IMG/VR virus record: IMGVR_UViG_3300037502_004185
Location: 1 to 64,000 of that record
Source of the DNA: a virus
Direction: 5' to 3' (one strand)
DNA: 64,000 nucleotides
Shown here: positions 1 through 64,000 of the stretch, in pieces
Position numbering within the stretch: the stretch's first letter is position 1
Layout of the letters: each line of letters begins with the position of its first letter
Translations under genes and position numbers: made by a program
Notes under the pieces: model-generated
The model's input: the letters and a program-made list of their open reading frames with translations, nothing else
Told to the model about the DNA's origin: nothing
Databases searched by the model: none

Positions 1-1776
1 ATGAAAATTGAGGAACGTATTTATAAGTTGCTCCAAGAATCTAGCTTTCCAAGCATAGTTTTGCTAGATGGGCACTGGGGAGTTGGTAAAACGTATTTTG
101 TAAAGCAGACCTTGATGCCCTATTTGAAGAATAAGTACAAAGCCACACATAAGAGTCATTACCTCTCTTTATACGGTGTTTCGGATCTGGATGATTTTAA
201 AACTCGGCTGCTTTCTCTTGTGTACAGTCGTAATGAACAAACAGGGTGGTTCGCAAAGCACTATAGTGGTGTAGGCGATTTTGCAATGCAAACACTAGAG
301 GGAACTAGAGGGGTGGGGAAAGCGCTTGGTAATGTTGGTTCAATTGTAAAGCAACATTACTTTAATCAGTTGAATGATCGAGTATTATTCATTGACGATC
401 TAGAGCGCCTTTCTAACGAAAATGTAAAGTCAGAGATATTGGGCGAATGCTTAAACCTATGTGAAAATAAGAATATAAAAATCGTTGTCATTGGAAATCA
501 GGGAAAGATAGAGAAGAAGGCAGACATCGAAAAAGTGTTTAGTGACATAGTGCACTTAAGTCGAACTCCTACCGATTTAATGTCAGTTGTCGATCAAATC
601 TATATTGAAGAAAAGACCTTACCAAATGAGGCGAAGCAAATTATTGAAGACATGCTTCGCAAGTATGAGGTAGATAATATTCGCATAATTAGGCGCGCTA
701 TAGATCGTTTTTATGCCATAAGTAATCTCTTTATTCGAAAGGAAGAACTGGACTATAGACAAATCGATGAACACAATCTTATTACATCACTAGCGACATG
801 CTTCGCTATCTTCCATCATGAATTTTCCTTGGACGAGGTCTTGCAAGCCCTAGATGAAAATCCACTCATCCATAGGAAAAAAAAGGGGGAAACTGAGCAA
901 GATAAAAGAATAGAGTTGCTCAGAAGTTTAATCCATCCTCTTAGGCCTCACACCACCGATAGCCACGTAAGATATATAGCAGCTTATGATAACAGGTTTA
1001 AAGATTTAGAAACCGAGATGAAGTTGCCTGTAGCAACTGATGACATTCAAGAAATATTGGATTATCAGTTTCGTAGACATGACGACTTGTGGTTGTCAGA
1101 GCGGCTGACAAGATTTAAGCAATACATAGACAACCCAAAACCAACGGACTTTGTCAATTGGTGTAGAGCCTGTAGTGCCTATTCCTTTATGATAGAAAAC
1201 AGGTATATAGAATATGATTTCGACGAGTTTGTTTCTAATATCAAGAAAGTTTTTGATAAGTTCATATTTGAGTCAACAGCGCATGTGAATATGCTTTGTA
1301 GAGATATCGGATACTATGTACACGACAGTCATTTGCTAAACGTAATATCTGAATTTTTACGCGATAAAGCTACTGGTATGCAGGCCAGTGAAATGGCAGT
1401 CTACAGAGAGCAGTTAGTGCAGTCTTGGCAGAGCTGTGCTGAAGTTACCGAACAAAAGTACGGCTCCAAACCTTTCCTACAACACCTCCAAAAGAAAGAT
1501 TTTGATCAGATGATAACAAATTGGTCAAGCGGGGAGCTTTATGACTTTTCTAGTTTCATGTATCGACGTTATGACTTTAGCAATATTGAGGATTTTCTTT
1601 CGGAAGAGCTTGACGCTCTTGCCCTGCTTTGTGAGTGCATCGAGAATGAAAGAGAAAGATTACCTTACGGGGCTAAATTAGGAGTTTTAACTGAGCTCGC
1701 ATCTAAAATATCCTCAATTCATGAGCGGCTTGGCAATAATTTGGAGTTAAAGTCAGGGGGGGGCGGTTCGTCTTGA
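1..1776 (+). CDS. KAP-family P-loop NTPase (candidate anti-phage/exclusion protein)
   Basis: Walker A LLDGHWGVGKT and Walker B VLFIDDLER typical of KAP NTPases; AT-rich gene. Confidence 0.8.
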   Translation: MKIEERIYKLLQESSFPSIVLLDGHWGVGKTYFVKQTLMPYLKNKYKATHKSHYLSLYGVSDLDDFKTRLLSLVYSRNEQTGWFAKHYSGVGDFAMQTLEGTRGVGKALGNVGSIVKQHYFNQLNDRVLFIDDLERLSNENVKSEILGECLNLCENKNIKIVVIGNQGKIEKKADIEKVFSDIVHLSRTPTDLMSVVDQIYIEEKTLPNEAKQIIEDMLRKYEVDNIRIIRRAIDRFYAISNLFIRKEELDYRQIDEHNLITSLATCFAIFHHEFSLDEVLQALDENPLIHRKKKGETEQDKRIELLRSLIHPLRPHTTDSHVRYIAAYDNRFKDLETEMKLPVATDDIQEILDYQFRRHDDLWLSERLTRFKQYIDNPKPTDFVNWCRACSAYSFMIENRYIEYDFDEFVSNIKKVFDKFIFESTAHVNMLCRDIGYYVHDSHLLNVISEFLRDKATGMQASEMAVYREQLVQSWQSCAEVTEQKYGSKPFLQHLQKKDFDQMITNWSSGELYDFSSFMYRRYDFSNIEDFLSEELDALALLCECIENERERLPYGAKLGVLTELASKISSIHERLGNNLELKSGGGGSS

Positions 1777-1823
1777 CAAAGGATGGTATGGCCAGTTCTC
1801 TTCAATTGTCATCGCCTCTCATT

Positions 1824-1848
1824 AAGCCACCAGCACGGTGGCTTTTTT
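1824..1848 (+). terminator. Intrinsic terminator containing a Chi octamer
   Basis: AAGCCACC-loop-GGTGGCTT followed by a T tract. Confidence 0.8.
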
Positions 1849-1932
1849 GTATTTAGATTTAATCGGCATAAAGACTCTAATCGCGCTTTGGCTTAAGCGT
1901 ATGCTTGTATATAATCCAGTCTCACTCTCATT

Positions 1933-1981
1933 TGTCTACAAGTGTTGACACGTGCACATTATGTGTCTACACTTGTGGACA
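1933..1981 (+). promoter_or_regulatory. sigma70 promoter embedded in a 19-bp inverted-repeat operator (TA autoregulation)
   Basis: TTGACA(1945)-17 bp-TACACT(1968); arms TGTCTACAAGTGTTGACAC / GTGTCTACACTTGTGGACA match 17/19. Confidence 0.7.
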
Positions 1982-2030
1982 TGGTAAGGTTTTCTTACCT
2001 AACTACGTTTACGTAGTTTGTTCTTTGAAA

Positions 2031-2300
2031 ATGAGATCTATCAACCTTGTCTATGGAGGAAAGCTTATAAACTATCACTCTGATAAAGACGTAAACAAGG
2101 CAATTGTTTACGCCGTGGGAAAGGGTTGGCGCTTTGTAAAAAAGGGAAACGGCCATACGGTTGCATACCTTTACTGCACAAGCGATTCGGACGGAAAGCA
2201 TGAAGAAGTTAAATGTTACATCGCTATCTTCGGCAGCCCTAAGAACCCAACCAACCATGCTAACAAAATCAGAAAGGCCGTTGACGGTCATTCTTGTTAA
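2031..2300 (+). CDS. HicA-like toxin (start uncertain: ATG 2031 or ATA 2067)
   Basis: GWRFVKKGNGH...LYC...IFGSPKNPTNHANKIRK pattern; upstream of a HicB-like gene. Confidence 0.6.
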   Translation: MRSINLVYGGKLINYHSDKDVNKAIVYAVGKGWRFVKKGNGHTVAYLYCTSDSDGKHEEVKCYIAIFGSPKNPTNHANKIRKAVDGHSC

Positions 2301-2396
2301 TAAAGGTCGCCAGTGTGGCTGGCGACCTTGTTCAGAGAGATAGATAGTATACCTAAGACAATAATAGATTCTCGAACTCAAAGTATGGAGTTTATT

Positions 2397-2930
2397 ATGA
2401 GAGAGTATGAATTTGCGCTAGTTGTATCTAGCGACACACAAGTATCAGGAGAGTTAATCTGTAAATATGCCGACATGCTATTCGAGGCCGGAGCCGAGGA
2501 TTGCACCGTTTCTTCAAAAGGAAATGTTTTAGTTGTAGATTTTGACCGTGAAGCTGACTCATACGAGGAAGCGGTCGTAAGTGCTATTAAGCAAGTAAAT
2601 TCAGTAGATGGACTAACCGTTAAAAGCGTCGATGCTGGCCAATATGTAGGGCTATCAGACGCAGCGGAGTTATCCCAATTAACACGCTCAGCTTTATCTA
2701 AATTTAGCAAAGGCGAACGAGGTGATGGCACATTCCCAACACCTTACTTACGAGTGCAAGGCAAAGCTCCTTTATACGATTGGAGCGAGATTGCACAATG
2801 GCTTGAAAGCAAAGGCTTGGTTGAACAAGGCATTGCAGACAACGCCAAGATCACTGCACAACTTAACATGGCGTTAAAGCTAAAGAACGGCGAGCTAGAA
2901 AACGTATCACGACTAGCATCAATGCTTTAG
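2397..2930 (+). CDS. HicB-like antitoxin with C-terminal AlpA-type HTH
   Basis: LFEAG..D, DFDREADSYEEAVVSAI, then VGLSDAAEL...FPTP...YDWSEIAQWL. Confidence 0.65.
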   Translation: MREYEFALVVSSDTQVSGELICKYADMLFEAGAEDCTVSSKGNVLVVDFDREADSYEEAVVSAIKQVNSVDGLTVKSVDAGQYVGLSDAAELSQLTRSALSKFSKGERGDGTFPTPYLRVQGKAPLYDWSEIAQWLESKGLVEQGIADNAKITAQLNMALKLKNGELENVSRLASML

Positions 2931-2974
2931 CAGTTAGAATAATAACTCCATAGACAAAGTTAGATCTCAAGGTT

Positions 2975-3003
2975 GCCACCAGCACATCGCTGGTGGCTTT
3001 TTT
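2975..3003 (+). terminator. Intrinsic terminator whose stem is an inverted pair of Chi sites
   Basis: GCCACCAGC-acatc-GCTGGTGGC-TTTTTT. Confidence 0.85.
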
Positions 3004-3086
3004 GTATGAACGATACAAAATAATATATTCCAGTTGTTCGGCTAAACCGAACTGCTTATTAAATTTCTTGTTCGGAATCTATTCAA

Positions 3087-3120
3087 TTTAGTTTCATTTC
3101 TCTACAGAACTGAAACTAAC
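3087..3120. repeat. 34-bp palindromic site A (inverted copy at 14347-14380)
   Basis: TTTAGTTTCATTTCT-ctac-AGAACTGAAACTAAC. Confidence 0.85.
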
Positions 3121-3242
3121 CCACCAAATTTTGATTTTTAAGGTACTTTTGACCAGTGCCGGACACTTTTTTTCAACTATTTTTGCTTGGCCATTGACGC
3201 GCGTATTTCGATTTTCTAACTTTAGATTAAAGAAAGAAAAGC

Positions 3243-3491
3243 ATGATAACTATATCAAGTCTTATCGCGCTGGCCATTGCGGTTTATAAGTTGGCCACAC
3301 CAGAACGCATTGAAAGAATTAAACTTTCTATCGAAGCATTCAAAACCTCTAAACAACTGATTAGTGACCTAACCAAGTTTACCAAACAACTGCGGAAGCT
3401 AGTGTTATACGTGGATATTGGTCTGTTCCTAATGGTTCTAATTGACTACGCTGAGTTAATAATCCCAATCGTAGCCAACATCCCAACCTAA
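3243..3491 (+). CDS. Small membrane protein
   Basis: Two hydrophobic segments; own promoter and terminator. Confidence 0.55.
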   Translation: MITISSLIALAIAVYKLATPERIERIKLSIEAFKTSKQLISDLTKFTKQLRKLVLYVDIGLFLMVLIDYAELIIPIVANIPT

Positions 3492-3587
3492 CCCACATGG
3501 TGCGCCTTAATGGTGCGCCTTTTTTTTGGCCTAATTAGCGCCAGTGATACACACAAAATAATCAATTTATATCCACTTGTTAAAAAT

Positions 3588-3598
3588 GTGTTCGGAAT
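3588..3598. promoter_or_regulatory. Putative C1 operator (GTGTTCGGAAT) at an early-operon promoter
   Basis: Motif repeated about 17 times, mostly at promoters. Confidence 0.6.
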
Positions 3599-3677
3599 TT
3601 CATTAATAGATGGTATATTCAAATCGTTGCTAATCCCCTTGTAGTTAAAGGGGATGTTTAGAAACGGGAGTTACCAA

Positions 3678-4424
3678 ATGATTGTCTATAAAGTTGGACG
3701 TTACACATTTTCTGCTGACCTACGCCGATACTCCAAACAAGTCGGCCAAGAGGGCAACTACACACTAGGCTTTTGCACGGTCGAGTACCTACCTAAAGGC
3801 AACGACCTTTACCATCCAGAGCCGAAGCTGATCGACAGCAACAAACCATACGACATTATTGAGTTTGCCCCTAAAGCCAAGATCAACGGCAGCCTGGCAA
3901 TTCAGTGCGAACCAGATAAGCACAACGCGACACAAGCTGAGGAAATTAGCTGGATTGCCATTCAAATTGACGCACCAGATGGCGACTTAGACGGACTCAT
4001 TCGAAGAATCGCAGCGGAGGGCGGCGTAGAGCTTAATGAGCAAATCTTGAGTCAGACCCGAGAAAACATATACATGCGCTACTCAACGCCTACTCAAAGC
4101 GATCCTGCAACGGTTGGCGCGCTTATTCGCAACACATCAACCCTTAAAGCAGACTTCTATTACAAAACCCGTATCGAGTCGCTAGCGAAGCATTTCAACA
4201 CCACAAGCCGACAGGCGGAATGGTTGGTGTTTATCGATAACGGCTCAAAGATGGCTAAGCGTGACGATGGTTGGCATCCAACACTACTCGACCTAGACGA
4301 ACCAGCCACAGAGAAAGAGCTTAATGAGCTGGTGGACGCTGGCGCAATCGCCTTTGATGCAGAGAGCAACACGTACACCAACACTGAAAAAACAACCTTA
4401 GCACTGAGAGAGAACTACCTGTAA
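3678..4424 (+). CDS. Hypothetical protein, first gene of an early operon
   Basis: ORF with GGGAG Shine-Dalgarno. Confidence 0.7.
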   Translation: MIVYKVGRYTFSADLRRYSKQVGQEGNYTLGFCTVEYLPKGNDLYHPEPKLIDSNKPYDIIEFAPKAKINGSLAIQCEPDKHNATQAEEISWIAIQIDAPDGDLDGLIRRIAAEGGVELNEQILSQTRENIYMRYSTPTQSDPATVGALIRNTSTLKADFYYKTRIESLAKHFNTTSRQAEWLVFIDNGSKMAKRDDGWHPTLLDLDEPATEKELNELVDAGAIAFDAESNTYTNTEKTTLALRENYL

Positions 4425-4436
4425 GAGAGCGCCACC

Positions 4437-5120
4437 GTGAACAAGCAAATAAAAATTTACGTACTGACGACCATGAACAAGGAAAGAGTTGAGTTCATGA
4501 AACAGTTACTTAAGAACGTTAACTTTGAATTTGTGGAATCACTAGGCACGGAAGCCTTAAAGGAACTAGAAGCGAAATACGCCCGTAAATCGCTGCGCTA
4601 CAGAAAGAAAGCGTTAATTCTTGGCGAACTTGGCGCATTCAAAACACACGCTATGGCTTGGGAACGCATCGTCAAATCTGGTGAAGCGGGGATCATCATT
4701 GAGGATAGCGCTGATTTCGTTCGTGACGCATCGATCTTGCTAAGCGACGAAGTACGCAACCAAATCAAGGATTGCGGCCTCGTATCCTTTACGGATTACG
4801 AGTACAAGCTGCATCCAGATAGACCAACGCTATTTAGCGATATTCCATTACGCAAGGCGTTCCCAATTCGCTGCTATGGCATAACTCCGCATCGAGCCAA
4901 CGTACTGCTATCTATGCTCAACAAAACGGGCATGGTTTTACCTGTAGACCGTTGGATGGGTACACCTAAGCTATCCGGCCTGTTTGGGTTTATCAGCAAT
5001 ATCGGCGTAGCTATAAGACGAAACACCACCAGCATAGCGAACGTGAGACGAGGCAAGGCGTCTTACAACCCGCTTAATCTGATATTCAGAGCATTCAACA
5101 AGCACAAATACCAATACTAA
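4437..5120 (+). CDS. Glycosyltransferase family 25
   Basis: GELGAFKTH..AW..I, IIIEDSADF, CYGITP..A..LL, LPVDRW motifs. Confidence 0.75.
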   Translation: MNKQIKIYVLTTMNKERVEFMKQLLKNVNFEFVESLGTEALKELEAKYARKSLRYRKKALILGELGAFKTHAMAWERIVKSGEAGIIIEDSADFVRDASILLSDEVRNQIKDCGLVSFTDYEYKLHPDRPTLFSDIPLRKAFPIRCYGITPHRANVLLSMLNKTGMVLPVDRWMGTPKLSGLFGFISNIGVAIRRNTTSIANVRRGKASYNPLNLIFRAFNKHKYQY

Positions 5121-5156
5121 CCACCACCAGCAAATGTGAACAATTAGGAGCAAATT

Positions 5157-5390
5157 ATGACACTTGATGATTTGGTTTTTCTTGTTTGGAAAGACGCAAC
5201 CATTGACGGCAACGAACTACACGGCGTAGTGACGTTAAACGAAATAGAATTACTTGGCCTTGTTCGTGAGGCATTCGAGCGCAAAACTGGCCTTAAGGCT
5301 CAACACATCGAGCTACGCGCCATCACCAGCGAACCAGACGAGTTTTACGCTGGCTTACCACGCATCAAAGTAGGAGAGGACGATGAATAA
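5157..5390 (+). CDS. Hypothetical protein
   Basis: AGGAG SD; operon context. Confidence 0.6.
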   Translation: MTLDDLVFLVWKDATIDGNELHGVVTLNEIELLGLVREAFERKTGLKAQHIELRAITSEPDEFYAGLPRIKVGEDDE

Positions 5391-5538
5391 TTTCTCTGAA
5401 TTAACGTGCTTTGATTGCGGTTGTGGCGTTGAAGCTTTTTATCAAGATAACGGCGCACCGTTCTATCAAATCTTCTACTGTCCAGATTGCAAAGACAAAG
5501 CAGTAAGAGAACAGGCCGAGGAACAGGAGGACGAGTAA
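5383..5538 (+). CDS. Small CxxC..CxxC zinc-finger protein (51 aa, not in ORF track)
   Basis: MNNFSELTCFDCGCG...YCPDCKDK; overlaps both neighbours; strong SD. Confidence 0.65.
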   Translation: MNNFSELTCFDCGCGVEAFYQDNGAPFYQIFYCPDCKDKAVREQAEEQEDE

Positions 5539-5783
5539 TGCCTAAAATCATCATTGAAATCACGCAACCAACAGACCACAGCGGCGTTGTTACCTTACCA
5601 GAAGCAGGAGCGGTTGCTACTGCATTAAATGTGGAAATTTTCGTTGAGAACGACGACAGACAAAAGCTAGCCACACTGGTAGCCGATAAGCTGGCAGACG
5701 TATACACAGCAACGATACAAACAGGTATTAAGGCGGCGGTTGATTCTGTTCTAAAGGACAGCATTCAAGACAAAACATGTTAA
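5538..5783 (+). CDS. Hypothetical protein
   Basis: TAATG coupling; GGAGG SD. Confidence 0.6.
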   Translation: MPKIIIEITQPTDHSGVVTLPEAGAVATALNVEIFVENDDRQKLATLVADKLADVYTATIQTGIKAAVDSVLKDSIQDKTC

Positions 5784-6136
5784 TCAACGGCATTGAAGTT
5801 ACACGCGCATTGATCATAAGAAAGCCGTGGATTCATCTTATCCTCGCTGGCTTAAAGGTTTGGGAAATGCGCTCTACCAAAACCAAAATCCGAGGCACCA
5901 TTGCCCTAATTGAACAGGGCACTGGTTTAATCGTTGGTCTAGCGAACTTAACCGACTCTTTAGAGCCTCTATCGCATGCAGAATTGATGGCCAACTTTGA
6001 TAAACACAAGGTCGATTATGACGCTATGCCTGAGCTGGCTAAATGGCGTTGCCCTTGGGTTTTGGAGAACGTACAGCGCATTGAACCAACCCCTTATGAG
6101 CACAAGGTAGGCGCTGTTATTTGGGTAAATATCTAG
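5777..6136 (+). CDS. ASCH-domain protein
   Basis: ALIIRKPW..LIL.G.K.WEMRS..T.IRG signature. Confidence 0.85.
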   Translation: MLINGIEVTRALIIRKPWIHLILAGLKVWEMRSTKTKIRGTIALIEQGTGLIVGLANLTDSLEPLSHAELMANFDKHKVDYDAMPELAKWRCPWVLENVQRIEPTPYEHKVGAVIWVNI

Positions 6137-6145
6137 GAGAAACCA

Positions 6146-6388
6146 ATGGCTCGCTGGTGGAAGAAAACCAAATACACGATCGAGTACAAAGGCTATGTGT
6201 TTGAGTACGACACAGCCGAGGAACTAGGGCGCATGGTGGCGCAATCTGGCTGCGGCATGGAAAACCCTTTCGACCCTAACACAGTGGAATACGACCAGTT
6301 CTTTGACAGCTGCGCAGCAACCAAGGAAGAAATGGCCAAGACGGCCAAGATAGCGAGAAATGGCGAAGTGCCGATCGCCTTGCTTTGA
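6146..6388 (+). CDS. Hypothetical protein
   Basis: AGGAG SD. Confidence 0.6.
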   Translation: MARWWKKTKYTIEYKGYVFEYDTAEELGRMVAQSGCGMENPFDPNTVEYDQFFDSCAATKEEMAKTAKIARNGEVPIALL

Positions 6389-6549
6389 TAAACAGTGCCG
6401 TCCATTAAGAATTGTTTCATATATAGCTCAAATTATTTGAAAGAGCATTGATAGGTAATATTAGTTTCTTGATTGAGGGCAAGCAAATGCATAGTATTTC
6501 GGGCGGCAATTGCCAACAAAAATTCTAAATAACAAAGAGTAAGAATCGA

Positions 6550-7047
6550 ATGTTTGCTATAAAACTTTTCATAATGTTATTCGTTATAGCGCCAGTGGTG
6601 GCTTATTGGTCATTTCAGGCTGGAGGTCATATCATCCCTAGTGATGGTGATTTCAATTATTGGGGAGCCATCATTACGTCAATCATCACCACGATTGCAG
6701 CGCTCTGGTATATGGGGAAGTACGAGGATTCACGCCTTATAAAGCGCGCTAATAGCTTAGGTGTTAATTCAGAATATGTATCGCTGTATGGTGATAATGG
6801 CCTAATAATCGATAACGCCAACAAAAAGATATTTGCTGGAACCAAAAAGAACGGAAAGGTCTTCAATTACGATGACGTTTCTAGCATTGAACGAGAGGAC
6901 GTTCCCTTTGGTAGAATGAAAAAGTGTGTAATTCACATTAACACTCTAGACTTCGACACGCCAAGAGTAACCGTCGGATATTCTGATTCTAGCGCTCAGC
7001 GAGATCGAGCATTCTCCAAGCTAAGAGCGGCATTAAAGATTAGTTAA
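6550..7047 (+). CDS. Membrane protein with cytoplasmic PH-like domain (moron-like)
   Basis: Two TM helices, beta-rich C-terminus, own terminator. Confidence 0.5.
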   Translation: MFAIKLFIMLFVIAPVVAYWSFQAGGHIIPSDGDFNYWGAIITSIITTIAALWYMGKYEDSRLIKRANSLGVNSEYVSLYGDNGLIIDNANKKIFAGTKKNGKVFNYDDVSSIEREDVPFGRMKKCVIHINTLDFDTPRVTVGYSDSSAQRDRAFSKLRAALKIS

Positions 7048-7196
7048 TGCTAACCAAACAAAAAAACACCGCCCATCGAGGCGGTGTTTTTGCATCTACG
7101 CGAACCAAACCCTATAGCATTGATTCAACAACTACTTTTACCCACCAATTGCTGTTAATGTGTAGCTCAAACAACGCCACCAGCAAGGGAAATAAC

Positions 7197-7619
7197 GTGA
7201 ACGATAGAATTAATTTGGACAAGGTACTCGACCAGCTAACCAATATGAGCCCTGACCGCTTAGAGAAAACCATGCAGAAGTTCAACCTAGCCCAAGAAAG
7301 ACAACGGGCAGCTCAAGAAGATAGAGAGGCCAAGGAATCAGGCATCGAGCGCATTACTCTGTTCTTTGCTGGTGGCCATAAGGCACTACTGGTGAAGCCT
7401 AACCCATTAACAGGAACATGGCTGCTGAATCTATACGGAGCTGGCACAGTTACCGCGCCGCAGGATGTGAACGTAGAATTTGAGGTAACAGACCACTTTA
7501 CTGAGCTGTTTCGTTTCTCGATGACGTTCAATGGATTTACCTATTGGCACGACCTTATAGACGAGTCGATGGCGCAAGAGTTGGCATCATTTCTGAACGT
7601 TCCTTTGCAGGTGCAGTGA
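7197..7619 (+). CDS. Hypothetical protein
   Basis: GTG start after AAGGGA. Confidence 0.55.
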   Translation: MNDRINLDKVLDQLTNMSPDRLEKTMQKFNLAQERQRAAQEDREAKESGIERITLFFAGGHKALLVKPNPLTGTWLLNLYGAGTVTAPQDVNVEFEVTDHFTELFRFSMTFNGFTYWHDLIDESMAQELASFLNVPLQVQ

Positions 7620-7811
7620 GTCTCACTGGTAAAAGTTGGTCAAAATGCGCCTTTAAGGGCGATGATTTACGACCTAATCACATCATATAGTCATATTTGG
7701 GGTTGGTTTTCTGTTTCGGTGTGAATGCGTCAGGGAAAACAAAACCCCAACGTGAACCCACTTTGAAAAATAAAGTAAAATGTCCCAATCGAAAAAGATA
7801 AAGGATAAAAG

Positions 7812-8306
7812 ATGACTTGGACAGGCTTTACTATTGATGGCAATTTCTACGACCTTTCTCACCTGCAAAGCTCTGAGCACTATGTCATGGTTGATGGTCA
7901 AGAAGTAAAGCTGCACGTTAGCTACTCTAACCACTGCTTTACTGACCAAAAAGAAAATGGAGCGATGCTTTTTAAAAAGGAGCAACGCTATTGGTGCCAT
8001 GAGCGCTACGCCAGAAGCAAAGAGCTGCCCAACCTAATTCAGAACAACCTTATAGAACACTATGCAGTGCCATATCTCTCCAAGAAAGGAGAGTCCTATC
8101 ACTACATGGAAGCTTATGACTATGCGATTTTCTTTAGTTTGACGAAGCCGCACGGAACAACTGGCGAATTAAAGATGAAGGTCAATTCAGCGTATGAGCT
8201 TGATGAGTGGGGACGCGGCACATTACCCAAAGGCAAGCCAAAGAGGGTTAGCTGGATACTTTCGCAAAGGCTGCAAGGCAAGTCGATTCTGAATAGAAAG
8301 CGCTAG
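7812..8306 (+). CDS. HtrC/YjaZ-like protein (possible RNase toxin)
   Basis: W..F...YDLSHL, VSYSNHCFT, R.WC..RY, KVNSAY motifs resemble E. coli HtrC/YjaZ as recalled. Confidence 0.6.
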   Translation: MTWTGFTIDGNFYDLSHLQSSEHYVMVDGQEVKLHVSYSNHCFTDQKENGAMLFKKEQRYWCHERYARSKELPNLIQNNLIEHYAVPYLSKKGESYHYMEAYDYAIFFSLTKPHGTTGELKMKVNSAYELDEWGRGTLPKGKPKRVSWILSQRLQGKSILNRKR

Positions 8307-8557
8307 ATATGAAAAAAGCGCCTAAATGGCGCTCTTTCATACGGAAATATAAATCTGGTCTGGTCTTTGTTTATTGGATTATCCTGTTCACTGACTAGGG
8401 GAGTCACCTCCGACACCAACACCCTCTAAAAGAGTTCCAGTATGTGTTAGCAAGTTAATTATCACGATACTCCGTATCATTTGCCAATAGTTTATACCTA
8501 TCAATTATCATAATTGATAATTCTTGGATAGTTACAACCTATATAAGATAAGGAGAA

Positions 8558-8965
8558 TTAAACACACATTCGTTGGGATACGTTACCGGAGCTGGTGGTC
8601 ACTCGGCCACGAACGCGACCACATACCACATCGCCCGAACCTGTACGAACATCCCCGCCAACGTCTCCGCATTTCACGTTACCCGAGCCAGTGTTAATTG
8701 ACCTTGCCTCATTGCATTGGACACTACCCGAACCAGCATCAATATCGCCTACATCGCCGTTGATATGGATGTTGATATTAACGCTCTTAATATCTTCTTG
8801 TAGCTTGCCGTCCACAAAGACACGACCATCGTTATCTATCGAGATAGAATTACCCTTATAGACCTTGCCGTTGATTCTGATTTCGCTACCAGCGCTAATA
8901 CTTGAGATAGATGCAGCTACTTTTGAAAATCGCAGCTTGCCAAACAGTCTACTTAACCAAGACAT
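8558..8965 (-). CDS. Beta-solenoid (DUF4097/adhesin-like repeat) protein
   Basis: Repeated [TV]GSG[DN]V.CG.V.G units. Confidence 0.6.
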   Translation of the reverse strand: MSWLSRLFGKLRFSKVAASISSISAGSEIRINGKVYKGNSISIDNDGRVFVDGKLQEDIKSVNINIHINGDVGDIDAGSGSVQCNEARSINTGSGNVKCGDVGGDVRTGSGDVVCGRVRGRVTTSSGNVSQRMCV

Positions 8966-9279
8966 ATCAATCCCCCTTTAACGTTTCGATTGGCCTCAAG
9001 CCTCTCGATAAAATCTCTCTGATACGGTTTTAGTTCGAATTGGCCACACGCTTTGACAAAGGCCGTTAGGCTCGGTATTTCGCGCTTAAAGCTGTTGTAC
9101 TGGCGCATAACTTGGCGCGAATACGTCTTACCGCTCCGACCATCGAACAGGCCACCAGCAACGGCGGCCTTTTTGTTTAATGCACTGGCTACACTGACGG
9201 CCAATAAAGACTTTCTATGAATGGCCAGCTCGCTATCGTAATCATCACAAATCACGATGGTTGCTTGTCGTCCTCTCAC
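8953..9279 (-). CDS. Small protein carrying scrambled terminase-ATPase-like motifs
   Basis: RGRQATIVICDD, GRSGKT, ELKPYQRDFIERL. Confidence 0.5.
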   Translation of the reverse strand: MRGRQATIVICDDYDSELAIHRKSLLAVSVASALNKKAAVAGGLFDGRSGKTYSRQVMRQYNSFKREIPSLTAFVKACGQFELKPYQRDFIERLEANRNVKGGLICLG

Positions 9280-9281
9280 TC

Positions 9282-9620
9282 CTATGCCCTCATCCTCTCG
9301 AACTCGATCAATCTTCGAATGGTGGCCATTTCTTCTAGGCATACCGCTTCTTTGTGCATGACCTTGCTAATATCGCGCTTCTCGTACTTGGCTTGTTCTA
9401 TTTTCAGTTCAGCCAGCTTCTTATTGGATTGGCGCACATAGTTGGAAAAGGCGCGCGTTCCGGCCTTAAGCGTTGGTAACTTCTCTTGGATTTCCTTTCG
9501 CAGTTCGAAGAACGCTAACAAAGGCATTTCTTGTTGTGCCTTATATCCTGCTGCTTTCTTCTCAAGTCGTTTGTATTCAGCCTCAAGCGCATCGATGACA
9601 AGTTGCGTTCTACTTCTCAT
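9282..9620 (-). CDS. Hypothetical helical protein
   Basis: ORF in operon. Confidence 0.55.
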   Translation of the reverse strand: MRSRTQLVIDALEAEYKRLEKKAAGYKAQQEMPLLAFFELRKEIQEKLPTLKAGTRAFSNYVRQSNKKLAELKIEQAKYEKRDISKVMHKEAVCLEEMATIRRLIEFERMRA

Positions 9621-9846
9621 AGCTCTTTTGTGCCTCTTTATGGCGCGCTGGCTTCCAAATCCAGCGTTTTGCGCCCAAACCAGTACCAAACAATGACCCT
9701 TGGACATAAACGCCTCTACGGCCAATATTGAGCGTTAACCAGCGTCCACCAATCGAGACGCTAGTAAAGCCAGTTTTGCCAAAGTTAACCCTTATCAGGC
9801 CAAATATTCGGAATGATTTGCGGAAAGTAATGTTCGTTTTTCGCAT
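9610..9846 (-). CDS. DUF4236-like small basic protein
   Basis: FRKSFRI..IRVNFGKTG..S.SIG...GTGL. Confidence 0.7.
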   Translation of the reverse strand: MRKTNITFRKSFRIFGLIRVNFGKTGFTSVSIGGRWLTLNIGRRGVYVQGSLFGTGLGAKRWIWKPARHKEAQKSYEK

Positions 9847-10295
9847 GGTATGTGCTCAAAGTGGTTTGCATTCTTGGTGCGAGTCGCCCCTGTTACTATC
9901 AGGGCGTTATCATCATTGGTGATTGTTGCCATTAGCACCTTTTTGGCCGTATCGGTTAAGTAAGATTCGTTAACGATGATCTTAAAGTTATGTAGACACC
10001 AACCCGCCAGCGCTTCCTCTCGACCACTGCGGTAGTGTTGAAACATGATCGATGGTCGGCCACATGTATCGGCGTTCTTAATGTAAACCTCGCCACTGTG
10101 TTCAACGATTTTCTCTACCATTAGGCAATCTTCAATCAGGGATAGATATTCGTGCTTATCCTGGACTGAGCATACAAACATAACGCGACGTTTGGGATTG
10201 TGCTTAATACAGGCCATCGCAAAACGCATGGCATCAATCTTTGAGTTACTTGCTACCGTGGCAAAGTAGTTCTCTGTATTGGTGATTAGGTTCAT
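9795..10295 (-). CDS. Degenerate paralogue of the PacB terminase ATPase domain
   Basis: RSGREEALAG...IIVNES..D.A..VL...T..DN vs PacB RIGNEEALAG...VIVDEAS..D.A..VL...TEKDN. Confidence 0.8.
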   Translation of the reverse strand: MNLITNTENYFATVASNSKIDAMRFAMACIKHNPKRRVMFVCSVQDKHEYLSLIEDCLMVEKIVEHSGEVYIKNADTCGRPSIMFQHYRSGREEALAGWCLHNFKIIVNESYLTDTAKKVLMATITNDDNALIVTGATRTKNANHFEHIPCEKRTLLSANHSEYLA

Positions 10296-10456
10296 CAAGA
10301 CACCGCCTTAAATATAAAATCCGACATGAGGACGACCAGAACAAGGCCGATCACTATGCGCGGGAACTCGGGCAACTTGATCACATCGAACACGCATTCC
10401 AGCACAAAGAAAATCGCAACAGCCAACCAGAACGCTGGCCAGTTAATCATCTTCAT
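10295..10456 (-). CDS. Small two-TM membrane protein (53 aa, not in ORF track)
   Basis: MKMINWPAFWLAVAIFFVLECVF...IVIGLVLVVLMSDFIFKAVS; overlaps both neighbours. Confidence 0.65.
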   Translation of the reverse strand: MKMINWPAFWLAVAIFFVLECVFDVIKLPEFPRIVIGLVLVVLMSDFIFKAVS

Positions 10457-10949
10457 TACAATCATCATCCGATAAAGGGATTAGTCGTTTTAAACCCGCG
10501 AATGCAGTGGAAAGAGCGATCGCATCCAATGATCGAGGTTTATGGATAGTCCATTGGCCTTTGCCGTTAATAGCCACCAGCTCGCGCTTAATATCATGGC
10601 CAGTATCACTCGCCACCAGCTCTGCTAACTCAAATAAGAGCTTCACACGCGCACTAGCAAAGCGGCTTGTTTCGCCTTGTGGGATGAATACGTTTTGTGT
10701 CTTGGTCTTGCAGCGTAGGAACTCGTAAATGAAGCAGCCGCAACCGTGACTGGACACAACTGCATGATCATCACCAATAAGCGCTAACAGGTTCGCTTTC
10801 CAGTCGTCGTTAAATACCTTGGAAGCGTCCATAAAACGGAAGCCATCCACAATAGGGCGCTCTTGTTCGTTCTTGTGGCACTTGATTTCACATAGGTAAG
10901 GCTGGTTCTTGTGAAAACCAACCGATACAACTCGCATTAGCTTGCTCAT
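10443..10949 (-). CDS. Degenerate paralogue of the PacB terminase RNase H-like nuclease domain
   Basis: VVSVG/LVDVG, VVSSHGCG/AVDSDGVG, SRFASAR/QRFFNQR, AINGKGQW/AINESGQW. Confidence 0.75.
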   Translation of the reverse strand: MSKLMRVVSVGFHKNQPYLCEIKCHKNEQERPIVDGFRFMDASKVFNDDWKANLLALIGDDHAVVSSHGCGCFIYEFLRCKTKTQNVFIPQGETSRFASARVKLLFELAELVASDTGHDIKRELVAINGKGQWTIHKPRSLDAIALSTAFAGLKRLIPLSDDDCNEDD

Positions 10950-11344
10950 CTGGTTAACTCTCTTAGTGTTGTCATTGCAGCTTCGACTTCTTCTTCGTTG
11001 GTGGCATTCACTAGGTCATAAGTTGCTTTTTTGATGCGAATAAGCGTGGCTGTTGGTGTTTGGCCGTTCTCTTTCTGGATAACGATCGAGAATTGCTGAT
11101 TGGGCTCGCTATCCTCGTAATCAAGGAACTGGTAGTTGTTCGCTTTTTTGTGCTTGAAGTAGCCCACGAACACTGCTGCAAAGTTATGAAGCATTGAACG
11201 CTTTAGCTCATCATCAATGTTTTCATCCGTCATGATTTGACAGTATTTCGCAGCCGTACCAGCGTTTAGTTGATGCACTAGGGCGTTAAGTCGTTTGATT
11301 TCGTTTTGTTGTCTTTTAATGGTCGAGAATGGCCAAATACACAT
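10946..11344 (-). CDS. Hypothetical protein
   Basis: ORF with ATGA overlap to the next gene. Confidence 0.6.
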   Translation of the reverse strand: MCIWPFSTIKRQQNEIKRLNALVHQLNAGTAAKYCQIMTDENIDDELKRSMLHNFAAVFVGYFKHKKANNYQFLDYEDSEPNQQFSIVIQKENGQTPTATLIRIKKATYDLVNATNEEEVEAAMTTLRELTR

Positions 11345-11416
11345 AATTTCGGTTCTCTCTGGATCGGGCAAGGCAACGCATCAACGCCACCTTGCGCCAT
11401 AGGGTTAAATCGTTGG

Positions 11417-11650
11417 TTATTTGTTTAACTGACGCTCTGTGTTGCGGCGTAGTACCCAATATTGGGAGTCTGAGGTAGTCATCGCCCAGTCGTGGTAATG
11501 GGCGTTAATGCGTTCGACTCGGCGGCGCTCTTTGATACGGCGCACTTTCTCACTTAAGGCAAGATAGAGCATCCAAGCGGATAGAATGAATATGGTGATT
11601 GCGCTAATCCAAAACGCGATAGATATGAATATGCTAAATGAAAAACTCAT
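11417..11650 (-). CDS. Small membrane-anchored protein
   Basis: N-terminal TM helix, basic tail. Confidence 0.55.
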   Translation of the reverse strand: MSFSFSIFISIAFWISAITIFILSAWMLYLALSEKVRRIKERRRVERINAHYHDWAMTTSDSQYWVLRRNTERQLNK

Positions 11651-11717
11651 GTTTCTTTTACTGTGTGCTGGTGGTTTTGTATTGAGATACCGGCTTTTGC
11701 TGTAACCGGTATTTGGT

Positions 11718-11975
11718 TTACTGAAAGTGACGCACTTCGAACCGTCTAACCTTGGATTCCTCAAGGATTGCTGCTAGTCGGTCTAAGCGCCATTCCCTTG
11801 GCTTATCGTCGCGCGTGTAGCGCACTGAGTAGGCTTTTAGGTCATCGGTAGTGCTATCGATGGCCAACAGGGAAAAACCGCCGCTCGCTTGCTGCTGAGC
11901 GACGACACTGAGCTGGTGGCCATGTTCCACCAGCCGTTTGAACTCACATAATTTAATCGGTGTAATCTTTGCCAT
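11718..11975 (-). CDS. Small plasmid-type protein (ParC/'RepB'-annotated family-like)
   Basis: L..LV..G...GG...R..KPR.W.LD....L.....F.V pattern. Confidence 0.4.
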   Translation of the reverse strand: MAKITPIKLCEFKRLVEHGHQLSVVAQQQASGGFSLLAIDSTTDDLKAYSVRYTRDDKPREWRLDRLAAILEESKVRRFEVRHFQ

Positions 11976-12031
11976 GATGCAAACTCGTCGTTTTTGTATG
12001 CTTAAAACGTCACGTTTTACATTATGAGCAG

Positions 12032-12073
12032 ATTATAACCATAGATTTAAGAGTTACAAGGTGTGTTCGGAAT
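12032..12073 (-). promoter_or_regulatory. Promoter of the 11975-8558 operon with adjacent operator
   Basis: TTGTAA-16-TATAAT on the minus strand; GTGTTCGGAAT at 12063. Confidence 0.65.
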
Positions 12074-12093
12074 TAGCGTGTGAGGCTTAAACA

Positions 12094-12615
12094 CTACTTA
12101 AGCTGTACACTGCTGACCTTTTCAATGTGTAACAATACGTCCATAACATCGCTGTGAGCATTGAGTAACTTTCTCTTAGCAAGAGTCCATGCCGCCAATT
12201 TCCCATGAGCGCTCACACTTACCTTAATGAAATGCTCGTGCTTTTGGTTGCTCTCATCGTACTTGGTGTACCGTGCTACATAGTATTGCTTGCCATCGAT
12301 GGTAGTTAGCCGTGGGTCTAGGCTTTTTGGCAAACGCGCCAGTAAGTTGAATTGCTTGCGAACGCGATCCCAACAACGTCCCCATAGTTCCTTTCCGATT
12401 TGGTTACGTATTTTGGTTGCCTTGCGTAGCCCTTTCTTTTCACCAATGCGAACAAACCCGACAGAACGACGTATATAACCACCCTCCGGCTTAGGCACAC
12501 TAACTGCGTAACAGGTCTTTTTCTTGGTGATGAATCGATAGCCTGTGTTAGATACGAAATAAGCATAAGCGTTACGACACTCTGACACTCTTTTACCCTC
12601 AAAAAAACAAAACAT
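12094..12615 (-). CDS. AP2-like DNA-binding protein
   Basis: SNTGYRFI...G.KKGLR.A...RN; second unit ..HGK..AW..AK. Confidence 0.55.
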   Translation of the reverse strand: MFCFFEGKRVSECRNAYAYFVSNTGYRFITKKKTCYAVSVPKPEGGYIRRSVGFVRIGEKKGLRKATKIRNQIGKELWGRCWDRVRKQFNLLARLPKSLDPRLTTIDGKQYYVARYTKYDESNQKHEHFIKVSVSAHGKLAAWTLAKRKLLNAHSDVMDVLLHIEKVSSVQLK

Positions 12616-12709
12616 ACGATTCCTTTCGGGTGGATTTAACTGGCCGTTGCTGCCCTTTCTTGGCCAAATGAATAACGTTACAGCGTAACTATATTATTTA
12701 TATTCCTAA

Positions 12710-12910
12710 TTAATGCGACAGATTGATAGTCTTTAGGTCATCATAGCTGCACCCAAGCACCAACTTGATGGCCTTTTTACTGAATCCTTTTTTCATTAAT
12801 TCCCTTACCTTTGGCTTAAGCTCATTCGGAATTGGCTTTCGGGAAAGTTCCTGTTGTCGAAGCTTAAATTCGTTCACTCGCAAGTTCGCGTCCATTAGAG
12901 CTTTACACAT
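12710..12910 (-). CDS. Small HTH protein
   Basis: VRELMKKGFSKKAIKLVLGCS. Confidence 0.5.
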   Translation of the reverse strand: MCKALMDANLRVNEFKLRQQELSRKPIPNELKPKVRELMKKGFSKKAIKLVLGCSYDDLKTINLSH

Positions 12911-12925
12911 AATTATCCCCTCCCG

Positions 12926-13555
12926 TTATTGCGCCTTTGGCTTTAATGAAATGCCTGTCGTGTACTCTTTCGCTTCGTCGTGGAACGTTCTTAAGTAGTG
13001 GTCAGTCACAGCAACGCTGGAGTGGCCAAGCGCGTCTTTGATCACTTTCAAAGAGGCTTTCTTTTCAAGCAATAGCATGGCGTACATTTTTCGCATCGAG
13101 TGTGTTGATAGCTGGTATGGCAATCTCAACTCCATTGCGATGCGCTTATATGCTCGGTTGATGTACTGGATGCTGATCGCATTACCCTTTTTAGCCAAGT
13201 GGTGATTGGATTGAAACATCAACTCATTATGGCCATTGTGTAAGTAGATACGTTTAATCAGTTTTTCCAGTTCGGCATTAACGTGGATGGTGATTCGAGC
13301 GGCCTCTTTCGCGGCTTTTTCGCTCTTACCTCGGGTCATACGGCCTTTAAAGCCTTTTGACTGAACAATGCTAAATGACGACCTAATCACGCCATTTATC
13401 ATCACATCGCTGAATTTTAGCTTCGAAATGTCGCAATAACGTAAACCTGTACGCACCTCCATTTCAATCATCATCGAGATAAGTGGATTAATGTCATCCA
13501 TTAAACGGATGATTTGTTCCAACTCGTCTAAGTCACGCGCAGGGAAAGCAGCCAT
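12926..13555 (-). CDS. Tyrosine recombinase, catalytic domain only (FimB/FimE-sized)
   Basis: TGLR, STHSMRK (HxxR), LGHSS, TDHY; 209 aa. Confidence 0.9.
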   Translation of the reverse strand: MAAFPARDLDELEQIIRLMDDINPLISMMIEMEVRTGLRYCDISKLKFSDVMINGVIRSSFSIVQSKGFKGRMTRGKSEKAAKEAARITIHVNAELEKLIKRIYLHNGHNELMFQSNHHLAKKGNAISIQYINRAYKRIAMELRLPYQLSTHSMRKMYAMLLLEKKASLKVIKDALGHSSVAVTDHYLRTFHDEAKEYTTGISLKPKAQ

Positions 13556-14013
13556 TAGATTAACTCCACTTCATTAGCATTAACCGTTTTAAACTCGCCA
13601 CCAACGAAAACTTGGATTTGCAGGGTTCGAGATAGCAAGCCAAAGCCCAAGAACAAGCCGAGCTCGCCATCGATGCGAACGAAGTCGTGGTGAACAGGCA
13701 AGCGGCCAAAGTGGTTGATCATCTTGGTTTGCGCTTGGACGCTTTGAGGCTCTTTAATTGTGTTGATGGCAAAGCGAAGCTGAGAGCGAATCTTTAGCGC
13801 ATTATTACCTTTTCGAGCCTTGCTGATCGTGCCTTGCACACAAGGGAAGCCATAGAAATTGCGAATGACGGCGGCAGCTTGTTCTTGGCCGCCACATTCA
13901 TTAATTAGCTCATCCAAAGAGATAAGAATAAGGTCGTGGTGACGCTCTTGGATGGCACTGCGTTTGCTCGCCCAATCATCCGAAAGCGACAACAATTCAT
14001 TTTTTTTAAACAT
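13555..14013 (-). CDS. Cro/YdaS-like HTH protein
   Basis: LDELINECGGQEQAA...QGTISKAR; similar to the 47964-48203 product. Confidence 0.5.
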   Translation of the reverse strand: MFKKNELLSLSDDWASKRSAIQERHHDLILISLDELINECGGQEQAAAVIRNFYGFPCVQGTISKARKGNNALKIRSQLRFAINTIKEPQSVQAQTKMINHFGRLPVHHDFVRIDGELGLFLGFGLLSRTLQIQVFVGGEFKTVNANEVELI

Positions 14014-14346
14014 TTTTGCTGATTCCTTTTTGGCAATATGCCAGTGTTTGCTCGGAATACAGTATATTCCAACGGAATATATTTTGCAACCCTGTTCGGA
14101 ATGATTGCACTTTAATAACAAAGAGTTCCAAAAGTGGTCGATTAATCAGCTTTTGATAAATAGCGCAATAGCGTTTAAAAAACCACCAGCAAAAAGTCTC
14201 TTACTTTCAATATTCCATAGGAATATATAAGGTTTTACACACAAAATGCCAGGATTAGAAAGCAACCTAGAAATATTGATAAGTTGTTGTTTTTATTGGC
14301 TTTTATGTCTTTTGATAGCAATGACCAGTGCCAGAACATTAAATAA

Positions 14347-14380
14347 GTTAGTTTCAGTTCTAGGTAGAAATGAAACTAAA
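14347..14380. repeat. 34-bp palindromic site B (inverted copy of 3087-3120)
   Basis: GTTAGTTTCAGTTCT-aggt-AGAAATGAAACTAAA. Confidence 0.85.
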
Positions 14381-14686
14381 AGGGTGTTTTTAAAAACAAA
14401 CCACGACAATTACCCGTCTGTGGCAATACAATGACGGGGTTACACCGTCACGCGACACGAACAGATATGCATACCCGCAATGATTATGCGGTATAGGTCA
14501 CGTTATAAAAACCTAAACGCCAGTAACGATATGTTTGCATTATTTTGCATATCTAGACAATCAAAGATCACAGTCTCATAATACTCCGCGAACATCAGCT
14601 CCGTTGGCGAGAATCCCCTAAACTCTTTCCAAATCAGAGCTATATACGTATTGGCTATCCAGTCAATTGGCTTAAGAGATATAGAT

Positions 14687-14893
14687 ATGCATTGCACGTT
14701 AAATCAATTAATCCCACTCGAAATACTAGATCAATGTGACCTGTCCCTAGATGTATTTAGCAGCTCGTTCCTCGATGACGCGACCGACATCTGCATGATG
14801 CATCTTATCCAATCGCATCCGAACGCACTATGCAATTCATCCATTGAACGTGATGACGTATTAAACTTCGTTCGAGATCACTTCTCCGCTTAA
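14687..14893 (+). CDS. coi: Coi-like C1 inactivator (positional call)
   Basis: 68-aa acidic protein directly upstream of the c1-like gene, as in P1. Confidence 0.4.
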   Translation: MHCTLNQLIPLEILDQCDLSLDVFSSSFLDDATDICMMHLIQSHPNALCNSSIERDDVLNFVRDHFSA

Positions 14894-15058
14894 AAAGCAA
14901 CACTTATAACGTTCTTCTGTTCGTTTTTTATTTAATTCCGAACACAAAAACGGTATGCTACGCATCAAGGATAAAGGTAGGGTTTTTCGTTACTCGCATA
15001 CGCTCAGGGATGGAGTGTAACCTTTATCCTCCAATGTAATTTGGAGCAACCGTTCACC

Positions 15059-15946
15059 ATGATTAATAAAATAAATACTGAAATTAAAGACTTAAAACCT
15101 ATTGATATAGAGACACTTAATCAACTACTTGCAAACAAACAAACGGCAGACGCGCGACTAAAACGTGCCTTGAAGCACAGAGCGACTTTTTCCGAACAAA
15201 TAGATGGCAAGGAAGATAGTGGACTATTCAATGACCGTATCGTAGCTGTAGTAAAAAGAGGTAATCCGACTACCCGTTTACTTGAGTATATTGAGGCAGC
15301 TAAAACGGCCAATAAAGAGCTTTTAGAGCGTGCCCCTCAATACTTCAACAGCTCATCTAACTCATTTAAAGAGACGACCGTAATTGAGAACGTCCGTCGC
15401 GTTAACATCACAATTAATAAAGCAGCTAGCAGCCAGAAAGTAACTGGCGCACGTCTAGCCAAAAGACTTGAAGCATACCTACGCGACCTTGACCGTAAAC
15501 TCTCCTACGATCTTCCAGAAGATGAGAAAGAACAGCTCATAGCTAACAAAAACACTGCATTGAATGAATTGAAATACTTCACAGACAATGCAGACGTTGA
15601 GTTTAGAAAGCGCGGTCAAGAACACAATGATATTGTAGCTATCATTCATACCTATGATGGCAACAATGGTGGCATTTCGCGTGTAGCTAAAAAGGTTCAC
15701 GTTAACGCTGGTGGCCTTGTTCTGATTAGGCATCGTTCTTGTAAAGATCACGATGTGTTAGTCACAAACAATACCACTGAGGGACGTTCGATATATGATG
15801 AAGCTAATGCTTTTAAATCCGTACTGTACCCTAACGCTAACATGTATATTGAAAGCGAAGTCGATGCTATTCGTGAAGCTAGAAAAGAGCTTAGAAACAA
15901 GAACGAAAACAAAGCACGTTCGCAGTTCGATGGATATGTAAACTAA
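15059..15946 (+). CDS. c1: P1 C1-like primary repressor
   Basis: ENVRRVNITINKAASSQKVTGARL, EFRKR and SIYD...YPNANMY resemble P1 C1 as recalled; convergent on pacB; operator at 14935. Confidence 0.7.
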   Translation: MINKINTEIKDLKPIDIETLNQLLANKQTADARLKRALKHRATFSEQIDGKEDSGLFNDRIVAVVKRGNPTTRLLEYIEAAKTANKELLERAPQYFNSSSNSFKETTVIENVRRVNITINKAASSQKVTGARLAKRLEAYLRDLDRKLSYDLPEDEKEQLIANKNTALNELKYFTDNADVEFRKRGQEHNDIVAIIHTYDGNNGGISRVAKKVHVNAGGLVLIRHRSCKDHDVLVTNNTTEGRSIYDEANAFKSVLYPNANMYIESEVDAIREARKELRNKNENKARSQFDGYVN

Positions 15947-16054
15947 GGTTTCTAGCTAAATTATTGTTGTTCCGCTTTGATTGGTGATTTGGTGGCGATA
16001 TTTAACGGTATCGCCACCTTTTCATATTACTTTTATATGTTGGCACCAACGGAA

Positions 16055-17554
16055 TTAAGCATCATCCGATTCAAGCGCTTCCAGTACCCATTGTTCTACT
16101 GAATTGCGAGACTCTAGCATGCTCTCTGTCACTTCCATTTCGTGCGGCACATAATCTACCAATTGAGAAAAGCAGTATGTATCCCAACGGTCAGGTGATG
16201 GGATGTTCATTTTCTCTTTCATCATTGGCTTTGGCATCATTACCCATTGGCCTGACTCGTTGATTGCACAGGGTATTTTACTGCCTTGCTCCGCCGTCTT
16301 GACGTTCTTATCTATCTGCATCCGGCCTTGGTTGATAGAATCCCGAGCCATAACATTGGCATAGGCACGTTGGTTAAAGAAACGCTGCTTATCGCTGGTG
16401 GAGTGCATCTTTTTACCCCAACGAATGCGCTGTACGCGCCGTCCGTAACGTTCTAAGCAAGTCGCCGTGTCATAACCAACACCGTCACTATCCACCGCTA
16501 TCGTGATGTTTGGGTACAAGTCCTCACTACACTCTGCATGGATAATGTCAGCAAACCGAACCGGATCGACCGTGCTTGGCTGCTCAAGCAATTTCACGCT
16601 CTTAACGATGCGCTCCATCCGTTGACCCCAAACCTTGCAGATATTGAGTATCGATCTATCTCGACCATTACCCACGTCCACCAGCGCAGCCCACCCCCAA
16701 CCATCGGGCATGTCGAGGTTGAGCCTTGCGCTTTTGTCCAGTGCATCCCGACTAAGCAGCATGCCAGCAATGGAGCTTGGGAACTCCCCACGTACTTTAA
16801 TCAGGTATTCCGGTGCCTCTCGACCGCCATACTCCAATCGCTTATCGAGGATAAACTCCACGGTTACGAACGGCGATTCCTCGGAGTTAAGCCGGATGGC
16901 TCGCCATCGACCGCTAGGCTCGGCTAATCGGTGATGCGTATCGTAGAAATAGCCGCTAGGGCGCGTTGGCTGGCTCAACAACAGCATTCGGTTGTCTTTC
17001 TCGGTCAATGCACCCGCTAACACACCAAAAGCCTTGTCAGAGACGCCTGACGCCTCATCGACAATAACAAACAAGTGTTTAGCGTGTTCACCCGCCAGCG
17101 CTTCCTCGTTACCAATACGGCACGATTTAGCACTGGTTTGCCAGATACCTTTTGCTGAGTTTTCAAAAAAGGCTGTCTCGGTAATGGTGAAGTATTGCTG
17201 TAACCAGCCGTGCTTTTGTAACAGCGTGTTCCAGTTGGACTTTAGATACTTCCATACACCGATTTGTACCTGTCTCGCGTTGTTCGCCACCAGCACAACA
17301 CGCGCATTGGGGAAGCAGAGCATGAAAGCAATGATCATGATACTGGTCATGTCTGACTTACCTGTACCGTGGCCAGAGCTGACGGTCGTTCGCGCACCAA
17401 TACGCTGAGCACTATCAATGATTTTGCGCTGCTGCCAGCTCGGCTTCTTACCGACTAGCTCAACAGCGAGGCGTTTCCAGTCATAGCGATAACGCTTAAC
17501 TAGGGCAGGGTAACGGGGATCTTGTGTTACGCTCTTTATTCGTCTAGCCACCAA
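16055..17554 (-). CDS. pacB: Terminase large subunit
   Basis: SGHGTGKS, VIVDEA, C-terminal nuclease DVG...DSDGVG...SPDRWD. Confidence 0.95.
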   Translation of the reverse strand: MVARRIKSVTQDPRYPALVKRYRYDWKRLAVELVGKKPSWQQRKIIDSAQRIGARTTVSSGHGTGKSDMTSIMIIAFMLCFPNARVVLVANNARQVQIGVWKYLKSNWNTLLQKHGWLQQYFTITETAFFENSAKGIWQTSAKSCRIGNEEALAGEHAKHLFVIVDEASGVSDKAFGVLAGALTEKDNRMLLLSQPTRPSGYFYDTHHRLAEPSGRWRAIRLNSEESPFVTVEFILDKRLEYGGREAPEYLIKVRGEFPSSIAGMLLSRDALDKSARLNLDMPDGWGWAALVDVGNGRDRSILNICKVWGQRMERIVKSVKLLEQPSTVDPVRFADIIHAECSEDLYPNITIAVDSDGVGYDTATCLERYGRRVQRIRWGKKMHSTSDKQRFFNQRAYANVMARDSINQGRMQIDKNVKTAEQGSKIPCAINESGQWVMMPKPMMKEKMNIPSPDRWDTYCFSQLVDYVPHEMEVTESMLESRNSVEQWVLEALESDDA

Positions 17555-18938
17555 GTACCTCGAAGCTGTCTACATCGTCAAACCCCGACACTCCCTCGTT
17601 ATCGAGGTCATCATAGGCTTGCTCTTTAGCGGCTTCGTTTTGTATTTGGGATGGGGATAGGGTAGGTTCTACGCCGTTCTCTAGGTCTTCGGCTTCTTTG
17701 ATTCGTCGGTTTACTTCTTCTTTACGCGCTGGTAGCCAGTTATCTTGCTGCTCAATCTGCTCTAACGTGTAGTCATCAAACAGCTCATCCAGCTCTTGCT
17801 CACTGATACCAGTGTCGTCTACTTCTGGCTCTAGGTTCGCTAGCTCTACCTTAGCTTCATGCAATAGCGTTGCTGGTGGACGTGCGCCTAACTTCTCGAT
17901 TTGTTGGCACGTCTCTAAGGCTGTCCAGTTGTTCTTAGTACGCAGAGAAAGCATTTCTATTACTAGGCTGGTTTCTTCCGCTGGTAGTAGGTGCGGCATC
18001 ATCAATTCAGCGTATTCCTGTTTACGCAAATCGATGTAGCGCTTGGCCTCTTGTTTGGCCATCGTGGAAATACTCAATTCCAGTTCACGCAATCTGGTGC
18101 CATAGCCAAAGATGAGACGGTCACGCATGGCGTTAATGTCTACTGGTTCATTCTCATCATCGAGCGGGATGTTTCCGGTTTCCTCCATTTCATCGATCTC
18201 TTTAAGACGCTTGGCCAACGTCTCATTCATTCGGTAATACTGCGAACGGGCAATAATCAGCTCGTTGCAAACCGAAAGCGGATCGGTGTCCATGAGAATA
18301 TCCATGATTTCGCCAGTAATACCCGCACTACGGGCATAACCACCATGCACAACAGGGCGACCCACTTGAGCACTGGAATACTGCGAAAGCCCCTCAACTG
18401 ATCGCGGCTTGCGCAGTGATCCAATCCCCCCTGTTTTCGCGCGATCGCCTTGCGCACTTTGCGCTTGCGCAGTTGCACCCGCTTGTTTGGGCTTTGATTT
18501 ATCAGCCCTTTTTTTCTTCTTGTCGTTTTTCGCTTCTTGATATTTCGCTAATTGCTCATCGTAAAGATCAAATAATCGATCAAACTCAGGCAGCGATCGC
18601 ATGGAGTTGAACTGGCGGCGCAGTGTCGAACCGTTCACCCCTTTATCTTTCGCAAAAGCGGCCATCGTGAGCGTTGGATTTTGAGCGCCACGCACGAGAA
18701 ATTCTTTCAAAAGGGAATGCCAGTCATTGCCCTGACTGGTCTTTTTCGCTTTGATTTTTGGCATGACGGACGGTTGGAACTTACCGCCCTTTTTGGCTGG
18801 CCGTTTTATATATCGCTTAGCGGTGCCGTACTTTAGTCCGTTGGCTTCGCAATACTCGGCCAGCGTCAAAGTCGGCTGCTTCTCTAACTGCTCCCAAAAC
18901 TGCTGTTGGTGAGCCTGATAGTCAATCTTGCCGGACAC
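17544..18938 (-). CDS. pacA: Terminase small subunit
   Basis: N-terminal HTH repeats, HGGY motif, directly upstream of pacB. Confidence 0.8.
   Translation of the reverse strand: MSGKIDYQAHQQQFWEQLEKQPTLTLAEYCEANGLKYGTAKRYIKRPAKKGGKFQPSVMPKIKAKKTSQGNDWHSLLKEFLVRGAQNPTLTMAAFAKDKGVNGSTLRRQFNSMRSLPEFDRLFDLYDEQLAKYQEAKNDKKKKRADKSKPKQAGATAQAQSAQGDRAKTGGIGSLRKPRSVEGLSQYSSAQVGRPVVHGGYARSAGITGEIMDILMDTDPLSVCNELIIARSQYYRMNETLAKRLKEIDEMEETGNIPLDDENEPVDINAMRDRLIFGYGTRLRELELSISTMAKQEAKRYIDLRKQEYAELMMPHLLPAEETSLVIEMLSLRTKNNWTALETCQQIEKLGARPPATLLHEAKVELANLEPEVDDTGISEQELDELFDDYTLEQIEQQDNWLPARKEEVNRRIKEAEDLENGVEPTLSPSQIQNEAAKEQAYDDLDNEGVSGFDDVDSFEVLGG
18400..18598. other. Predicted pac packaging site within pacA
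   Basis: Three GATC, about 120-bp spacer, three GATC; P1 pac has this architecture inside pacA. Confidence 0.55.
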
Positions 18939-19246
18939 GGTTAAACCCCATTCATTTTGTTACGTTCGGAATAATACATAGTCTGAACAGGTAACAACAA
19001 TACGAACGAGGCCAGATTAAACAATCATTTAATTGTCAATATGGATTTAAGGAGCAATTTTAATAACGCGACACTAAATAGTATTTACAGTAACGATTTT
19101 CTGCATATAATCATGTCCAGCTAGTGAGTAACGCTACTTATGTTCAATTGATTCTGCGGCACGATATAGTAATTGGCTGCGTTACCTCACTAGCCATCTT
19201 TCCCCCATACCCAAGACAACGCGCTACGTGATGAAAGGAATACCCC

Positions 19247-19642
19247 TTGAAAGCACCCGAGCGCATCAAATTCAGACACAAAGCAAAAACCAAAGCACGA
19301 CAAGCCATGTTTAGAACTCGCCAACGAGAAAAAGGCTTATCGCTGCTCCAAGTGCGCATTTCTCGCCTTGCTCACGCTAAGGCTTGCGAACAGTGCGAAC
19401 AGAACGGCATTACCCTGACCGAGCTGTATCAGCTGGCCATCAACAACACTGACCCAAACCAACTACCAGAAAAGCACCCCGAAGTAACCGAGGGCGACCT
19501 AGTAGGAACACGCCAAATTAGTCCTTGGATTGAACCCGAAGTAGCAAAGACGTTCGAGGAATTGGCCACCAACTACCGCAATCGAACCATAGCGATGAGC
19601 GCTATCGTCTATGCGTATTGCGCTCGATGCGAAGCTGAATGA
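19247..19642 (+). CDS. Ribbon-helix-helix-like regulator
   Basis: LLQVRISRLAH.K....C...GITLTELYQLAI. Confidence 0.5.
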   Translation: MKAPERIKFRHKAKTKARQAMFRTRQREKGLSLLQVRISRLAHAKACEQCEQNGITLTELYQLAINNTDPNQLPEKHPEVTEGDLVGTRQISPWIEPEVAKTFEELATNYRNRTIAMSAIVYAYCARCEAE

Positions 19643-20154
19643 ACCGAACTGGACACGCTTGGGGCGCGCTGTGCTTTGCGCCCGTTTCTCTCGCCTTAAT
19701 GGCAGACACAACACCACTGCATTCAATCCTGGCATTTCTTGGTTGCTTAAGCGGTTCGAGTGCACCGGACTGGCTTGAATTTGACAGAATCCCACACCGA
19801 ACTTACACCCACATCCTTTCGATATGGCTCGCTGCAACGGCGTATGGCTATCATTTGGCGATAGGGGACATATTCATACCAATTGAAGCATTAAAAGCCA
19901 CCAGCACGATTCTAGGTGCGATTCTGTGTGGATTTGGATGTGGTTGTGTGTCGCATTGGCTTGGGGATGTGCTAAACCGCCAACCAGTGCCGATTTTTAC
20001 CCCGTTTGATAGGTACTGCTTGAATCTGTTCGCCTCGGGAAGCCACCAGCGAATCACATGCGTATTCATTTTCTCGGTAGCATGTATTCTAGTTAGCCTT
20101 TTACGGCCTTTGTTATTCCGAACAGAATTGTTAAAAATGGCATTTTTGACATAA
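19639..20154 (+). CDS. YdjM-family membrane metal-dependent hydrolase
   Basis: H...PD...HRTYTH...SH...D motifs with TM helices. Confidence 0.8.
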   Translation: MNRTGHAWGALCFAPVSLALMADTTPLHSILAFLGCLSGSSAPDWLEFDRIPHRTYTHILSIWLAATAYGYHLAIGDIFIPIEALKATSTILGAILCGFGCGCVSHWLGDVLNRQPVPIFTPFDRYCLNLFASGSHQRITCVFIFSVACILVSLLRPLLFRTELLKMAFLT

Positions 20155-20274
20155 AAAAAGGCCACGTTTTACCGTGGCCTTTTGATTTTGAGGAGTTGTC
20201 AATAACAGGTAATTCAATAACCAATCAATTGGCCATCTATATTTTGGAGTATCCACGTCCATTTTCTTGCGAGC
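20153..20274 (-). ncRNA. Predicted sRNA 1
   Basis: TTGAAA-17-TATATT promoter; GGCCACG hairpin plus U7. Confidence 0.5.
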
Positions 20275-20329
20275 GAGGCAAATATAGGACACTCAAAACG
20301 CCTTTTCAATAGGTTGAAACACGACACAT

Positions 20330-20422
20330 AAAAAAAGAGCCAGTATTTCTACCAGCTCTTTGACTCTCTTTTGCAAACCTTCTTTGAATCACTCGCCGAA
20401 GCTGTACGCTTCACACGAAAAC
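20330..20422 (-). ncRNA. Predicted sRNA 2
   Basis: TTGATT-18-TATAAT promoter; terminator with U7. Confidence 0.5.
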
Positions 20423-20459
20423 AAGGCAATTATATTGATACTTACCTTGAAAAATCAAG

Positions 20460-20538
20460 AAAAAAGCGCCGATGGTGTAACCAAGGGCGCTTGAGATCAG
20501 CTGTCTAATATTTTAAAGGAAACACGGTCGTCACAATG
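20460..20538 (-). ncRNA. Predicted sRNA 3
   Basis: AAGCGCC hairpin plus U tract; operator-like site at 20574. Confidence 0.4.
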
Positions 20539-20718
20539 GCAACTAATGTAACTCGCGTATAAATAAATTTATCCGTTCGGAATTCTTAGTTCAAGTATTT
20601 TTTACCATCACAAAGAAAAACAAGTATTACCAATCACCCACTCTGAAGCACGTATGTTATCAATGGCATATTAACTGAGGTATCCTTTACCGCTAATCAT
20701 AATAAACAGGGAATCCTT

Positions 20719-21366
20719 ATGCCTATTTTTATAGGGATAGCAGCCTTAGTGCTTGTAGGGCTGTTGTTTGGCTTTCACATCCAAGTTTCAACTTCAGTCG
20801 TAAACTTTATCTCGTCCATAGGGACATTAGTTGGCGGCTTTGGTACTGCATACGTTGCCTATCTGGCGCATACGTCGTTAGGTGAATGGCGTAAAGAGTT
20901 CCACTACAAGAACGTCTACAGTCAGCTATCGGATTTTGAGGCAATACTGCGAGATATGCTTGATGACTTTAATGAGGACATCCTCTCTCACACCAACCTA
21001 GGAGACATAAAAAACACCGAGGTGCCACCATTATTGGCTAAAACCCTTAATCCATATGAAAAAAAATATCTGCGATTGCACAATAGCATCCTAAACGGAC
21101 TGCCTGAAAAAGAAGCCAGAAACTTTGAAAGACTTAACTACACCTTGGTGTGTCGAGAAATAAAAATGTGTTTTTTTACTGGCCTATCAAACTACCAGCG
21201 ATTAATGAATCTCGCTAAAGACATTGCTGAAAGCGAGCATGAAGTGGAGAAAAAAGCACAGCAACTAACTGCTGACACGACAGAGTTTCTTAGAATGTAT
21301 GAGGACTATCGTCAGCACGTTAAGCGCTATCTTAAGATAGTTAAGGATGTTAGAACGTCCCTTTAG
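20719..21366 (+). CDS. Membrane protein (moron-like)
   Basis: Two N-terminal TM helices; AT-rich. Confidence 0.6.
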   Translation: MPIFIGIAALVLVGLLFGFHIQVSTSVVNFISSIGTLVGGFGTAYVAYLAHTSLGEWRKEFHYKNVYSQLSDFEAILRDMLDDFNEDILSHTNLGDIKNTEVPPLLAKTLNPYEKKYLRLHNSILNGLPEKEARNFERLNYTLVCREIKMCFFTGLSNYQRLMNLAKDIAESEHEVEKKAQQLTADTTEFLRMYEDYRQHVKRYLKIVKDVRTSL

Positions 21367-21471
21367 AAGCCATGCTGTTAGTTGCGTTCCTATACCCCGC
21401 ATGCATCAAGTCAATAATTTTTGTAGTCAGCCGACCAGAGTCACACTTCCACACTTATAGAATGGTAAACC

Positions 21472-22233
21472 ATGAAGAAAAATATGAGCGATGAAAGGAT
21501 AGCCAAGATCGAAGATCTGATGGGTAGCCCGTTTCCATTAGAGGTAACAGATTACGAAGAGAAAATCCGACGAAATCTACTTTTTGCCTCTATGATTGTG
21601 TTTGGCACCACTTATCTAAAGTTAATCCCCACACCCGACTCGAAGTTTTTTGGTCTCTCGTTTGAGAACTTAACTGTTGATAGCGTATACATCATATTAC
21701 TGTTAGTTGTAGTGTATGAACTACTCCACTACATATGGCTAGTAAGTAATAAGTTGATGTATTGGAGAGTAAGACTAACGGGCACAACCCCAAAAGCATC
21801 TAGAGGTAATTCTGGAATGCGTTTTGGTAGTCAGTTTGATTCTTTTGATCACGGCGGCAAGCAGGAAGACTCAACTTTCTATGTATGGATGCTCGAACAA
21901 AGATTCAGTCTGGACGAGGAGTTTGAGCGCCATAACTCTATATGGATTAACCTCGAAGACAAGGCCTTTAGTAGCGAGCATCTAAAAAGCAATGACGTTC
22001 AAGAGATTCTCAGAAAACTAAATGAAGTCAAGTCATCACAAGATAAACTGTACTCTCACCTCAACAATCTTAGAATTGACGCTTCTATGCATTACTTTGA
22101 TTCATGGTTTTCAAAGATGCTAATCAGCCAGTCTGTCAGATGGTTGATTTTGGACTTTATTCTACCAATACTTAGCGGTGTCTTAGCCATTGGCTTTCTT
22201 GCGTATCGGTTAGATTGGCTACCCATTAATTGA
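21472..22233 (+). CDS. Membrane protein (moron-like)
   Basis: Three TM segments; AT-rich. Confidence 0.6.
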   Translation: MKKNMSDERIAKIEDLMGSPFPLEVTDYEEKIRRNLLFASMIVFGTTYLKLIPTPDSKFFGLSFENLTVDSVYIILLLVVVYELLHYIWLVSNKLMYWRVRLTGTTPKASRGNSGMRFGSQFDSFDHGGKQEDSTFYVWMLEQRFSLDEEFERHNSIWINLEDKAFSSEHLKSNDVQEILRKLNEVKSSQDKLYSHLNNLRIDASMHYFDSWFSKMLISQSVRWLILDFILPILSGVLAIGFLAYRLDWLPIN

Positions 22234-22254
22234 TAGCATTCACCCCACAACTAA

Positions 22255-22392
22255 GAACAAAGGGCTGACCCTCTTTCGAAGATCAACCCTTTGCCCTCTT
22301 TGGGAGCCTGTAGGTTTTACCCTACAACGCTTGCACAACCTTATTAAACAAGCGCACCGTATAGGAAGTCGTATCCGTCACTGTCCTATGGG
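22255..22392 (-). ncRNA. Predicted multi-hairpin RNA under operator control
   Basis: Successive hairpins ending in a terminator; operator at 22408. Confidence 0.4.
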
Positions 22393-22454
22393 AATAATAC
22401 TAAACTCATTCCGAACACATCACAATATTAGTTTGCATTTCATTTTGTGATTTT

Positions 22455-22724
22455 TTACCCATTTACAGATTGTTTCTGTCGCTTTTTGCTGGTGGCTTTT
22501 TTGAGTGTTTCGTAGTAGCCAATCTTTATCAAAAAGAAGTACCAGAGCGCATTAAGAGGCGTGATTTGCCTAAACTGTAGGTCAGCAAACCAGAATCGCT
22601 TTTTCAGATGCTTAATGGCCATGTAGGCTAACCATTGGTGTTTGAATCTAAGCACTGTCACTAGGCGCGCTTTCTTCACCTTAAGCGTGAACACATAGAC
22701 TCTTGTTTTTTCTGTCTTACTCAT
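22455..22724 (-). CDS. Hypothetical basic protein
   Basis: Last ORF of the operon. Confidence 0.5.
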   Translation of the reverse strand: MSKTEKTRVYVFTLKVKKARLVTVLRFKHQWLAYMAIKHLKKRFWFADLQFRQITPLNALWYFFLIKIGYYETLKKATSKKRQKQSVNG

Positions 22725-23202
22725 TGCTTGTCTTTCCCTCTAACTGGTATCGAAGCGGAGCAGTAAGCCATCCCCAACGCTTATGTCGCCAAATATCGCT
22801 AATGGTGGACTGGTGTACGCCATATTCCTCGGCTAACGTGTGTTGGCATACCTGTTTAGTGAATAAGAGCTCGTAGATGCGTAGAACTTCACTAGGGGAT
22901 AGCTTGGAAGCGCAGTTCTTTCCTCGGCGCTCTACGTTATCCCTTACGGCCTTTTCAGCGGGTACACCAGCCTTAAGCCGTCTTAGCACTCTGCGGTAAC
23001 TGGTATCGGTGGCGGCGCATAGCTGTCTTGCGGTCATTACCTTGCCTTGGTAGGTCACTAGGTGCTTGGTAGCCTCGGCCAGTAGTTCCTCTCCGGTTCG
23101 TAGTCCTTTGTGATACGCGCGATAAAGGGAAGTCATTGGATAGCCAGTTAACTGAGCGAGACGGTACACGCTCATTGATTGACCCTGATATTGAATGCTC
23201 AT
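22717..23202 (-). CDS. Multi-HTH DNA-binding protein
   Basis: Repeated YQG..M...L units; C-terminal QHTLAEEYGVHQSTISDI. Confidence 0.7.
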   Translation of the reverse strand: MSIQYQGQSMSVYRLAQLTGYPMTSLYRAYHKGLRTGEELLAEATKHLVTYQGKVMTARQLCAATDTSYRRVLRRLKAGVPAEKAVRDNVERRGKNCASKLSPSEVLRIYELLFTKQVCQHTLAEEYGVHQSTISDIWRHKRWGWLTAPLRYQLEGKTSNE

Positions 23203-23216
23203 AGTGGCTCACTCCC

Positions 23217-23873
23217 TTAAGCCACTTTAGCGATTTGCTCGTAGATACCAGTAAGGTGCGTTCTGCCTACCTTACGGTTAAAGCGCATGGATGGTGTTTG
23301 CAGACCTTTCTCGGTAAAGAGCACTAAGGCACTGCCGAAGTTCACGCCTTGCTTTTTGGTGTATCCATCTGTCTCATAGAACGGGTAACGGCCATCCGGC
23401 TTGTAAATCATCGTGGCGTAGCCCTCAACCAAGTCCAGCCACCACGTTGTGAGTTCTTCATGTGGTAACAGCATCATGCCGTCACGACCTTTCCTGGCTT
23501 GTTCTAGCGCCTTTTCCAGAAACTCAAACTTAAGGTCAAACGGGGGATTGCACCACCAGCCATCTTCCCATTCGCCTTGTAGGCCATCGAACCCAACACA
23601 AACAGGGTTTAGGAGTTGAGCTGCCTTGTGTTTTGGCTTAAGGCTTGGGAATCCGCTCGGCTGTTCGTTAATCCAGTCAGGAGCCACATAGAAGCGGTTC
23701 ACCTTGGCGGTTTGTGGCTCGGCGGCCACGTCTAAAACAAACTCTTTTCCGGTATCACGTCGAAAGAGGAATTGAGCATCAAAGAAGCAGTCCCAACGAG
23801 TCGCCCATTTATTCTTTGCGCCCTCGACGGTCTTACTTTTGACTAGGTGCGCCATTCTCTGACTTCTCCCCAC
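23217..23873 (-). CDS. Phage DNA N6-adenine methyltransferase (Dam-like)
   Basis: W.T, F.LDVAA, WWCNPPF. Confidence 0.85.
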   Translation of the reverse strand: MGRSQRMAHLVKSKTVEGAKNKWATRWDCFFDAQFLFRRDTGKEFVLDVAAEPQTAKVNRFYVAPDWINEQPSGFPSLKPKHKAAQLLNPVCVGFDGLQGEWEDGWWCNPPFDLKFEFLEKALEQARKGRDGMMLLPHEELTTWWLDLVEGYATMIYKPDGRYPFYETDGYTKKQGVNFGSALVLFTEKGLQTPSMRFNRKVGRTHLTGIYEQIAKVA

Positions 23874-24075
23874 TCTTGGCCGCTACAGTAATGCGCTCGA
23901 TGCGCTCTGCGTCCAAATCAATATTCACTCGCTCTATCTTTGGATAGACCACCAACCCATAAAAGCTGTATGTGCCAATACCGATTAAAGCCACCAGCGC
24001 TAACACAATGGTTATGGCCAGTAGCCGAACGGAGCCGATAAAGACACGCAGCCCAATTGCCTTGCTATCATTCAT
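23833..24075 (-). CDS. Small membrane protein
   Basis: Single long TM helix. Confidence 0.5.
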   Translation of the reverse strand: MNDSKAIGLRVFIGSVRLLAITIVLALVALIGIGTYSFYGLVVYPKIERVNIDLDAERIERITVAAKSGEKSENGAPSQK

Positions 24076-24364
24076 GGATTCTTACCATGTCCTTGTAAGC
24101 AGAGAACAAAACGCTGTGCTCGGTTTTGACACCTAAGCGCTCTTTCGTCGCCGGATTAATGGTTGTGCGTTCACGCTCTATGTGACGGAAACGGCCAAAG
24201 CCTCGAATTTGCACCTCACGGCCTTTCGCTATCTCAACCTGAATGTGATTGATCATTGCGTCCAAACAATCGCCCACCAGCTCTGCATCATCACCAGTAA
24301 GCTTTAGGCCAAGGCGTTTAGAAATGTTTCTTTCAATGTCAGTTCGGTTTAAGCGTGTGCTCAT
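24068..24364 (-). CDS. HU/IHF-family protein (beta-like)
   Basis: GREVQIRGFGRF...NPAT. Confidence 0.8.
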   Translation of the reverse strand: MSTRLNRTDIERNISKRLGLKLTGDDAELVGDCLDAMINHIQVEIAKGREVQIRGFGRFRHIERERTTINPATKERLGVKTEHSVLFSAYKDMVRIHE

Positions 24365-24687
24365 TAATGTGCCCCCTTTATCTCGTTTACCTTGTTTGCC
24401 AGCTCATCGCGGAATACATCCGATGCACTAAAAGTCAGCTTGTCTCGCGCAGCTACAATCGCTGGTGCTCCCGTTTTTGGATTACGGCCAGCTCGCGCTT
24501 TCTTAAGGCGAGGTGCGAACGTACCGAAGCCACTAAGCAATACAGCATTGCCCTCAATCATGGTTTGAGTTGAGATTTCTTCGATAAAGGCATCAAAAAC
24601 CAGCTCGCATTCTTCACGTAATGCGCCCGTTTCTTTCTTCATTGCTGAGATCAGTTCGTGCTTTCCTACGGCTTTTTGTTTAGACAC
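24364..24687 (-). CDS. HU/IHF-family protein (alpha-like)
   Basis: LSGFGTF...RAGRNPKTG. Confidence 0.9.
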   Translation of the reverse strand: MSKQKAVGKHELISAMKKETGALREECELVFDAFIEEISTQTMIEGNAVLLSGFGTFAPRLKKARAGRNPKTGAPAIVAARDKLTFSASDVFRDELANKVNEIKGAH

Positions 24688-24935
24688 GCTAAGTCCTCTT
24701 GAATATCTTTCAGATAAATTCCGTGCTGTTGGCCTAGAAGATTGATGGCGTAGAGAACCAGTTCTTCTCGACTGCTACAGCGAAGTTCTATTTGCAGTCG
24801 CCTAATTTGCTCTCGTTGTGTCGCGCTGGCGCGGTAGTATTGACGTTTAATGTCAAACTTATCCATCTTGGCTAGATAACGATTCCAGCGCTGTTGAGGG
24901 GTTAAGGCGTTTTTCTTGGGTTTACGTCCTGCCAT
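24666..24935 (-). CDS. Small DNA-binding protein
   Basis: AGRKPK..ALT..QR pattern followed by an RHH-like segment. Confidence 0.5.
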   Translation of the reverse strand: MAGRKPKKNALTPQQRWNRYLAKMDKFDIKRQYYRASATQREQIRRLQIELRCSSREELVLYAINLLGQQHGIYLKDIQEDLACLNKKP

Positions 24936-24942
24936 GCGACGA

Positions 24943-24981
24943 TTATAACCATTCCGAACACGCCGTAAACATTCCGAACAC
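24943..24981 (-). promoter_or_regulatory. Promoter with tandem operators
   Basis: TATAAT; ATTCCGAACAC at 24951 and 24971. Confidence 0.65.
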
Positions 24982-25053
24982 AATTTCTGTTTTTAATACA
25001 AAAAAATACCGCCTAGATAGGCGGTATTTGTGGAAAAATGATCAAGGATTTGA

Positions 25054-25752
25054 TTAAGCCCGTTTGAACCCCGAAAAGTGGCTGCGCATGCCATCACGAA
25101 CTTTGAGAGGGGTTTTACGCAGTTTGGCGCGTGTTGCTGTGTCGTATAAGTATTGCTCCCATTCCCAATAGGACATATCACGTAATCGGCCTACTGGCTC
25201 ACCAACACTATTCATGAATATGTAGGTGTTCTTGGCTTTGCCATTCGGGATTGAGTTGCCATTACCATCCAATATCTCAAAGACACCTCGCGCACCGACA
25301 AACGCCACGGTCAGGCCATATTGTGCCGCTGTAGCATCAATCATTGCGCTAGTGAGATAAACATTCTCGCCAAAGATTTTAGTACGGAGGATTTCACGAC
25401 GATATTTCTTAATGTCTCGAATCCATTCAAAGATAACGCAGCGAGTATGTGGTGTTCGGATATTGGTTTTCACTTTGATTAGGCCAGCATCGAACAGCAT
25501 TCTAATGACTCGATAGTTGATCTTCTCTCTCGGTGCAATCGTGTCGCCAGTACCATCGTAATCACAAATGTGACCACCAGTAAGCCAACGATACGCTTGA
25601 GCGCTACCAAATTCCCCTGCGGGAGCATAGCTTAGCAACAGCTTGTCATAGTAAAGGTAATCACATAGGAAGTTACGGACTACCTTTGTGGCTTCTAACA
25701 CGTCCAAATCAACTGGCTTTTGGCCAATGCTGTGATATTCACTCGCTAACAT
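25054..25752 (-). CDS. Hypothetical protein
   Basis: Long ORF in operon. Confidence 0.7.
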   Translation of the reverse strand: MLASEYHSIGQKPVDLDVLEATKVVRNFLCDYLYYDKLLLSYAPAGEFGSAQAYRWLTGGHICDYDGTGDTIAPREKINYRVIRMLFDAGLIKVKTNIRTPHTRCVIFEWIRDIKKYRREILRTKIFGENVYLTSAMIDATAAQYGLTVAFVGARGVFEILDGNGNSIPNGKAKNTYIFMNSVGEPVGRLRDMSYWEWEQYLYDTATRAKLRKTPLKVRDGMRSHFSGFKRA

Positions 25753-25778
25753 GAGATAACTAAGCCCTTTTTATATAC

Positions 25779-26507
25779 TTATGCGGCTAGTCTAGTTTTG
25801 TTATCAAATGTTGGCAATTGGAGATAGCTATTAATTTGACAAATGCATTCATCAAACCCCTTGGCCACAACCACGTAATATCCTAAATCTTGGAACATTT
25901 TTATCTTTTCCTGTTGCTCCTTACTTGGGCGACCTTTTTCCGTTTTCACCTCCAAAAAGAAGCCATGATATACCCCTCTCGGGATAGGAAAGAATATGTC
26001 CGGCACACCTTTCTTTTGTCCCTCATAACTCATCATCGAGGCCGCTTTAGGCGTTCGGTAGCCACCATTAGGAATTGAGAAAACCAGCGGGTAAATGTCC
26101 TTGTACTGCGTCTCTAACGTGTAGAACAAACGAACCTGTAACCAGTGTTCGGCCAGCTTTGTGTCGTTAAACTCTTTCGGGCGCTTAATCCCTTGTGCAA
26201 GGCGCGTTTTGTGTGGTGAATCCAGTTCCACTTTCTTCTGTGTCGCAGCGCGCGCAACGTCATTGTCTTTCTCAAGAATACGAATGAGCCAGGCTGGTAG
26301 CTCCGACTTGTCCACCAGCGCTGTATTGGGGACGTTTATCGATACCGGATTGATGATGTGATTAACAGAGCGGTTAATCTCGTTAAGTGCTGCATCGATA
26401 TTGAAGTCGCCTCCGTGGCCAGCTTTCACGCCTTTGCTTTTCCACTTTTTGCGCTTAGCGACTTGGTTTGCGAGAAAAGAGTGATCGAATCGTGGTGCCT
26501 TGGCCAT
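25779..26507 (-). CDS. VRR-NUC domain nuclease
   Basis: IPNGG, GVPDI, FLEVKT.KGRPSKEQ. Confidence 0.9.
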   Translation of the reverse strand: MAKAPRFDHSFLANQVAKRKKWKSKGVKAGHGGDFNIDAALNEINRSVNHIINPVSINVPNTALVDKSELPAWLIRILEKDNDVARAATQKKVELDSPHKTRLAQGIKRPKEFNDTKLAEHWLQVRLFYTLETQYKDIYPLVFSIPNGGYRTPKAASMMSYEGQKKGVPDIFFPIPRGVYHGFFLEVKTEKGRPSKEQQEKIKMFQDLGYYVVVAKGFDECICQINSYLQLPTFDNKTRLAA

Positions 26508-26509
26508 AA

Positions 26510-27028
26510 CTAGATAAGCCCTTGTGTTACTAAAATCTCTTGCTCCTTACGGCGGTTGAAGTAGGCAAACACCTCATCCTTGGTGAATTGCTTAGATACC
26601 ACTTTGCGGCGGCCACCTTGCGAGAAAACACGCTTAGCAATGTCCTCAGATAGCGTCCAACAAAGTGCGGTTTCTACTTCGGATTCGTCATTGATAGCGC
26701 GGTAGGCGGTGATCACTTTGGGTAGCTTGGCGAACACCTTGCGCTCTGACGACTTCATAACCTTGTGCTTGTTGCGTCTCGGGCACGTAAACAGGGACGA
26801 CCACACATATTGATGTTGGTGCGAGCCTTGCGCTTTCCATAACGTTCCAAGCACATCCCAATAGATTGAGTCATCTTGGATAGCTGGCGCACTGCGAACA
26901 AAGAAATCGAGCTGATAACACTCAGGGATGGATAACAAACGGGAAATGATATTGGAGTCGTTAACGTTAGCCACTGTGTACCTCTTGATTGCCGCCTCAC
27001 CCTGCTTGGCAAGGCGGCCTAACGTCAT
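26510..27028 (-). CDS. Putative ADP-ribosyltransferase-fold protein
   Basis: AYRA...CWTL...EQEILV (R-S-ExE type, with S replaced by C). Confidence 0.6.
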   Translation of the reverse strand: MTLGRLAKQGEAAIKRYTVANVNDSNIISRLLSIPECYQLDFFVRSAPAIQDDSIYWDVLGTLWKAQGSHQHQYVWSSLFTCPRRNKHKVMKSSERKVFAKLPKVITAYRAINDESEVETALCWTLSEDIAKRVFSQGGRRKVVSKQFTKDEVFAYFNRRKEQEILVTQGLI

Positions 27029-27038
27029 GATCTTTCGG

Positions 27039-27539
27039 TTAATGTATTGGAGAAACTATAGGCTCATCGGCTTTACGCGCTTGTGAGCTCATCGAGTCGA
27101 GGATTATCGCTATCAACTCCATCGGTGACGGCGTATTGCCTACTTCTGGATGGTTAGCTCGAATCACAGCACTTTCCTCTTTTAGCACTTTGGCCAGTTT
27201 CTTATTGGCCAGCGTTGCCAAGGTGCTAGCGATGTACATCATGCGGTTATGCGCTTCCTCTCGGCTCTCACACGATCTCCATAGTGCTTTTGAGCATTCA
27301 TTGGAAAATGTCAGTAGGCGCACGTCCGACAACACCAAATCCAGAATGCGTTCGAATCCAGATAAGATCTCACTGCTACGGTCTTTTAGCTTCTCGCCAA
27401 GCGCAGTTCGAACCGCCTCACGTACACCTTTAAAATGGTCGTAGTAAAAACCCTGACCCAAACAAACTCGTTGGTTTGCGCTATCGAATGTAAATGCCAA
27501 TCCTTTCACGAATCGGGTTCCACAATGAAATTCAGTCAT
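27039..27539 (-). CDS. Hypothetical protein, paralogue of 28020-28607
   Basis: FYYDHFKGVRE vs YYFDHYRAVRD. Confidence 0.6.
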   Translation of the reverse strand: MTEFHCGTRFVKGLAFTFDSANQRVCLGQGFYYDHFKGVREAVRTALGEKLKDRSSEILSGFERILDLVLSDVRLLTFSNECSKALWRSCESREEAHNRMMYIASTLATLANKKLAKVLKEESAVIRANHPEVGNTPSPMELIAIILDSMSSQARKADEPIVSPIH

Positions 27540-28020
27540 CTTTCTGCTCGCTCTTGAAAAATACGTGTTTGTACTCTGGTTTGATTGGTTGTAAGCCCTC
27601 TACAGACTCCACTCGATCGCACTCTCGGAAGAACGACAAGATTGGACAGTACGTCGAATTGATACCGCTCGTTATCTTGCATACTTCTTGGAACACTAGG
27701 GCGTTCTCATACTGCTCTGTTGAGTAAGCCGTGAAGAACATCGGATTGACCACCAGCGAGCCGCTAGAATCGGTTTGTGCCGCAGAACTGTTAGCAACAA
27801 TCATTGGTACGGTCATCATTAAAGCAGCGTTCGCCGCCGTGCTTGTGGTGCTGGTGGATGTTTTAGTTGGCGTAGCGCTGCGAACTGGTGTTACCGGACG
27901 AACGGGCGTAGGAGCAACACGAACTGGCATAGGGGCAACTCGAACAGGGGTTACTACTGGCGCTGAATGCGCTTGAAAAGCGGCCAGCAAGGCCGCCGCT
28001 AATGTGACTTTCTTAAGCAT
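27532..28020 (-). CDS. Exported protein with TPVR/PVR repeats
   Basis: Signal peptide ending AHS-A; Pro-rich repeats. Confidence 0.6.
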   Translation of the reverse strand: MLKKVTLAAALLAAFQAHSAPVVTPVRVAPMPVRVAPTPVRPVTPVRSATPTKTSTSTTSTAANAALMMTVPMIVANSSAAQTDSSGSLVVNPMFFTAYSTEQYENALVFQEVCKITSGINSTYCPILSFFRECDRVESVEGLQPIKPEYKHVFFKSEQKDD

Positions 28021-28607
28021 TAGTGAATTGTCTCCCCATTAATTTCAACTCGCTTAACGTTCGCTACCTCAAATGATTCACCTGCATCGGTTTCAACTCT
28101 CAGTGCGGTTAGCACGTCCATCACAATTTCAATAAGCTGCTTAGTATTTTCTGACGTACCACCAAGGCGCTCATCTACAGCGCTGACACTGTTTTTAAGG
28201 TTCTCAACTAGGAAGTCACAAGCCTGTTGAGAAAGGCTGGCTAATGCTAATGGCAAGTGTTTTTCCGGCGTGAAATCATCCTCACCCTCGTAGATATATT
28301 CCAGATTGTCAGCCGCTCCCATAGACATTTGAAACAGCTTGTCATCCATCAGTAGAGATTCAGCAATCTTGGTAGCGACTCCAATAACTACTTGAGGCGG
28401 TACTGCATCTTCGTCGTTCTCGTCGTACTCGTAGGATTTATCAACGTGCATTGGTATAGCTTGAAGAACCGTGTCACGAACTGCGCGGTAATGGTCGAAG
28501 TAGTACGGAGCCATCAAGATAACGCCGCCCGTTTCTGGATTAAAACCAACCATCATGTTGTTCAGCTTGCATTCGGTTTCAATTCTGTTTGGAGTATTCA
28601 TGCCCAT
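28020..28607 (-). CDS. Hypothetical acidic protein, paralogue of 27039-27539
   Basis: Shared motifs with 27039-27539. Confidence 0.6.
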   Translation of the reverse strand: MGMNTPNRIETECKLNNMMVGFNPETGGVILMAPYYFDHYRAVRDTVLQAIPMHVDKSYEYDENDEDAVPPQVVIGVATKIAESLLMDDKLFQMSMGAADNLEYIYEGEDDFTPEKHLPLALASLSQQACDFLVENLKNSVSAVDERLGGTSENTKQLIEIVMDVLTALRVETDAGESFEVANVKRVEINGETIH

Positions 28608-28688
28608 GCCTCTCGGTTTCTGGCTTAAACAAATTTATTAGGGGTAGGAAAAGCAAGGGAGCGTATCCCTTGCGGGTTTAAATTCTTC

Positions 28689-28886
28689 TCAGTATTTGTG
28701 GCTTTGATGTGCCAAGTGTGGGTATTCCTTTTCCAGCATGTACCCTTTGCTGCATTTCTCGCATCGATGCGCAAGCTCATTACCGACGCGCACTTTGCCT
28801 AATCGAACGACATTGCCTTTACACTGCTCGTCATCGCATTGGTACGTCACTAGCACTGCTGAAAATGGCTTGTATGTTTCGCTCAC
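28689..28886 (-). CDS. Small zinc-ribbon protein
   Basis: C....C...HRCEKC. Confidence 0.55.
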   Translation of the reverse strand: MSETYKPFSAVLVTYQCDDEQCKGNVVRLGKVRVGNELAHRCEKCSKGYMLEKEYPHLAHQSHKY

Positions 28887-30286
28887 TTACGCTTACCTCG
28901 TTTCTGATTACGTTTAGGCTTGCTTGGTTTCTTTGGTGTGTCTGGAATACGGCCACCAGCGGAATGCAGCGCGTACTCTGTGTTGAATCGTTTGTTGATG
29001 CGCTTAATTAGGCTTACGCTGCGTGGCGCGAGCTCTTTCGCACGTTCAATGTGTGTTAGCGCTCGGTTTAGCTCATGTTGAGGTACGTAGTCACTTAAGC
29101 GCTGCGCAATCTCTACTAAGTTCACTTGAGTACACCAATCCAAATCGAGGACTTTGGCCACACTCACGACTTTCTTTGTGCGCTTAACCGCACGATCTAA
29201 AGCTCGCTCAATTTGGTCTACTGGTACTTGCTTAGCGGCCTCGGTAAATTCTTCCCAATACTCTTGTGGAAGTAGGCACGATTCGTGTAGCAGCTTAGAC
29301 ATACATAGGGAGCCATCTTCACCAATGTAAGCCGTGTGGCCAGCTCCGGTATGCGTGTTCATTAGGTAAATCAGACCAAAACGCTGATCGGGTTTACCTA
29401 GACCCTCTTGAGGCTGAATCGCTGTCGCCTTGCAAAGCATGTAGGCTTGCCAATTACCGCCTTTCCAAACGGATTTAAGATCGTGGTATTGAACCGCTTC
29501 ACCTAGATATAGGTTGTCGTTGCGTAGTTCTTCGTTTTCGTGAGCAATGATCGCTGCGTAGGCCAACACCTCATCAATGTTGTGCATCACGTAGTGATAG
29601 TTCTCGTCAGCGTTCTTCAACCCCTCGCTCATGCTGTTGATTTGCTCAGTTTGAGTCGCCACCAGCTCACTTAGCATTTCGATGTGTTCTTTGCTCTTGG
29701 TGAGCTCTGATTCAGTGGCCTTGTATGCCTCATCCAGTGTCGCGTTCTTAGCGGCGGTTGCTTTGCGTTTGTCCTCGGCAATGCGTAGTTGCTCTTGAAC
29801 ACTCTCAAGTTGCTGATTAAGCGATTCCAGTTCACCAGATGATGCCACTTGGTTAGCCAATGCAGCGGCTACCTTGTTCTCCACCAGCTTAGGAATGCCG
29901 TCCAGTTCTTGTTGAGCGTGACGCAACTCAGTGGTAAGGCGTTTGATCTCAGCTTCTAGGCGTTGGTTGTCCTTACCTAGACGCTCGTTTTCTTCGCGTA
30001 GCTCGGTTGCAATCTGCTCGGCCTCGTTACGCTTTTTACGCATAACCTCAGTGCCAGCCATTGCGCGGTCACGCGCTGCAAGGATTTCGGTACGTTCATC
30101 AAGCATTGCCTGATATTTTTGCTTTAGCGCCTCGTCGGCCTTGGCCGTGCGTTGGGATAGTTTGAATTGCAAGTCATCAATGATGTGCTGCATCAAACCA
30201 ACAAGCGGGATCTCAAATTCTTTGATTTCAATTGGCGAATTTTCAGGAAGTCCCCAAGGAAGCTCTACAGTAAAAACATCGCTCAT
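28883..30286 (-). CDS. Long coiled-coil protein
   Basis: Heptad-rich N-terminal half. Confidence 0.7.
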   Translation of the reverse strand: MSDVFTVELPWGLPENSPIEIKEFEIPLVGLMQHIIDDLQFKLSQRTAKADEALKQKYQAMLDERTEILAARDRAMAGTEVMRKKRNEAEQIATELREENERLGKDNQRLEAEIKRLTTELRHAQQELDGIPKLVENKVAAALANQVASSGELESLNQQLESVQEQLRIAEDKRKATAAKNATLDEAYKATESELTKSKEHIEMLSELVATQTEQINSMSEGLKNADENYHYVMHNIDEVLAYAAIIAHENEELRNDNLYLGEAVQYHDLKSVWKGGNWQAYMLCKATAIQPQEGLGKPDQRFGLIYLMNTHTGAGHTAYIGEDGSLCMSKLLHESCLLPQEYWEEFTEAAKQVPVDQIERALDRAVKRTKKVVSVAKVLDLDWCTQVNLVEIAQRLSDYVPQHELNRALTHIERAKELAPRSVSLIKRINKRFNTEYALHSAGGRIPDTPKKPSKPKRNQKRGKRK

Positions 30287-30341
30287 CGGAAAATTTCTCT
30301 ACTACTCAAAAATTGGGATAAGGGAATAGGGTTAAAGTGTT

Positions 30342-30641
30342 TTATTCTTGGTTAGCAAAGCGCTCTAGGCGTTCTTCTAAGTCATCCAGCCAAACCAGTA
30401 TTTCGCTACCTTTGTGAACGTAGTCGAGGTCGCTGTCTTGGATTAGTTCGGCCACATGACGCGAACACCCGTTTACTTCTGCCGCGATCGCACGGTTACT
30501 GAAATAAAAAGCACTTGGTGTGTCAGTAAAATCCGTTTCGCCTGTCGCCTCGCGCATTTCCATAAGCGCTTTAATGGTCATTCGACGCAATACAATCAGT
30601 AAGTCGTCTTGAGTTGCTAACGCTAAATTTTGTTTACTCAT
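30342..30641 (-). CDS. Hypothetical protein
   Basis: ORF in operon. Confidence 0.55.
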   Translation of the reverse strand: MSKQNLALATQDDLLIVLRRMTIKALMEMREATGETDFTDTPSAFYFSNRAIAAEVNGCSRHVAELIQDSDLDYVHKGSEILVWLDDLEERLERFANQE

Positions 30642-30644
30642 CGT

Positions 30645-31184
30645 TTAAGCCGCCACGTAACTCAGCATCTTGTAATGACGGAACTCGTTCTGGAACGGTA
30701 TTTCATCGTCAAAGTCCATTGGTGGCTCGCCGTATTGCTGTTGAGATTGATCCCAACCACCCTGTTGCTGTGGTGAATTCTGTGGTTGTTGAGGTTGACC
30801 CCAACCGCCTTGTTGTTGCTGGCCACCAGCGCGGTTATTGCCAAGCATTTGCATCACGCCATTAAAGCCTTGAACTACTACCTCTGTGCTGTAACGGTCT
30901 TGGCCTTGCTGGTCTTTCCATTTGCGAGTCTGCAATTGACCCTCGATGTAAACTTGTGACCCTTTGCGTAGGAACTCCCCCGCCACTTCGGCCAACTTGC
31001 CGAACAACACCACTCGATGCCACTCGGTTTTTTCTCGGTTCTCGCCTGACGCTTTATCGCGCCAAGTTTCGGATGTAGCGACCGTGATATTCGCTACTGC
31101 GCCGCCATTTGGTAGGTATCGGATTTCGGGATCTGACCCCAAGTTACCAACCAGAATGACCTTGTTAATGCCTCTTGAAGCCAT
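30645..31184 (-). CDS. ssb: Single-stranded DNA-binding protein
   Basis: [16 protein letters not shown]...DFDDEIPF followed by a 15-aa extension. Confidence 0.97.
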
Positions 31185-31187
31185 TCG

Positions 31188-31490
31188 TTATTCTCCGGTA
31201 TCTCTCTTTACCGCTTCGTCTCTGTTAGAAATCGCATCACCAAAGAACAAATAACCCACGTCTGTACTTGTGTAGACCGCTATCAGTTCTAGGTTTTGCA
31301 CCCTTGGGTTCACCTCGCCATTCTCGATTTTTCGATAAGTGTCTGGTGATAACCCGATTAACCTGCTCATTTCGAGTATGGTTAAATCTGCATGCCGTCT
31401 CGCTCGCTTGATTCGCGCTGCACGTTGCTGTCGATACTCAAGCGATTGGATTCGAGCGGCCTGTTTAGTCTTTGCGTCTCGCATTTTCAT
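31188..31490 (-). CDS. XRE-family HTH regulator
   Basis: RIKRARR..DLT..EM...IG.S...Y.KIENG...P. Confidence 0.85.
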   Translation of the reverse strand: MKMRDAKTKQAARIQSLEYRQQRAARIKRARRHADLTILEMSRLIGLSPDTYRKIENGEVNPRVQNLELIAVYTSTDVGYLFFGDAISNRDEAVKRDTGE

Positions 31491-31896
31491 AGAAGCTCTC
31501 CACTTCACTTGCTAGTCGTTCTTCCTCGGTTGTAGTCGCCTTAATCAATGCAACGCGATATTCATGTAACCGATTCTTTGACCAATCGAGGCAGAGCTTT
31601 TGCCACTTGATAACGGCAACCGGATCGGAAAGGTCGTAACCAGTCCCAAAACAGCTACAGCACTCCCACTTGCTAAATAACGACTTGGTGTAACCTGTGC
31701 CATTGCAAGTCGGGCAGCGATCCGGTTTGTCGTCCAATGTCACATCGGCATCTTGTAACCGCTTCGCCAGAGCTTCGCGTTCGTCCGTAAGCTCTATGCC
31801 CTCGAATGTATCCAGGATTGATGGTGAGCTTTCGTCTCGCTCTCTTTGCCGTTGTTCCAGTTGAGATCGCTTAATTTCAGAAATTTCCTCACTCAT
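31465..31896 (-). CDS. DnaJ-type zinc-finger protein
   Basis: CPTCNGTG and CCSCFGTG; operator at its RBS (31902). Confidence 0.7.
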   Translation of the reverse strand: MSEEISEIKRSQLEQRQRERDESSPSILDTFEGIELTDEREALAKRLQDADVTLDDKPDRCPTCNGTGYTKSLFSKWECCSCFGTGYDLSDPVAVIKWQKLCLDWSKNRLHEYRVALIKATTTEEERLASEVESFYENARRKD

Positions 31897-32035
31897 CTTT
31901 CATTCCGAACACATAAATTTTATGCGGAGTATAAACCCACTTAAAAAACAATGCAAAAAGTATTGATACAAAAACCAAAACGATGTATTTTTGTCTCAGC
32001 AAACAGGCAAACAGACTCATATGAGGAATCAGCAA

Positions 32036-32269
32036 ATGTCAGAGAACAACAGCAAAAAAGTTCACGACCAAATCCAAGCAGACGTTAAAGAGTACATGAC
32101 CAACACCTCGAACAGCGTCTTAGACTTCGCTTTGGCCAATGCAATTAAGAGCGGTCAGAACAACCTATATGACTTGTGTAAAAAGTGGAAAATCCCTGTA
32201 GACAAGCTACTTAGCAAGATAAACACTTCTCTTTTCAAAGTGGATGATGATAAAATCCACCTCGCATAG
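32036..32269 (+). CDS. Hypothetical protein
   Basis: SD and downstream terminator. Confidence 0.5.
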   Translation: MSENNSKKVHDQIQADVKEYMTNTSNSVLDFALANAIKSGQNNLYDLCKKWKIPVDKLLSKINTSLFKVDDDKIHLA

Positions 32270-32421
32270 ACGGATACGTTTAGCTATCGGGATAAGAGTA
32301 ATGGAAAGCTTCGGGGAAACTCGAAGCTTTTTTTTCGTTTCAATACTTAATCCGAACGTTCAAGAATTTAAGGCATAAAAAAAGCGCCCACTCATAGAGC
32401 AAGCGCTTACCATTCGGAATC

Positions 32422-32490
32422 CTACCAAAACACCAGCAGCAACAAAATGACAATACAAAAACACACAAATGCAAACACTAACTGTCGCAT
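32422..32490 (-). CDS. 22-aa hydrophobic peptide, type I toxin-like
   Basis: MRQLVFAFVCFCIVILLLLVFW; RBS in a hairpin; terminator at about 32376-32408. Confidence 0.55.
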   Translation of the reverse strand: MRQLVFAFVCFCIVILLLLVFW

Positions 32491-33395
32491 TTAATCCACT
32501 CAAAATATCGGTGGAAGGTAAGTCACTTAAAATTAACCAAATAATCTATATATTTAATACATAGCAAATTTATACAGATCAAAGATCAAACTGGATGTTA
32601 TACATGGCCGATTTAAGTTAATGTCGATTTTTGATTATTAGGTTTTCAGTTCGCTTGGGGTGCAAATTTGGCAAGTGTATAGTGAAAAACAAACGCCTTA
32701 TGTGATACCGGATCGTTTAGCGTCTTATCACCGTCAAATAGTTGTGTTTAATACTGCCAACACTTAGGCTAATTGGAAATTAGTGGGCAAAAACTAGCCA
32801 AAATGATAGGAAGCTTAACCACTTAAGTTGTACGGGGAAGCATTTTTGTTTTTAACAGGATAAGATGAGTTAACAGCAATATATTGAATGCGCTAACCCA
32901 TCTGCTGGAAGCGGCAACTTTCTTTTGAGGTTGGCATCAAGCAGAAAGGGAAAATGAACATGAATTATTGGATAAAAATCTTGCTCATATCCCGATTCAT
33001 GTAGAGAAATGAATATTTTTCAAAGCGTTTCTTTATGAGAGGGGAATTATCTGATAACAATGGGACATAAGGACTTGGGAGCTTTCATGCGCCTAAACCT
33101 GAAACAGAAAGGCAACTCGTTTGGGCGTTTGCAAAATTAGCAAAAAGTCTGGAATACTAGGCACAGCAAGACTTGGAACAAAACGTTCCCTAATAACCTT
33201 GATTGTGTGAAGAATATAAAAAAAGGCTGGATTCGAAGAACCCAACCTTTAATTAATTAGGAGGTAATTATGTAATCACCAACCAAGCTCGAAGCAGCTA
33301 GAAAGCTTCACTTCGTGTATGCGGGTAAACGATGGCGGCCACCATCAAAAACCCTTGTGCGTTGTCTTTCACCATGAGTCTTATTAGAGGAACAA

Positions 33396-33470
33396 ATGGT
33401 AAATTTAATTGAACTGATTATAGCAATAATCAATCTCGTCGCCGTTATAGTGCAAGCACTATTCGGTTAA
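33396..33470 (+). CDS. 24-aa hydrophobic peptide, DinQ-like type I toxin candidate
   Basis: MVNLIELIIAIINLVAVIVQALFG; AGAGG SD; 3' hairpin. Confidence 0.6.
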   Translation: MVNLIELIIAIINLVAVIVQALFG

Positions 33471-33689
33471 CCAACGCTGCTCTAGAAGTACATTGTTGCT
33501 TCTAGAGCACACTTACAACTATCCAATAATTAATATTTCCTGTCAATTCGTGTTTTTGTAAAGGACTCACACAAATGCGGTCGCTATTCGTTGTAGCATG
33601 CCGTTGTCTATAGCTAGGATCATTAACTCATCCAAACAACAAAAACTTGTTGTGTATGTGGGAAACTGTGTAAATCTTTGATTTTCCAG

Positions 33690-34135
33690 TTATCCACATA
33701 CGCTATAAAGATCTATATTTAACTATATCAATCTATGAGAACTATAGAACTATAAGATCTATAGCAACCGTAACGTATTGATTTTAATTGATTTTAACTC
33801 GTTTAAAGATCTTTTTTTAGGTCTTTAAGTAACAAGATCTAGGTTTAATTGATCATTTATTAGGTGTTTGTGATCTTCTTACAGGCTTTAGTGCTACATA
33901 ATCTAGGTGAAAGTGATCATATATCAGGTGATTGGATAACAGATTTTAGGTGTTTCTGTTCTTAAATGACATATTTTAGGTGTGTGAGATGGTTGTATAG
34001 GAGTCTTGTCCGGTTTTTTCTACTTTCGAGTCAATGATCACGTCGAATTCCCTCCCATATACCTAAAATGTGTCACATAGCTCATTTCAACCTAGAAAAT
34101 GTCATCTATCGAGCCCATGACCTAAAACTTGTTAG
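33690..34135. other. Plasmid replication origin (DnaA box, AT-rich repeats, GATC-rich iterons)
   Basis: TTATCCACA at 33690; CTATA repeats; about 10 TAGGT-core repeats; two more upstream of rep at about 35240-35270. Confidence 0.7.
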
Positions 34136-34138
34136 CTA

Positions 34139-35227
34139 TCAGTAATCGTGTGTATCGGTTAGTTCTGAAAGGGTATCTATCTTTTCCATTAACGACTCTA
34201 ATTCATGCATTCCATCATCATGCTTTTGTTGCTCTTTTTCTAAGTGTCGCTTTGACAAGCTAGCTTCAACTTTAAGAGCGTGGTCTTCTTTACCCACATA
34301 GCGGTACGCGATGGCAAGTGATTCTAGTTCAGACTCGGTGAGTCTGACTTGGTTTTGAAGCCTTTTCAATTCAAGTTGTCGAATTGTCTTAAGAGCATCG
34401 TGTTGATTTAGTTCATCAATTGAACCTAGTTTAACCCACCGGAAGAGAAACTTGATTCCAGTAATGGTTCTACCTTTCTTTACAACCTCAAAACCCTTAT
34501 CACCTTGGCTGCTTTCTAAAAATAGAAGCTCTTTGCTAATCTGAGGGTGTTCAGAAAGTTCTTTAATGCTTTCCCTGATACAACGTTTCATAAATACGCT
34601 GTTGTTTTTGAAGGAACTTTTATCTTTTTTCAGCTTCCCTGATTCGTCCAAAAGCCCAAATATTCCTTTCAGTTCACTAAGCTTTTGCGCATGCATTTCA
34701 AAGCCCTTGTCTTTGAAGCGACTAAGCAGTTCGTACAAGCGCTTGGAATACTCCTTTTTCACCTCAAAGAAATTGCGAGTATTAATCAGAGCAAATCCTT
34801 GATTATATTCAATATACTCAGGTTTGAGCATATCGTTAGGAACCATCGTAAGTATGCCGTGTTTATAAGCGATATGTTTAAAAAGAGGTCTATAGTCGAA
34901 TTCAATATCACCTTTCGGGGTTTCCACCTTTATCCCGATTTTTCGACTAGCTAGGCGGTTCGCTACTGGACTTAAGTTGCTACCGATATGTTTAGACTCA
35001 ACACCTAACCACTCTGATAATTGATGTGAAGTAAACTCATAGTGTGGTGTTTTCTGTTCCCAATCACTTGGTTTCATATGTGCAATCATCAACGCAAACA
35101 TATCTGCTTCCCTAGCGGATAGATCTTGACGACTAAAGACCAGTTGATGGCCTTTTTTGATATGTTTCGGGAGGTTATCGCTTACCGCAGGGTAGAAATA
35201 TTCTTCATCACTCATGCAAATGCACAT
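34139..35227 (-). CDS. Rep_3-family plasmid replication initiator
   Basis: IKKGHQLV...LS..E, YSKRLYELL..F, F.K.CI..SI.EL, KKGRTITGIKF. Confidence 0.9.
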   Translation of the reverse strand: MCICMSDEEYFYPAVSDNLPKHIKKGHQLVFSRQDLSAREADMFALMIAHMKPSDWEQKTPHYEFTSHQLSEWLGVESKHIGSNLSPVANRLASRKIGIKVETPKGDIEFDYRPLFKHIAYKHGILTMVPNDMLKPEYIEYNQGFALINTRNFFEVKKEYSKRLYELLSRFKDKGFEMHAQKLSELKGIFGLLDESGKLKKDKSSFKNNSVFMKRCIRESIKELSEHPQISKELLFLESSQGDKGFEVVKKGRTITGIKFLFRWVKLGSIDELNQHDALKTIRQLELKRLQNQVRLTESELESLAIAYRYVGKEDHALKVEASLSKRHLEKEQQKHDDGMHELESLMEKIDTLSELTDTHDY

Positions 35228-35304
35228 CCATAAATAACAAGATTTAGGTAATTATGACACATTTTAGGTCACGCATGTATAGAAATACTCACATCAAGCA
35301 GTGA

Positions 35305-36222
35305 TTACAGATACCTGACTTGTACTCGCCCGACTGCGTCACGATAGTATTCAACTAAGCCTTGAGACTCTTTCTCGGAAATGGTGTTCATGTACTCTGC
35401 TAACATGGTGGCTGTATCACGAACCTTACTCACGCTAGCTTTCACGGCGCTTGCAGCCTTGTTGTGCCAGCTAGCAATCACAAACTTAAGGTATGACACG
35501 AACTTAGGCGCTAAAGGCTGTTGGTGCTTGTTGTACAGCTTGATAACACGACGAGCTCCACTAGCTGATAGGCGGCCTTGCTTAGCAGCTAGTTGAAGTT
35601 GTTTTACTTCGTCAGCGTCACGTTTGAAGATCTTCAAAAACCAAGAATCAGACGGGATACCGTTATTAATTTTATTTTTACTCTCTGTAGAGAGATCCTT
35701 TGTATTTATAGTGCAATTTTCGTTTTTGTCTGATTGCTCGCAAGCCTTGTCAGCACTGGCCTCAAGAGGTTTTTCCACAGAAGACCCCCCTAAATGCAAT
35801 TTTTGTCTATTACAAAACTTCTCTGCCGCTTGTAGAGCGTATTTGTAGACACCAGCGAACATGTTTTTGATGCCATCAACGCATAGAGTGATGTGACGTT
35901 GATTCTGACCTGTTTCACGGTTCTGGAACGATTTGCGGTCGATTAAGTGCAAATCAACTGCATCTGAAATGTAAGTATCAACAGTACGCTTTGTGATTGG
36001 CTGACAACCGTAACGGTGACAGTTCTCATTGTAGGTACGCATTAAGGTATCGCTTGATGCAAAGCAAGTGTGACCATGCTTAAGGATAAAGCTTGAGATA
36101 GTTTCTAGTAGGCAAGCAAGCTTACGTTGTGCCAATGGTTTATTGGCTTTGATATTGGAAGCTTGTGTTCTGAATCCTGACTTCCAGTAACGAGGATTCA
36201 GCAAAAGAGGTGTAATTTGCAT
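35305..36222 (-). CDS. wHTH replication initiator (second, possibly lytic, replicon)
   Basis: CFAS..TL...TV..YI...HLI.R wHTH plus a low-complexity linker. Confidence 0.55.
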   Translation of the reverse strand: MQITPLLLNPRYWKSGFRTQASNIKANKPLAQRKLACLLETISSFILKHGHTCFASSDTLMRTYNENCHRYGCQPITKRTVDTYISDAVDLHLIDRKSFQNRETGQNQRHITLCVDGIKNMFAGVYKYALQAAEKFCNRQKLHLGGSSVEKPLEASADKACEQSDKNENCTINTKDLSTESKNKINNGIPSDSWFLKIFKRDADEVKQLQLAAKQGRLSASGARRVIKLYNKHQQPLAPKFVSYLKFVIASWHNKAASAVKASVSKVRDTATMLAEYMNTISEKESQGLVEYYRDAVGRVQVRYL

Positions 36223-36286
36223 AAAATTCGCTCAAAAAAAGACGCAAAAATTTGCCACCGATCTCTTTGAACGTTATACTTACACC

Positions 36287-36522
36287 TGATTCAGTGTTGT
36301 GTAAGTAACGCTCGCTGAGATTGATGTTCTAAATCGCTCAAAAACATTCAATCTAAATGAGACTTCTTGGCTGCCAACCTCGTTGTCTCACCTGATTAGG
36401 CTTCGGTCTAATTCATTACGGCATAATGACTTTCCTTAAGTTCGTTTGTCGTGACGCTTTAAGTTTGCCGCTTAAAGCTCGATTTCAGTAAGAAAGCCCG
36501 CTCGCCAAAGCGGGCTTTTTTA
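36287..36522 (+). ncRNA. Counter-transcribed structured antisense RNA
   Basis: TTGCCA-17-TATACT; several hairpins; AAAGCCCGC terminator plus T6. Confidence 0.65.
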
Positions 36523-36748
36523 TTTTCTGTTGCCCGAAATCGAATCACTTTCTCTCTATCACGGCATCGCCATGATCTAATTACAGAAAAACTCCCCTAT
36601 TATTGATCGTAAATGGTTGATCAAACAAGTCCCTATATCAAAGTGATTCCGAACAAGGGGCGTTACCATCTAGCGCTAGAGTTTACCAAAAATTTTATCT
36701 ATTTAAACTCCTTTTGGACGTGTTAATATTCCGAACACACCAAATTTT

Positions 36749-37117
36749 GTGGATAACTCTGTGATGAAATTTACTCCCCCACCAAGTGCTGAACAGCAAT
36801 TAGAAACTCAAGTTAACCAATTAAAACAACAATTTAAGCGCCGACAATTCCCGAAAAAGAACGCACCAGCGCTACCGTTGGATTTGTTAGTAACAATCTC
36901 AGGTTGCACCTTTGGTTTGCATAGCCAAAAAGACGGTAGACTCGTTCTAAAGGCCGATAAGGCGATTAACTTTGATAAGGGTGTCAATGTGTTGCGCTCA
37001 GTGTCGTATATTGCTGGCGCGCGAGATAGCGTATCTATCGCTGGTTGGGACTGGCGACCAACGCACTTCAAGAAAGATAAACTCTATTTGCGTCCTGTCG
37101 CGCCTAGTGATTTATAA
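36749..37117 (+). CDS. Hypothetical protein
   Basis: Operators at 36646 and 36728 upstream. Confidence 0.55.
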   Translation: MDNSVMKFTPPPSAEQQLETQVNQLKQQFKRRQFPKKNAPALPLDLLVTISGCTFGLHSQKDGRLVLKADKAINFDKGVNVLRSVSYIAGARDSVSIAGWDWRPTHFKKDKLYLRPVAPSDL

Positions 37118-37208
37118 AATTCCGAATTGGCCACCAGCATTTTCGATTTATTTGAGTATTTTTTGTACTTAATTTCTAAGCGCTGGTGGCGCTTTTTAAT
37201 TGATCAAC

Positions 37209-38162
37209 TTATTGGAATTTTCGTAATGAAGATCCGAAGTTGACGAATTGCTGTTTAATTTGAGGCGCAACACTCACTTTTTGCTCTACTGGAACGTAGC
37301 TATTTGTCGGTAAAGTTGCCATTTTTCGGGAACCTAGCGACTCAAACATAGCTCGCACCACTTGATGATCTTCCTTGCTGGCCATGTTGGCGATCGCTTT
37401 GCGCTGCGCATCGGTCACATAGATAGGTAAAGAGTCCACAACATCAAGCAGCATCGAGGTTGCCTTAGCGTTTTGCTCTACCTTTTCACGCAACTCTGCG
37501 TTCACGCTTTCTAGGTACATAAGCTGGTTAGTAAGATCACCGACAAGCTCAACATTGCTCTGTTGAGTCATGTTCGCGTAGATATTACGCGCGGATTCCT
37601 CATCAAAACCTTGTTCCTGTAGCGATTCGAGGATCATTTGCTCGCTGTTCGCGCTTTCCATCATCATGGCCGGATGGTCTAGGCTGATATAGTTCGGCTG
37701 CAATACGTAGTCCATACCGTGATATGAAGTAGTAATCGATGCCTCGCGTGTATCTTGGCCACCAGTCGCCCAGCTCCAACCACCAGCACGGCTATTGTAC
37801 AAACCTAAAGCGATACGGCCTGTATCGGTATCTAAAAACTCTTGAGTGTGTTCAACAATACCGTCATCTGAACAGGTGATAGAGATTGTGCGGTTAGATG
37901 GCACGTTTTCTACCACAACCGGACGACCATTAATCATGATCACCTCAGTTTCACCAATTGAGAGCTTATTAGCGCGTTGGCGGGATTGATGGCCATAGTA
38001 ACCATACGCCTCACCTAGTCGTAGTAGCTCTTGAGTTCGTGGGCTGTTGATCATCGCTTGCACGGCTTTGATGATGTAGTTGCGCTTGTTGGCGCTAAGT
38101 TTTCGACCGTCATTGAATAGGCTGAAACGGTCGGATACTTGTTTAAGTGCTTTTGCTGTCAC
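37209..38162 (-). CDS. pro: Prohead protease
   Basis: V.DRF.L, QELLRLGE.YGYYGH..R, GGWSWA match P1 Pro as recalled. Confidence 0.85.
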   Translation of the reverse strand: MTAKALKQVSDRFSLFNDGRKLSANKRNYIIKAVQAMINSPRTQELLRLGEAYGYYGHQSRQRANKLSIGETEVIMINGRPVVVENVPSNRTISITCSDDGIVEHTQEFLDTDTGRIALGLYNSRAGGWSWATGGQDTREASITTSYHGMDYVLQPNYISLDHPAMMMESANSEQMILESLQEQGFDEESARNIYANMTQQSNVELVGDLTNQLMYLESVNAELREKVEQNAKATSMLLDVVDSLPIYVTDAQRKAIANMASKEDHQVVRAMFESLGSRKMATLPTNSYVPVEQKVSVAPQIKQQFVNFGSSLRKFQ

Positions 38163-38175
38163 TTTCTTTTCTCCA

Positions 38176-39849
38176 TTAATGGCTTTGGATTTCGGTTAGT
38201 AGGTCGAGAACTACGTCTCTAACGAATCGTTCCGCTTCGCTTTGGTCAGTCATGCCAATGGATTCCATCATCTTGTCGTTCTTGGCCACTTGAGCTGCGA
38301 GCTCAGAAATGACTTCATTGGCCAGCTCGGAGTCGAGGCCAACAACGGACGTGTAAAGATGGTTTTTGAGTTTCGAAGACTTGCTGATTGGGGATTGCTC
38401 GATAAGGTCAAGCACGGTAGTCAGCATGGTTGCGTAGTTCGCTTGCGACTCCATTGCTGCCGACTTCTCTTGCTCGATAGCAGTGTTGAGAGAGTTAAAT
38501 CGGATCTCGAATGGCATATCGTTGTCATTCCACACCTTGCCGTCTCGGTAGATGGTGTGAATGTCGATAGCGCGCTTAACGAACGTCACCACGGCTGCGC
38601 GGATTTGGTTGGCGCGTAGTGCAGATTGAATCGAAGTGCGGAAGAAGCCGCCCTCGCCTAGCCCACCAGAAAGAAGATCACCAAACCCAAGCATTGATGG
38701 GTCTACGCCAAGCGTTCCGGCTAAGCGTTTAAGGTGAAACATAATGTCTTCGATGTGGGAGATATTTGGGTCAGTGGTAAAGGTATCAATCTGCAAGCCA
38801 CCTTTAGCGCCACCCATAAAGGGCAATAGCGTGTTGATGACGGTTGGGATGAAACCTAGCTTGCGGGAACGGTCTACCACCTCTTGACGATCTTGCTTCA
38901 TCTGGTCAGCGACCATGTTGATGTATTCCGCAGCTCCCGCAGCATCTAAGCCGTCAGTGTTTACCGCTACCATGCGATCGATAAGTGAAGCATTCACACG
39001 ACTTGCGCCTAGCGCTGCAATGGACTGGCGAAGCATCGACCAAGCCTCAAAACAGGTAAGCAGAATGGATGTGCCGTAGTTCTGCGTCTCGATTGGCATA
39101 CGTGAATACGCATCGTCATAAAGTGAGTAGCGCTGGCCAGTGTAGTTAACTGGCGGCATATCCATATCTGGTCGCCAGATTGGCATCTTTAGTGGGATAA
39201 GCGCCCAAGGCTCGGCAAGACGTACCTGTTCGCCGTTCGCTCTGGTTTGTAGATATTCCGCAGTAAATCCAGCTAGCTCGCCCGAACGTTCGTACTCACG
39301 AATTTGGTTTGGCAACGTGTAGTAGTTGGCCTCAAAGTGAGTAATACCCACGCCCTCTTTCGTGTATGGGCGAACATAGTTAACCCCATAAACCAGCGTT
39401 GAATACGTCCAGTTCATTAGGTTTTCGTTGATTGGAGTTAGCAGCTCTCGGTTAAGACGGCCTACGTACTCGGCGTACTTCTCATCGGTTGGATGAAGAT
39501 ACACAGCCATGCCATTGTCGTTTGATACCGAAAGAGCGTGACCAAGGTGCAGATTGAGCGCGGCATCAATCGTGCTGTCCTCGGCCATTTCCTTGAGTAT
39601 CGGATATAGCATGAAGCGATCTTTCGGCAGCTTGTGCAGAAAAAAGCGGTCTGAGCTTTTTCGACCGTCATTGGTCAGAGCGCCGTTGCTTTCATCTAAT
39701 TGGTTTTCGCGATCGTGGAATGGCGATCCCGTGTATCCAGCGCCAGATTCAAAACTGATCCCGCTCTCTTTATCGTCATTCTCGTTAAAGAAAGGGAACG
39801 CTTGTTTTAAAGCTGTCGCTAGCCCAATTGATGCCTTGTTTTGCGACAT
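38176..39849 (-). CDS. prt: Portal protein
   Basis: LP.DR...YP.L.EMA, YVRPY.KEG.GI, YYTLP match P1 Prt as recalled. Confidence 0.9.
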   Translation of the reverse strand: MSQNKASIGLATALKQAFPFFNENDDKESGISFESGAGYTGSPFHDRENQLDESNGALTNDGRKSSDRFFLHKLPKDRFMLYPILKEMAEDSTIDAALNLHLGHALSVSNDNGMAVYLHPTDEKYAEYVGRLNRELLTPINENLMNWTYSTLVYGVNYVRPYTKEGVGITHFEANYYTLPNQIREYERSGELAGFTAEYLQTRANGEQVRLAEPWALIPLKMPIWRPDMDMPPVNYTGQRYSLYDDAYSRMPIETQNYGTSILLTCFEAWSMLRQSIAALGASRVNASLIDRMVAVNTDGLDAAGAAEYINMVADQMKQDRQEVVDRSRKLGFIPTVINTLLPFMGGAKGGLQIDTFTTDPNISHIEDIMFHLKRLAGTLGVDPSMLGFGDLLSGGLGEGGFFRTSIQSALRANQIRAAVVTFVKRAIDIHTIYRDGKVWNDNDMPFEIRFNSLNTAIEQEKSAAMESQANYATMLTTVLDLIEQSPISKSSKLKNHLYTSVVGLDSELANEVISELAAQVAKNDKMMESIGMTDQSEAERFVRDVVLDLLTEIQSH

Positions 39850-40230
39850 GTGCGACCTCGGTTAGTTGAGGCGCTTTCTACAGGGATGGGGATGATCTTG
39901 GATGATAGCGCATCGCGTCAATGTGACCAATACGCTAATAAATGATTGATTTTCTATGCGTTAAATTTTTTTAGTCAAAGTTCAATTGCTTACCTTTGAA
40001 TCTTGGTTACTCACCAAAAACACTAATTTTTATTCTTGATGACAACCTCTGTGTTCGGAATAATTCTCCCGTCCCTAAAAATCTACTTCCTTAGATATTT
40101 TAGATTATTCATTAACTTAAATTGATATTGATAGTGGCGTTTTTTTGGGATGGGGAATAGGAAAGGAAAAAGTCGGGCGAAAGCTCGACTTTTTTTTTGG
40201 CTTTTATCCAAAGAATAAAAGGCACGTTCA

Positions 40231-43200
40231 ATGAACACTGATTTAACCCGCAGTATTGAACAGGCGACAACAATCGATGAACTGGTACGCCAGTTTGAAG
40301 CCTTGCTCGCTGTCGATATTAGCGACACTCCAAAAGGCCACCAGCGCCTTAAGGCTAACCAACTAGCCAAAGATATTCTCGCCAAGTACAACGGCGACTA
40401 CTCCAACGTTTCACCCGAAGATAAAGCAGCTCTGCGCGACTACACAGGTTTTGGCGGTATCGGTGGCTCCACCAACGAATACTACACGCCTAAATGGCTG
40501 GCGAGCGCGACTTGGGATGCAGTTCGTTCCTATGGCTTTACTGGCGGCAGCGTACTTGAACCAAGTTCGGGCGTGGGCGTATTTAGCGAAACCAAACCTA
40601 AAGGCACCCTGACTACATCCGTAGAAATGGATCAGACCTCAGCGGCCATCAACCAAATTCTTCACCCCGAAGACCATGTAATCCAATCAGCATTCGAAGC
40701 GGTAGCAACTAATCCTGGCATTGGTGACTTTGACCTAGTGATCGGCAACCCGCCTTATGGTGTTCGAGACGCTAGCGCGATGAAAGACAAAGCGTACAAA
40801 GACATTAAGTACGCTGATCAGTATTTCGTTTCTCGTTCTATCGATAAAGCGAAAGCTGGTGGCTTGATTGCCCTAGTGCTGCCAACTCGTATTTGTGATG
40901 CGAAAAACCTTGAGAAGTGGCGTACACAACTCGCACTTAAAGCGGAGTTTTTGGGCGCGCACCGACTACCAACGGGCACGTTCTCTGATACGGGCGTAGT
41001 GACTGACCTTGTTATCTGGCGCAAACACAGCGACCAAGCGAAAGCACTGATTGATAGTGCCGACCGTGACACGCTGATTGAATCTAACGTGCTTTGGGAT
41101 ACTTGGCTTAAAGGTAAGTGGTTCGAGCGCGAGGGTAAGAAATTCATCAACGGCGAACAGACTGTTGAGGGCGTAGGTAAGTTTGCGCGCAAAGTCGTGA
41201 AGCGTGGCAACCGTTCTAACGAGGATATTAAAGAGTCGCTAATGCGCCGCTTTGACAGTCGCATTGACTGGATGTTGCTCGATGAAGCGGTCAGCGAGCC
41301 AGTGAGCGCGAAATACTCCGAGGGCGACATGATTTTCCGCAATGGCCAGCAGTACGAAATGATTGATGGCGAATGGGAGTTATCTGAAAGCAACGCGCAA
41401 ACAGGCGCTATCAGCAAGCCGACCTATGGCGTAGATAACACCGATGAGATCGGTTCTATCACCTACTCTACTGAATCGATGCTTAAGCTATCGGCCAGCC
41501 AAGCGCTCAAGCTTTTCGAAGATTACGGTTACTTGTGTCATGACGACTTTAAAGCCCTAATGCGCGAGATAGCCAAGCTGCCAAAAGCGAGCCAAGAACA
41601 CGCTTATAAAGGCATTCTACTTGGCATGAAAGTTCAAACACTTGCAACGCTGGTTGCTGGTGGCCGAACCACAGCCAATAGCGACTTGGCCAACATGGCA
41701 ATGGGCGCGGAGGACTTCCAGACCGAACAATATCGCGTGAAGTTAAGCGGCGAAGTGTTAGAGCTGAACGCACTAATGGGCGGCTCTAAGGTATCGAAGA
41801 AAGCGCTAAGCAACTTAAGCGAGAAGTACGTTTCTGCATGGAATTACTACCACTCATCGATCGATTCTAAGGGCAAACTGTCTGACCTACTCAAAGGCGA
41901 CCTTAAGCGTGAGCTGACTGTTCAATACAGTTCGTCTCGCATTGGTGACGTGTTCCATCTATGCGACCGTGAACTAGGCATAACCACACTGACACTGCAT
42001 GACGTTCGCACGTATTACACCGCAAGCGGTATCGATGCGATGAGCGATGAGCAGTTGCTTGATTACCTAGCGAACATGGATGAGGTAGCCGTAAACCCTG
42101 ACGGCACGGTGACGGCATTCCATAAGGCGACGACTGGCCTAGTCGGCAAGCGCATGGATCAGCTGACCGCACAATTAGTATCGGCCACCAGCGATACCGT
42201 GAAAGCTAACATCATGCGCCAAATCCAAGCCATCGAATCTAAGCGAAACAAGATCTCGATTGCCGATGTGAAGATGAAGCTTACCGATAAGTGGATTCCT
42301 AAAAACATCATGCTTGAGTTCCTGCATGACCGTGGCTACACGGAATTTATCTTGGGCGACTTTACCGAGGATAAGGACGGCTTTGAGGATTTCGTACAAA
42401 GCGAATCCGGCCAATACCTCACTGGCTACCGTTGGCGTGATGGCGAATGGATTGATGGCCTAACTCGTAATGGCGTGAAAGGTAAAGCAGCGAACAGCGA
42501 TGAGCGATTTGAGCGTCAAATTGAATCGTACATCAACTATGGTGCTGTTCGTGGCGGTAGTAAGAACGAAGATAAATCACTTATCCGTGAACAAATGCGC
42601 CGCCTCGATGATGAGTTTTCTACATGGATTGCATCATCTGACCATTCAGAATACTTGGAACAGGTTTACAACAATACGTTTAACGGTTGGATTAAACCGG
42701 AGTTCGATGACACTCCATTATCGCTAGATGGCGTATCTGGTGCGATTGAGTTCCTACCTTACCAAAACTCAACCATTCGCCGTCACAGTGCAGACGGTAA
42801 CGGCATTATTGCCTTTGGTACTGGCTTGGGGAAAACGCTCACTGGCCTTGGCCTAGTGCAGTACAACCTAGAAACCAAACGCGCAAACCGTGTGGCCATC
42901 GTTGTTCCTAAATCAGTGCTAGAAAACTGGTTCTATGAGTCCGACCTGTTCTTTGGTGAAAGCAATCTATCTGACAAGGTATTTATCGGCCTTGAAGTTC
43001 ACAAAGACGATGACGGAAAAATCATTCGGGAACCGGTATTAGATGAAACGGGCGAACCGAAGTTAGACAAGAAAGGCGATCCTATCTTGCGCGCCAAACT
43101 GACCGTAGACACAAACGGCAAGCGCGTAGCAGAACAGCTACACCAGCTTACACAGTCAACCGCTCGCATCGTGGTAATGACAAAAGACGTGTACAACCGC

Positions 43201-46200
43201 ATTCCATTGAAGCCGGACACGATTTCGGCCAACGTGCTTGAAATGCGCGATGCTGGTTTGATTGCTGGTTCAAGCAAGCTAGTTAAGGAAGCGGAAAGCC
43301 ACACAGAGCAAGCGAAGAACGCGCGCTTTGAAGCGAAATATGCTGACGATGGTACGGCCAAAAACGAAGAACTACCGTACTTTGAGGACTTGCTATTCGA
43401 CTCCGTTATGGTCGATGAGGCGCATGATTTCCGTAACTCGTACAAGGGCGGCTCATACCGAAACAACCTGGCATTCTTGCCTAGCCAAGCGCAAGCCGAT
43501 CGCGCTATCGATATGCAGCTTAAGAACAACGTCATTAAGGCGCGCAATGACGGTCGAGGCGTTTACTTCCTAACAGCTACGCCAACCGTAAACAGCCCTG
43601 TTGATATGTTCAATATGCTGTCCCACATCATTCCGGCAGATACGTTTGCCAAGATGGGGATCTTTGACAGCGACGACTTTATCCGCATGTTTGGTAAGAC
43701 TGGCGAAGCGCTGGTTACTAAGATTTCGGGCGAAGTTGAACAGCGTGAAGCCCTACTCGGATTCCAAAACCTAGACGCACTTCGAAACATCGTTAACCGC
43801 TACATGACGATCGAGGATGCTAAATCCGTTGGTGCCAACGTTCACATTCCTGACCTGATTAGCCAGCAAAGCGTTGTCCAAATGAATAGCGAACAGGAAG
43901 CGCTATATGAGGAACTACGCCAGCGCGCTGACGCAATCAGCAATCCAGACAAAGACGAAAACCAAGAGATTGTCGAGCAATACCCTAACGACACGGTTTT
44001 CGGCCTGATCCGCAAGATGGACAAGGTAAGTACAGACCTTGATTTGTACTATGAGCGTGTTACCTACCGATTCGCCAAGGACAGCAAGAAAGAGGTTGAG
44101 GCGGCAGTAGCCAAGCTACCAAATACCGTCACGGTCGCCTTTGAGGACGTGGCACCAGACGGCACGGTTAAGCTAAGCAAAATCCAAGTTAAGGTTGATA
44201 AGAGCGTTAAGGTTGAGGGCGATCACTGCGTGGTTCAGCTCCACCAGCAACTTGATGACAGATTCACAAAAATTTGTGACAAGGCCAAGTTGAAATTTAC
44301 GCACCCTGTCTCTCCTAAGTACGCCAAGTTCCTTGAGAGCGCCCGCGAGATTTATCTGGCTGGCGGTAAGCAGCTTGTCTTTACCGAAGAAAAAACACAA
44401 CACAAGAAAGTCGCGCGAATCATTGCGGATTTTGTTGGTTGTAAGCTGTCTGAAATCGGCATTTTGAACAGCGATACCGTTGCGGGTAAGAAAGGCTCTA
44501 AAGCGACTGAGGACGATGAGGAAGCGGGTTTGGAAGCAATGGCCAATGCTTACAACACCTCGAAATACAAATTCATGATCCTCAATAAAAAAGGGGAAGT
44601 TGGCATCAACTTGCATCATGGCACAACCGATATTCACCACTTAACGCTACCTTGGACTCCAATGAGTATCACACAGCGTAATGGCCGTGGCGCGCGTGTT
44701 GGCTCTAAACAAAACAGCGTGAACGTTCACTACTACACGTCGAAAGGCTCATTCGATGATTTCCGCTTGGCCACAATCCAACGCAAAGCCACTTGGATTG
44801 AGACAATGTTCAAAGGTGATGACAAGTACATTGCGAACGCCGATGCAGACGCAGCTGACGAAACTGCAATCATGCTGGCAGCGAATCCAGAAGAAGCGAA
44901 AGCCCGTATCGAAGCGGCTAAGCGTCAAGCTGAGCGCAAGCGAAAATTAGAGGAACGCCGACTAGCAAGTATCAACGTTAGCAAGTACATCAAAGCCACC
45001 CAAATGCTTGCTTTGGATGTGAGTGCGGTTGAGGGCGAGCTGGCCGAACTACGCGAGAAGTTAGAGCCGCTACGCAAAGAGGTGGAAGAAGATCGCCTAC
45101 GTGCAGAGGGCGAGAAGCGCGGCAGTTGGCAGCACAAAAACTACCAACGCACCAAGGGCAGACTGTTTGCCCTAGAAAGCCAAATCAAAACCTTTGAGGC
45201 AGCGATCAAAAACCGCGATAAGGCGAGCGACACCATTAAGAAACTGAAACCAGCAATGGAGCTGGCCATCAATGACGGTGTGCTAAAAGACTACCCTGAC
45301 TTCCTAACTCATCCAGAGTTATACATTGTTCGCAACGGTGTGATTGTTCGTAATGGCTACACCTACAAAGCCGAAGTTAAGAGCCGTTCTTGGAGCGCCG
45401 AGTACGACTCAAAAGCAACAATCATGATCACCAACTTCGACCGTAAATCTGGCACGGTGGACGGCTTTATTACTGAAATGGACGGCGAACCAGCGTCACG
45501 CAACTATGTCGATCTACCTGTTGAGCGCATCATTGAAATTGCGCCAGTGAATCAGGATAGAGCAGCACTAGAAGCAAAAGCGCTCCAAGGTGTACCACTA
45601 AGTGAAGTCGCTCATACGTTTGACCGTGAGACGTTCTTTGAACTGGTCGCAGAGAAGAAAATGAAAGCCTACGGTAATAGCCGCCGTTGTTTGGTGCGCA
45701 ATGCTGACGGCTCATTCTCTACGCCGTGGGGATTGGATGTTGAACCAGACCAAACGCTGATTTATCCAGATGCGAGCGATAAAGCGACCGCGAAAGCCCT
45801 ACTCGACCAAGTGACCAAGCAATTGGAAGATAAAGGTCGCGTGATGTTGGAACACGACATTCTAAGTTTCTTTATCGGTAGCGATTGGGATAAACAGGCG
45901 ATGGAAAACGGCAACCAAGTGAGCGAACAGGAAGTCGTTGAACTGGTGACACTTGAGATCAAAGCATTCGAGGAAAAATACCCTGAGCTTTATCAAGAGG
46001 CACTACTCAAAGCGGAGACGACTTACAAAACGTCTATCACGTTCCTCAAAGAGCTAGATAACCATCTAAGCAATTTGAAATGGACAGGTTACACCAACGC
46101 ACACGAAGCGCGCCGCCTATCGGCTCGTGAGTACACTCGTTACACCGATATTCTGACCGAACGTTCGAGCGAATACCGCACAGAGTTGGAAGATAAGCTA

Positions 46201-46950
46201 TTCGCTGACTTCACTAAGCTGGTGGCCAACGACCCTGACCGTGCAAAACGCCTATCACAGATCGCGTACTGGATGACGCAATACAAGCCAACGACCGATA
46301 CTCACTTGCTGAAAAAGGTCGATGCGATTTACGGCGAAAACTCACAAGAAACCATGCTTAAGGTATGCGCTGACCTACACGCTATTGGCGAACGTGAGTT
46401 CCTATCCGGTGACGGCCTAATCTTCTCGGATGACTGGTCATTGAATCGCATGAAAGGTGCGTATGGTTCGCTATTCACTTACCGCAGCGCACAGCGTGAG
46501 GAATTTATCGAGAAGTACCTAAATGCGGATAAGTCGGAAAAGGCCGAGGTTAAAGTGACCGAAACGCAGAAAGTGAAAATCGATAATATCTCTGCCATTA
46601 ACGTAGAGAGCATCGAGAAGTTTAGCGAACTAATGTCAGGCATTGGCATCGACGTTAAAATGGTGACTTCACCAATTAGCTGGAAGCCTAAGCGCGGTCG
46701 CAACCGAAAAGAGATTGTTGTAGAGCCATACGAGCGCATTGGTTTGATGGACAACAACGGCCTTAAAGGTTCGCTTAAAGTGATGTTCGCTGGTGACAAG
46801 GAAGCCAAGGCCGAGTACGGCGCAGACTTCGCCTCGAACGCAAGCAGTGAGTTTAATGGCGGCTGGTGGTTTATCTCTGCTAAAGCGGATTTGGAATTGC
46901 TAGCGAAATCGCTATTAACCATTCACAACACAATGGCCGAAGCTGCCTAA
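40231..46950 (+). CDS. darB: DarB antirestriction protein (N6-MTase plus SNF2 helicase)
   Basis: EYYTP, LEPSSGVG, GNPPY; GTGLGKT, DEAH, QRNGRGAR; 2239 aa; divergent from prt. Confidence 0.92.
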   Translation: MNTDLTRSIEQATTIDELVRQFEALLAVDISDTPKGHQRLKANQLAKDILAKYNGDYSNVSPEDKAALRDYTGFGGIGGSTNEYYTPKWLASATWDAVRSYGFTGGSVLEPSSGVGVFSETKPKGTLTTSVEMDQTSAAINQILHPEDHVIQSAFEAVATNPGIGDFDLVIGNPPYGVRDASAMKDKAYKDIKYADQYFVSRSIDKAKAGGLIALVLPTRICDAKNLEKWRTQLALKAEFLGAHRLPTGTFSDTGVVTDLVIWRKHSDQAKALIDSADRDTLIESNVLWDTWLKGKWFEREGKKFINGEQTVEGVGKFARKVVKRGNRSNEDIKESLMRRFDSRIDWMLLDEAVSEPVSAKYSEGDMIFRNGQQYEMIDGEWELSESNAQTGAISKPTYGVDNTDEIGSITYSTESMLKLSASQALKLFEDYGYLCHDDFKALMREIAKLPKASQEHAYKGILLGMKVQTLATLVAGGRTTANSDLANMAMGAEDFQTEQYRVKLSGEVLELNALMGGSKVSKKALSNLSEKYVSAWNYYHSSIDSKGKLSDLLKGDLKRELTVQYSSSRIGDVFHLCDRELGITTLTLHDVRTYYTASGIDAMSDEQLLDYLANMDEVAVNPDGTVTAFHKATTGLVGKRMDQLTAQLVSATSDTVKANIMRQIQAIESKRNKISIADVKMKLTDKWIPKNIMLEFLHDRGYTEFILGDFTEDKDGFEDFVQSESGQYLTGYRWRDGEWIDGLTRNGVKGKAANSDERFERQIESYINYGAVRGGSKNEDKSLIREQMRRLDDEFSTWIASSDHSEYLEQVYNNTFNGWIKPEFDDTPLSLDGVSGAIEFLPYQNSTIRRHSADGNGIIAFGTGLGKTLTGLGLVQYNLETKRANRVAIVVPKSVLENWFYESDLFFGESNLSDKVFIGLEVHKDDDGKIIREPVLDETGEPKLDKKGDPILRAKLTVDTNGKRVAEQLHQLTQSTARIVVMTKDVYNRIPLKPDTISANVLEMRDAGLIAGSSKLVKEAESHTEQAKNARFEAKYADDGTAKNEELPYFEDLLFDSVMVDEAHDFRNSYKGGSYRNNLAFLPSQAQADRAIDMQLKNNVIKARNDGRGVYFLTATPTVNSPVDMFNMLSHIIPADTFAKMGIFDSDDFIRMFGKTGEALVTKISGEVEQREALLGFQNLDALRNIVNRYMTIEDAKSVGANVHIPDLISQQSVVQMNSEQEALYEELRQRADAISNPDKDENQEIVEQYPNDTVFGLIRKMDKVSTDLDLYYERVTYRFAKDSKKEVEAAVAKLPNTVTVAFEDVAPDGTVKLSKIQVKVDKSVKVEGDHCVVQLHQQLDDRFTKICDKAKLKFTHPVSPKYAKFLESAREIYLAGGKQLVFTEEKTQHKKVARIIADFVGCKLSEIGILNSDTVAGKKGSKATEDDEEAGLEAMANAYNTSKYKFMILNKKGEVGINLHHGTTDIHHLTLPWTPMSITQRNGRGARVGSKQNSVNVHYYTSKGSFDDFRLATIQRKATWIETMFKGDDKYIANADADAADETAIMLAANPEEAKARIEAAKRQAERKRKLEERRLASINVSKYIKATQMLALDVSAVEGELAELREKLEPLRKEVEEDRLRAEGEKRGSWQHKNYQRTKGRLFALESQIKTFEAAIKNRDKASDTIKKLKPAMELAINDGVLKDYPDFLTHPELYIVRNGVIVRNGYTYKAEVKSRSWSAEYDSKATIMITNFDRKSGTVDGFITEMDGEPASRNYVDLPVERIIEIAPVNQDRAALEAKALQGVPLSEVAHTFDRETFFELVAEKKMKAYGNSRRCLVRNADGSFSTPWGLDVEPDQTLIYPDASDKATAKALLDQVTKQLEDKGRVMLEHDILSFFIGSDWDKQAMENGNQVSEQEVVELVTLEIKAFEEKYPELYQEALLKAETTYKTSITFLKELDNHLSNLKWTGYTNAHEARRLSAREYTRYTDILTERSSEYRTELEDKLFADFTKLVANDPDRAKRLSQIAYWMTQYKPTTDTHLLKKVDAIYGENSQETMLKVCADLHAIGEREFLSGDGLIFSDDWSLNRMKGAYGSLFTYRSAQREEFIEKYLNADKSEKAEVKVTETQKVKIDNISAINVESIEKFSELMSGIGIDVKMVTSPISWKPKRGRNRKEIVVEPYERIGLMDNNGLKGSLKVMFAGDKEAKAEYGADFASNASSEFNGGWWFISAKADLELLAKSLLTIHNTMAEAA

Positions 46951-46956
46951 CTCAAA

Positions 46957-47862
46957 TTTTCGCATGCGATAAGTTTTCGCATGCGAAAACTTTTTGGAGA
47001 CAAAAATGATTACCCAAGTGAAATTGCCTACCGTTGAAGATCTACAGCCCCTACTCGATGAGGCATTAGAAACAGCGCAAAGCAAAGAAGCATTTATCCA
47101 AGCTCAAGTAGATGGCATTTACAAAACACTTAAAGCCAATCCGCTCATGTACCGTCACTATGGTGCTTATTGGTGGGCGGTTAAATCGCTTATGACTAAG
47201 CATGGTTATGACCTTGGCAGCGATTCAGAAGTGATCACAGAGCAACACTTCAATTTCGAAGACCCTGCGATTTTGTTGTGTGCTGCGTGGGCGTACCAGC
47301 AAGAGCAAGTTGATAAAGGCTACTGGCAAGCAAACCTACATACCTACTACGCCGATGATGAAGAATTTGAATATTCTATCGAGGACGTAAATCTCGAAGC
47401 GTGGAGTGTTAACAGTAAATCGATGCAGTAAGTTTTCGCATGCGAAAACTTTTTCTCATATACCCGTCATCTTTGGCGGGTATTTTTTTGCATGGAATTT
47501 AGTGGAGAGTTTTCGCATGCGAAAACTTTTGAGATAGAAAAAATAAACCCCGCCACTGAAAAAATGGCGGGGATTGCACGTTGAATAGATAAGCTTTGAT
47601 GCAATCAATCCTACCCCTAATAGTTTTGTTGCCGCCTATCTGTAATTTAATGTATATGAAATAATTTTCATATTCAACAGGTTTTTCAATCTTTTTTATT
47701 AAAAACAACGAGCTATGCAACTAAGTGCTTTTGTCATCTTATGCCTGTTGACGCAGCTCTTTGTACCCTAGTTAAGTAATAGAATTGTCAAAAAGTTTTC
47801 GCATGCGAAAACACATGGAATCAATCTCACAATTTATCTGATGTTCTCGCATGCGAAAACTT
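46957..47862. repeat. parS palindrome cluster (GTTTTCGCATGCGAAAAC)
   Basis: Six copies at about 46957, 46973, 47432, 47509, 47795 and 47843, upstream of parAB. Confidence 0.8.
47006..47431 (+). CDS. ulx: Ulx (DarB incorporation factor)
   Basis: NP..YR.YG.YW..VK.L...GY, PA..L.AA..Y.QE; follows darB. Confidence 0.8.
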   Translation: MITQVKLPTVEDLQPLLDEALETAQSKEAFIQAQVDGIYKTLKANPLMYRHYGAYWWAVKSLMTKHGYDLGSDSEVITEQHFNFEDPAILLCAAWAYQQEQVDKGYWQANLHTYYADDEEFEYSIEDVNLEAWSVNSKSMQ

Positions 47863-47963
47863 GTGCAATCGGTTCTGTTTGTTCACTTTTTCGCTTGTGC
47901 TGTTGCTTCTGGCAACGTATAGTGTAACCCCGTTGCCAGTGACAACAATTAAGAGGCGTTGAT

Positions 47964-48203
47964 ATGGCATCCAAGGAACGATGCGAAAGACTAATTCAAT
48001 TAGTCGAGAAAGCAGGAAGTACCAGAAAAGCCAAGCTGCTTATTGATGGCGTTAAGGGAGTAAGCCCTTGTCACACTGCCATCTACAAAGCCATGAATGG
48101 CGGCGGTACGACCGATTATGTGGTTCAGTGCTATATCGATGATCTTGAGACAGCACTGAGCAAACCAAAACAGCAAACAAATTCCACCAGCAAAGGAAAT
48201 TAA
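47964..48203 (+). CDS. Cro-like HTH protein heading the par operon
   Basis: LVEKAGS.RKA...SPCHTAIYKAM. Confidence 0.55.
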   Translation: MASKERCERLIQLVEKAGSTRKAKLLIDGVKGVSPCHTAIYKAMNGGGTTDYVVQCYIDDLETALSKPKQQTNSTSKGN

Positions 48204-48206
48204 TTA

Positions 48207-48980
48207 ATGAGCATTATCATGGCGATTGCCAACCAAAAAGGCGGCGTTGGTAAAACAACTTGTACTTACAACTTTGGCATTAGCATCGCTAATCAAGGCA
48301 ATAAATGTCTATTCCTGGACTTTGACCCACAAAACAACTTAGGCGGTTCAATCGCACCGGAAATGGTCGAGAATCCAGAGTACACATCTGCGAGCTGCCT
48401 ACACAACGCTTACAACCTTTTCGAAAATCCAGTAAAGGCTAAACCTTTCGAAGTCAGCGAAAACGTACACGTTGTTGGCGGCGATAAGCGCATGGGCAAC
48501 ATTACTCAATCACAAATCTTAAACGTGGCTGAGTCTATCGACCTTATCAAAGACGACTACGACTATATCTTTATAGACTGTCCACCAGCGGCGAACGCGC
48601 TACAGCATGCAGCGCTACTTGTGGCCAGTAAGCTACTTATCATTAGCCAAGCACAAAAAATGTCGATCAAAGGCGTTAATGAGCTGGTTAAGACCTCGCG
48701 CCAAATCCGTCGAATGAACCCTGACTTGGAAGTGTTAGGCATTGTCCTAAACCTTATCGAAGCCAATATCACAAACGACCAGCGCGAACAGGAAGCGGAA
48801 CTTCGTAAAGAGTACGGCAACCTAGTTTTTGAAAACAAACTGATTAAAACAACGCGCGTAAGTGAAGCTCTAAACCAAGGCAAAGCACTGATTGAAACCA
48901 ACCCTAAAGCGGCTGAGAAATTCGGCTTTACAGCGGTTTGTGATGAACTTTGCAAGCGCATGGTAGAGGTGACAGCATGA
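48207..48980 (+). CDS. parA: ParA ATPase
   Basis: NQKGGVGKTT, DFDPQ, IDCPP. Confidence 0.95.
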   Translation: MSIIMAIANQKGGVGKTTCTYNFGISIANQGNKCLFLDFDPQNNLGGSIAPEMVENPEYTSASCLHNAYNLFENPVKAKPFEVSENVHVVGGDKRMGNITQSQILNVAESIDLIKDDYDYIFIDCPPAANALQHAALLVASKLLIISQAQKMSIKGVNELVKTSRQIRRMNPDLEVLGIVLNLIEANITNDQREQEAELRKEYGNLVFENKLIKTTRVSEALNQGKALIETNPKAAEKFGFTAVCDELCKRMVEVTA

Positions 48981-49906
48981 CCAAAAGCTTAAGAGATCGA
49001 ATCAAGCTTAGCGACCTAGATAATCTCTTGGATGAATCAGCGGTAGAAATCCGCGATGCAGCGAAAGTGCTGGCTATCCCTAAAGACTCTTTGTATTCAG
49101 TTGAGCAAGTACGTGAAGAATTTAACGATGAGTCACTACTTGAATTGTGCGAAAGCCTAGAAGAAAACGGCCAAATTCAACCTGTCGTTGTTTACCCGTT
49201 CGATGGCAAGGGATACAAAATCCAAGAGGGTGAACGCCGTTGGCGCGCCGCTATGTTGAGCGACAAGCTGACTCACGTTGAATGTATTGTCCGTGAAAAG
49301 GGCGATATTTTTGGCCAGCTCATTGAAAACATCCAGCGTGAAGATTTAACGCCAATCGAATTAGGTAAGGCGTTTGACCAAGCTAAGAAAAAGCACAATC
49401 TGGATAACCGTGGCTTGGCTAAGCGCCTTGGCAAATCAGACGGCTACATTTCGAAATACCTAAATGTACTTAAAGCCCCTGACTTTGTTTTGGAAGCATT
49501 CCAAAAAGGGATTATTGGTGATGTGGAGTCCATCAACGAACTACGCAAAGCAACCATCGATAACTCTGATCGCGTTCGTGAAGCACTGGAAAGCGGCGAG
49601 AAGCTAACACGCCAAGATTGTGTGAAGTTACGCACCAATGCGTTTGGCGATGAGGTTGAGGTCAAGCTTAGCGAAGCAGATAAAGCAGATAAAGCAGACA
49701 AGGTAGAAAAGACCGTTAAGACACCAGTAAGCAAAAAGCCTACGGCGAACCAAAAGCCTACCAGCATTTGTGTCATGGTTAATGGTCGTCATGGTTTGGT
49801 GTTCGCATCTGGTAAGCATAGCGACAAGCTAACGGTACTGTTTGATGATGGCGAACTTGAGCAAGTGCCAGTTGGTGAAGCTCAATTAGTTGGGTATCGT
49901 GTGTAA
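48977..49906 (+). CDS. parB: ParB
   Basis: GQIQPV, GERRWRA, ENIQREDL, HTH. Confidence 0.95.
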   Translation: MTKSLRDRIKLSDLDNLLDESAVEIRDAAKVLAIPKDSLYSVEQVREEFNDESLLELCESLEENGQIQPVVVYPFDGKGYKIQEGERRWRAAMLSDKLTHVECIVREKGDIFGQLIENIQREDLTPIELGKAFDQAKKKHNLDNRGLAKRLGKSDGYISKYLNVLKAPDFVLEAFQKGIIGDVESINELRKATIDNSDRVREALESGEKLTRQDCVKLRTNAFGDEVEVKLSEADKADKADKVEKTVKTPVSKKPTANQKPTSICVMVNGRHGLVFASGKHSDKLTVLFDDGELEQVPVGEAQLVGYRV

Positions 49907-49927
49907 AGTTCTCGCATGCGAAAACTT

Positions 49928-50260
49928 TTAAAGCGGGTGGCTAATTAGCTGCCCGTTTTTCGTTAAGACGTAGTACCCGCCGTCACGGTAGACGCCAACC
50001 ACATAGTGATCGAGCGGCACGTCTTGCCAGCCAAATAGCCCTAGTTCGTCATCGCAGTAAGCGACGATATTCACCAGTTTCACCTTTTGGACATGCAGTA
50101 GATAGATATTATCTAGCGCCCCTCTAAATGGCCTGTAGATATATTCTCCATCTTTCCTTAAAGCGGGGATCTCGTTCCCTGCGACTGAATGGCCATCGGC
50201 AACGCCGTCCTCGTTTATGTCGATTAGCCCGTAATGGTAACGATGCCTTATGGTAAACAT
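49928..50260 (-). CDS. Hypothetical protein
   Basis: GGAG SD. Confidence 0.6.
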   Translation of the reverse strand: MFTIRHRYHYGLIDINEDGVADGHSVAGNEIPALRKDGEYIYRPFRGALDNIYLLHVQKVKLVNIVAYCDDELGLFGWQDVPLDHYVVGVYRDGGYYVLTKNGQLISHPL

Positions 50261-50356
50261 CCCCTACTCCCTTAAATGCAAAAACGCCAGATTTGACGTT
50301 TAAATCTGGCGTTTTTGTCGTGTCTTCTAGGTTATCACAGGCTAGAAAGCCTAGAC

Positions 50357-51766
50357 CTATTTTATAGTCGCATAGTGGATTCTTGCAAGTTCGTCCGGTT
50401 GCAGAATAGACTCAAACATAAAGCCTGTTTGTACGCCCTCGTTTTCCAGCTCTTGATTCACTCGGCCAAGAATGTCGATAAGCGATGCACTACCGCCGCC
50501 GAACATATCCCCTAGCGCTTGGCCTTGGTGAAGCAGCTCACTATTGATTGCATCGGCCATTGTCTTAAAGGCCAGCGTCATGCGTTTTGCGCTTCGGTTG
50601 TTCGCGGCAATGAATCTCGCCAGCGCTTCGGCCTCGGGATCGTTGTCGCCAAACAAACCGGACTGAGCCAATAGCTCGTCAATGTGTTGGCCGGACTCTT
50701 TTGCCTGTCTTACCAGCTCGGTTGCTTGCACCAGTGAGTCAAGTGCTGACTTAGCGAGGTCAGGTTGTGAAGCGTTAATTTCCACGGCCTCTGCCAGCGT
50801 TTCAGACGTGTTTTTATGCACTTCCCCGCTAAGATATTGCATCTCAACAAACGCGCTTGCTGCGCCGTTTAGCGCGCTCAAAATGTTGCGAATTTCGGGA
50901 TCGGCTTCCTCGGCTACCAGCTTCACCAACTTCTCGTTTTTGTACGCCTTGGCAAACACGGCATTTTGCATGCGCTCAATCAGTTGTTTGGTTGGTCGGC
51001 CATCTTCGGTCAGTAGTCCGGCGGTTGAGTTATCCCCAATTTCGGTTAGGAAGCTGTTTATAAATCCTTGGTTGGATTTGGCCAAAAGGTTGCCTGTTTC
51101 GCTCGGTTGGAATAGAGCAATCATGCGGTCATCGATGCGCTCTGCGTCAACCCAAGCCGTCTCGGCTGCGCTCATCTGTTGCAAGTCAGAGAGGTTGGAA
51201 TCTCGGGCAAACTTAGCACGGTTAACTTGGGTAACACGTTCTCGAACCAACACTGGCTCGCGCATGCTCTCAACTTTCTCCGGTGATAGGTCGAAGCGCT
51301 CCGCATTGTCGATTAGGAACTGGCTGTACTTTTCAGCCTTGCCCTCTCGATACGCTTTTATGATGGCGATGGTTCGACCGTTCCCCGACTCCACCACATT
51401 ATCTGCACCAACAATCGGTGCGCCGTGGCTAGATAGTCCAGAATCCGTTAATTGTTGTGGGCGCAAATCGTTGGCCATCTTTGAGATCTGCAATTTTGAG
51501 GATACGCGAGTACGGTCGCGCGGTTGCAGCTCTTGTGGAAAATTCGGATTGATTCGACCGTCCAAATCGTTCGATGGAATAAGGTCGCTGGCTTCCACGA
51601 CTTTAAAGCCTGTTTCTACTTCGTCGCCTTTTGCTGTCACAACGTAGCTGGTTCGACCTAGCTTGGGTTTTGGATTGTCTGTTGCGTACAGTTGAACAAT
51701 CTCGGCTAGGTCATTGATGTTTTTCGCCTCTTTGATTTCGGCGTTAATTGATGTGAGTTGATTCAA
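50357..51766 (-). CDS. ddrB: DdrB-like protein (ParB-like domain)
   Basis: ELQPRDR.R, GAPIVG.DNVVESGNGR; position in the dar operon; probable TTG start. Confidence 0.8.
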   Translation of the reverse strand: MNQLTSINAEIKEAKNINDLAEIVQLYATDNPKPKLGRTSYVVTAKGDEVETGFKVVEASDLIPSNDLDGRINPNFPQELQPRDRTRVSSKLQISKMANDLRPQQLTDSGLSSHGAPIVGADNVVESGNGRTIAIIKAYREGKAEKYSQFLIDNAERFDLSPEKVESMREPVLVRERVTQVNRAKFARDSNLSDLQQMSAAETAWVDAERIDDRMIALFQPSETGNLLAKSNQGFINSFLTEIGDNSTAGLLTEDGRPTKQLIERMQNAVFAKAYKNEKLVKLVAEEADPEIRNILSALNGAASAFVEMQYLSGEVHKNTSETLAEAVEINASQPDLAKSALDSLVQATELVRQAKESGQHIDELLAQSGLFGDNDPEAEALARFIAANNRSAKRMTLAFKTMADAINSELLHQGQALGDMFGGGSASLIDILGRVNQELENEGVQTGFMFESILQPDELARIHYATIK

Positions 51767-51792
51767 TTTGACCGCTCCGGTTGGAGTGGCGA

Positions 51793-52081
51793 GTTCTCGC
51801 ATGCGAAAACTTTTGGGACAGTGGAAAAGGATTAAAGGCTCTTAAGCAATGCGAAAAGCGCCTTGGCGTAGTTGTGACGCTCACTGGCTGCCAGTGCAAG
51901 GTTTAGAGATTGCTTGTAGTAATAATCTGCTCGGATTTTGGTTAAAACATTCATTTTGGTTTTCTCAAGTTCTCTGAAAAGTTTTCGCATGCGAAAACTA
52001 TATCGAACGGGATTCTTTAAAGTTCTCGCATGCGAAAAGTATATGGAATGTCATGTTTTAAAGTTCTCGCATGCGAAAACT
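51793..52081. repeat. Second parS cluster (single copies also at about 49908 and 59277)
   Basis: Four GTT(T/C)TCGCATGCGAAAA copies. Confidence 0.8.
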
Positions 52082-52785
52082 TAAGCGGCCAGTTTGTCAG
52101 GATTGTGCTCGAACCATTCAATCGCTTTTTGCTTGATGCTATCTAGCTCCAAGCCCTCTGAGTGAACGTCTCGCATTACATCAACAAACACCGATGGTTT
52201 GGCGTTATTAAACTCGCCAGCAAGGAATCTCGCAACTAGATCGCTTTGCTCAACTGGACGTTCGCCATTGTCGCGCTCATTCTGCTCGATGTGCTTCGTA
52301 AGAGTCTTGATAGCCTTGTTACGGTCAGCGCGCGACCAGCTACCAAAGCCACCATTTTTCTTAGCTGAACCCGCATCGTTTTTCCAGTAGTCCAAACCGC
52401 GCGCGATATGCCCCTTGTAGCCAAACTGGAAGCTTTCGCCATCTTTGTACACAACGTAGTTATCGCCCTTTTCAACCACTTGGTAGTTAGGGAAAAACGC
52501 CATTTCGTATTCGTACCAGTTAGGCAGAAATAGCACTTCATTGAGCTTTTCAATCTTATCGGAGCGGCCTAACTTGGAAAATTCTTCTACCGATATTGGC
52601 TCATCCGAACTTGATACCGGCTTCTGCTCAACCTTTTGGTTAGCGCCAGTCAGTTTATTAAGAATTTCCACCAGCTCACGGTTCTTTTTGATGCGTTCAC
52701 CAATCGATAGCTGGCCACTCTTAAGCTCTTTCAACAAACCCGCAGCATCGCGGTTGAGCGTCATTTTTTCTCTTAAGCTTAACAC
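52081..52785 (-). CDS. DdrA-like protein (positional call)
   Basis: Between darA and ddrB; LSLREKM.L N-terminus. Confidence 0.45.
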   Translation of the reverse strand: MLSLREKMTLNRDAAGLLKELKSGQLSIGERIKKNRELVEILNKLTGANQKVEQKPVSSSDEPISVEEFSKLGRSDKIEKLNEVLFLPNWYEYEMAFFPNYQVVEKGDNYVVYKDGESFQFGYKGHIARGLDYWKNDAGSAKKNGGFGSWSRADRNKAIKTLTKHIEQNERDNGERPVEQSDLVARFLAGEFNNAKPSVFVDVMRDVHSEGLELDSIKQKAIEWFEHNPDKLAA

Positions 52786-52832
52786 TTGATTCTCTCCGGT
52801 TTAGGCCGCCGATGTGGCGGCCTTGGTTGTGA

Positions 52833-55800
52833 TTAGATTTGCGCTTGGATCATGCTAGTGATGTTGCTTAGAGCGGCATCCATCAACGCTTCGTTCTCTG
52901 CCACTTGGTCGTTAGCTTCGAAGTAGGCGTAAGCTTGTTCTAGTGCGGTTTGGAACTCATCAACCAATTCCGGCGTAGGTTCACCAGTGAAATCTCGGAT
53001 TTCTTTTAGTTTCTCTACATGTTCCATTTCTTCGTTATTACCCTCTGTTTCAGATTGAGGCGCTTCACTACTTAGATTGAACGCTTTCACTAATAACGCT
53101 TCCATTTCCGCTGTATCGTCAAATTCACCGATCAAGTCATTGCCTTGGTATAGCGCGAACTTGTACTCGCCATCTTTAGCGATTGGGTAAATATCAACGT
53201 AGCGTTCGTTTAGCCATGAACGCACGGTTAGCGGAGCGTACACGTTCGCTGGTACAGAGCCATTTACTGAATGGATACCAGCCGCAACGCTTGGTTGTGC
53301 CAATGCGCCTTTTTCGTTGTAGTAGGTATCCGCAGATTGCCAGCCCTTAATCGTCTCAAGCTGAGCTTTCGCTTTTTCGCTTAAGTCGGTCGCTAGAATG
53401 TCGAATAGAACGTCTAGGCTGTAAGTTAGTCCGTCCTCATCTTTCGCATTAATCGACTTAACTCGGCCTGTTGGGAATGTCACTTCCTGCTTACCAAGTT
53501 TTAGCTCTAGGTTGGTAAAGGCTTCTAGCTGCTCAAGTGCTTTCGCTTCTTCTTCGTCTAGGCTTTCACGGAATGAGTTAACGTCTAGTACGTCATCCTC
53601 TGCCTGTTCGCCTTGCTGGTGAATTTCAGTTAGAGACGCGAGCTCTACCACTTTGCGCTCTTTACCAAAATCAAAGTCCACGGTTAGGCGGCCACCAAAG
53701 AAATTGCGATCGTGGTAATCGGTCATCGTGTCGCTATTGTTGTAGTCGTATTGGCTTACATAAGCGTTAACGAACTCGATCAGCTGATCTACTGCTTCGG
53801 TATAACGGCTCATACCGTGTGGCGTTGGCGAGTTAGGGTTATCAATCTCGAACTGTAGGTAAGCTGGATTGTAGAGCATGACGTTTCTTGGCAAGTCAGT
53901 CAGCGTTAGATCTAGTGTACCGTAGCGAGGCTTGCGTACTGAGATTTTAACGTCATTACTGATTTTGCCAGCTTTCTTAAGCTGAGCGATAAAGGCGCGG
54001 ATTCGCTTAGCGATTTCACCCGTATCTCGAATGCCCTCGCTCTCATAGATTGAGCCAAATGAATATTGAGTTGGGTCTAGTGCGAGAAGTTGTTTTTCTT
54101 CCTCGGATACACCCTTGCTCACTTCATCTGCTGTGTCAGATTCTACGGCGTTCTTAGCACCCAATAGTTCAAGCAGTTTGTTAGTACCGTCAACCGTTAG
54201 GTAGCTGCGAGAATTGGTGTTAGCGACAAAGCGTAGCTCTTTGCCCTTGCTCGATTTCGCAGAGAAGAAACTGTAGCCAAATGTGTTTTCCATTTGGTTC
54301 TCTTGTTCTTCGGTTAGCGCAATGCCGTTAATCTTGCCGTCATCGTCCACCTTGGCCAGTAGCTTGTCGGCGTTCTCGCGTAGTGTTGGGCGCGAGTGAA
54401 GCGAACCTGAGCCGTTAATGGCCAGCGTTGAATACAATGATTCAAAGCCGTTGATTGTGGTGAACATAGCCGGACTGACAGGCTCAAGTGGTGCGCTGTA
54501 TTCCGTCTCTGCAATTTGCTCAAGCGTTTTGCCGTCCTTAAGCATGTTAAAGATTGCAATAGTGCTTTCTTTCACTGCTTGGTCGTTTAGTTGAGTCGCT
54601 TTTTGCTGTGCTGCTGCGCCCTCTAGGCCAGTTTCTAGCACCTTGCCTGTGTACGTATCGATAACACTAAAGTCAGCTTGGCCAATAGTGCCTACTGGTG
54701 CGTAGCGCTTCTCGCGTGTCGCCTTGAATTGGCCTTTGTGGTTCAAGTCAGGCAATGCAGCAAGGCTAGGGAAGCCACGGCTTTCGTATTCCGCTTCGAT
54801 AGCTTTTGTGTACCACAATGGCATGACTGAGTTATGGATAGCGCGCGCCATCTGTTCGTTGTCGATCTGCTCATCGTTATCCAAGTATCTAAAGCCATGA
54901 ACAGCCAGGATGTCTTGGTTAGTTACACCCGCCATTGCGTAGTGCTGAGCAAAGAGCTCATCTGAACTTAGTTCGGATAGGTCAGGGTAGCTACCGTCAT
55001 CGATCGCCTTAATGAAGCGCTCAACTTTTTGGTAGTCCTCGCCTTGGTCTGCCATTGCTGGAATGACGGTTTCACCTTTTGCCTTGGTGTAAGCTACGTC
55101 ACCCTCATGGTAAACCGTAGTCGCGCTAAACGCTTTTTCTACGTCATCCAGTGCCAACGCTTCGCCGTTCTCAAACTTCTCGTATAGGTCGCCACGTAGC
55201 GCGCGTAGGTCGAACATTTTCGCCGTTGCGCTAAAGAATCCGTCACGGTAGTTCAAGATAGCTTGCAGTAGGTCAGCACGTTTCGCACGGCGGTTAAATG
55301 GGATGCGATGAGCCGTTAGGAAATCAGTGATCTCTTTGCGGTTCTTAAATTGCGCTTCCAATGACGCTAGGGTTTCACCTTGTAGTGATTCCACTAGGTG
55401 CGCTTGTTCTGAAATGCGCTTAGCTTGGTCATCCACTTTCTCGCCACGTTTTAGCGTTTTGCCAGTGCCTAGCGTTAGGTCAGCCAGCATAACGAGACGT
55501 TTGCGATCGCTTGGGCTCACTGACTGCATATCCTTAAGTTTGGATAGGGCAGTTTCTTGGAAGCGCATGCGGCCTTGCGTGTGTTCTGCTTGGCGTTGCA
55601 ATTCAGCATCGCTTTGAACCAGCATTAGGTCTTCGGCAATCTCTTGAATCATTTCCGGTGTCACAAGGTCAATCGATGCGCTCCATAGCTTGTACGCTTT
55701 TGGATTTTCCTTGCGGTTCTTCATTTCCGGTTGCTGGCGTAGCTGCTTAGCGAACGCTGCTTTGAAGCCCACTTGTTTTAGGGTATCGAGCGTAGACTGA

Positions 55801-57626
55801 GGAATTTCATCAACGCCTTTGTCCTCAACCCATTGGTCTAGCGCTTCGGCTGCGATGCGCTCCGCTTCCTCTAGGTCGCCCTCAACCATGCCAAATAGCG
55901 GCTCTAGGTCAAAGTTGCTTACTAGCTCTGGTGGCAGTTTTTGGTCATAAGCGATCGCGCCGTGGCGAATGCCATTACCAGCGTCAGCGAATTGCTCTTG
56001 AGCCGATTCTGGATCGAGGTACTTAACCACTTGATGTTGTGGCGGCGTTGTACCCAAGCCATAAGGGCGTAGACGTAGGCCATACCAGAATAGGTTAGCT
56101 GTGGTTTCGTCTTTGTCTTGGTCGTTCGCGTTTGGCTCGTCGTTCTCAATTGGTTGCGGTTCTTCGTTGCTGTCATCGGTATCTTGAAGCAGCTTAGATT
56201 CACGGTCGTAGTCAGCCAGAATAAGCGATTTAGCCGCTTCCCAACCTTGTAGATCGTCGCCACCAGCAAGCGGTGAACCCTCGCCGTAAGTGACAGCCAA
56301 GGTTTGGTTATCGCGCGCGTGGATCATGTACTGGCCAAAGCTATCATCGTCGTTCGCGTCAGGCGATTCGAAGTAGACAAACGGCTCGCTATCTTCGCCT
56401 TTATCCATCTTCCAGCCCTTAGCAATGGTCTTGCGGCCAATAAGAGCCAATAGCCATTCTTTGCGCTCGATATTCGCTTTTCGCTCGCGTTCTTCGTCTG
56501 ACAACTGAGGAAAATCGTTTTCAATTGAATCACGGATGTATTCTTTAGCCTCGGCAAGCTCTGATACCGTCATAGCGCCTTTATCGAGCTCATAAATCGC
56601 ATCATTGATGTACGACTCTGAATACGTGCTAGGAACGTTTTGATTTGCTGCACCTGCAAACTCTAATGAGTCTTTAAACTCTTGGCTTAGCTGCTTAACA
56701 AAGGCATCGAGATCGCCATTGAAAGCGCGTTCAATGATGAAGTCGCGTTTCTCTTGCTTAGTCCATGAAGCGTCCCATTGCTCGATCACTTGAGACGGAC
56801 TGCCACCAGCGTCCACATTGGTCGCTGCTGTATTTGCTGCTGGCTTGATAGCAGCAAGCTGTTTGCGTAGTTCTTCTTGGATTTCGTTTTGCGTAGCAAT
56901 CTGAGTTTTTAGGCGTTTCTCTTTCTTGGCCAGCTCATCAAGTTTCTGTTCCAAGTCTGTTGTTTCTTCGCCTAGCTGAGCGGCTTGCTCATCGAGCTCT
57001 TGTGCCTTTTGTTGCGCCTCTTCCAGTGCTTTTGCGTCAGCGTCTTTCTTGGCCTTAGCGGCGACAAATTTCTCGCTGTTGTTCTCAAGCAATTGCGCTA
57101 GCTTGTCGGTCACTTCCTTAAGAGACAAATCCATGTTGCCCTTTGGCGCGACTACGTGAGTAATATCGCGCGAGTTCATCAGGAAGCGGAACGCGATTAG
57201 CGTGTCATCTGGATTTATTTTTAGCGGATCGTTATCCGGCGCATGGAACGCAATAGAAATGCTCTGGCCATCCGAGAATGGGATTTTCACCATTTGAACA
57301 GCGACCGCACCAGATTTGCGCGGTTTACCCACTTCTACAGCTTCTACCGATAGCGTAGGGGTTTTACGTTCCAAGTGCTTACCAAATTGCTGAGCACGAA
57401 ACTCAAGCTTTGACGCTTTTGATTTGAACGCCTCTAGCATCATTTGAGGCACTGGTTTGCACTGGTATAGGTAAGTGTTTTCCAAATCCTCAAGCGATAG
57501 TGCTTCTAGGATTTGGTCGGCGTTTTCACCTTGCAGTACCGCTTCGATTTGCTCCGGTGTTAGCGTTTTAGCTAGATGGTCGATGCGATCCACAATCTTG
57601 ATTTGATTTTGACTGGTAAACATCAT
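52833..57626 (-). CDS. darA: Expanded DarA (polyvalent virion protein)
   Basis: FSDGQSISIAFH N-terminal domain; YGLRLRP...HG.I.Y domain; extra domains. Confidence 0.8.
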   Translation of the reverse strand: MMFTSQNQIKIVDRIDHLAKTLTPEQIEAVLQGENADQILEALSLEDLENTYLYQCKPVPQMMLEAFKSKASKLEFRAQQFGKHLERKTPTLSVEAVEVGKPRKSGAVAVQMVKIPFSDGQSISIAFHAPDNDPLKINPDDTLIAFRFLMNSRDITHVVAPKGNMDLSLKEVTDKLAQLLENNSEKFVAAKAKKDADAKALEEAQQKAQELDEQAAQLGEETTDLEQKLDELAKKEKRLKTQIATQNEIQEELRKQLAAIKPAANTAATNVDAGGSPSQVIEQWDASWTKQEKRDFIIERAFNGDLDAFVKQLSQEFKDSLEFAGAANQNVPSTYSESYINDAIYELDKGAMTVSELAEAKEYIRDSIENDFPQLSDEERERKANIERKEWLLALIGRKTIAKGWKMDKGEDSEPFVYFESPDANDDDSFGQYMIHARDNQTLAVTYGEGSPLAGGDDLQGWEAAKSLILADYDRESKLLQDTDDSNEEPQPIENDEPNANDQDKDETTANLFWYGLRLRPYGLGTTPPQHQVVKYLDPESAQEQFADAGNGIRHGAIAYDQKLPPELVSNFDLEPLFGMVEGDLEEAERIAAEALDQWVEDKGVDEIPQSTLDTLKQVGFKAAFAKQLRQQPEMKNRKENPKAYKLWSASIDLVTPEMIQEIAEDLMLVQSDAELQRQAEHTQGRMRFQETALSKLKDMQSVSPSDRKRLVMLADLTLGTGKTLKRGEKVDDQAKRISEQAHLVESLQGETLASLEAQFKNRKEITDFLTAHRIPFNRRAKRADLLQAILNYRDGFFSATAKMFDLRALRGDLYEKFENGEALALDDVEKAFSATTVYHEGDVAYTKAKGETVIPAMADQGEDYQKVERFIKAIDDGSYPDLSELSSDELFAQHYAMAGVTNQDILAVHGFRYLDNDEQIDNEQMARAIHNSVMPLWYTKAIEAEYESRGFPSLAALPDLNHKGQFKATREKRYAPVGTIGQADFSVIDTYTGKVLETGLEGAAAQQKATQLNDQAVKESTIAIFNMLKDGKTLEQIAETEYSAPLEPVSPAMFTTINGFESLYSTLAINGSGSLHSRPTLRENADKLLAKVDDDGKINGIALTEEQENQMENTFGYSFFSAKSSKGKELRFVANTNSRSYLTVDGTNKLLELLGAKNAVESDTADEVSKGVSEEEKQLLALDPTQYSFGSIYESEGIRDTGEIAKRIRAFIAQLKKAGKISNDVKISVRKPRYGTLDLTLTDLPRNVMLYNPAYLQFEIDNPNSPTPHGMSRYTEAVDQLIEFVNAYVSQYDYNNSDTMTDYHDRNFFGGRLTVDFDFGKERKVVELASLTEIHQQGEQAEDDVLDVNSFRESLDEEEAKALEQLEAFTNLELKLGKQEVTFPTGRVKSINAKDEDGLTYSLDVLFDILATDLSEKAKAQLETIKGWQSADTYYNEKGALAQPSVAAGIHSVNGSVPANVYAPLTVRSWLNERYVDIYPIAKDGEYKFALYQGNDLIGEFDDTAEMEALLVKAFNLSSEAPQSETEGNNEEMEHVEKLKEIRDFTGEPTPELVDEFQTALEQAYAYFEANDQVAENEALMDAALSNITSMIQAQI

Positions 57627-58255
57627 GCTTTGGCAGCCTCTAATTGCGCTTCAAGTTCCTTGGTTTCTTGCTTCTCTTGCTCTAATGCAGCTTCAAGATC
57701 GGCTACACGGCGTTGGTCTTCTTCCAACTTCGTGCGAACACTGTCCCGAGCGGCTAGGGCGTTGGTGTAATTGGATTGTGCAACCTGCTCGGCTGCCTTG
57801 GCTTCTTCCAATCGCTTAGCAATAGAACGTGTGGCTGGTTGAATGTCTGAGGTGTCTTTAACGGCCTGTGCCGCTTTGCGAGCTACTTGCTTGTCAAACT
57901 TGCTTTGGTTGCGCTCCATTAGGCGAACCATTTCACGCGCAAGCTCGCGTTCGTTCTTCACGCTTGGGATAGGCTGTTTCGTGTTGTTCAGTGTCATTTG
58001 GTAAATGTCACCCTCATCACCCACAAACAGCGTCATGGACTGGCCATTATCAAAGAACAGTTTGGCGCGTTTTACTGTCTCGCCGTCTCGTCTCGTTTTC
58101 TTGTTCGAGGCTTCTACGTCTGTAACAGTCGCACCCGCTTGTTTTAACGCAGTGATCAGACTCTTAAGGCCGCGTTCGGTCACGTTGTCAAAATCGACCA
58201 CCACATAGTTGTGCGACTGGTCTAGTGCAAACTTGCTGTTGTTACGCAATTTCAA
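57623..58255 (-). CDS. hdf: Hdf
   Basis: VDFD.V.E.GL, F.NGQ...GDIYQ..LN; coiled-coil tail. Confidence 0.8.
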   Translation of the reverse strand: MKLRNNSKFALDQSHNYVVVDFDNVTERGLKSLITALKQAGATVTDVEASNKKTRRDGETVKRAKLFFDNGQSMTLFVGDEGDIYQMTLNNTKQPIPSVKNERELAREMVRLMERNQSKFDKQVARKAAQAVKDTSDIQPATRSIAKRLEEAKAAEQVAQSNYTNALAARDSVRTKLEEDQRRVADLEAALEQEKQETKELEAQLEAAKA

Positions 58256-58655
58256 ATTCCTCTGAATATGTCGTACAGGTAGGGAAGATTTTGTATAGCG
58301 GATTGATTAGGGAACAGGAGCGCTCAATCTTCACGTCCAGAATCCACTCGCCGTGTAGCTTTTCCCCTGCTTCACGTTCAAGCAATTTGCGGTCGAACGT
58401 TAGGTATTCGCTGTTATTTCCGGCGTGTGAAAAGTCGAGTTTACGTGTGCGAGTAATGACGGCTTTTGGTCGTTTCTTACTTTGCAACGAATAGGTTAAT
58501 GTCCCATTCGTAATAGCTCGGTTAGATTGATAACCAAGAACGAATCGAATCACTTCGGGATCGTCCATCTGGTTTGCATGCAGTATTTTTACTGCGTTTC
58601 GTTTAAGCAAAAATCGGTCAGCAATGGCTAGGCCAATCACTGCAAATTCCATCAT
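58242..58655 (-). CDS. lydB: LydB antiholin
   Basis: LA.ADR.LLKR...INPLY.IFP. Confidence 0.8.
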   Translation of the reverse strand: MMEFAVIGLAIADRFLLKRNAVKILHANQMDDPEVIRFVLGYQSNRAITNGTLTYSLQSKKRPKAVITRTRKLDFSHAGNNSEYLTFDRKLLEREAGEKLHGEWILDVKIERSCSLINPLYKIFPTCTTYSEEFEIA

Positions 58656-58975
58656 TTGCTTTGCCCTCCGGTATTAAAGAATCTCGCTAACGTGTGGCTA
58701 GCTAGTTTGCGGATAAAGTTAATTGAGTCTGCTCCGTTGTTTGACGCGATGAGGACAAGCGCGCTGGTGTAACCAGACTCCACACCCTCACTGTCACACA
58801 AGTAAGCGACTATCAAACCGACCACCAACGCCAGCGTTAGCTCGGTTAAAAAGTCAAGGAATCCACCAGCCAAACGTTGCTCGCGTATGCCTTGGAGATA
58901 TGACCCAACACCACTGAGGACGGATAGAGCCAGAACGCTAATAGCAAAGCTCTCACCAACAACTGATACTGGCAT
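58652..58975 (-). CDS. lydA: LydA holin
   Basis: LSV..G.G..L...TE...A...IASNNG. Confidence 0.85.
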   Translation of the reverse strand: MPVSVVGESFAISVLALSVLSGVGSYLQGIREQRLAGGFLDFLTELTLALVVGLIVAYLCDSEGVESGYTSALVLIASNNGADSINFIRKLASHTLARFFNTGGQSK

Positions 58976-59114
58976 TAAATCCCCCTTTTATATGTGTCTT
59001 GCAAAGTGTATTCGGAATGATGTCGATTGCTCAATAGACGGGCGTTACTTACTTTTTAAAGGCTATAAAATAGGGCTCGTTTAGGGGAAAAAGAGATTTA
59101 TCAACGGTCTACAT

Positions 59115-59231
59115 AAAGAAAAACCTCTCACCCAACGAGTGAGTGAGAGGCTAATCCAACCGTTTTGTCGCGCGGCAACGCGAGCAAAACATTCCACGAG
59201 GAAGCAATGAGGTGAAATCTATATTTGAGAG
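59115..59231 (-). ncRNA. Predicted sRNA
   Basis: TTGATG-16-TATAAT; internal hairpins; CCTCTCAC terminator. Confidence 0.4.
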
Positions 59232-59339
59232 ATTTGGATTATATCCAATTTCGTTTTCGCATCAATATGCGCCAATGTTCTCGCATGCGAAAACTTTTGC
59301 AAGAAAAAAGGGACAGCATTGTGTCCCTTTGGTTGATGG

Positions 59340-61973
59340 TTATGGCTTGATGTAGCGAATTGTAAAATGGCCACCTCCTACTGCTACTTTACCACCTACA
59401 GAAATGAACCTCACCGTGTCATTTACGTTAAGGTGGCCTACCCATTTAGCGGTTGGAGTTGCCAATGCGTTATCCCCAACAGTACAACTATTGGTAATTT
59501 TCGTCGCATTGTTAACTTGGATTCGAGCCGAAACAGTATCGTCCTGACCTGTAGCGCGCACTCGTCTATAGTCAGTAAACTCGATGTAATATGTGCCAGC
59601 TTTTACAACCTTAAATCCTGTTGTTGGGTTAACCCAAGTCATTAGCGATGCAGACTCCGTTGTGCGTCCAGCCCAGTTGCGAGCATACCAAGTAACATGA
59701 CCTTGTAGCACACCAGATGTCGTGTTTGATGGATCGTTGCCCACCATAATATCGCCAACGGGCGCTGTTGGAATACTGTTAAACTTAGCGTCTACATAGT
59801 CTTTACGTGTTAATGAATGAGCTGCCGAGCTTTGAGGCGAACCCGCATACACATTACCGCCATATACCTCTACGTAGTTGCTTCTACGGTTAGTGTAGAA
59901 TCTAATTCGACCATCAGAGTTTGTAAGAATCTGAATACCAGCACGAATGTTAGTTCCATCGTAGTAAGAGGCAAAAGCCCAATGAGCACCTGTACTGTCT
60001 GGTACATTAACACTGTAAGCAGCATAACCGTTACCACCCCAAGTGCCATCATAGAAGTTAGGAGCTACACGAGCTACCTTTGCTTTGGCAGACCAAGAAC
60101 CCGCAGTAAACTGTCCATCAGTACGAACCAATGAGCTACCGAAAAAGACACCAGAAGTAAACTTAGCTAAGTCATTGATGCGAAGCCAGTTGCCGTCTGT
60201 ATTACGAAATGCAGCTCGCCCACCTAATGAAATGCTCTGATTGAGCATTACATCAATCCCTTTAGCAAAGGTAAACGTGGAGTAAGAGTAAAAACCGCTT
60301 GAGGCTTCAGTCTCCATGTGACAGTAGGATGTGTTGCGTGAGCCAATCCAAGTTTTCTTTGCAGAGTAATTGAGCTCTAAACCCTTTCCATCAACAGAGT
60401 TAATTGCACCTAAGTCTTTATTGTAAGACGTATAGCTAGTGACCATTCGCCCTTTGACAATACCCGCTGGTTGAGTTGCACCTTTGTTACTAACGTAAGG
60501 CGTAATGGTGTGACTACACATGTATCGAATTAGGATGTTCGTACTGTAGGCACTACGTGTTTTTACATAGATAGCGTAATTATCACCGCTAGTATTCACC
60601 CAACCAAACTCACTAAATGGCAAGCCGCTAGGATGGTCTGTAATAACCTGACCATTTAGACCTTTAGGGCTTCCGTTACTGGCTCGCAGAATCATTTGGT
60701 GTCGTGACGACTGATAGTGCAAGTCAGTGTTAAAGCCAGCACCACCAAAGAACTCAATAACCGCAGTAGAGCTTGATTGAGGCATCGTTACATTGGCAAC
60801 CAAGCACCAAGAGTTGTCACTACCTAAAGAGGTGCGCACAACCTCTGTACGGTTGAATGCCTCGGTAACTACCTTGCTACCTGATACTTCTATAGGCACA
60901 TTACTGACTACTTTGCTCTTATTTAGGGTTAGGTATGCGGGCGTTGAGTTGTGCGCACCACCTACACCAATTTTTACCTCGGCTTTTGCGTCGGTTGAGC
61001 CGTTAGTTAGATACATAATTTGGCGATTACCAATCAAACCGTAACCATCCATTTTTACATGGTCGGTTGATGGAACCGTATTACCAGCTCTAGTACCTTG
61101 CACTTCAACGCTACGGTTGGAAGATACCGACTCTGTTGTGCTTAGTGAGCCGTATAGCGTTGTTTCACCACCTTTGCGGATCTTCAATCGACTTGAAGCG
61201 TCACTCTCCACAACCTCAAAGGTGCCATCGGTTTTCGTTTCTATATGGAATCGCTTACCTGTATGGCCTAAGTGAAGTTGTGAGACGTTACTTGCGCCCT
61301 CATCGATGAGTAGGCCGCCAGTTAATGTACCACCTGCAAGTTTCAGGTAGCGGCCATCGGCTTGCGCTTGAGTCATCTTCGACGCTGCAAGGTCATACGC
61401 TTTCTTAACTGCACCTGCCGCCGCAAATTTCACGTCACTGGCATCGTTAATCGCCGCCGTGAATGCGTAGTTAGGTACGTTGGATAAGCCAACTTGAGCT
61501 TTTGTTACCTTGTGTGGGTTTGATGTGTCGGATTTGTGTTGAGCGATATTGGTTGTAATGGCCGCTACCGCATCTTCTTGATCCATTAACGCATCACCTA
61601 GCTCTTTGATTGTATCTAGCGCTTCTGCTGGCGCACCACCAATCAAAGTGCTGATACGGTCGTCGGTGTGCTTGTTCGCGTTTGTCTCTGCTTGCTCCGC
61701 TCGGTCATAAGCTGCGTTACCGCGATTTAAACCCTCAACGCCTTTGTCGTATGCCTGTTTAACAGCACCAGCGGTCGCAAGCTTGCTGTTGGACGTATCC
61801 GATACCGAGCTGGTGGCCGGATAGTTCGGTACGTTACCTAAGCCTACTTGTGCCTTTGTGACTCCGTGCGGGTTTGTTTTCTTGCTAGCATGCTCATCAA
61901 CTTTCGTAGCGATTTCTTCACGAATTTTGCGAGCCGGACTACCACCAACTTGAGTCAATTTTTTTAATGCCAT
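59340..61973 (-). CDS. Tail fibre protein
   Basis: NPH.VTKAQVGL.NVPNY repeats; GAP..LDT.KEL; YLKLAGGTLTG. Confidence 0.88.
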   Translation of the reverse strand: MALKKLTQVGGSPARKIREEIATKVDEHASKKTNPHGVTKAQVGLGNVPNYPATSSVSDTSNSKLATAGAVKQAYDKGVEGLNRGNAAYDRAEQAETNANKHTDDRISTLIGGAPAEALDTIKELGDALMDQEDAVAAITTNIAQHKSDTSNPHKVTKAQVGLSNVPNYAFTAAINDASDVKFAAAGAVKKAYDLAASKMTQAQADGRYLKLAGGTLTGGLLIDEGASNVSQLHLGHTGKRFHIETKTDGTFEVVESDASSRLKIRKGGETTLYGSLSTTESVSSNRSVEVQGTRAGNTVPSTDHVKMDGYGLIGNRQIMYLTNGSTDAKAEVKIGVGGAHNSTPAYLTLNKSKVVSNVPIEVSGSKVVTEAFNRTEVVRTSLGSDNSWCLVANVTMPQSSSTAVIEFFGGAGFNTDLHYQSSRHQMILRASNGSPKGLNGQVITDHPSGLPFSEFGWVNTSGDNYAIYVKTRSAYSTNILIRYMCSHTITPYVSNKGATQPAGIVKGRMVTSYTSYNKDLGAINSVDGKGLELNYSAKKTWIGSRNTSYCHMETEASSGFYSYSTFTFAKGIDVMLNQSISLGGRAAFRNTDGNWLRINDLAKFTSGVFFGSSLVRTDGQFTAGSWSAKAKVARVAPNFYDGTWGGNGYAAYSVNVPDSTGAHWAFASYYDGTNIRAGIQILTNSDGRIRFYTNRRSNYVEVYGGNVYAGSPQSSAAHSLTRKDYVDAKFNSIPTAPVGDIMVGNDPSNTTSGVLQGHVTWYARNWAGRTTESASLMTWVNPTTGFKVVKAGTYYIEFTDYRRVRATGQDDTVSARIQVNNATKITNSCTVGDNALATPTAKWVGHLNVNDTVRFISVGGKVAVGGGHFTIRYIKP

Positions 61974-62070
61974 TCAGAAATATGCCTTTCTCAATTCATT
62001 GACTAGCAACTCCGACAAAGCGCCGGAGCCACGTTGTTAGTGGGGAAAGTAGGAAAGGAAAGGGCATGGC

Positions 62071-63189
62071 TTATTTGAAGCCGATAACAGTCACAATGTC
62101 GCCAGCTTGTAGCTGTTCACCGAACGTAATTGTGTTGCCAGATAGACTCCATACACCTGCGTTTTGCATTACACCGCATACGCTTAGAACAAGAACGGCA
62201 GAGATAGTACCTGCGGGTAGAGTGACGGTAGTTGATGCCGCTTCTAGCGTAATATCGACAGTGCGGATCGCGTCTTTGATTGTTGCGGCTACGCTTGATT
62301 TGGTCGCGTATTTACCGTCAGATTCCGCTTTGGTGTATGACGCGCCGCTAGCAGCAAGGCCGCTACGTGCTTCTGAAATGATTTGCGCTTTTGTTGAGTT
62401 CTCAAGTTTCGCAGCGTTAGCGGCAGTTTCGCCAGCGCCTAGCGCGCCCACGTCTTCTGCTGTTAGCTCGATGTTTTGGCTTAGCGCGTGACCGTTGATA
62501 GTGCGAGTCTTTGGTACTGCATTCACAACGCGAGAGTCGTTACCCTCCATTACTGTGCCAGCGGCATTACCAAAGTTTTTGTTGAACGCTGTGTTTTTGC
62601 TAAACGCTGGCTCTGCACCTACGTCTGTAGCTTCAAGCACTACGTTACCGCGCTGGCCGTTAACAGATGAAACCGCATCTGTTGGCGTTAACAGTTCTTG
62701 CCAGTTCGCTAGTGTGCTTGCTGGTTGGCGCATAAGAACGAATGATTTACGCAGATCCGAACGGATTGCCATATCACCCTCTTGCGCTGTCAGAGCAAGC
62801 ATTTCCGCTTCTGATTTAACAGGGAACGTTTCTTTGATAGCGATAGCTGGCAATTGGCCTTGTGGGATCTTACCTGTGCTATCTAGCGTAGCCACGCCCT
62901 CTGCAACGCCTTTCTTGTTGTTAGGGATGTAGTCGTGCGTGTGGCTTGCTGGCGCTGCGCCCACATCTGAGTGAGTCAGAGTCACATCACCTGTTAGTGG
63001 CTTGTTATTGATAGTGCGAGAGGTAGGGACAAGGTTCGCGCGCGCTTCACTAACAACCTGAGCTTTAGTTTTGCCCTCAAGTTTTGATGCGTCTGCCGCG
63101 CGAGCGCCTACTGGCAATGCGCCAACGTCTTGTGCTGTTAAGTCAGAAACTAGACGGTTAATGCGAGTTAATTTGTTTTGTGTAGCCAT
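62071..63189 (-). CDS. Tail fibre-associated protein
   Basis: VP..RTIN...L...V.LT..DVGA repeats; GVATLD..GKIP. Confidence 0.8.
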   Translation of the reverse strand: MATQNKLTRINRLVSDLTAQDVGALPVGARAADASKLEGKTKAQVVSEARANLVPTSRTINNKPLTGDVTLTHSDVGAAPASHTHDYIPNNKKGVAEGVATLDSTGKIPQGQLPAIAIKETFPVKSEAEMLALTAQEGDMAIRSDLRKSFVLMRQPASTLANWQELLTPTDAVSSVNGQRGNVVLEATDVGAEPAFSKNTAFNKNFGNAAGTVMEGNDSRVVNAVPKTRTINGHALSQNIELTAEDVGALGAGETAANAAKLENSTKAQIISEARSGLAASGASYTKAESDGKYATKSSVAATIKDAIRTVDITLEAASTTVTLPAGTISAVLVLSVCGVMQNAGVWSLSGNTITFGEQLQAGDIVTVIGFK

Positions 63190-63261
63190 AAAAGATCCAA
63201 TTTATTTGTTAGTTAAAAAGGGCATTTATGGGGAATAGGGTTAGGGGAATTTGAAAACTGA

Positions 63262-64000
63262 TTAGCCGACCAAGGTGATCTCCGTTCCTGCTGCAATTTC
63301 GCCAACAAACTGGATAACACCAGTGTCCGGCACAATGGTGTAAGCAAAGTCTTTCGATTGCTGCACACCTTGTAGGAACACAAGCTTAATCGCTCGCTCT
63401 GTAAATGCTGGCGGGATAGCGAATGTGTTCGAGGTATTAGGGAAGTGGCTATGGAATACTTCCATAGGCGAGCCAGTAGCGCCACTATTGATGATGGATT
63501 CAAGCTTATCGATGTACCCTTGAAGCTCGGCAATGATCGTGCTTGATGTTGCCGATGGCGAACCAAGCGTAATCACCACTTCATCACCCGCCTCAAGTGG
63601 CTCGGCCACTTGGACTTCGTTCGTGTCTTTGAGGAACTGCCAAGCGCTGCCTTTGGTCTGCACAATGCCTTGAATAGACATTGCATCCACTTCTGGCACT
63701 TCATAAGGCAATGCGATTCTTGTCTCGCCACCAGCCGCAATATATGGCCAATGCTCAACCGTTTTGTTGTAGGCTGCGACCGCTTTATCGTGGACTAACT
63801 TGATCGCTTTTGCCGTGGCATACAGCTGATCGCTATCTACGTTAATCTCACTGGTTGCCGCCCAGTTGTTTACCAATCCAAGGCCAACTTGTTCTTTGGT
63901 TACGTGGTGCGGGTTTTCACGGTCTGCGTAGTGCGCTTTAGCCTCGGCGCGCATCGCATATTGATTGTGTGGGTCTGGATGTGAAATGTGCCCTTCGAGG
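63262..64000 (-). CDS. Tail fibre-related protein, 5' end outside the window
   Basis: HPDPHNQY and NPHHVTKEQVGL; frame open to the window edge. Confidence 0.75.
   Translation of the reverse strand, partial: LEGHISHPDPHNQYAMRAEAKAHYADRENPHHVTKEQVGLGLVNNWAATSEINVDSDQLYATAKAIKLVHDKAVAAYNKTVEHWPYIAAGGETRIALPYEVPEVDAMSIQGIVQTKGSAWQFLKDTNEVQVAEPLEAGDEVVITLGSPSATSSTIIAELQGYIDKLESIINSGATGSPMEVFHSHFPNTSNTFAIPPAFTERAIKLVFLQGVQQSKDFAYTIVPDTGVIQFVGEIAAGTEITLVG

Follow-up and report, generated by a model that had tools for sequence, protein, structure and literature searches.

An inactive relative of the PacB ATPase core and a probable nuclease-domain counterpart in the accessory region of a P1-like phage-plasmid

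Two genes of a Vibrio P1-like phage-plasmid, here called A and N, correspond, plainly in the first case and probably in the second, to the two halves of the large terminase (TerL) PacB. A is truly related to the ATPase core of PacB-type TerL but has no catalytic motifs, and N is probably a degenerate TerL nuclease domain; both are real genes under purifying selection, yet dispensable and accessory. The explanation that we favor, with about even confidence, is that they are ancient, split and inactive halves of a PacB-type paralog that act by binding and whose role is related to packaging. What is notable at this locus is probably the nuclease-half relic found beside a dead ATPase paralog with the domain order reversed, along with an apparent link to relatives that are fused to a putative VRR-NUC-like nuclease; the relic and this link provide concrete constructs with which roles as decoy, in interference or in DNA processing can be probed. 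If selection keeps pseudoenzyme versions of the packaging motor, the terminase fold must have a second use that is not catalytic, for which our literature search found no publication offering an explanation. P1-like phage-plasmids are important vehicles of transduction and resistance genes, and modulators of packaging, competition or immune visibility are therefore relevant.

Layout and control of the operon

The A and N genes belong to a variable accessory region adjoining the recombinase/lox module. Coordinates refer to the window, i.e., the whole 64,000-nt stretch of DNA that was analyzed.

12062-12075, minus strand: operator-like motif TAATTCCGAACACA, abutting the -35 hexamer of the operon promoter
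12032-12059, minus strand: promoter-like TTGTAA-16-TATAAT (10 of 12 consensus matches), probable start of the operon
11718-11975, minus strand: first gene of the operon, 85 aa (dN/dS 0.11-0.19)
11417-11764, minus strand: 115-aa ORF with a hydrophobic segment
10946-11371, minus strand: 141-aa gene, its stop overlapping the start of N (ATGA)
10443-10949, minus strand: N, 168 aa, probable degenerate TerL nuclease (RNase H-like) domain, from a weak profile signal, ESM-Atlas neighbors and adjacency in CP050480
10295-10468, minus strand: 57-aa ORF located between N and A, with two hydrophobic helices
9795-10298, minus strand: A, 167 aa, inactive paralog of the PacB-type TerL ATPase core, from sequence and predicted fold
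9610-9846, minus strand: DUF4236-like gene, 78 aa (phrog_24584, 6.7e-12, and the annotation in relatives)
9282-9725, minus strand: coiled-coil protein, 147 aa from a TTG (113 aa according to the annotation of a relative)
8953-9342, minus strand: 129-aa gene with a C-terminal LKPYQR motif
8558-8965, minus strand: repeat-rich protein, 135 aa (phrog_3163), last gene of the cluster
16055-17554, minus strand: PacB, the functional large terminase and reference for comparison, with Walker A/B and conserved Asp residues intact
17544-18938, minus strand: PacA, small terminase subunit (phrog_370, 2e-69)
15041-15946, plus strand: 301-aa gene, candidate master repressor, with an operator-like site upstream and convergent with pacB

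An earlier sequence-only reading of this DNA had described A and N as intact, translationally coupled ORFs of an operator-controlled operon, separated by a 53-aa membrane gene. Both ORFs are indeed present on the minus strand with overlapping starts and stops, at junctions that consist of ATGA between the 141-aa gene and N, 26 nt between N and the membrane ORF, and TGATG between the membrane ORF and A; the membrane ORF is 57 aa long. A can start at the TTG at 10298, the ATG at 10295 being the likelier start. Operator control is supported by the dispersed operator-like motif TAATTCCGAACACA, which occurs at 10 sites in the window (0.47 expected), one copy abutting the -35 hexamer of the promoter-like sequence (12059-12032). 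Another copy, at 14933-14946, lies 95 nt upstream of the 301-aa gene, which corresponds in position and orientation to c1 on the P1 map. The P1 C1 operator consensus itself was searched for and is absent; the element has a motif of its own. Since the operator-like motif guards the promoter, its expression presumably begins once repression ends, at an early stage of the lytic cycle, as far as the motifs indicate. Contigs from RNA libraries, which make up small shares, show variants in gene content, not expression.

Relationship of A and N to PacB

Residues 90-147 of A align with residues 146-203 of PacB at 36% identity (BLASTP, E 6e-6). A also matches the PacB N-terminal family phrog_5902 among the PHROG profiles (2.7e-5), the A family compared with 27 PacBs reaches an hhalign probability of 95.8% (E 8e-9), and an HMM of the PacB ATPase scores A at 27 bits, a value equaled by 0 of 500 shuffles. 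What A shares with P1-type PacB is the ATPase core, with a family-specific block running from RxGNEEALAG through Walker B to TxxDN; of the RecA-like core it retains the RxGNEEALAG helix together with the Walker B strand and the helix and strand after it, and no P-loop, Q-motif segment at the N-terminus or lid subdomain is left. The PacB P-loop SGHGTGKS stands opposite VASNSKI in A, and the glycine-rich loop is absent from every member of the A family. At Walker B, VDEA of PacB is aligned to VNES, IVDE thus becoming IVNE in the window, and in relatives the Glu is gone as well (INGD in CP050480, IASGD in CP046830). The alignment of A with the PacB ATPase domain, the destroyed Walker A and the change of DE to NE in Walker B, all claimed in the sequence-only reading, therefore stand. 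The Arg of the RxG motif varies within the family, being Pro in the pVv01-type protein discussed below, which weakens the idea of an arginine-finger "poison subunit".

Structure comparison, which had been proposed as a check, agrees. The AlphaFold model of A (pLDDT 69.5, pTM 0.70) has TerL ATPase domains as its best Foldseek matches (8dgc_E, 4znj, 4ife), and the nearest folds are the TerL of Sf6, PhiV-1, P74-26 and T4; against Sf6 gp2, VIA aligned 129 residues with a Z of 9.8 and an rmsd of 3.2. The fold is equally near to SF1/SF2 helicase domains and to TerL (Z 8-9). Neither A nor N matched Pfam, a result that is uninformative since the genuine PacB nuclease domain escapes Pfam too; the PDB sequence search gave no match, and neither did tblastn with A and N against 50,697 phage records.

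The relationship of N to the PacB nuclease domain is fainter. The best BLASTP E value was 0.17, hhalign against full-length PacB gave a probability of 0.8%, and the PacB-nuclease HMM scored N at -0.6 bits, a value matched by 36 of 500 shuffles (p about 0.07). A greedy profile alignment, colinear across 151 columns, reproduces in order all four motif pairs listed in the sequence-only reading; it scored 22.8 (P 0.009), which 2 of 200 column shuffles equaled, but a reversed control reached 21.4, and the relationship is not significant when N is taken alone. The homolog of N in CP050480, only 23% identical, matches the DxDGxG strand of the PacB nuclease HMM with a score that 0 of 500 shuffles attained. 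It lies directly upstream of the A homolog, and the adjacency of N and A recurs in two lineages that are only 23-33% identical. Among the 30 nearest named clusters in the ESM-Atlas, 26 have Terminase_6C. Four lines of evidence, each weak but all in agreement and none of them a significant alignment, thus suggest that N is probably a degenerate TerL nuclease domain, which probably keeps the outline of the RNase H-like fold without the acidic catalytic residues. The acidic residues of the PacB nuclease considered were D293, D355 and the SPDxxD motif; in the low-confidence alignment D293 is replaced by S9, D355 by S66 and D357 by H68.

The single-sequence AF2 model of N was unusable (pLDDT 41), a prediction of the A-N complex scored 0.00, which is evidence neither way, and searches of viral, metagenome and representative sequences returned near-identical homologs of N only. 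Four long proteins that appeared as relatives of N (P0009-P0012) were rejected as eukaryote-type Ig/AIR9 repeat proteins with a spurious, repeat-summed score.

Compared with PacB, a single polypeptide with its ATPase at the N-terminus, the pair consists of two genes that stand in the opposite order and enclose a third; A and N are also optional and located in an accessory region, outside the packaging operon.

Selection, optionality and ancestry

Purifying selection, one of the points to be checked after the sequence-only reading, is evident in both genes: A has a dN/dS of 0.10-0.30 and N one of 0.11-0.14, the Fisher p values ranging from 0.016 down to 3e-13. Other Vibrio lineages still have intact homologs (23-39% identity), the main cluster of intact A proteins comprises 104 member sequences on 16 contigs, and start/stop overlaps and Shine-Dalgarno sites are retained. 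Among the 10 Vibrio plasmids of PLSDB with a PacB at least 98% identical to that of the window, A is present in 2, and N in 2 plus one broken copy; one relative's contig has neither gene. Each element with A has a PacB as well, a full-length one being present in all four related virus records.

That A and N are merely decaying, functionless relics of an old pacB duplication is, against these data, very unlikely. Frameshifts in relatives, named beforehand as a sign of such decay, do occur: in CP054704, several stops interrupt N and A has been deleted, the C-terminal part of N is frameshifted in CP082321 and CP119337, the protein clusters P0004, P0005, P0007 and P0008 are frameshifted or truncated forms, and most close relatives do not have the genes. 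However, because intact alleles have a dN/dS of about 0.1, with a highly significant synonymous excess, the broken alleles are read as loss of optional genes and not as relic decay.

The frequency of frameshifted alleles counts as well against the pseudo-terminase explanation.

The genes had been described as copies of the phage's own terminase, which the tree does not support: the A and N branches measure 2.3-3.7 substitutions per site, as against at most 0.6 between one PacB and another. As judged from these distances, A and N are ancient, highly diverged paralogs and no recent copies of the resident PacB. The reversed order, N before A, would most simply be explained if pacB had been duplicated in tandem and only the region around the junction, without the two outer halves, had survived.

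Dead PacB paralogs recur elsewhere. An enterobacterial P1-like phage (IMG/VR UViG_3300036817_000176, hereafter L012) has a split dead PacB pair in an early or accessory region, which consists of a 249-aa ATPase-like protein, 31% identical to PacB over 245 aa, and an overlapping 177-aa ORF that matches the PacB nuclease domain (E 0.002, 0 of 500 shuffles as good); this pair is clearer than that of the window and speaks for the identity proposed for N. The L012 pair and a 244-aa paralog of the Leclercia plasmid pM17-63 resemble A in their degenerate ATPase-only part (Walker A ETDGMGRSR, Walker B DN); unlike the Vibrio A and N, the L012 pair has the normal domain order, retains the lid and is much nearer to PacB. 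All dead paralogs may share one origin (tree support of 73/65 for L012/Leclercia with the Vibrio A family), long-branch attraction being a risk.

The other relative is the pVv01-type protein of 297 aa (phrog_30441; CP046830 and V. owensii JPRD01000044), whose N-terminal 160 residues are 39% identical to A (E 7e-31) and which has likewise lost the Walker motifs. Residues 9-145 of A match positions 25-160 of the 297 of the phrog_30441 profile (E 5e-30), and A is without the C-terminal half, i.e., the phrog_5928 domain, which carries a D...ExK motif and from that motif appears to be a VRR-NUC-like putative nuclease. The pVv01-type gene, unlike A, overlaps an SNF2 helicase gene, and no N-like gene was recognized upstream of it. 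A search for longer fused homologs of A was empty, although this fusion exists in plasmids.

Candidate roles and known systems

The fusion of the pVv01-type A domain and its coupling to an SNF2 helicase point to DNA metabolism and away from packaging. The dead ATPase-like domain could accordingly be a structural or DNA-binding module for early recombination and replication enzymes such as an SNF2 helicase and a VRR-NUC-type nuclease, with no part in packaging or immunity, an explanation that we consider unlikely. It would also suit the equal nearness of the A fold to helicases, and the position of the dead ATPase paralog between an MT-A70 methylase and a VRR-NUC gene in both L012 and the Leclercia plasmid. 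However, helicase and nuclease genes are absent from the window's operon, only a motif marks phrog_5928 as a nuclease, and N, the other TerL-derived piece, accompanies A in the Vibrio 92-kb type, suggesting that the pair still functions as a terminase-like unit.

As a pseudo-terminase, the explanation that we favor, A and N would neither hydrolyze ATP nor cut DNA and would therefore have to work by binding. They may mimic TerL surfaces and engage a partner of TerL, i.e., PacA, the TerL ring, the portal or pac DNA, which could belong either to their own element or to a competing phage or satellite, and packaging would be modulated or interfered with as a result. The alternative named in the sequence-only reading, dominant-negative inhibition or interference with packaging, may likewise apply. 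Small, non-enzymatic satellite proteins that bind terminase components and thereby redirect or block packaging are known in SaPI Ppi and PICI Rpp. These are functional analogies only, as Ppi and Rpp target the small terminase and are not derived from TerL.

Binding to such a packaging partner is favored here over the soaking up of host terminase sensors, the role put first in the sequence-only reading. There, A and N would be made early and bind terminase sensors (Avs1-3, Upx) without activating them, shielding the real PacB, which seems quite improbable to us. Dead TerL look-alikes behind a probable early promoter fit this role, as does the patchy distribution in a variable region, often seen with anti-defence genes; in CP054704 this neighborhood contains arrayed cassettes that include Abi, restriction, PIN and toxin-antitoxin genes. 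The best Foldseek match of A, 8dgc_E, is moreover the TerL chain of an Avs3 complex, a match that reflects the fold only. Against it stands what is known of the sensors: SeAvs3 senses TerL active-site residues and bound ATP, and EcAvs2 reads the TerL ATPase domain, a bridging ATP on the gamma-phosphate/Mg site sealing the interface (PMC13601566). With no P-loop in A and no acidic residues in N, these contact points are missing and tight sensor binding is not expected, which argues against a decoy. In the Avs2 and Avs3 systems, furthermore, binding itself activates; the TerL-like vs.8 and Ksap1 trigger Avs2 and do not block it. When PADLOC-DB defence models were compared with A, N and their operon neighbors, none matched at E <=0.01 except for weak coiled-coil matches of the 147-aa protein, and no match to known defence or anti-defence models supports the role. 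The missing contact points would equally explain why proteins of this kind would not trigger sensors. There may be a slim chance that early-expressed, ATP-blind, nuclease-dead terminase halves occupy or disturb TerL-fold sensors (Avs1-3, Upx) untriggered, as an anti-defence; if so, they would be the first case of decoys that mimic the structure of a conserved phage pattern, and the dead PacB paralogs that recur in P1-like phage-plasmids would form a family of such decoys.

Among the closest described proteins are T4 vs.8 and Ksap1/Ksap2, which are phage proteins of unexplained role that have the fold of a TerL ATPase without being terminases (PMC13601566, PMC11564622); the authors of PMC13601566 speculated that they may be anti-defence proteins. 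Like A, and as judged by fold and description, they are small, lineage-restricted and encoded besides a real terminase. T4 vs.8 keeps Walker A and B and activates EcAvs2 (PMC13601566), whereas A has neither motif, and no companion nuclease-domain relic comparable to N has been reported for vs.8 or Ksap1/2. Literature searches for terminase decoys, inactive terminase paralogs and truncated large terminases found no description.

Other genes of the operon were considered as further terminase pieces. The 129-aa ORF (8953-9342) was rejected as the missing TerL Q-motif segment, 188 of 500 shuffles being as good with the PacB N-terminal HMM and BLASTP not significant, and the 141-aa ORF scored -0.7 bits as the PacB lid region (residues 210-247), too weak for use. 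Several neighbors recur near the A family: the coiled-coil protein (9282-9725), which matches a 118-aa protein of locus L004 (E 5e-18), is conserved beside the A family in CP050480, and the LKPYQR motif of the 129-aa gene is common to a 197-aa protein of CP050480. The 57-aa ORF does not lie between the N and A homologs of CP050480, and is retained in CP054704 despite the broken N and the deleted A.

Relationship of A and N to the large terminase

The ORF A is a catalytically dead relative of the ATPase core of PacB, the resident large terminase (TerL). BLASTP aligned residues 90-147 of A with residues 146-203 of PacB (36% identity, E 6e-6), and A matched both phrog_30441 (5e-30), which PacB matches reciprocally, and the PacB N-terminal family phrog_5902 (2.7e-5). 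Profile-profile comparison of the A family with 27 PacBs gave a probability of 95.8% (E 8e-9), and a PacB-ATPase HMM gave 27 bits for A and 14 bits for the V. campbellii homolog (33% identity), each unequalled in 500 shuffles. With an AlphaFold model built on a five-row alignment (pLDDT 69.5, pTM 0.70), the top Foldseek matches were the TerL ATPase domains of PhiV-1 (8dgc), P74-26 and Sf6, and structural re-alignment gave Z scores of 9.8 to Sf6 gp2 and 8.6-8.9 to the PhiV-1, P74-26, T4 and D6E TerLs. Since SF1/SF2 helicase domains scored level with the TerLs in this re-alignment, the fold by itself is RecA-like, and it is the sequence that identifies A as TerL. In the alignment, SGHGTGKS of PacB is replaced by VASNSKI, which leaves A without a P-loop; the Walker B motif IVDE becomes IVNE (NG and SG in relatives), and the GxxEALAG block is invariant in live and dead proteins. 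PacB's first ~50 residues (Q-motif region) and its lid (PacB ~200-270) have no counterpart in A. The sequence-only reading, which had described a PacB ATPase relative with Walker A destroyed and DE changed to NE, is thus borne out by BLASTP, hhalign, motif alignment and structural matches.

At the nucleotide level, positions 10002-10032 (A) and 17090-17120 (pacB) are identical at 26 of 31 nt, 18 of them consecutive, over the EEALAG codons, where all synonymous positions agree; this could reflect codon bias, or gene conversion may have left a trace here.

The ORF N is probably a dead derivative of the TerL nuclease domain. Against PacB, BLASTP gave a best E of 0.17, hhalign (full PacB) a probability of 0.8%, and the PacB-nuclease HMM -0.6 bits, a score reached by 36 of 500 shuffles. 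When 1.8 billion representatives were searched exhaustively with phmmer, the only matches were near-identical Vibrio proteins and giant Ig-repeat proteins, the latter rejected as spurious, and Pfam is uninformative because it also misses the genuine PacB nuclease domain. Four indirect lines point the same way. The V. campbellii plasmid CP050480 encodes a 183-aa protein with 23% identity to N (E 4e-4), directly upstream of the A homolog and overlapping its gene, that matches the PacB nuclease HMM at the conserved DxDGxG strand (VTVNAQGIGSG vs. IAVDSDGVGSD; 0/500 shuffles as good). A greedy alignment of the N-family profile with the PacB nuclease was colinear over 151 columns (P 0.009; 2/200 column shuffles as good; reversed control 21.4 vs. 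22.8) and placed S9, S66 and H68 of N at the catalytic Asp positions, and in ESM-Atlas Terminase_6C occurred in 26 of the 30 named clusters nearest to N (score 0.94). The remaining line comes from an enterobacterial P1-like phage (record IMGVR_UViG_3300036817_000176), where a dead pair is unmistakably split but keeps the normal domain order: a 249-aa ATPase-like protein 31% identical to PacB (Walker A ETDGMGRSR, Walker B DN), overlapped by a 177-aa ORF that matches the PacB nuclease domain (BLASTP E 0.002; HMM 10.5 bits, 0/500 shuffles as good). Of the earlier assignment of N to a PacB nuclease with Asp changed to Ser, all four motif pairs are reproduced colinearly in the profile alignment, whose score the reversed control nearly reached; BLASTP and hhalign gave no significant match.

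In the enterobacterial record (18-4620), the order is MT-A70 methylase, 102-aa ORF, the 249-aa and 177-aa ORFs, other genes and a VRR-NUC gene; the Leclercia plasmid pM17-63 has an HTH regulator in place of the nuclease-like ORF.

Operon, control and surrounding element

The window comes from a 91.8-kb IMG/VR provirus record and shows the features typical of P1-like phage-plasmids of Vibrio. PacB is 98-99% identical to plasmid PacBs of V. alginolyticus, V. diabolicus and V. parahaemolyticus and 55-57% identical to enterobacterial P1-type terminases. A 301-aa gene convergent with pacB occupies the place of c1 in P1. The genes of interest lie on the minus strand downstream of a small tyrosine recombinase, in a region that on the P1 map carries ref/mat/res/mod.

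Features of the operon, in gene order, and landmarks of the element
12059-12032, promoter-like site TTGTAA-16-TATAAT, the single strong one found, upstream of the 85-aa gene
minus, 85-aa gene
minus, 115-aa ORF with a hydrophobic segment
minus, 141-aa gene
10443-10949, minus, N (168 aa)
minus, 57-aa ORF with two hydrophobic helices, between N and A
9795-10298, minus, A (167 aa; probable ATG at 10295)
minus, DUF4236 gene (78 aa)
minus, coiled-coil protein gene, then 129-aa gene
8558-8965, minus, 135-aa gene (phrog_3163), last of the cluster
12926-13555, small tyrosine recombinase
14347-14380, lox-like site (34 nt)
16055-17554, PacB
17544-18938, PacA

Genes overlap at the junctions 141-aa gene/N (ATGA), N/57-aa ORF (26 nt) and 57-aa ORF/A (TGATG). 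The motif TAATTCCGAACACA, immediately upstream of the -35 of the promoter-like site, has 10 copies in the window vs. 0.47 expected by chance, one of them preceding the c1-position gene, which supports, at motif level, the earlier description of the operon as operator-controlled. This dispersed motif, (T)AATTCCGAACACA (sites at 3587, 12062, 14933, 20113, 22406, 24969, 31900, 36726, 40050 and 59007), is probably the operator of the element's master repressor, and the operon may be expressed early. The operators of P1 C1 are likewise dispersed but differ in sequence, and a search of the window for their consensus found none.

The 135-aa protein, without a Pfam match, consists of G-D-V/G-S-G repeats, which hint at a protein of the beta-helix or bactofilin-like type. 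Inverted lox-sized repeats of 34 nt (3087-3120 and 14347-14380; 88% complementary) flank 11.2 kb that include the recombinase and the entire A/N operon, a segment that could be invertible or exchangeable.

Origin, selection and gene turnover

A and N had been proposed to be copies of the phage's own terminase, a view contradicted by the tree of ATPase cores, in which the branch leading to the Vibrio A family measures 2.3 substitutions per site and that of the dead enterobacterial paralogs 3.1, whereas PacBs lie at most 0.6 from one another; a single origin of these dead groups is possible (support 73/65, subject to a risk of long-branch attraction). Most simply, the reversed N-then-A order would be a junction kept from a tandem pacB duplication. 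Full PacB and an A-like paralog occur together in 4/4 related virus records. A literature search found no publication on phage-plasmid terminase paralogs that are inactive or split, the nearest published cases being T4 vs.8 and Ksap1/2 (PMC13601566, PMC11564622). The locus is strongly diverged, its domain order is reversed, a small ORF encoding two hydrophobic helices lies between N and A, and its promoter is guarded by an operator-like site.

Against three relatives at 90-97% nucleotide identity, dN/dS was 0.10-0.30 for A and 0.11-0.14 for N, similar to neighbouring genes, with synonymous change in strong excess (Fisher p 0.016 to 3e-13), and intact homologs at 23-39% identity exist in other Vibrio lineages. 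The decay anticipated for mere relics does occur as broken alleles: in CP054704, stops and frameshifts have broken up N, and A is deleted (57-aa ORF and DUF4236 kept), a frameshift costs N its last ~40 residues in CP082321 and CP119337, and protein clusters hold frameshifted A (P0004, P0005) and N (P0007, P0008); it is the dN/dS values that speak against neutral drift, and we consider a pure relic very improbable. Of the 10 PLSDB Vibrio plasmids whose PacB shares 98% identity or more with that of the window, only 2 carry A, and the contig of one relative lacks window 9400-10444 and 10501-11800. Taken with the dN/dS values, this fits swappable accessory genes, not neutrally drifting relics.

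Contigs from public RNA libraries show relatives' operons differing by deletions or replacements, for example with 8899 joined to 9711 and 10501 to 11800 via 17 other bases, so that gene content here is mosaic at the level of single genes. Beside the operon of the close relative NZ_CP054704.1, positions 1-6000 hold an integron-like cassette array separated by DUF3265 repeats (cytidine deaminase, Abi, HIT, RelE/RelB, HTH-PIN, restriction endonuclease), which marks the region as a hotspot of accessory and defence functions.

Possible modes of action

For A and N, loss of ATP-binding and catalytic motifs, retention of some TerL surfaces, purifying selection, optionality and a promoter with an operator-like site are established. 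Both may act by binding, mimicking TerL towards one of its partners (PacA, the TerL ring, the portal or pac DNA) of either their own or a rival element. We lean tentatively towards such mimicry, within a combined statement that we judge evenly balanced. That A and N are decoys of host terminase sensors, as first suggested, is improbable: SeAvs3 is reported to read TerL active-site residues and bound ATP, and EcAvs2 to use an ATP that forms a bridge at the ATP/Mg site of TerL, and the TerL-like binders vs.8 and Ksap1 activate, not block (PMC13601566). A and N lack exactly these determinants. A role in DNA metabolism, though unlikely, carries rather more weight than decoys and is suggested by fusions and by neighbouring helicase or VRR-NUC genes in other lineages. 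The pVv01-type plasmids (CP046830, V. owensii) encode an A domain joined to a phrog_5928 domain of 120 aa, and the gene for this fusion overlaps an SNF2 helicase gene; from its D...E-x-K motif, the phrog_5928 domain can be read as VRR-NUC/PD-(D/E)xK-like.

At 4926-7567 of NZ_CP046830.1 and 5926-8567 of L011, both from pVv01-type Vibrio phage-plasmids, this fusion is 297 aa long, its ATPase-like part is dead, and its translation is coupled to that of the SNF2-family helicase (583 aa).
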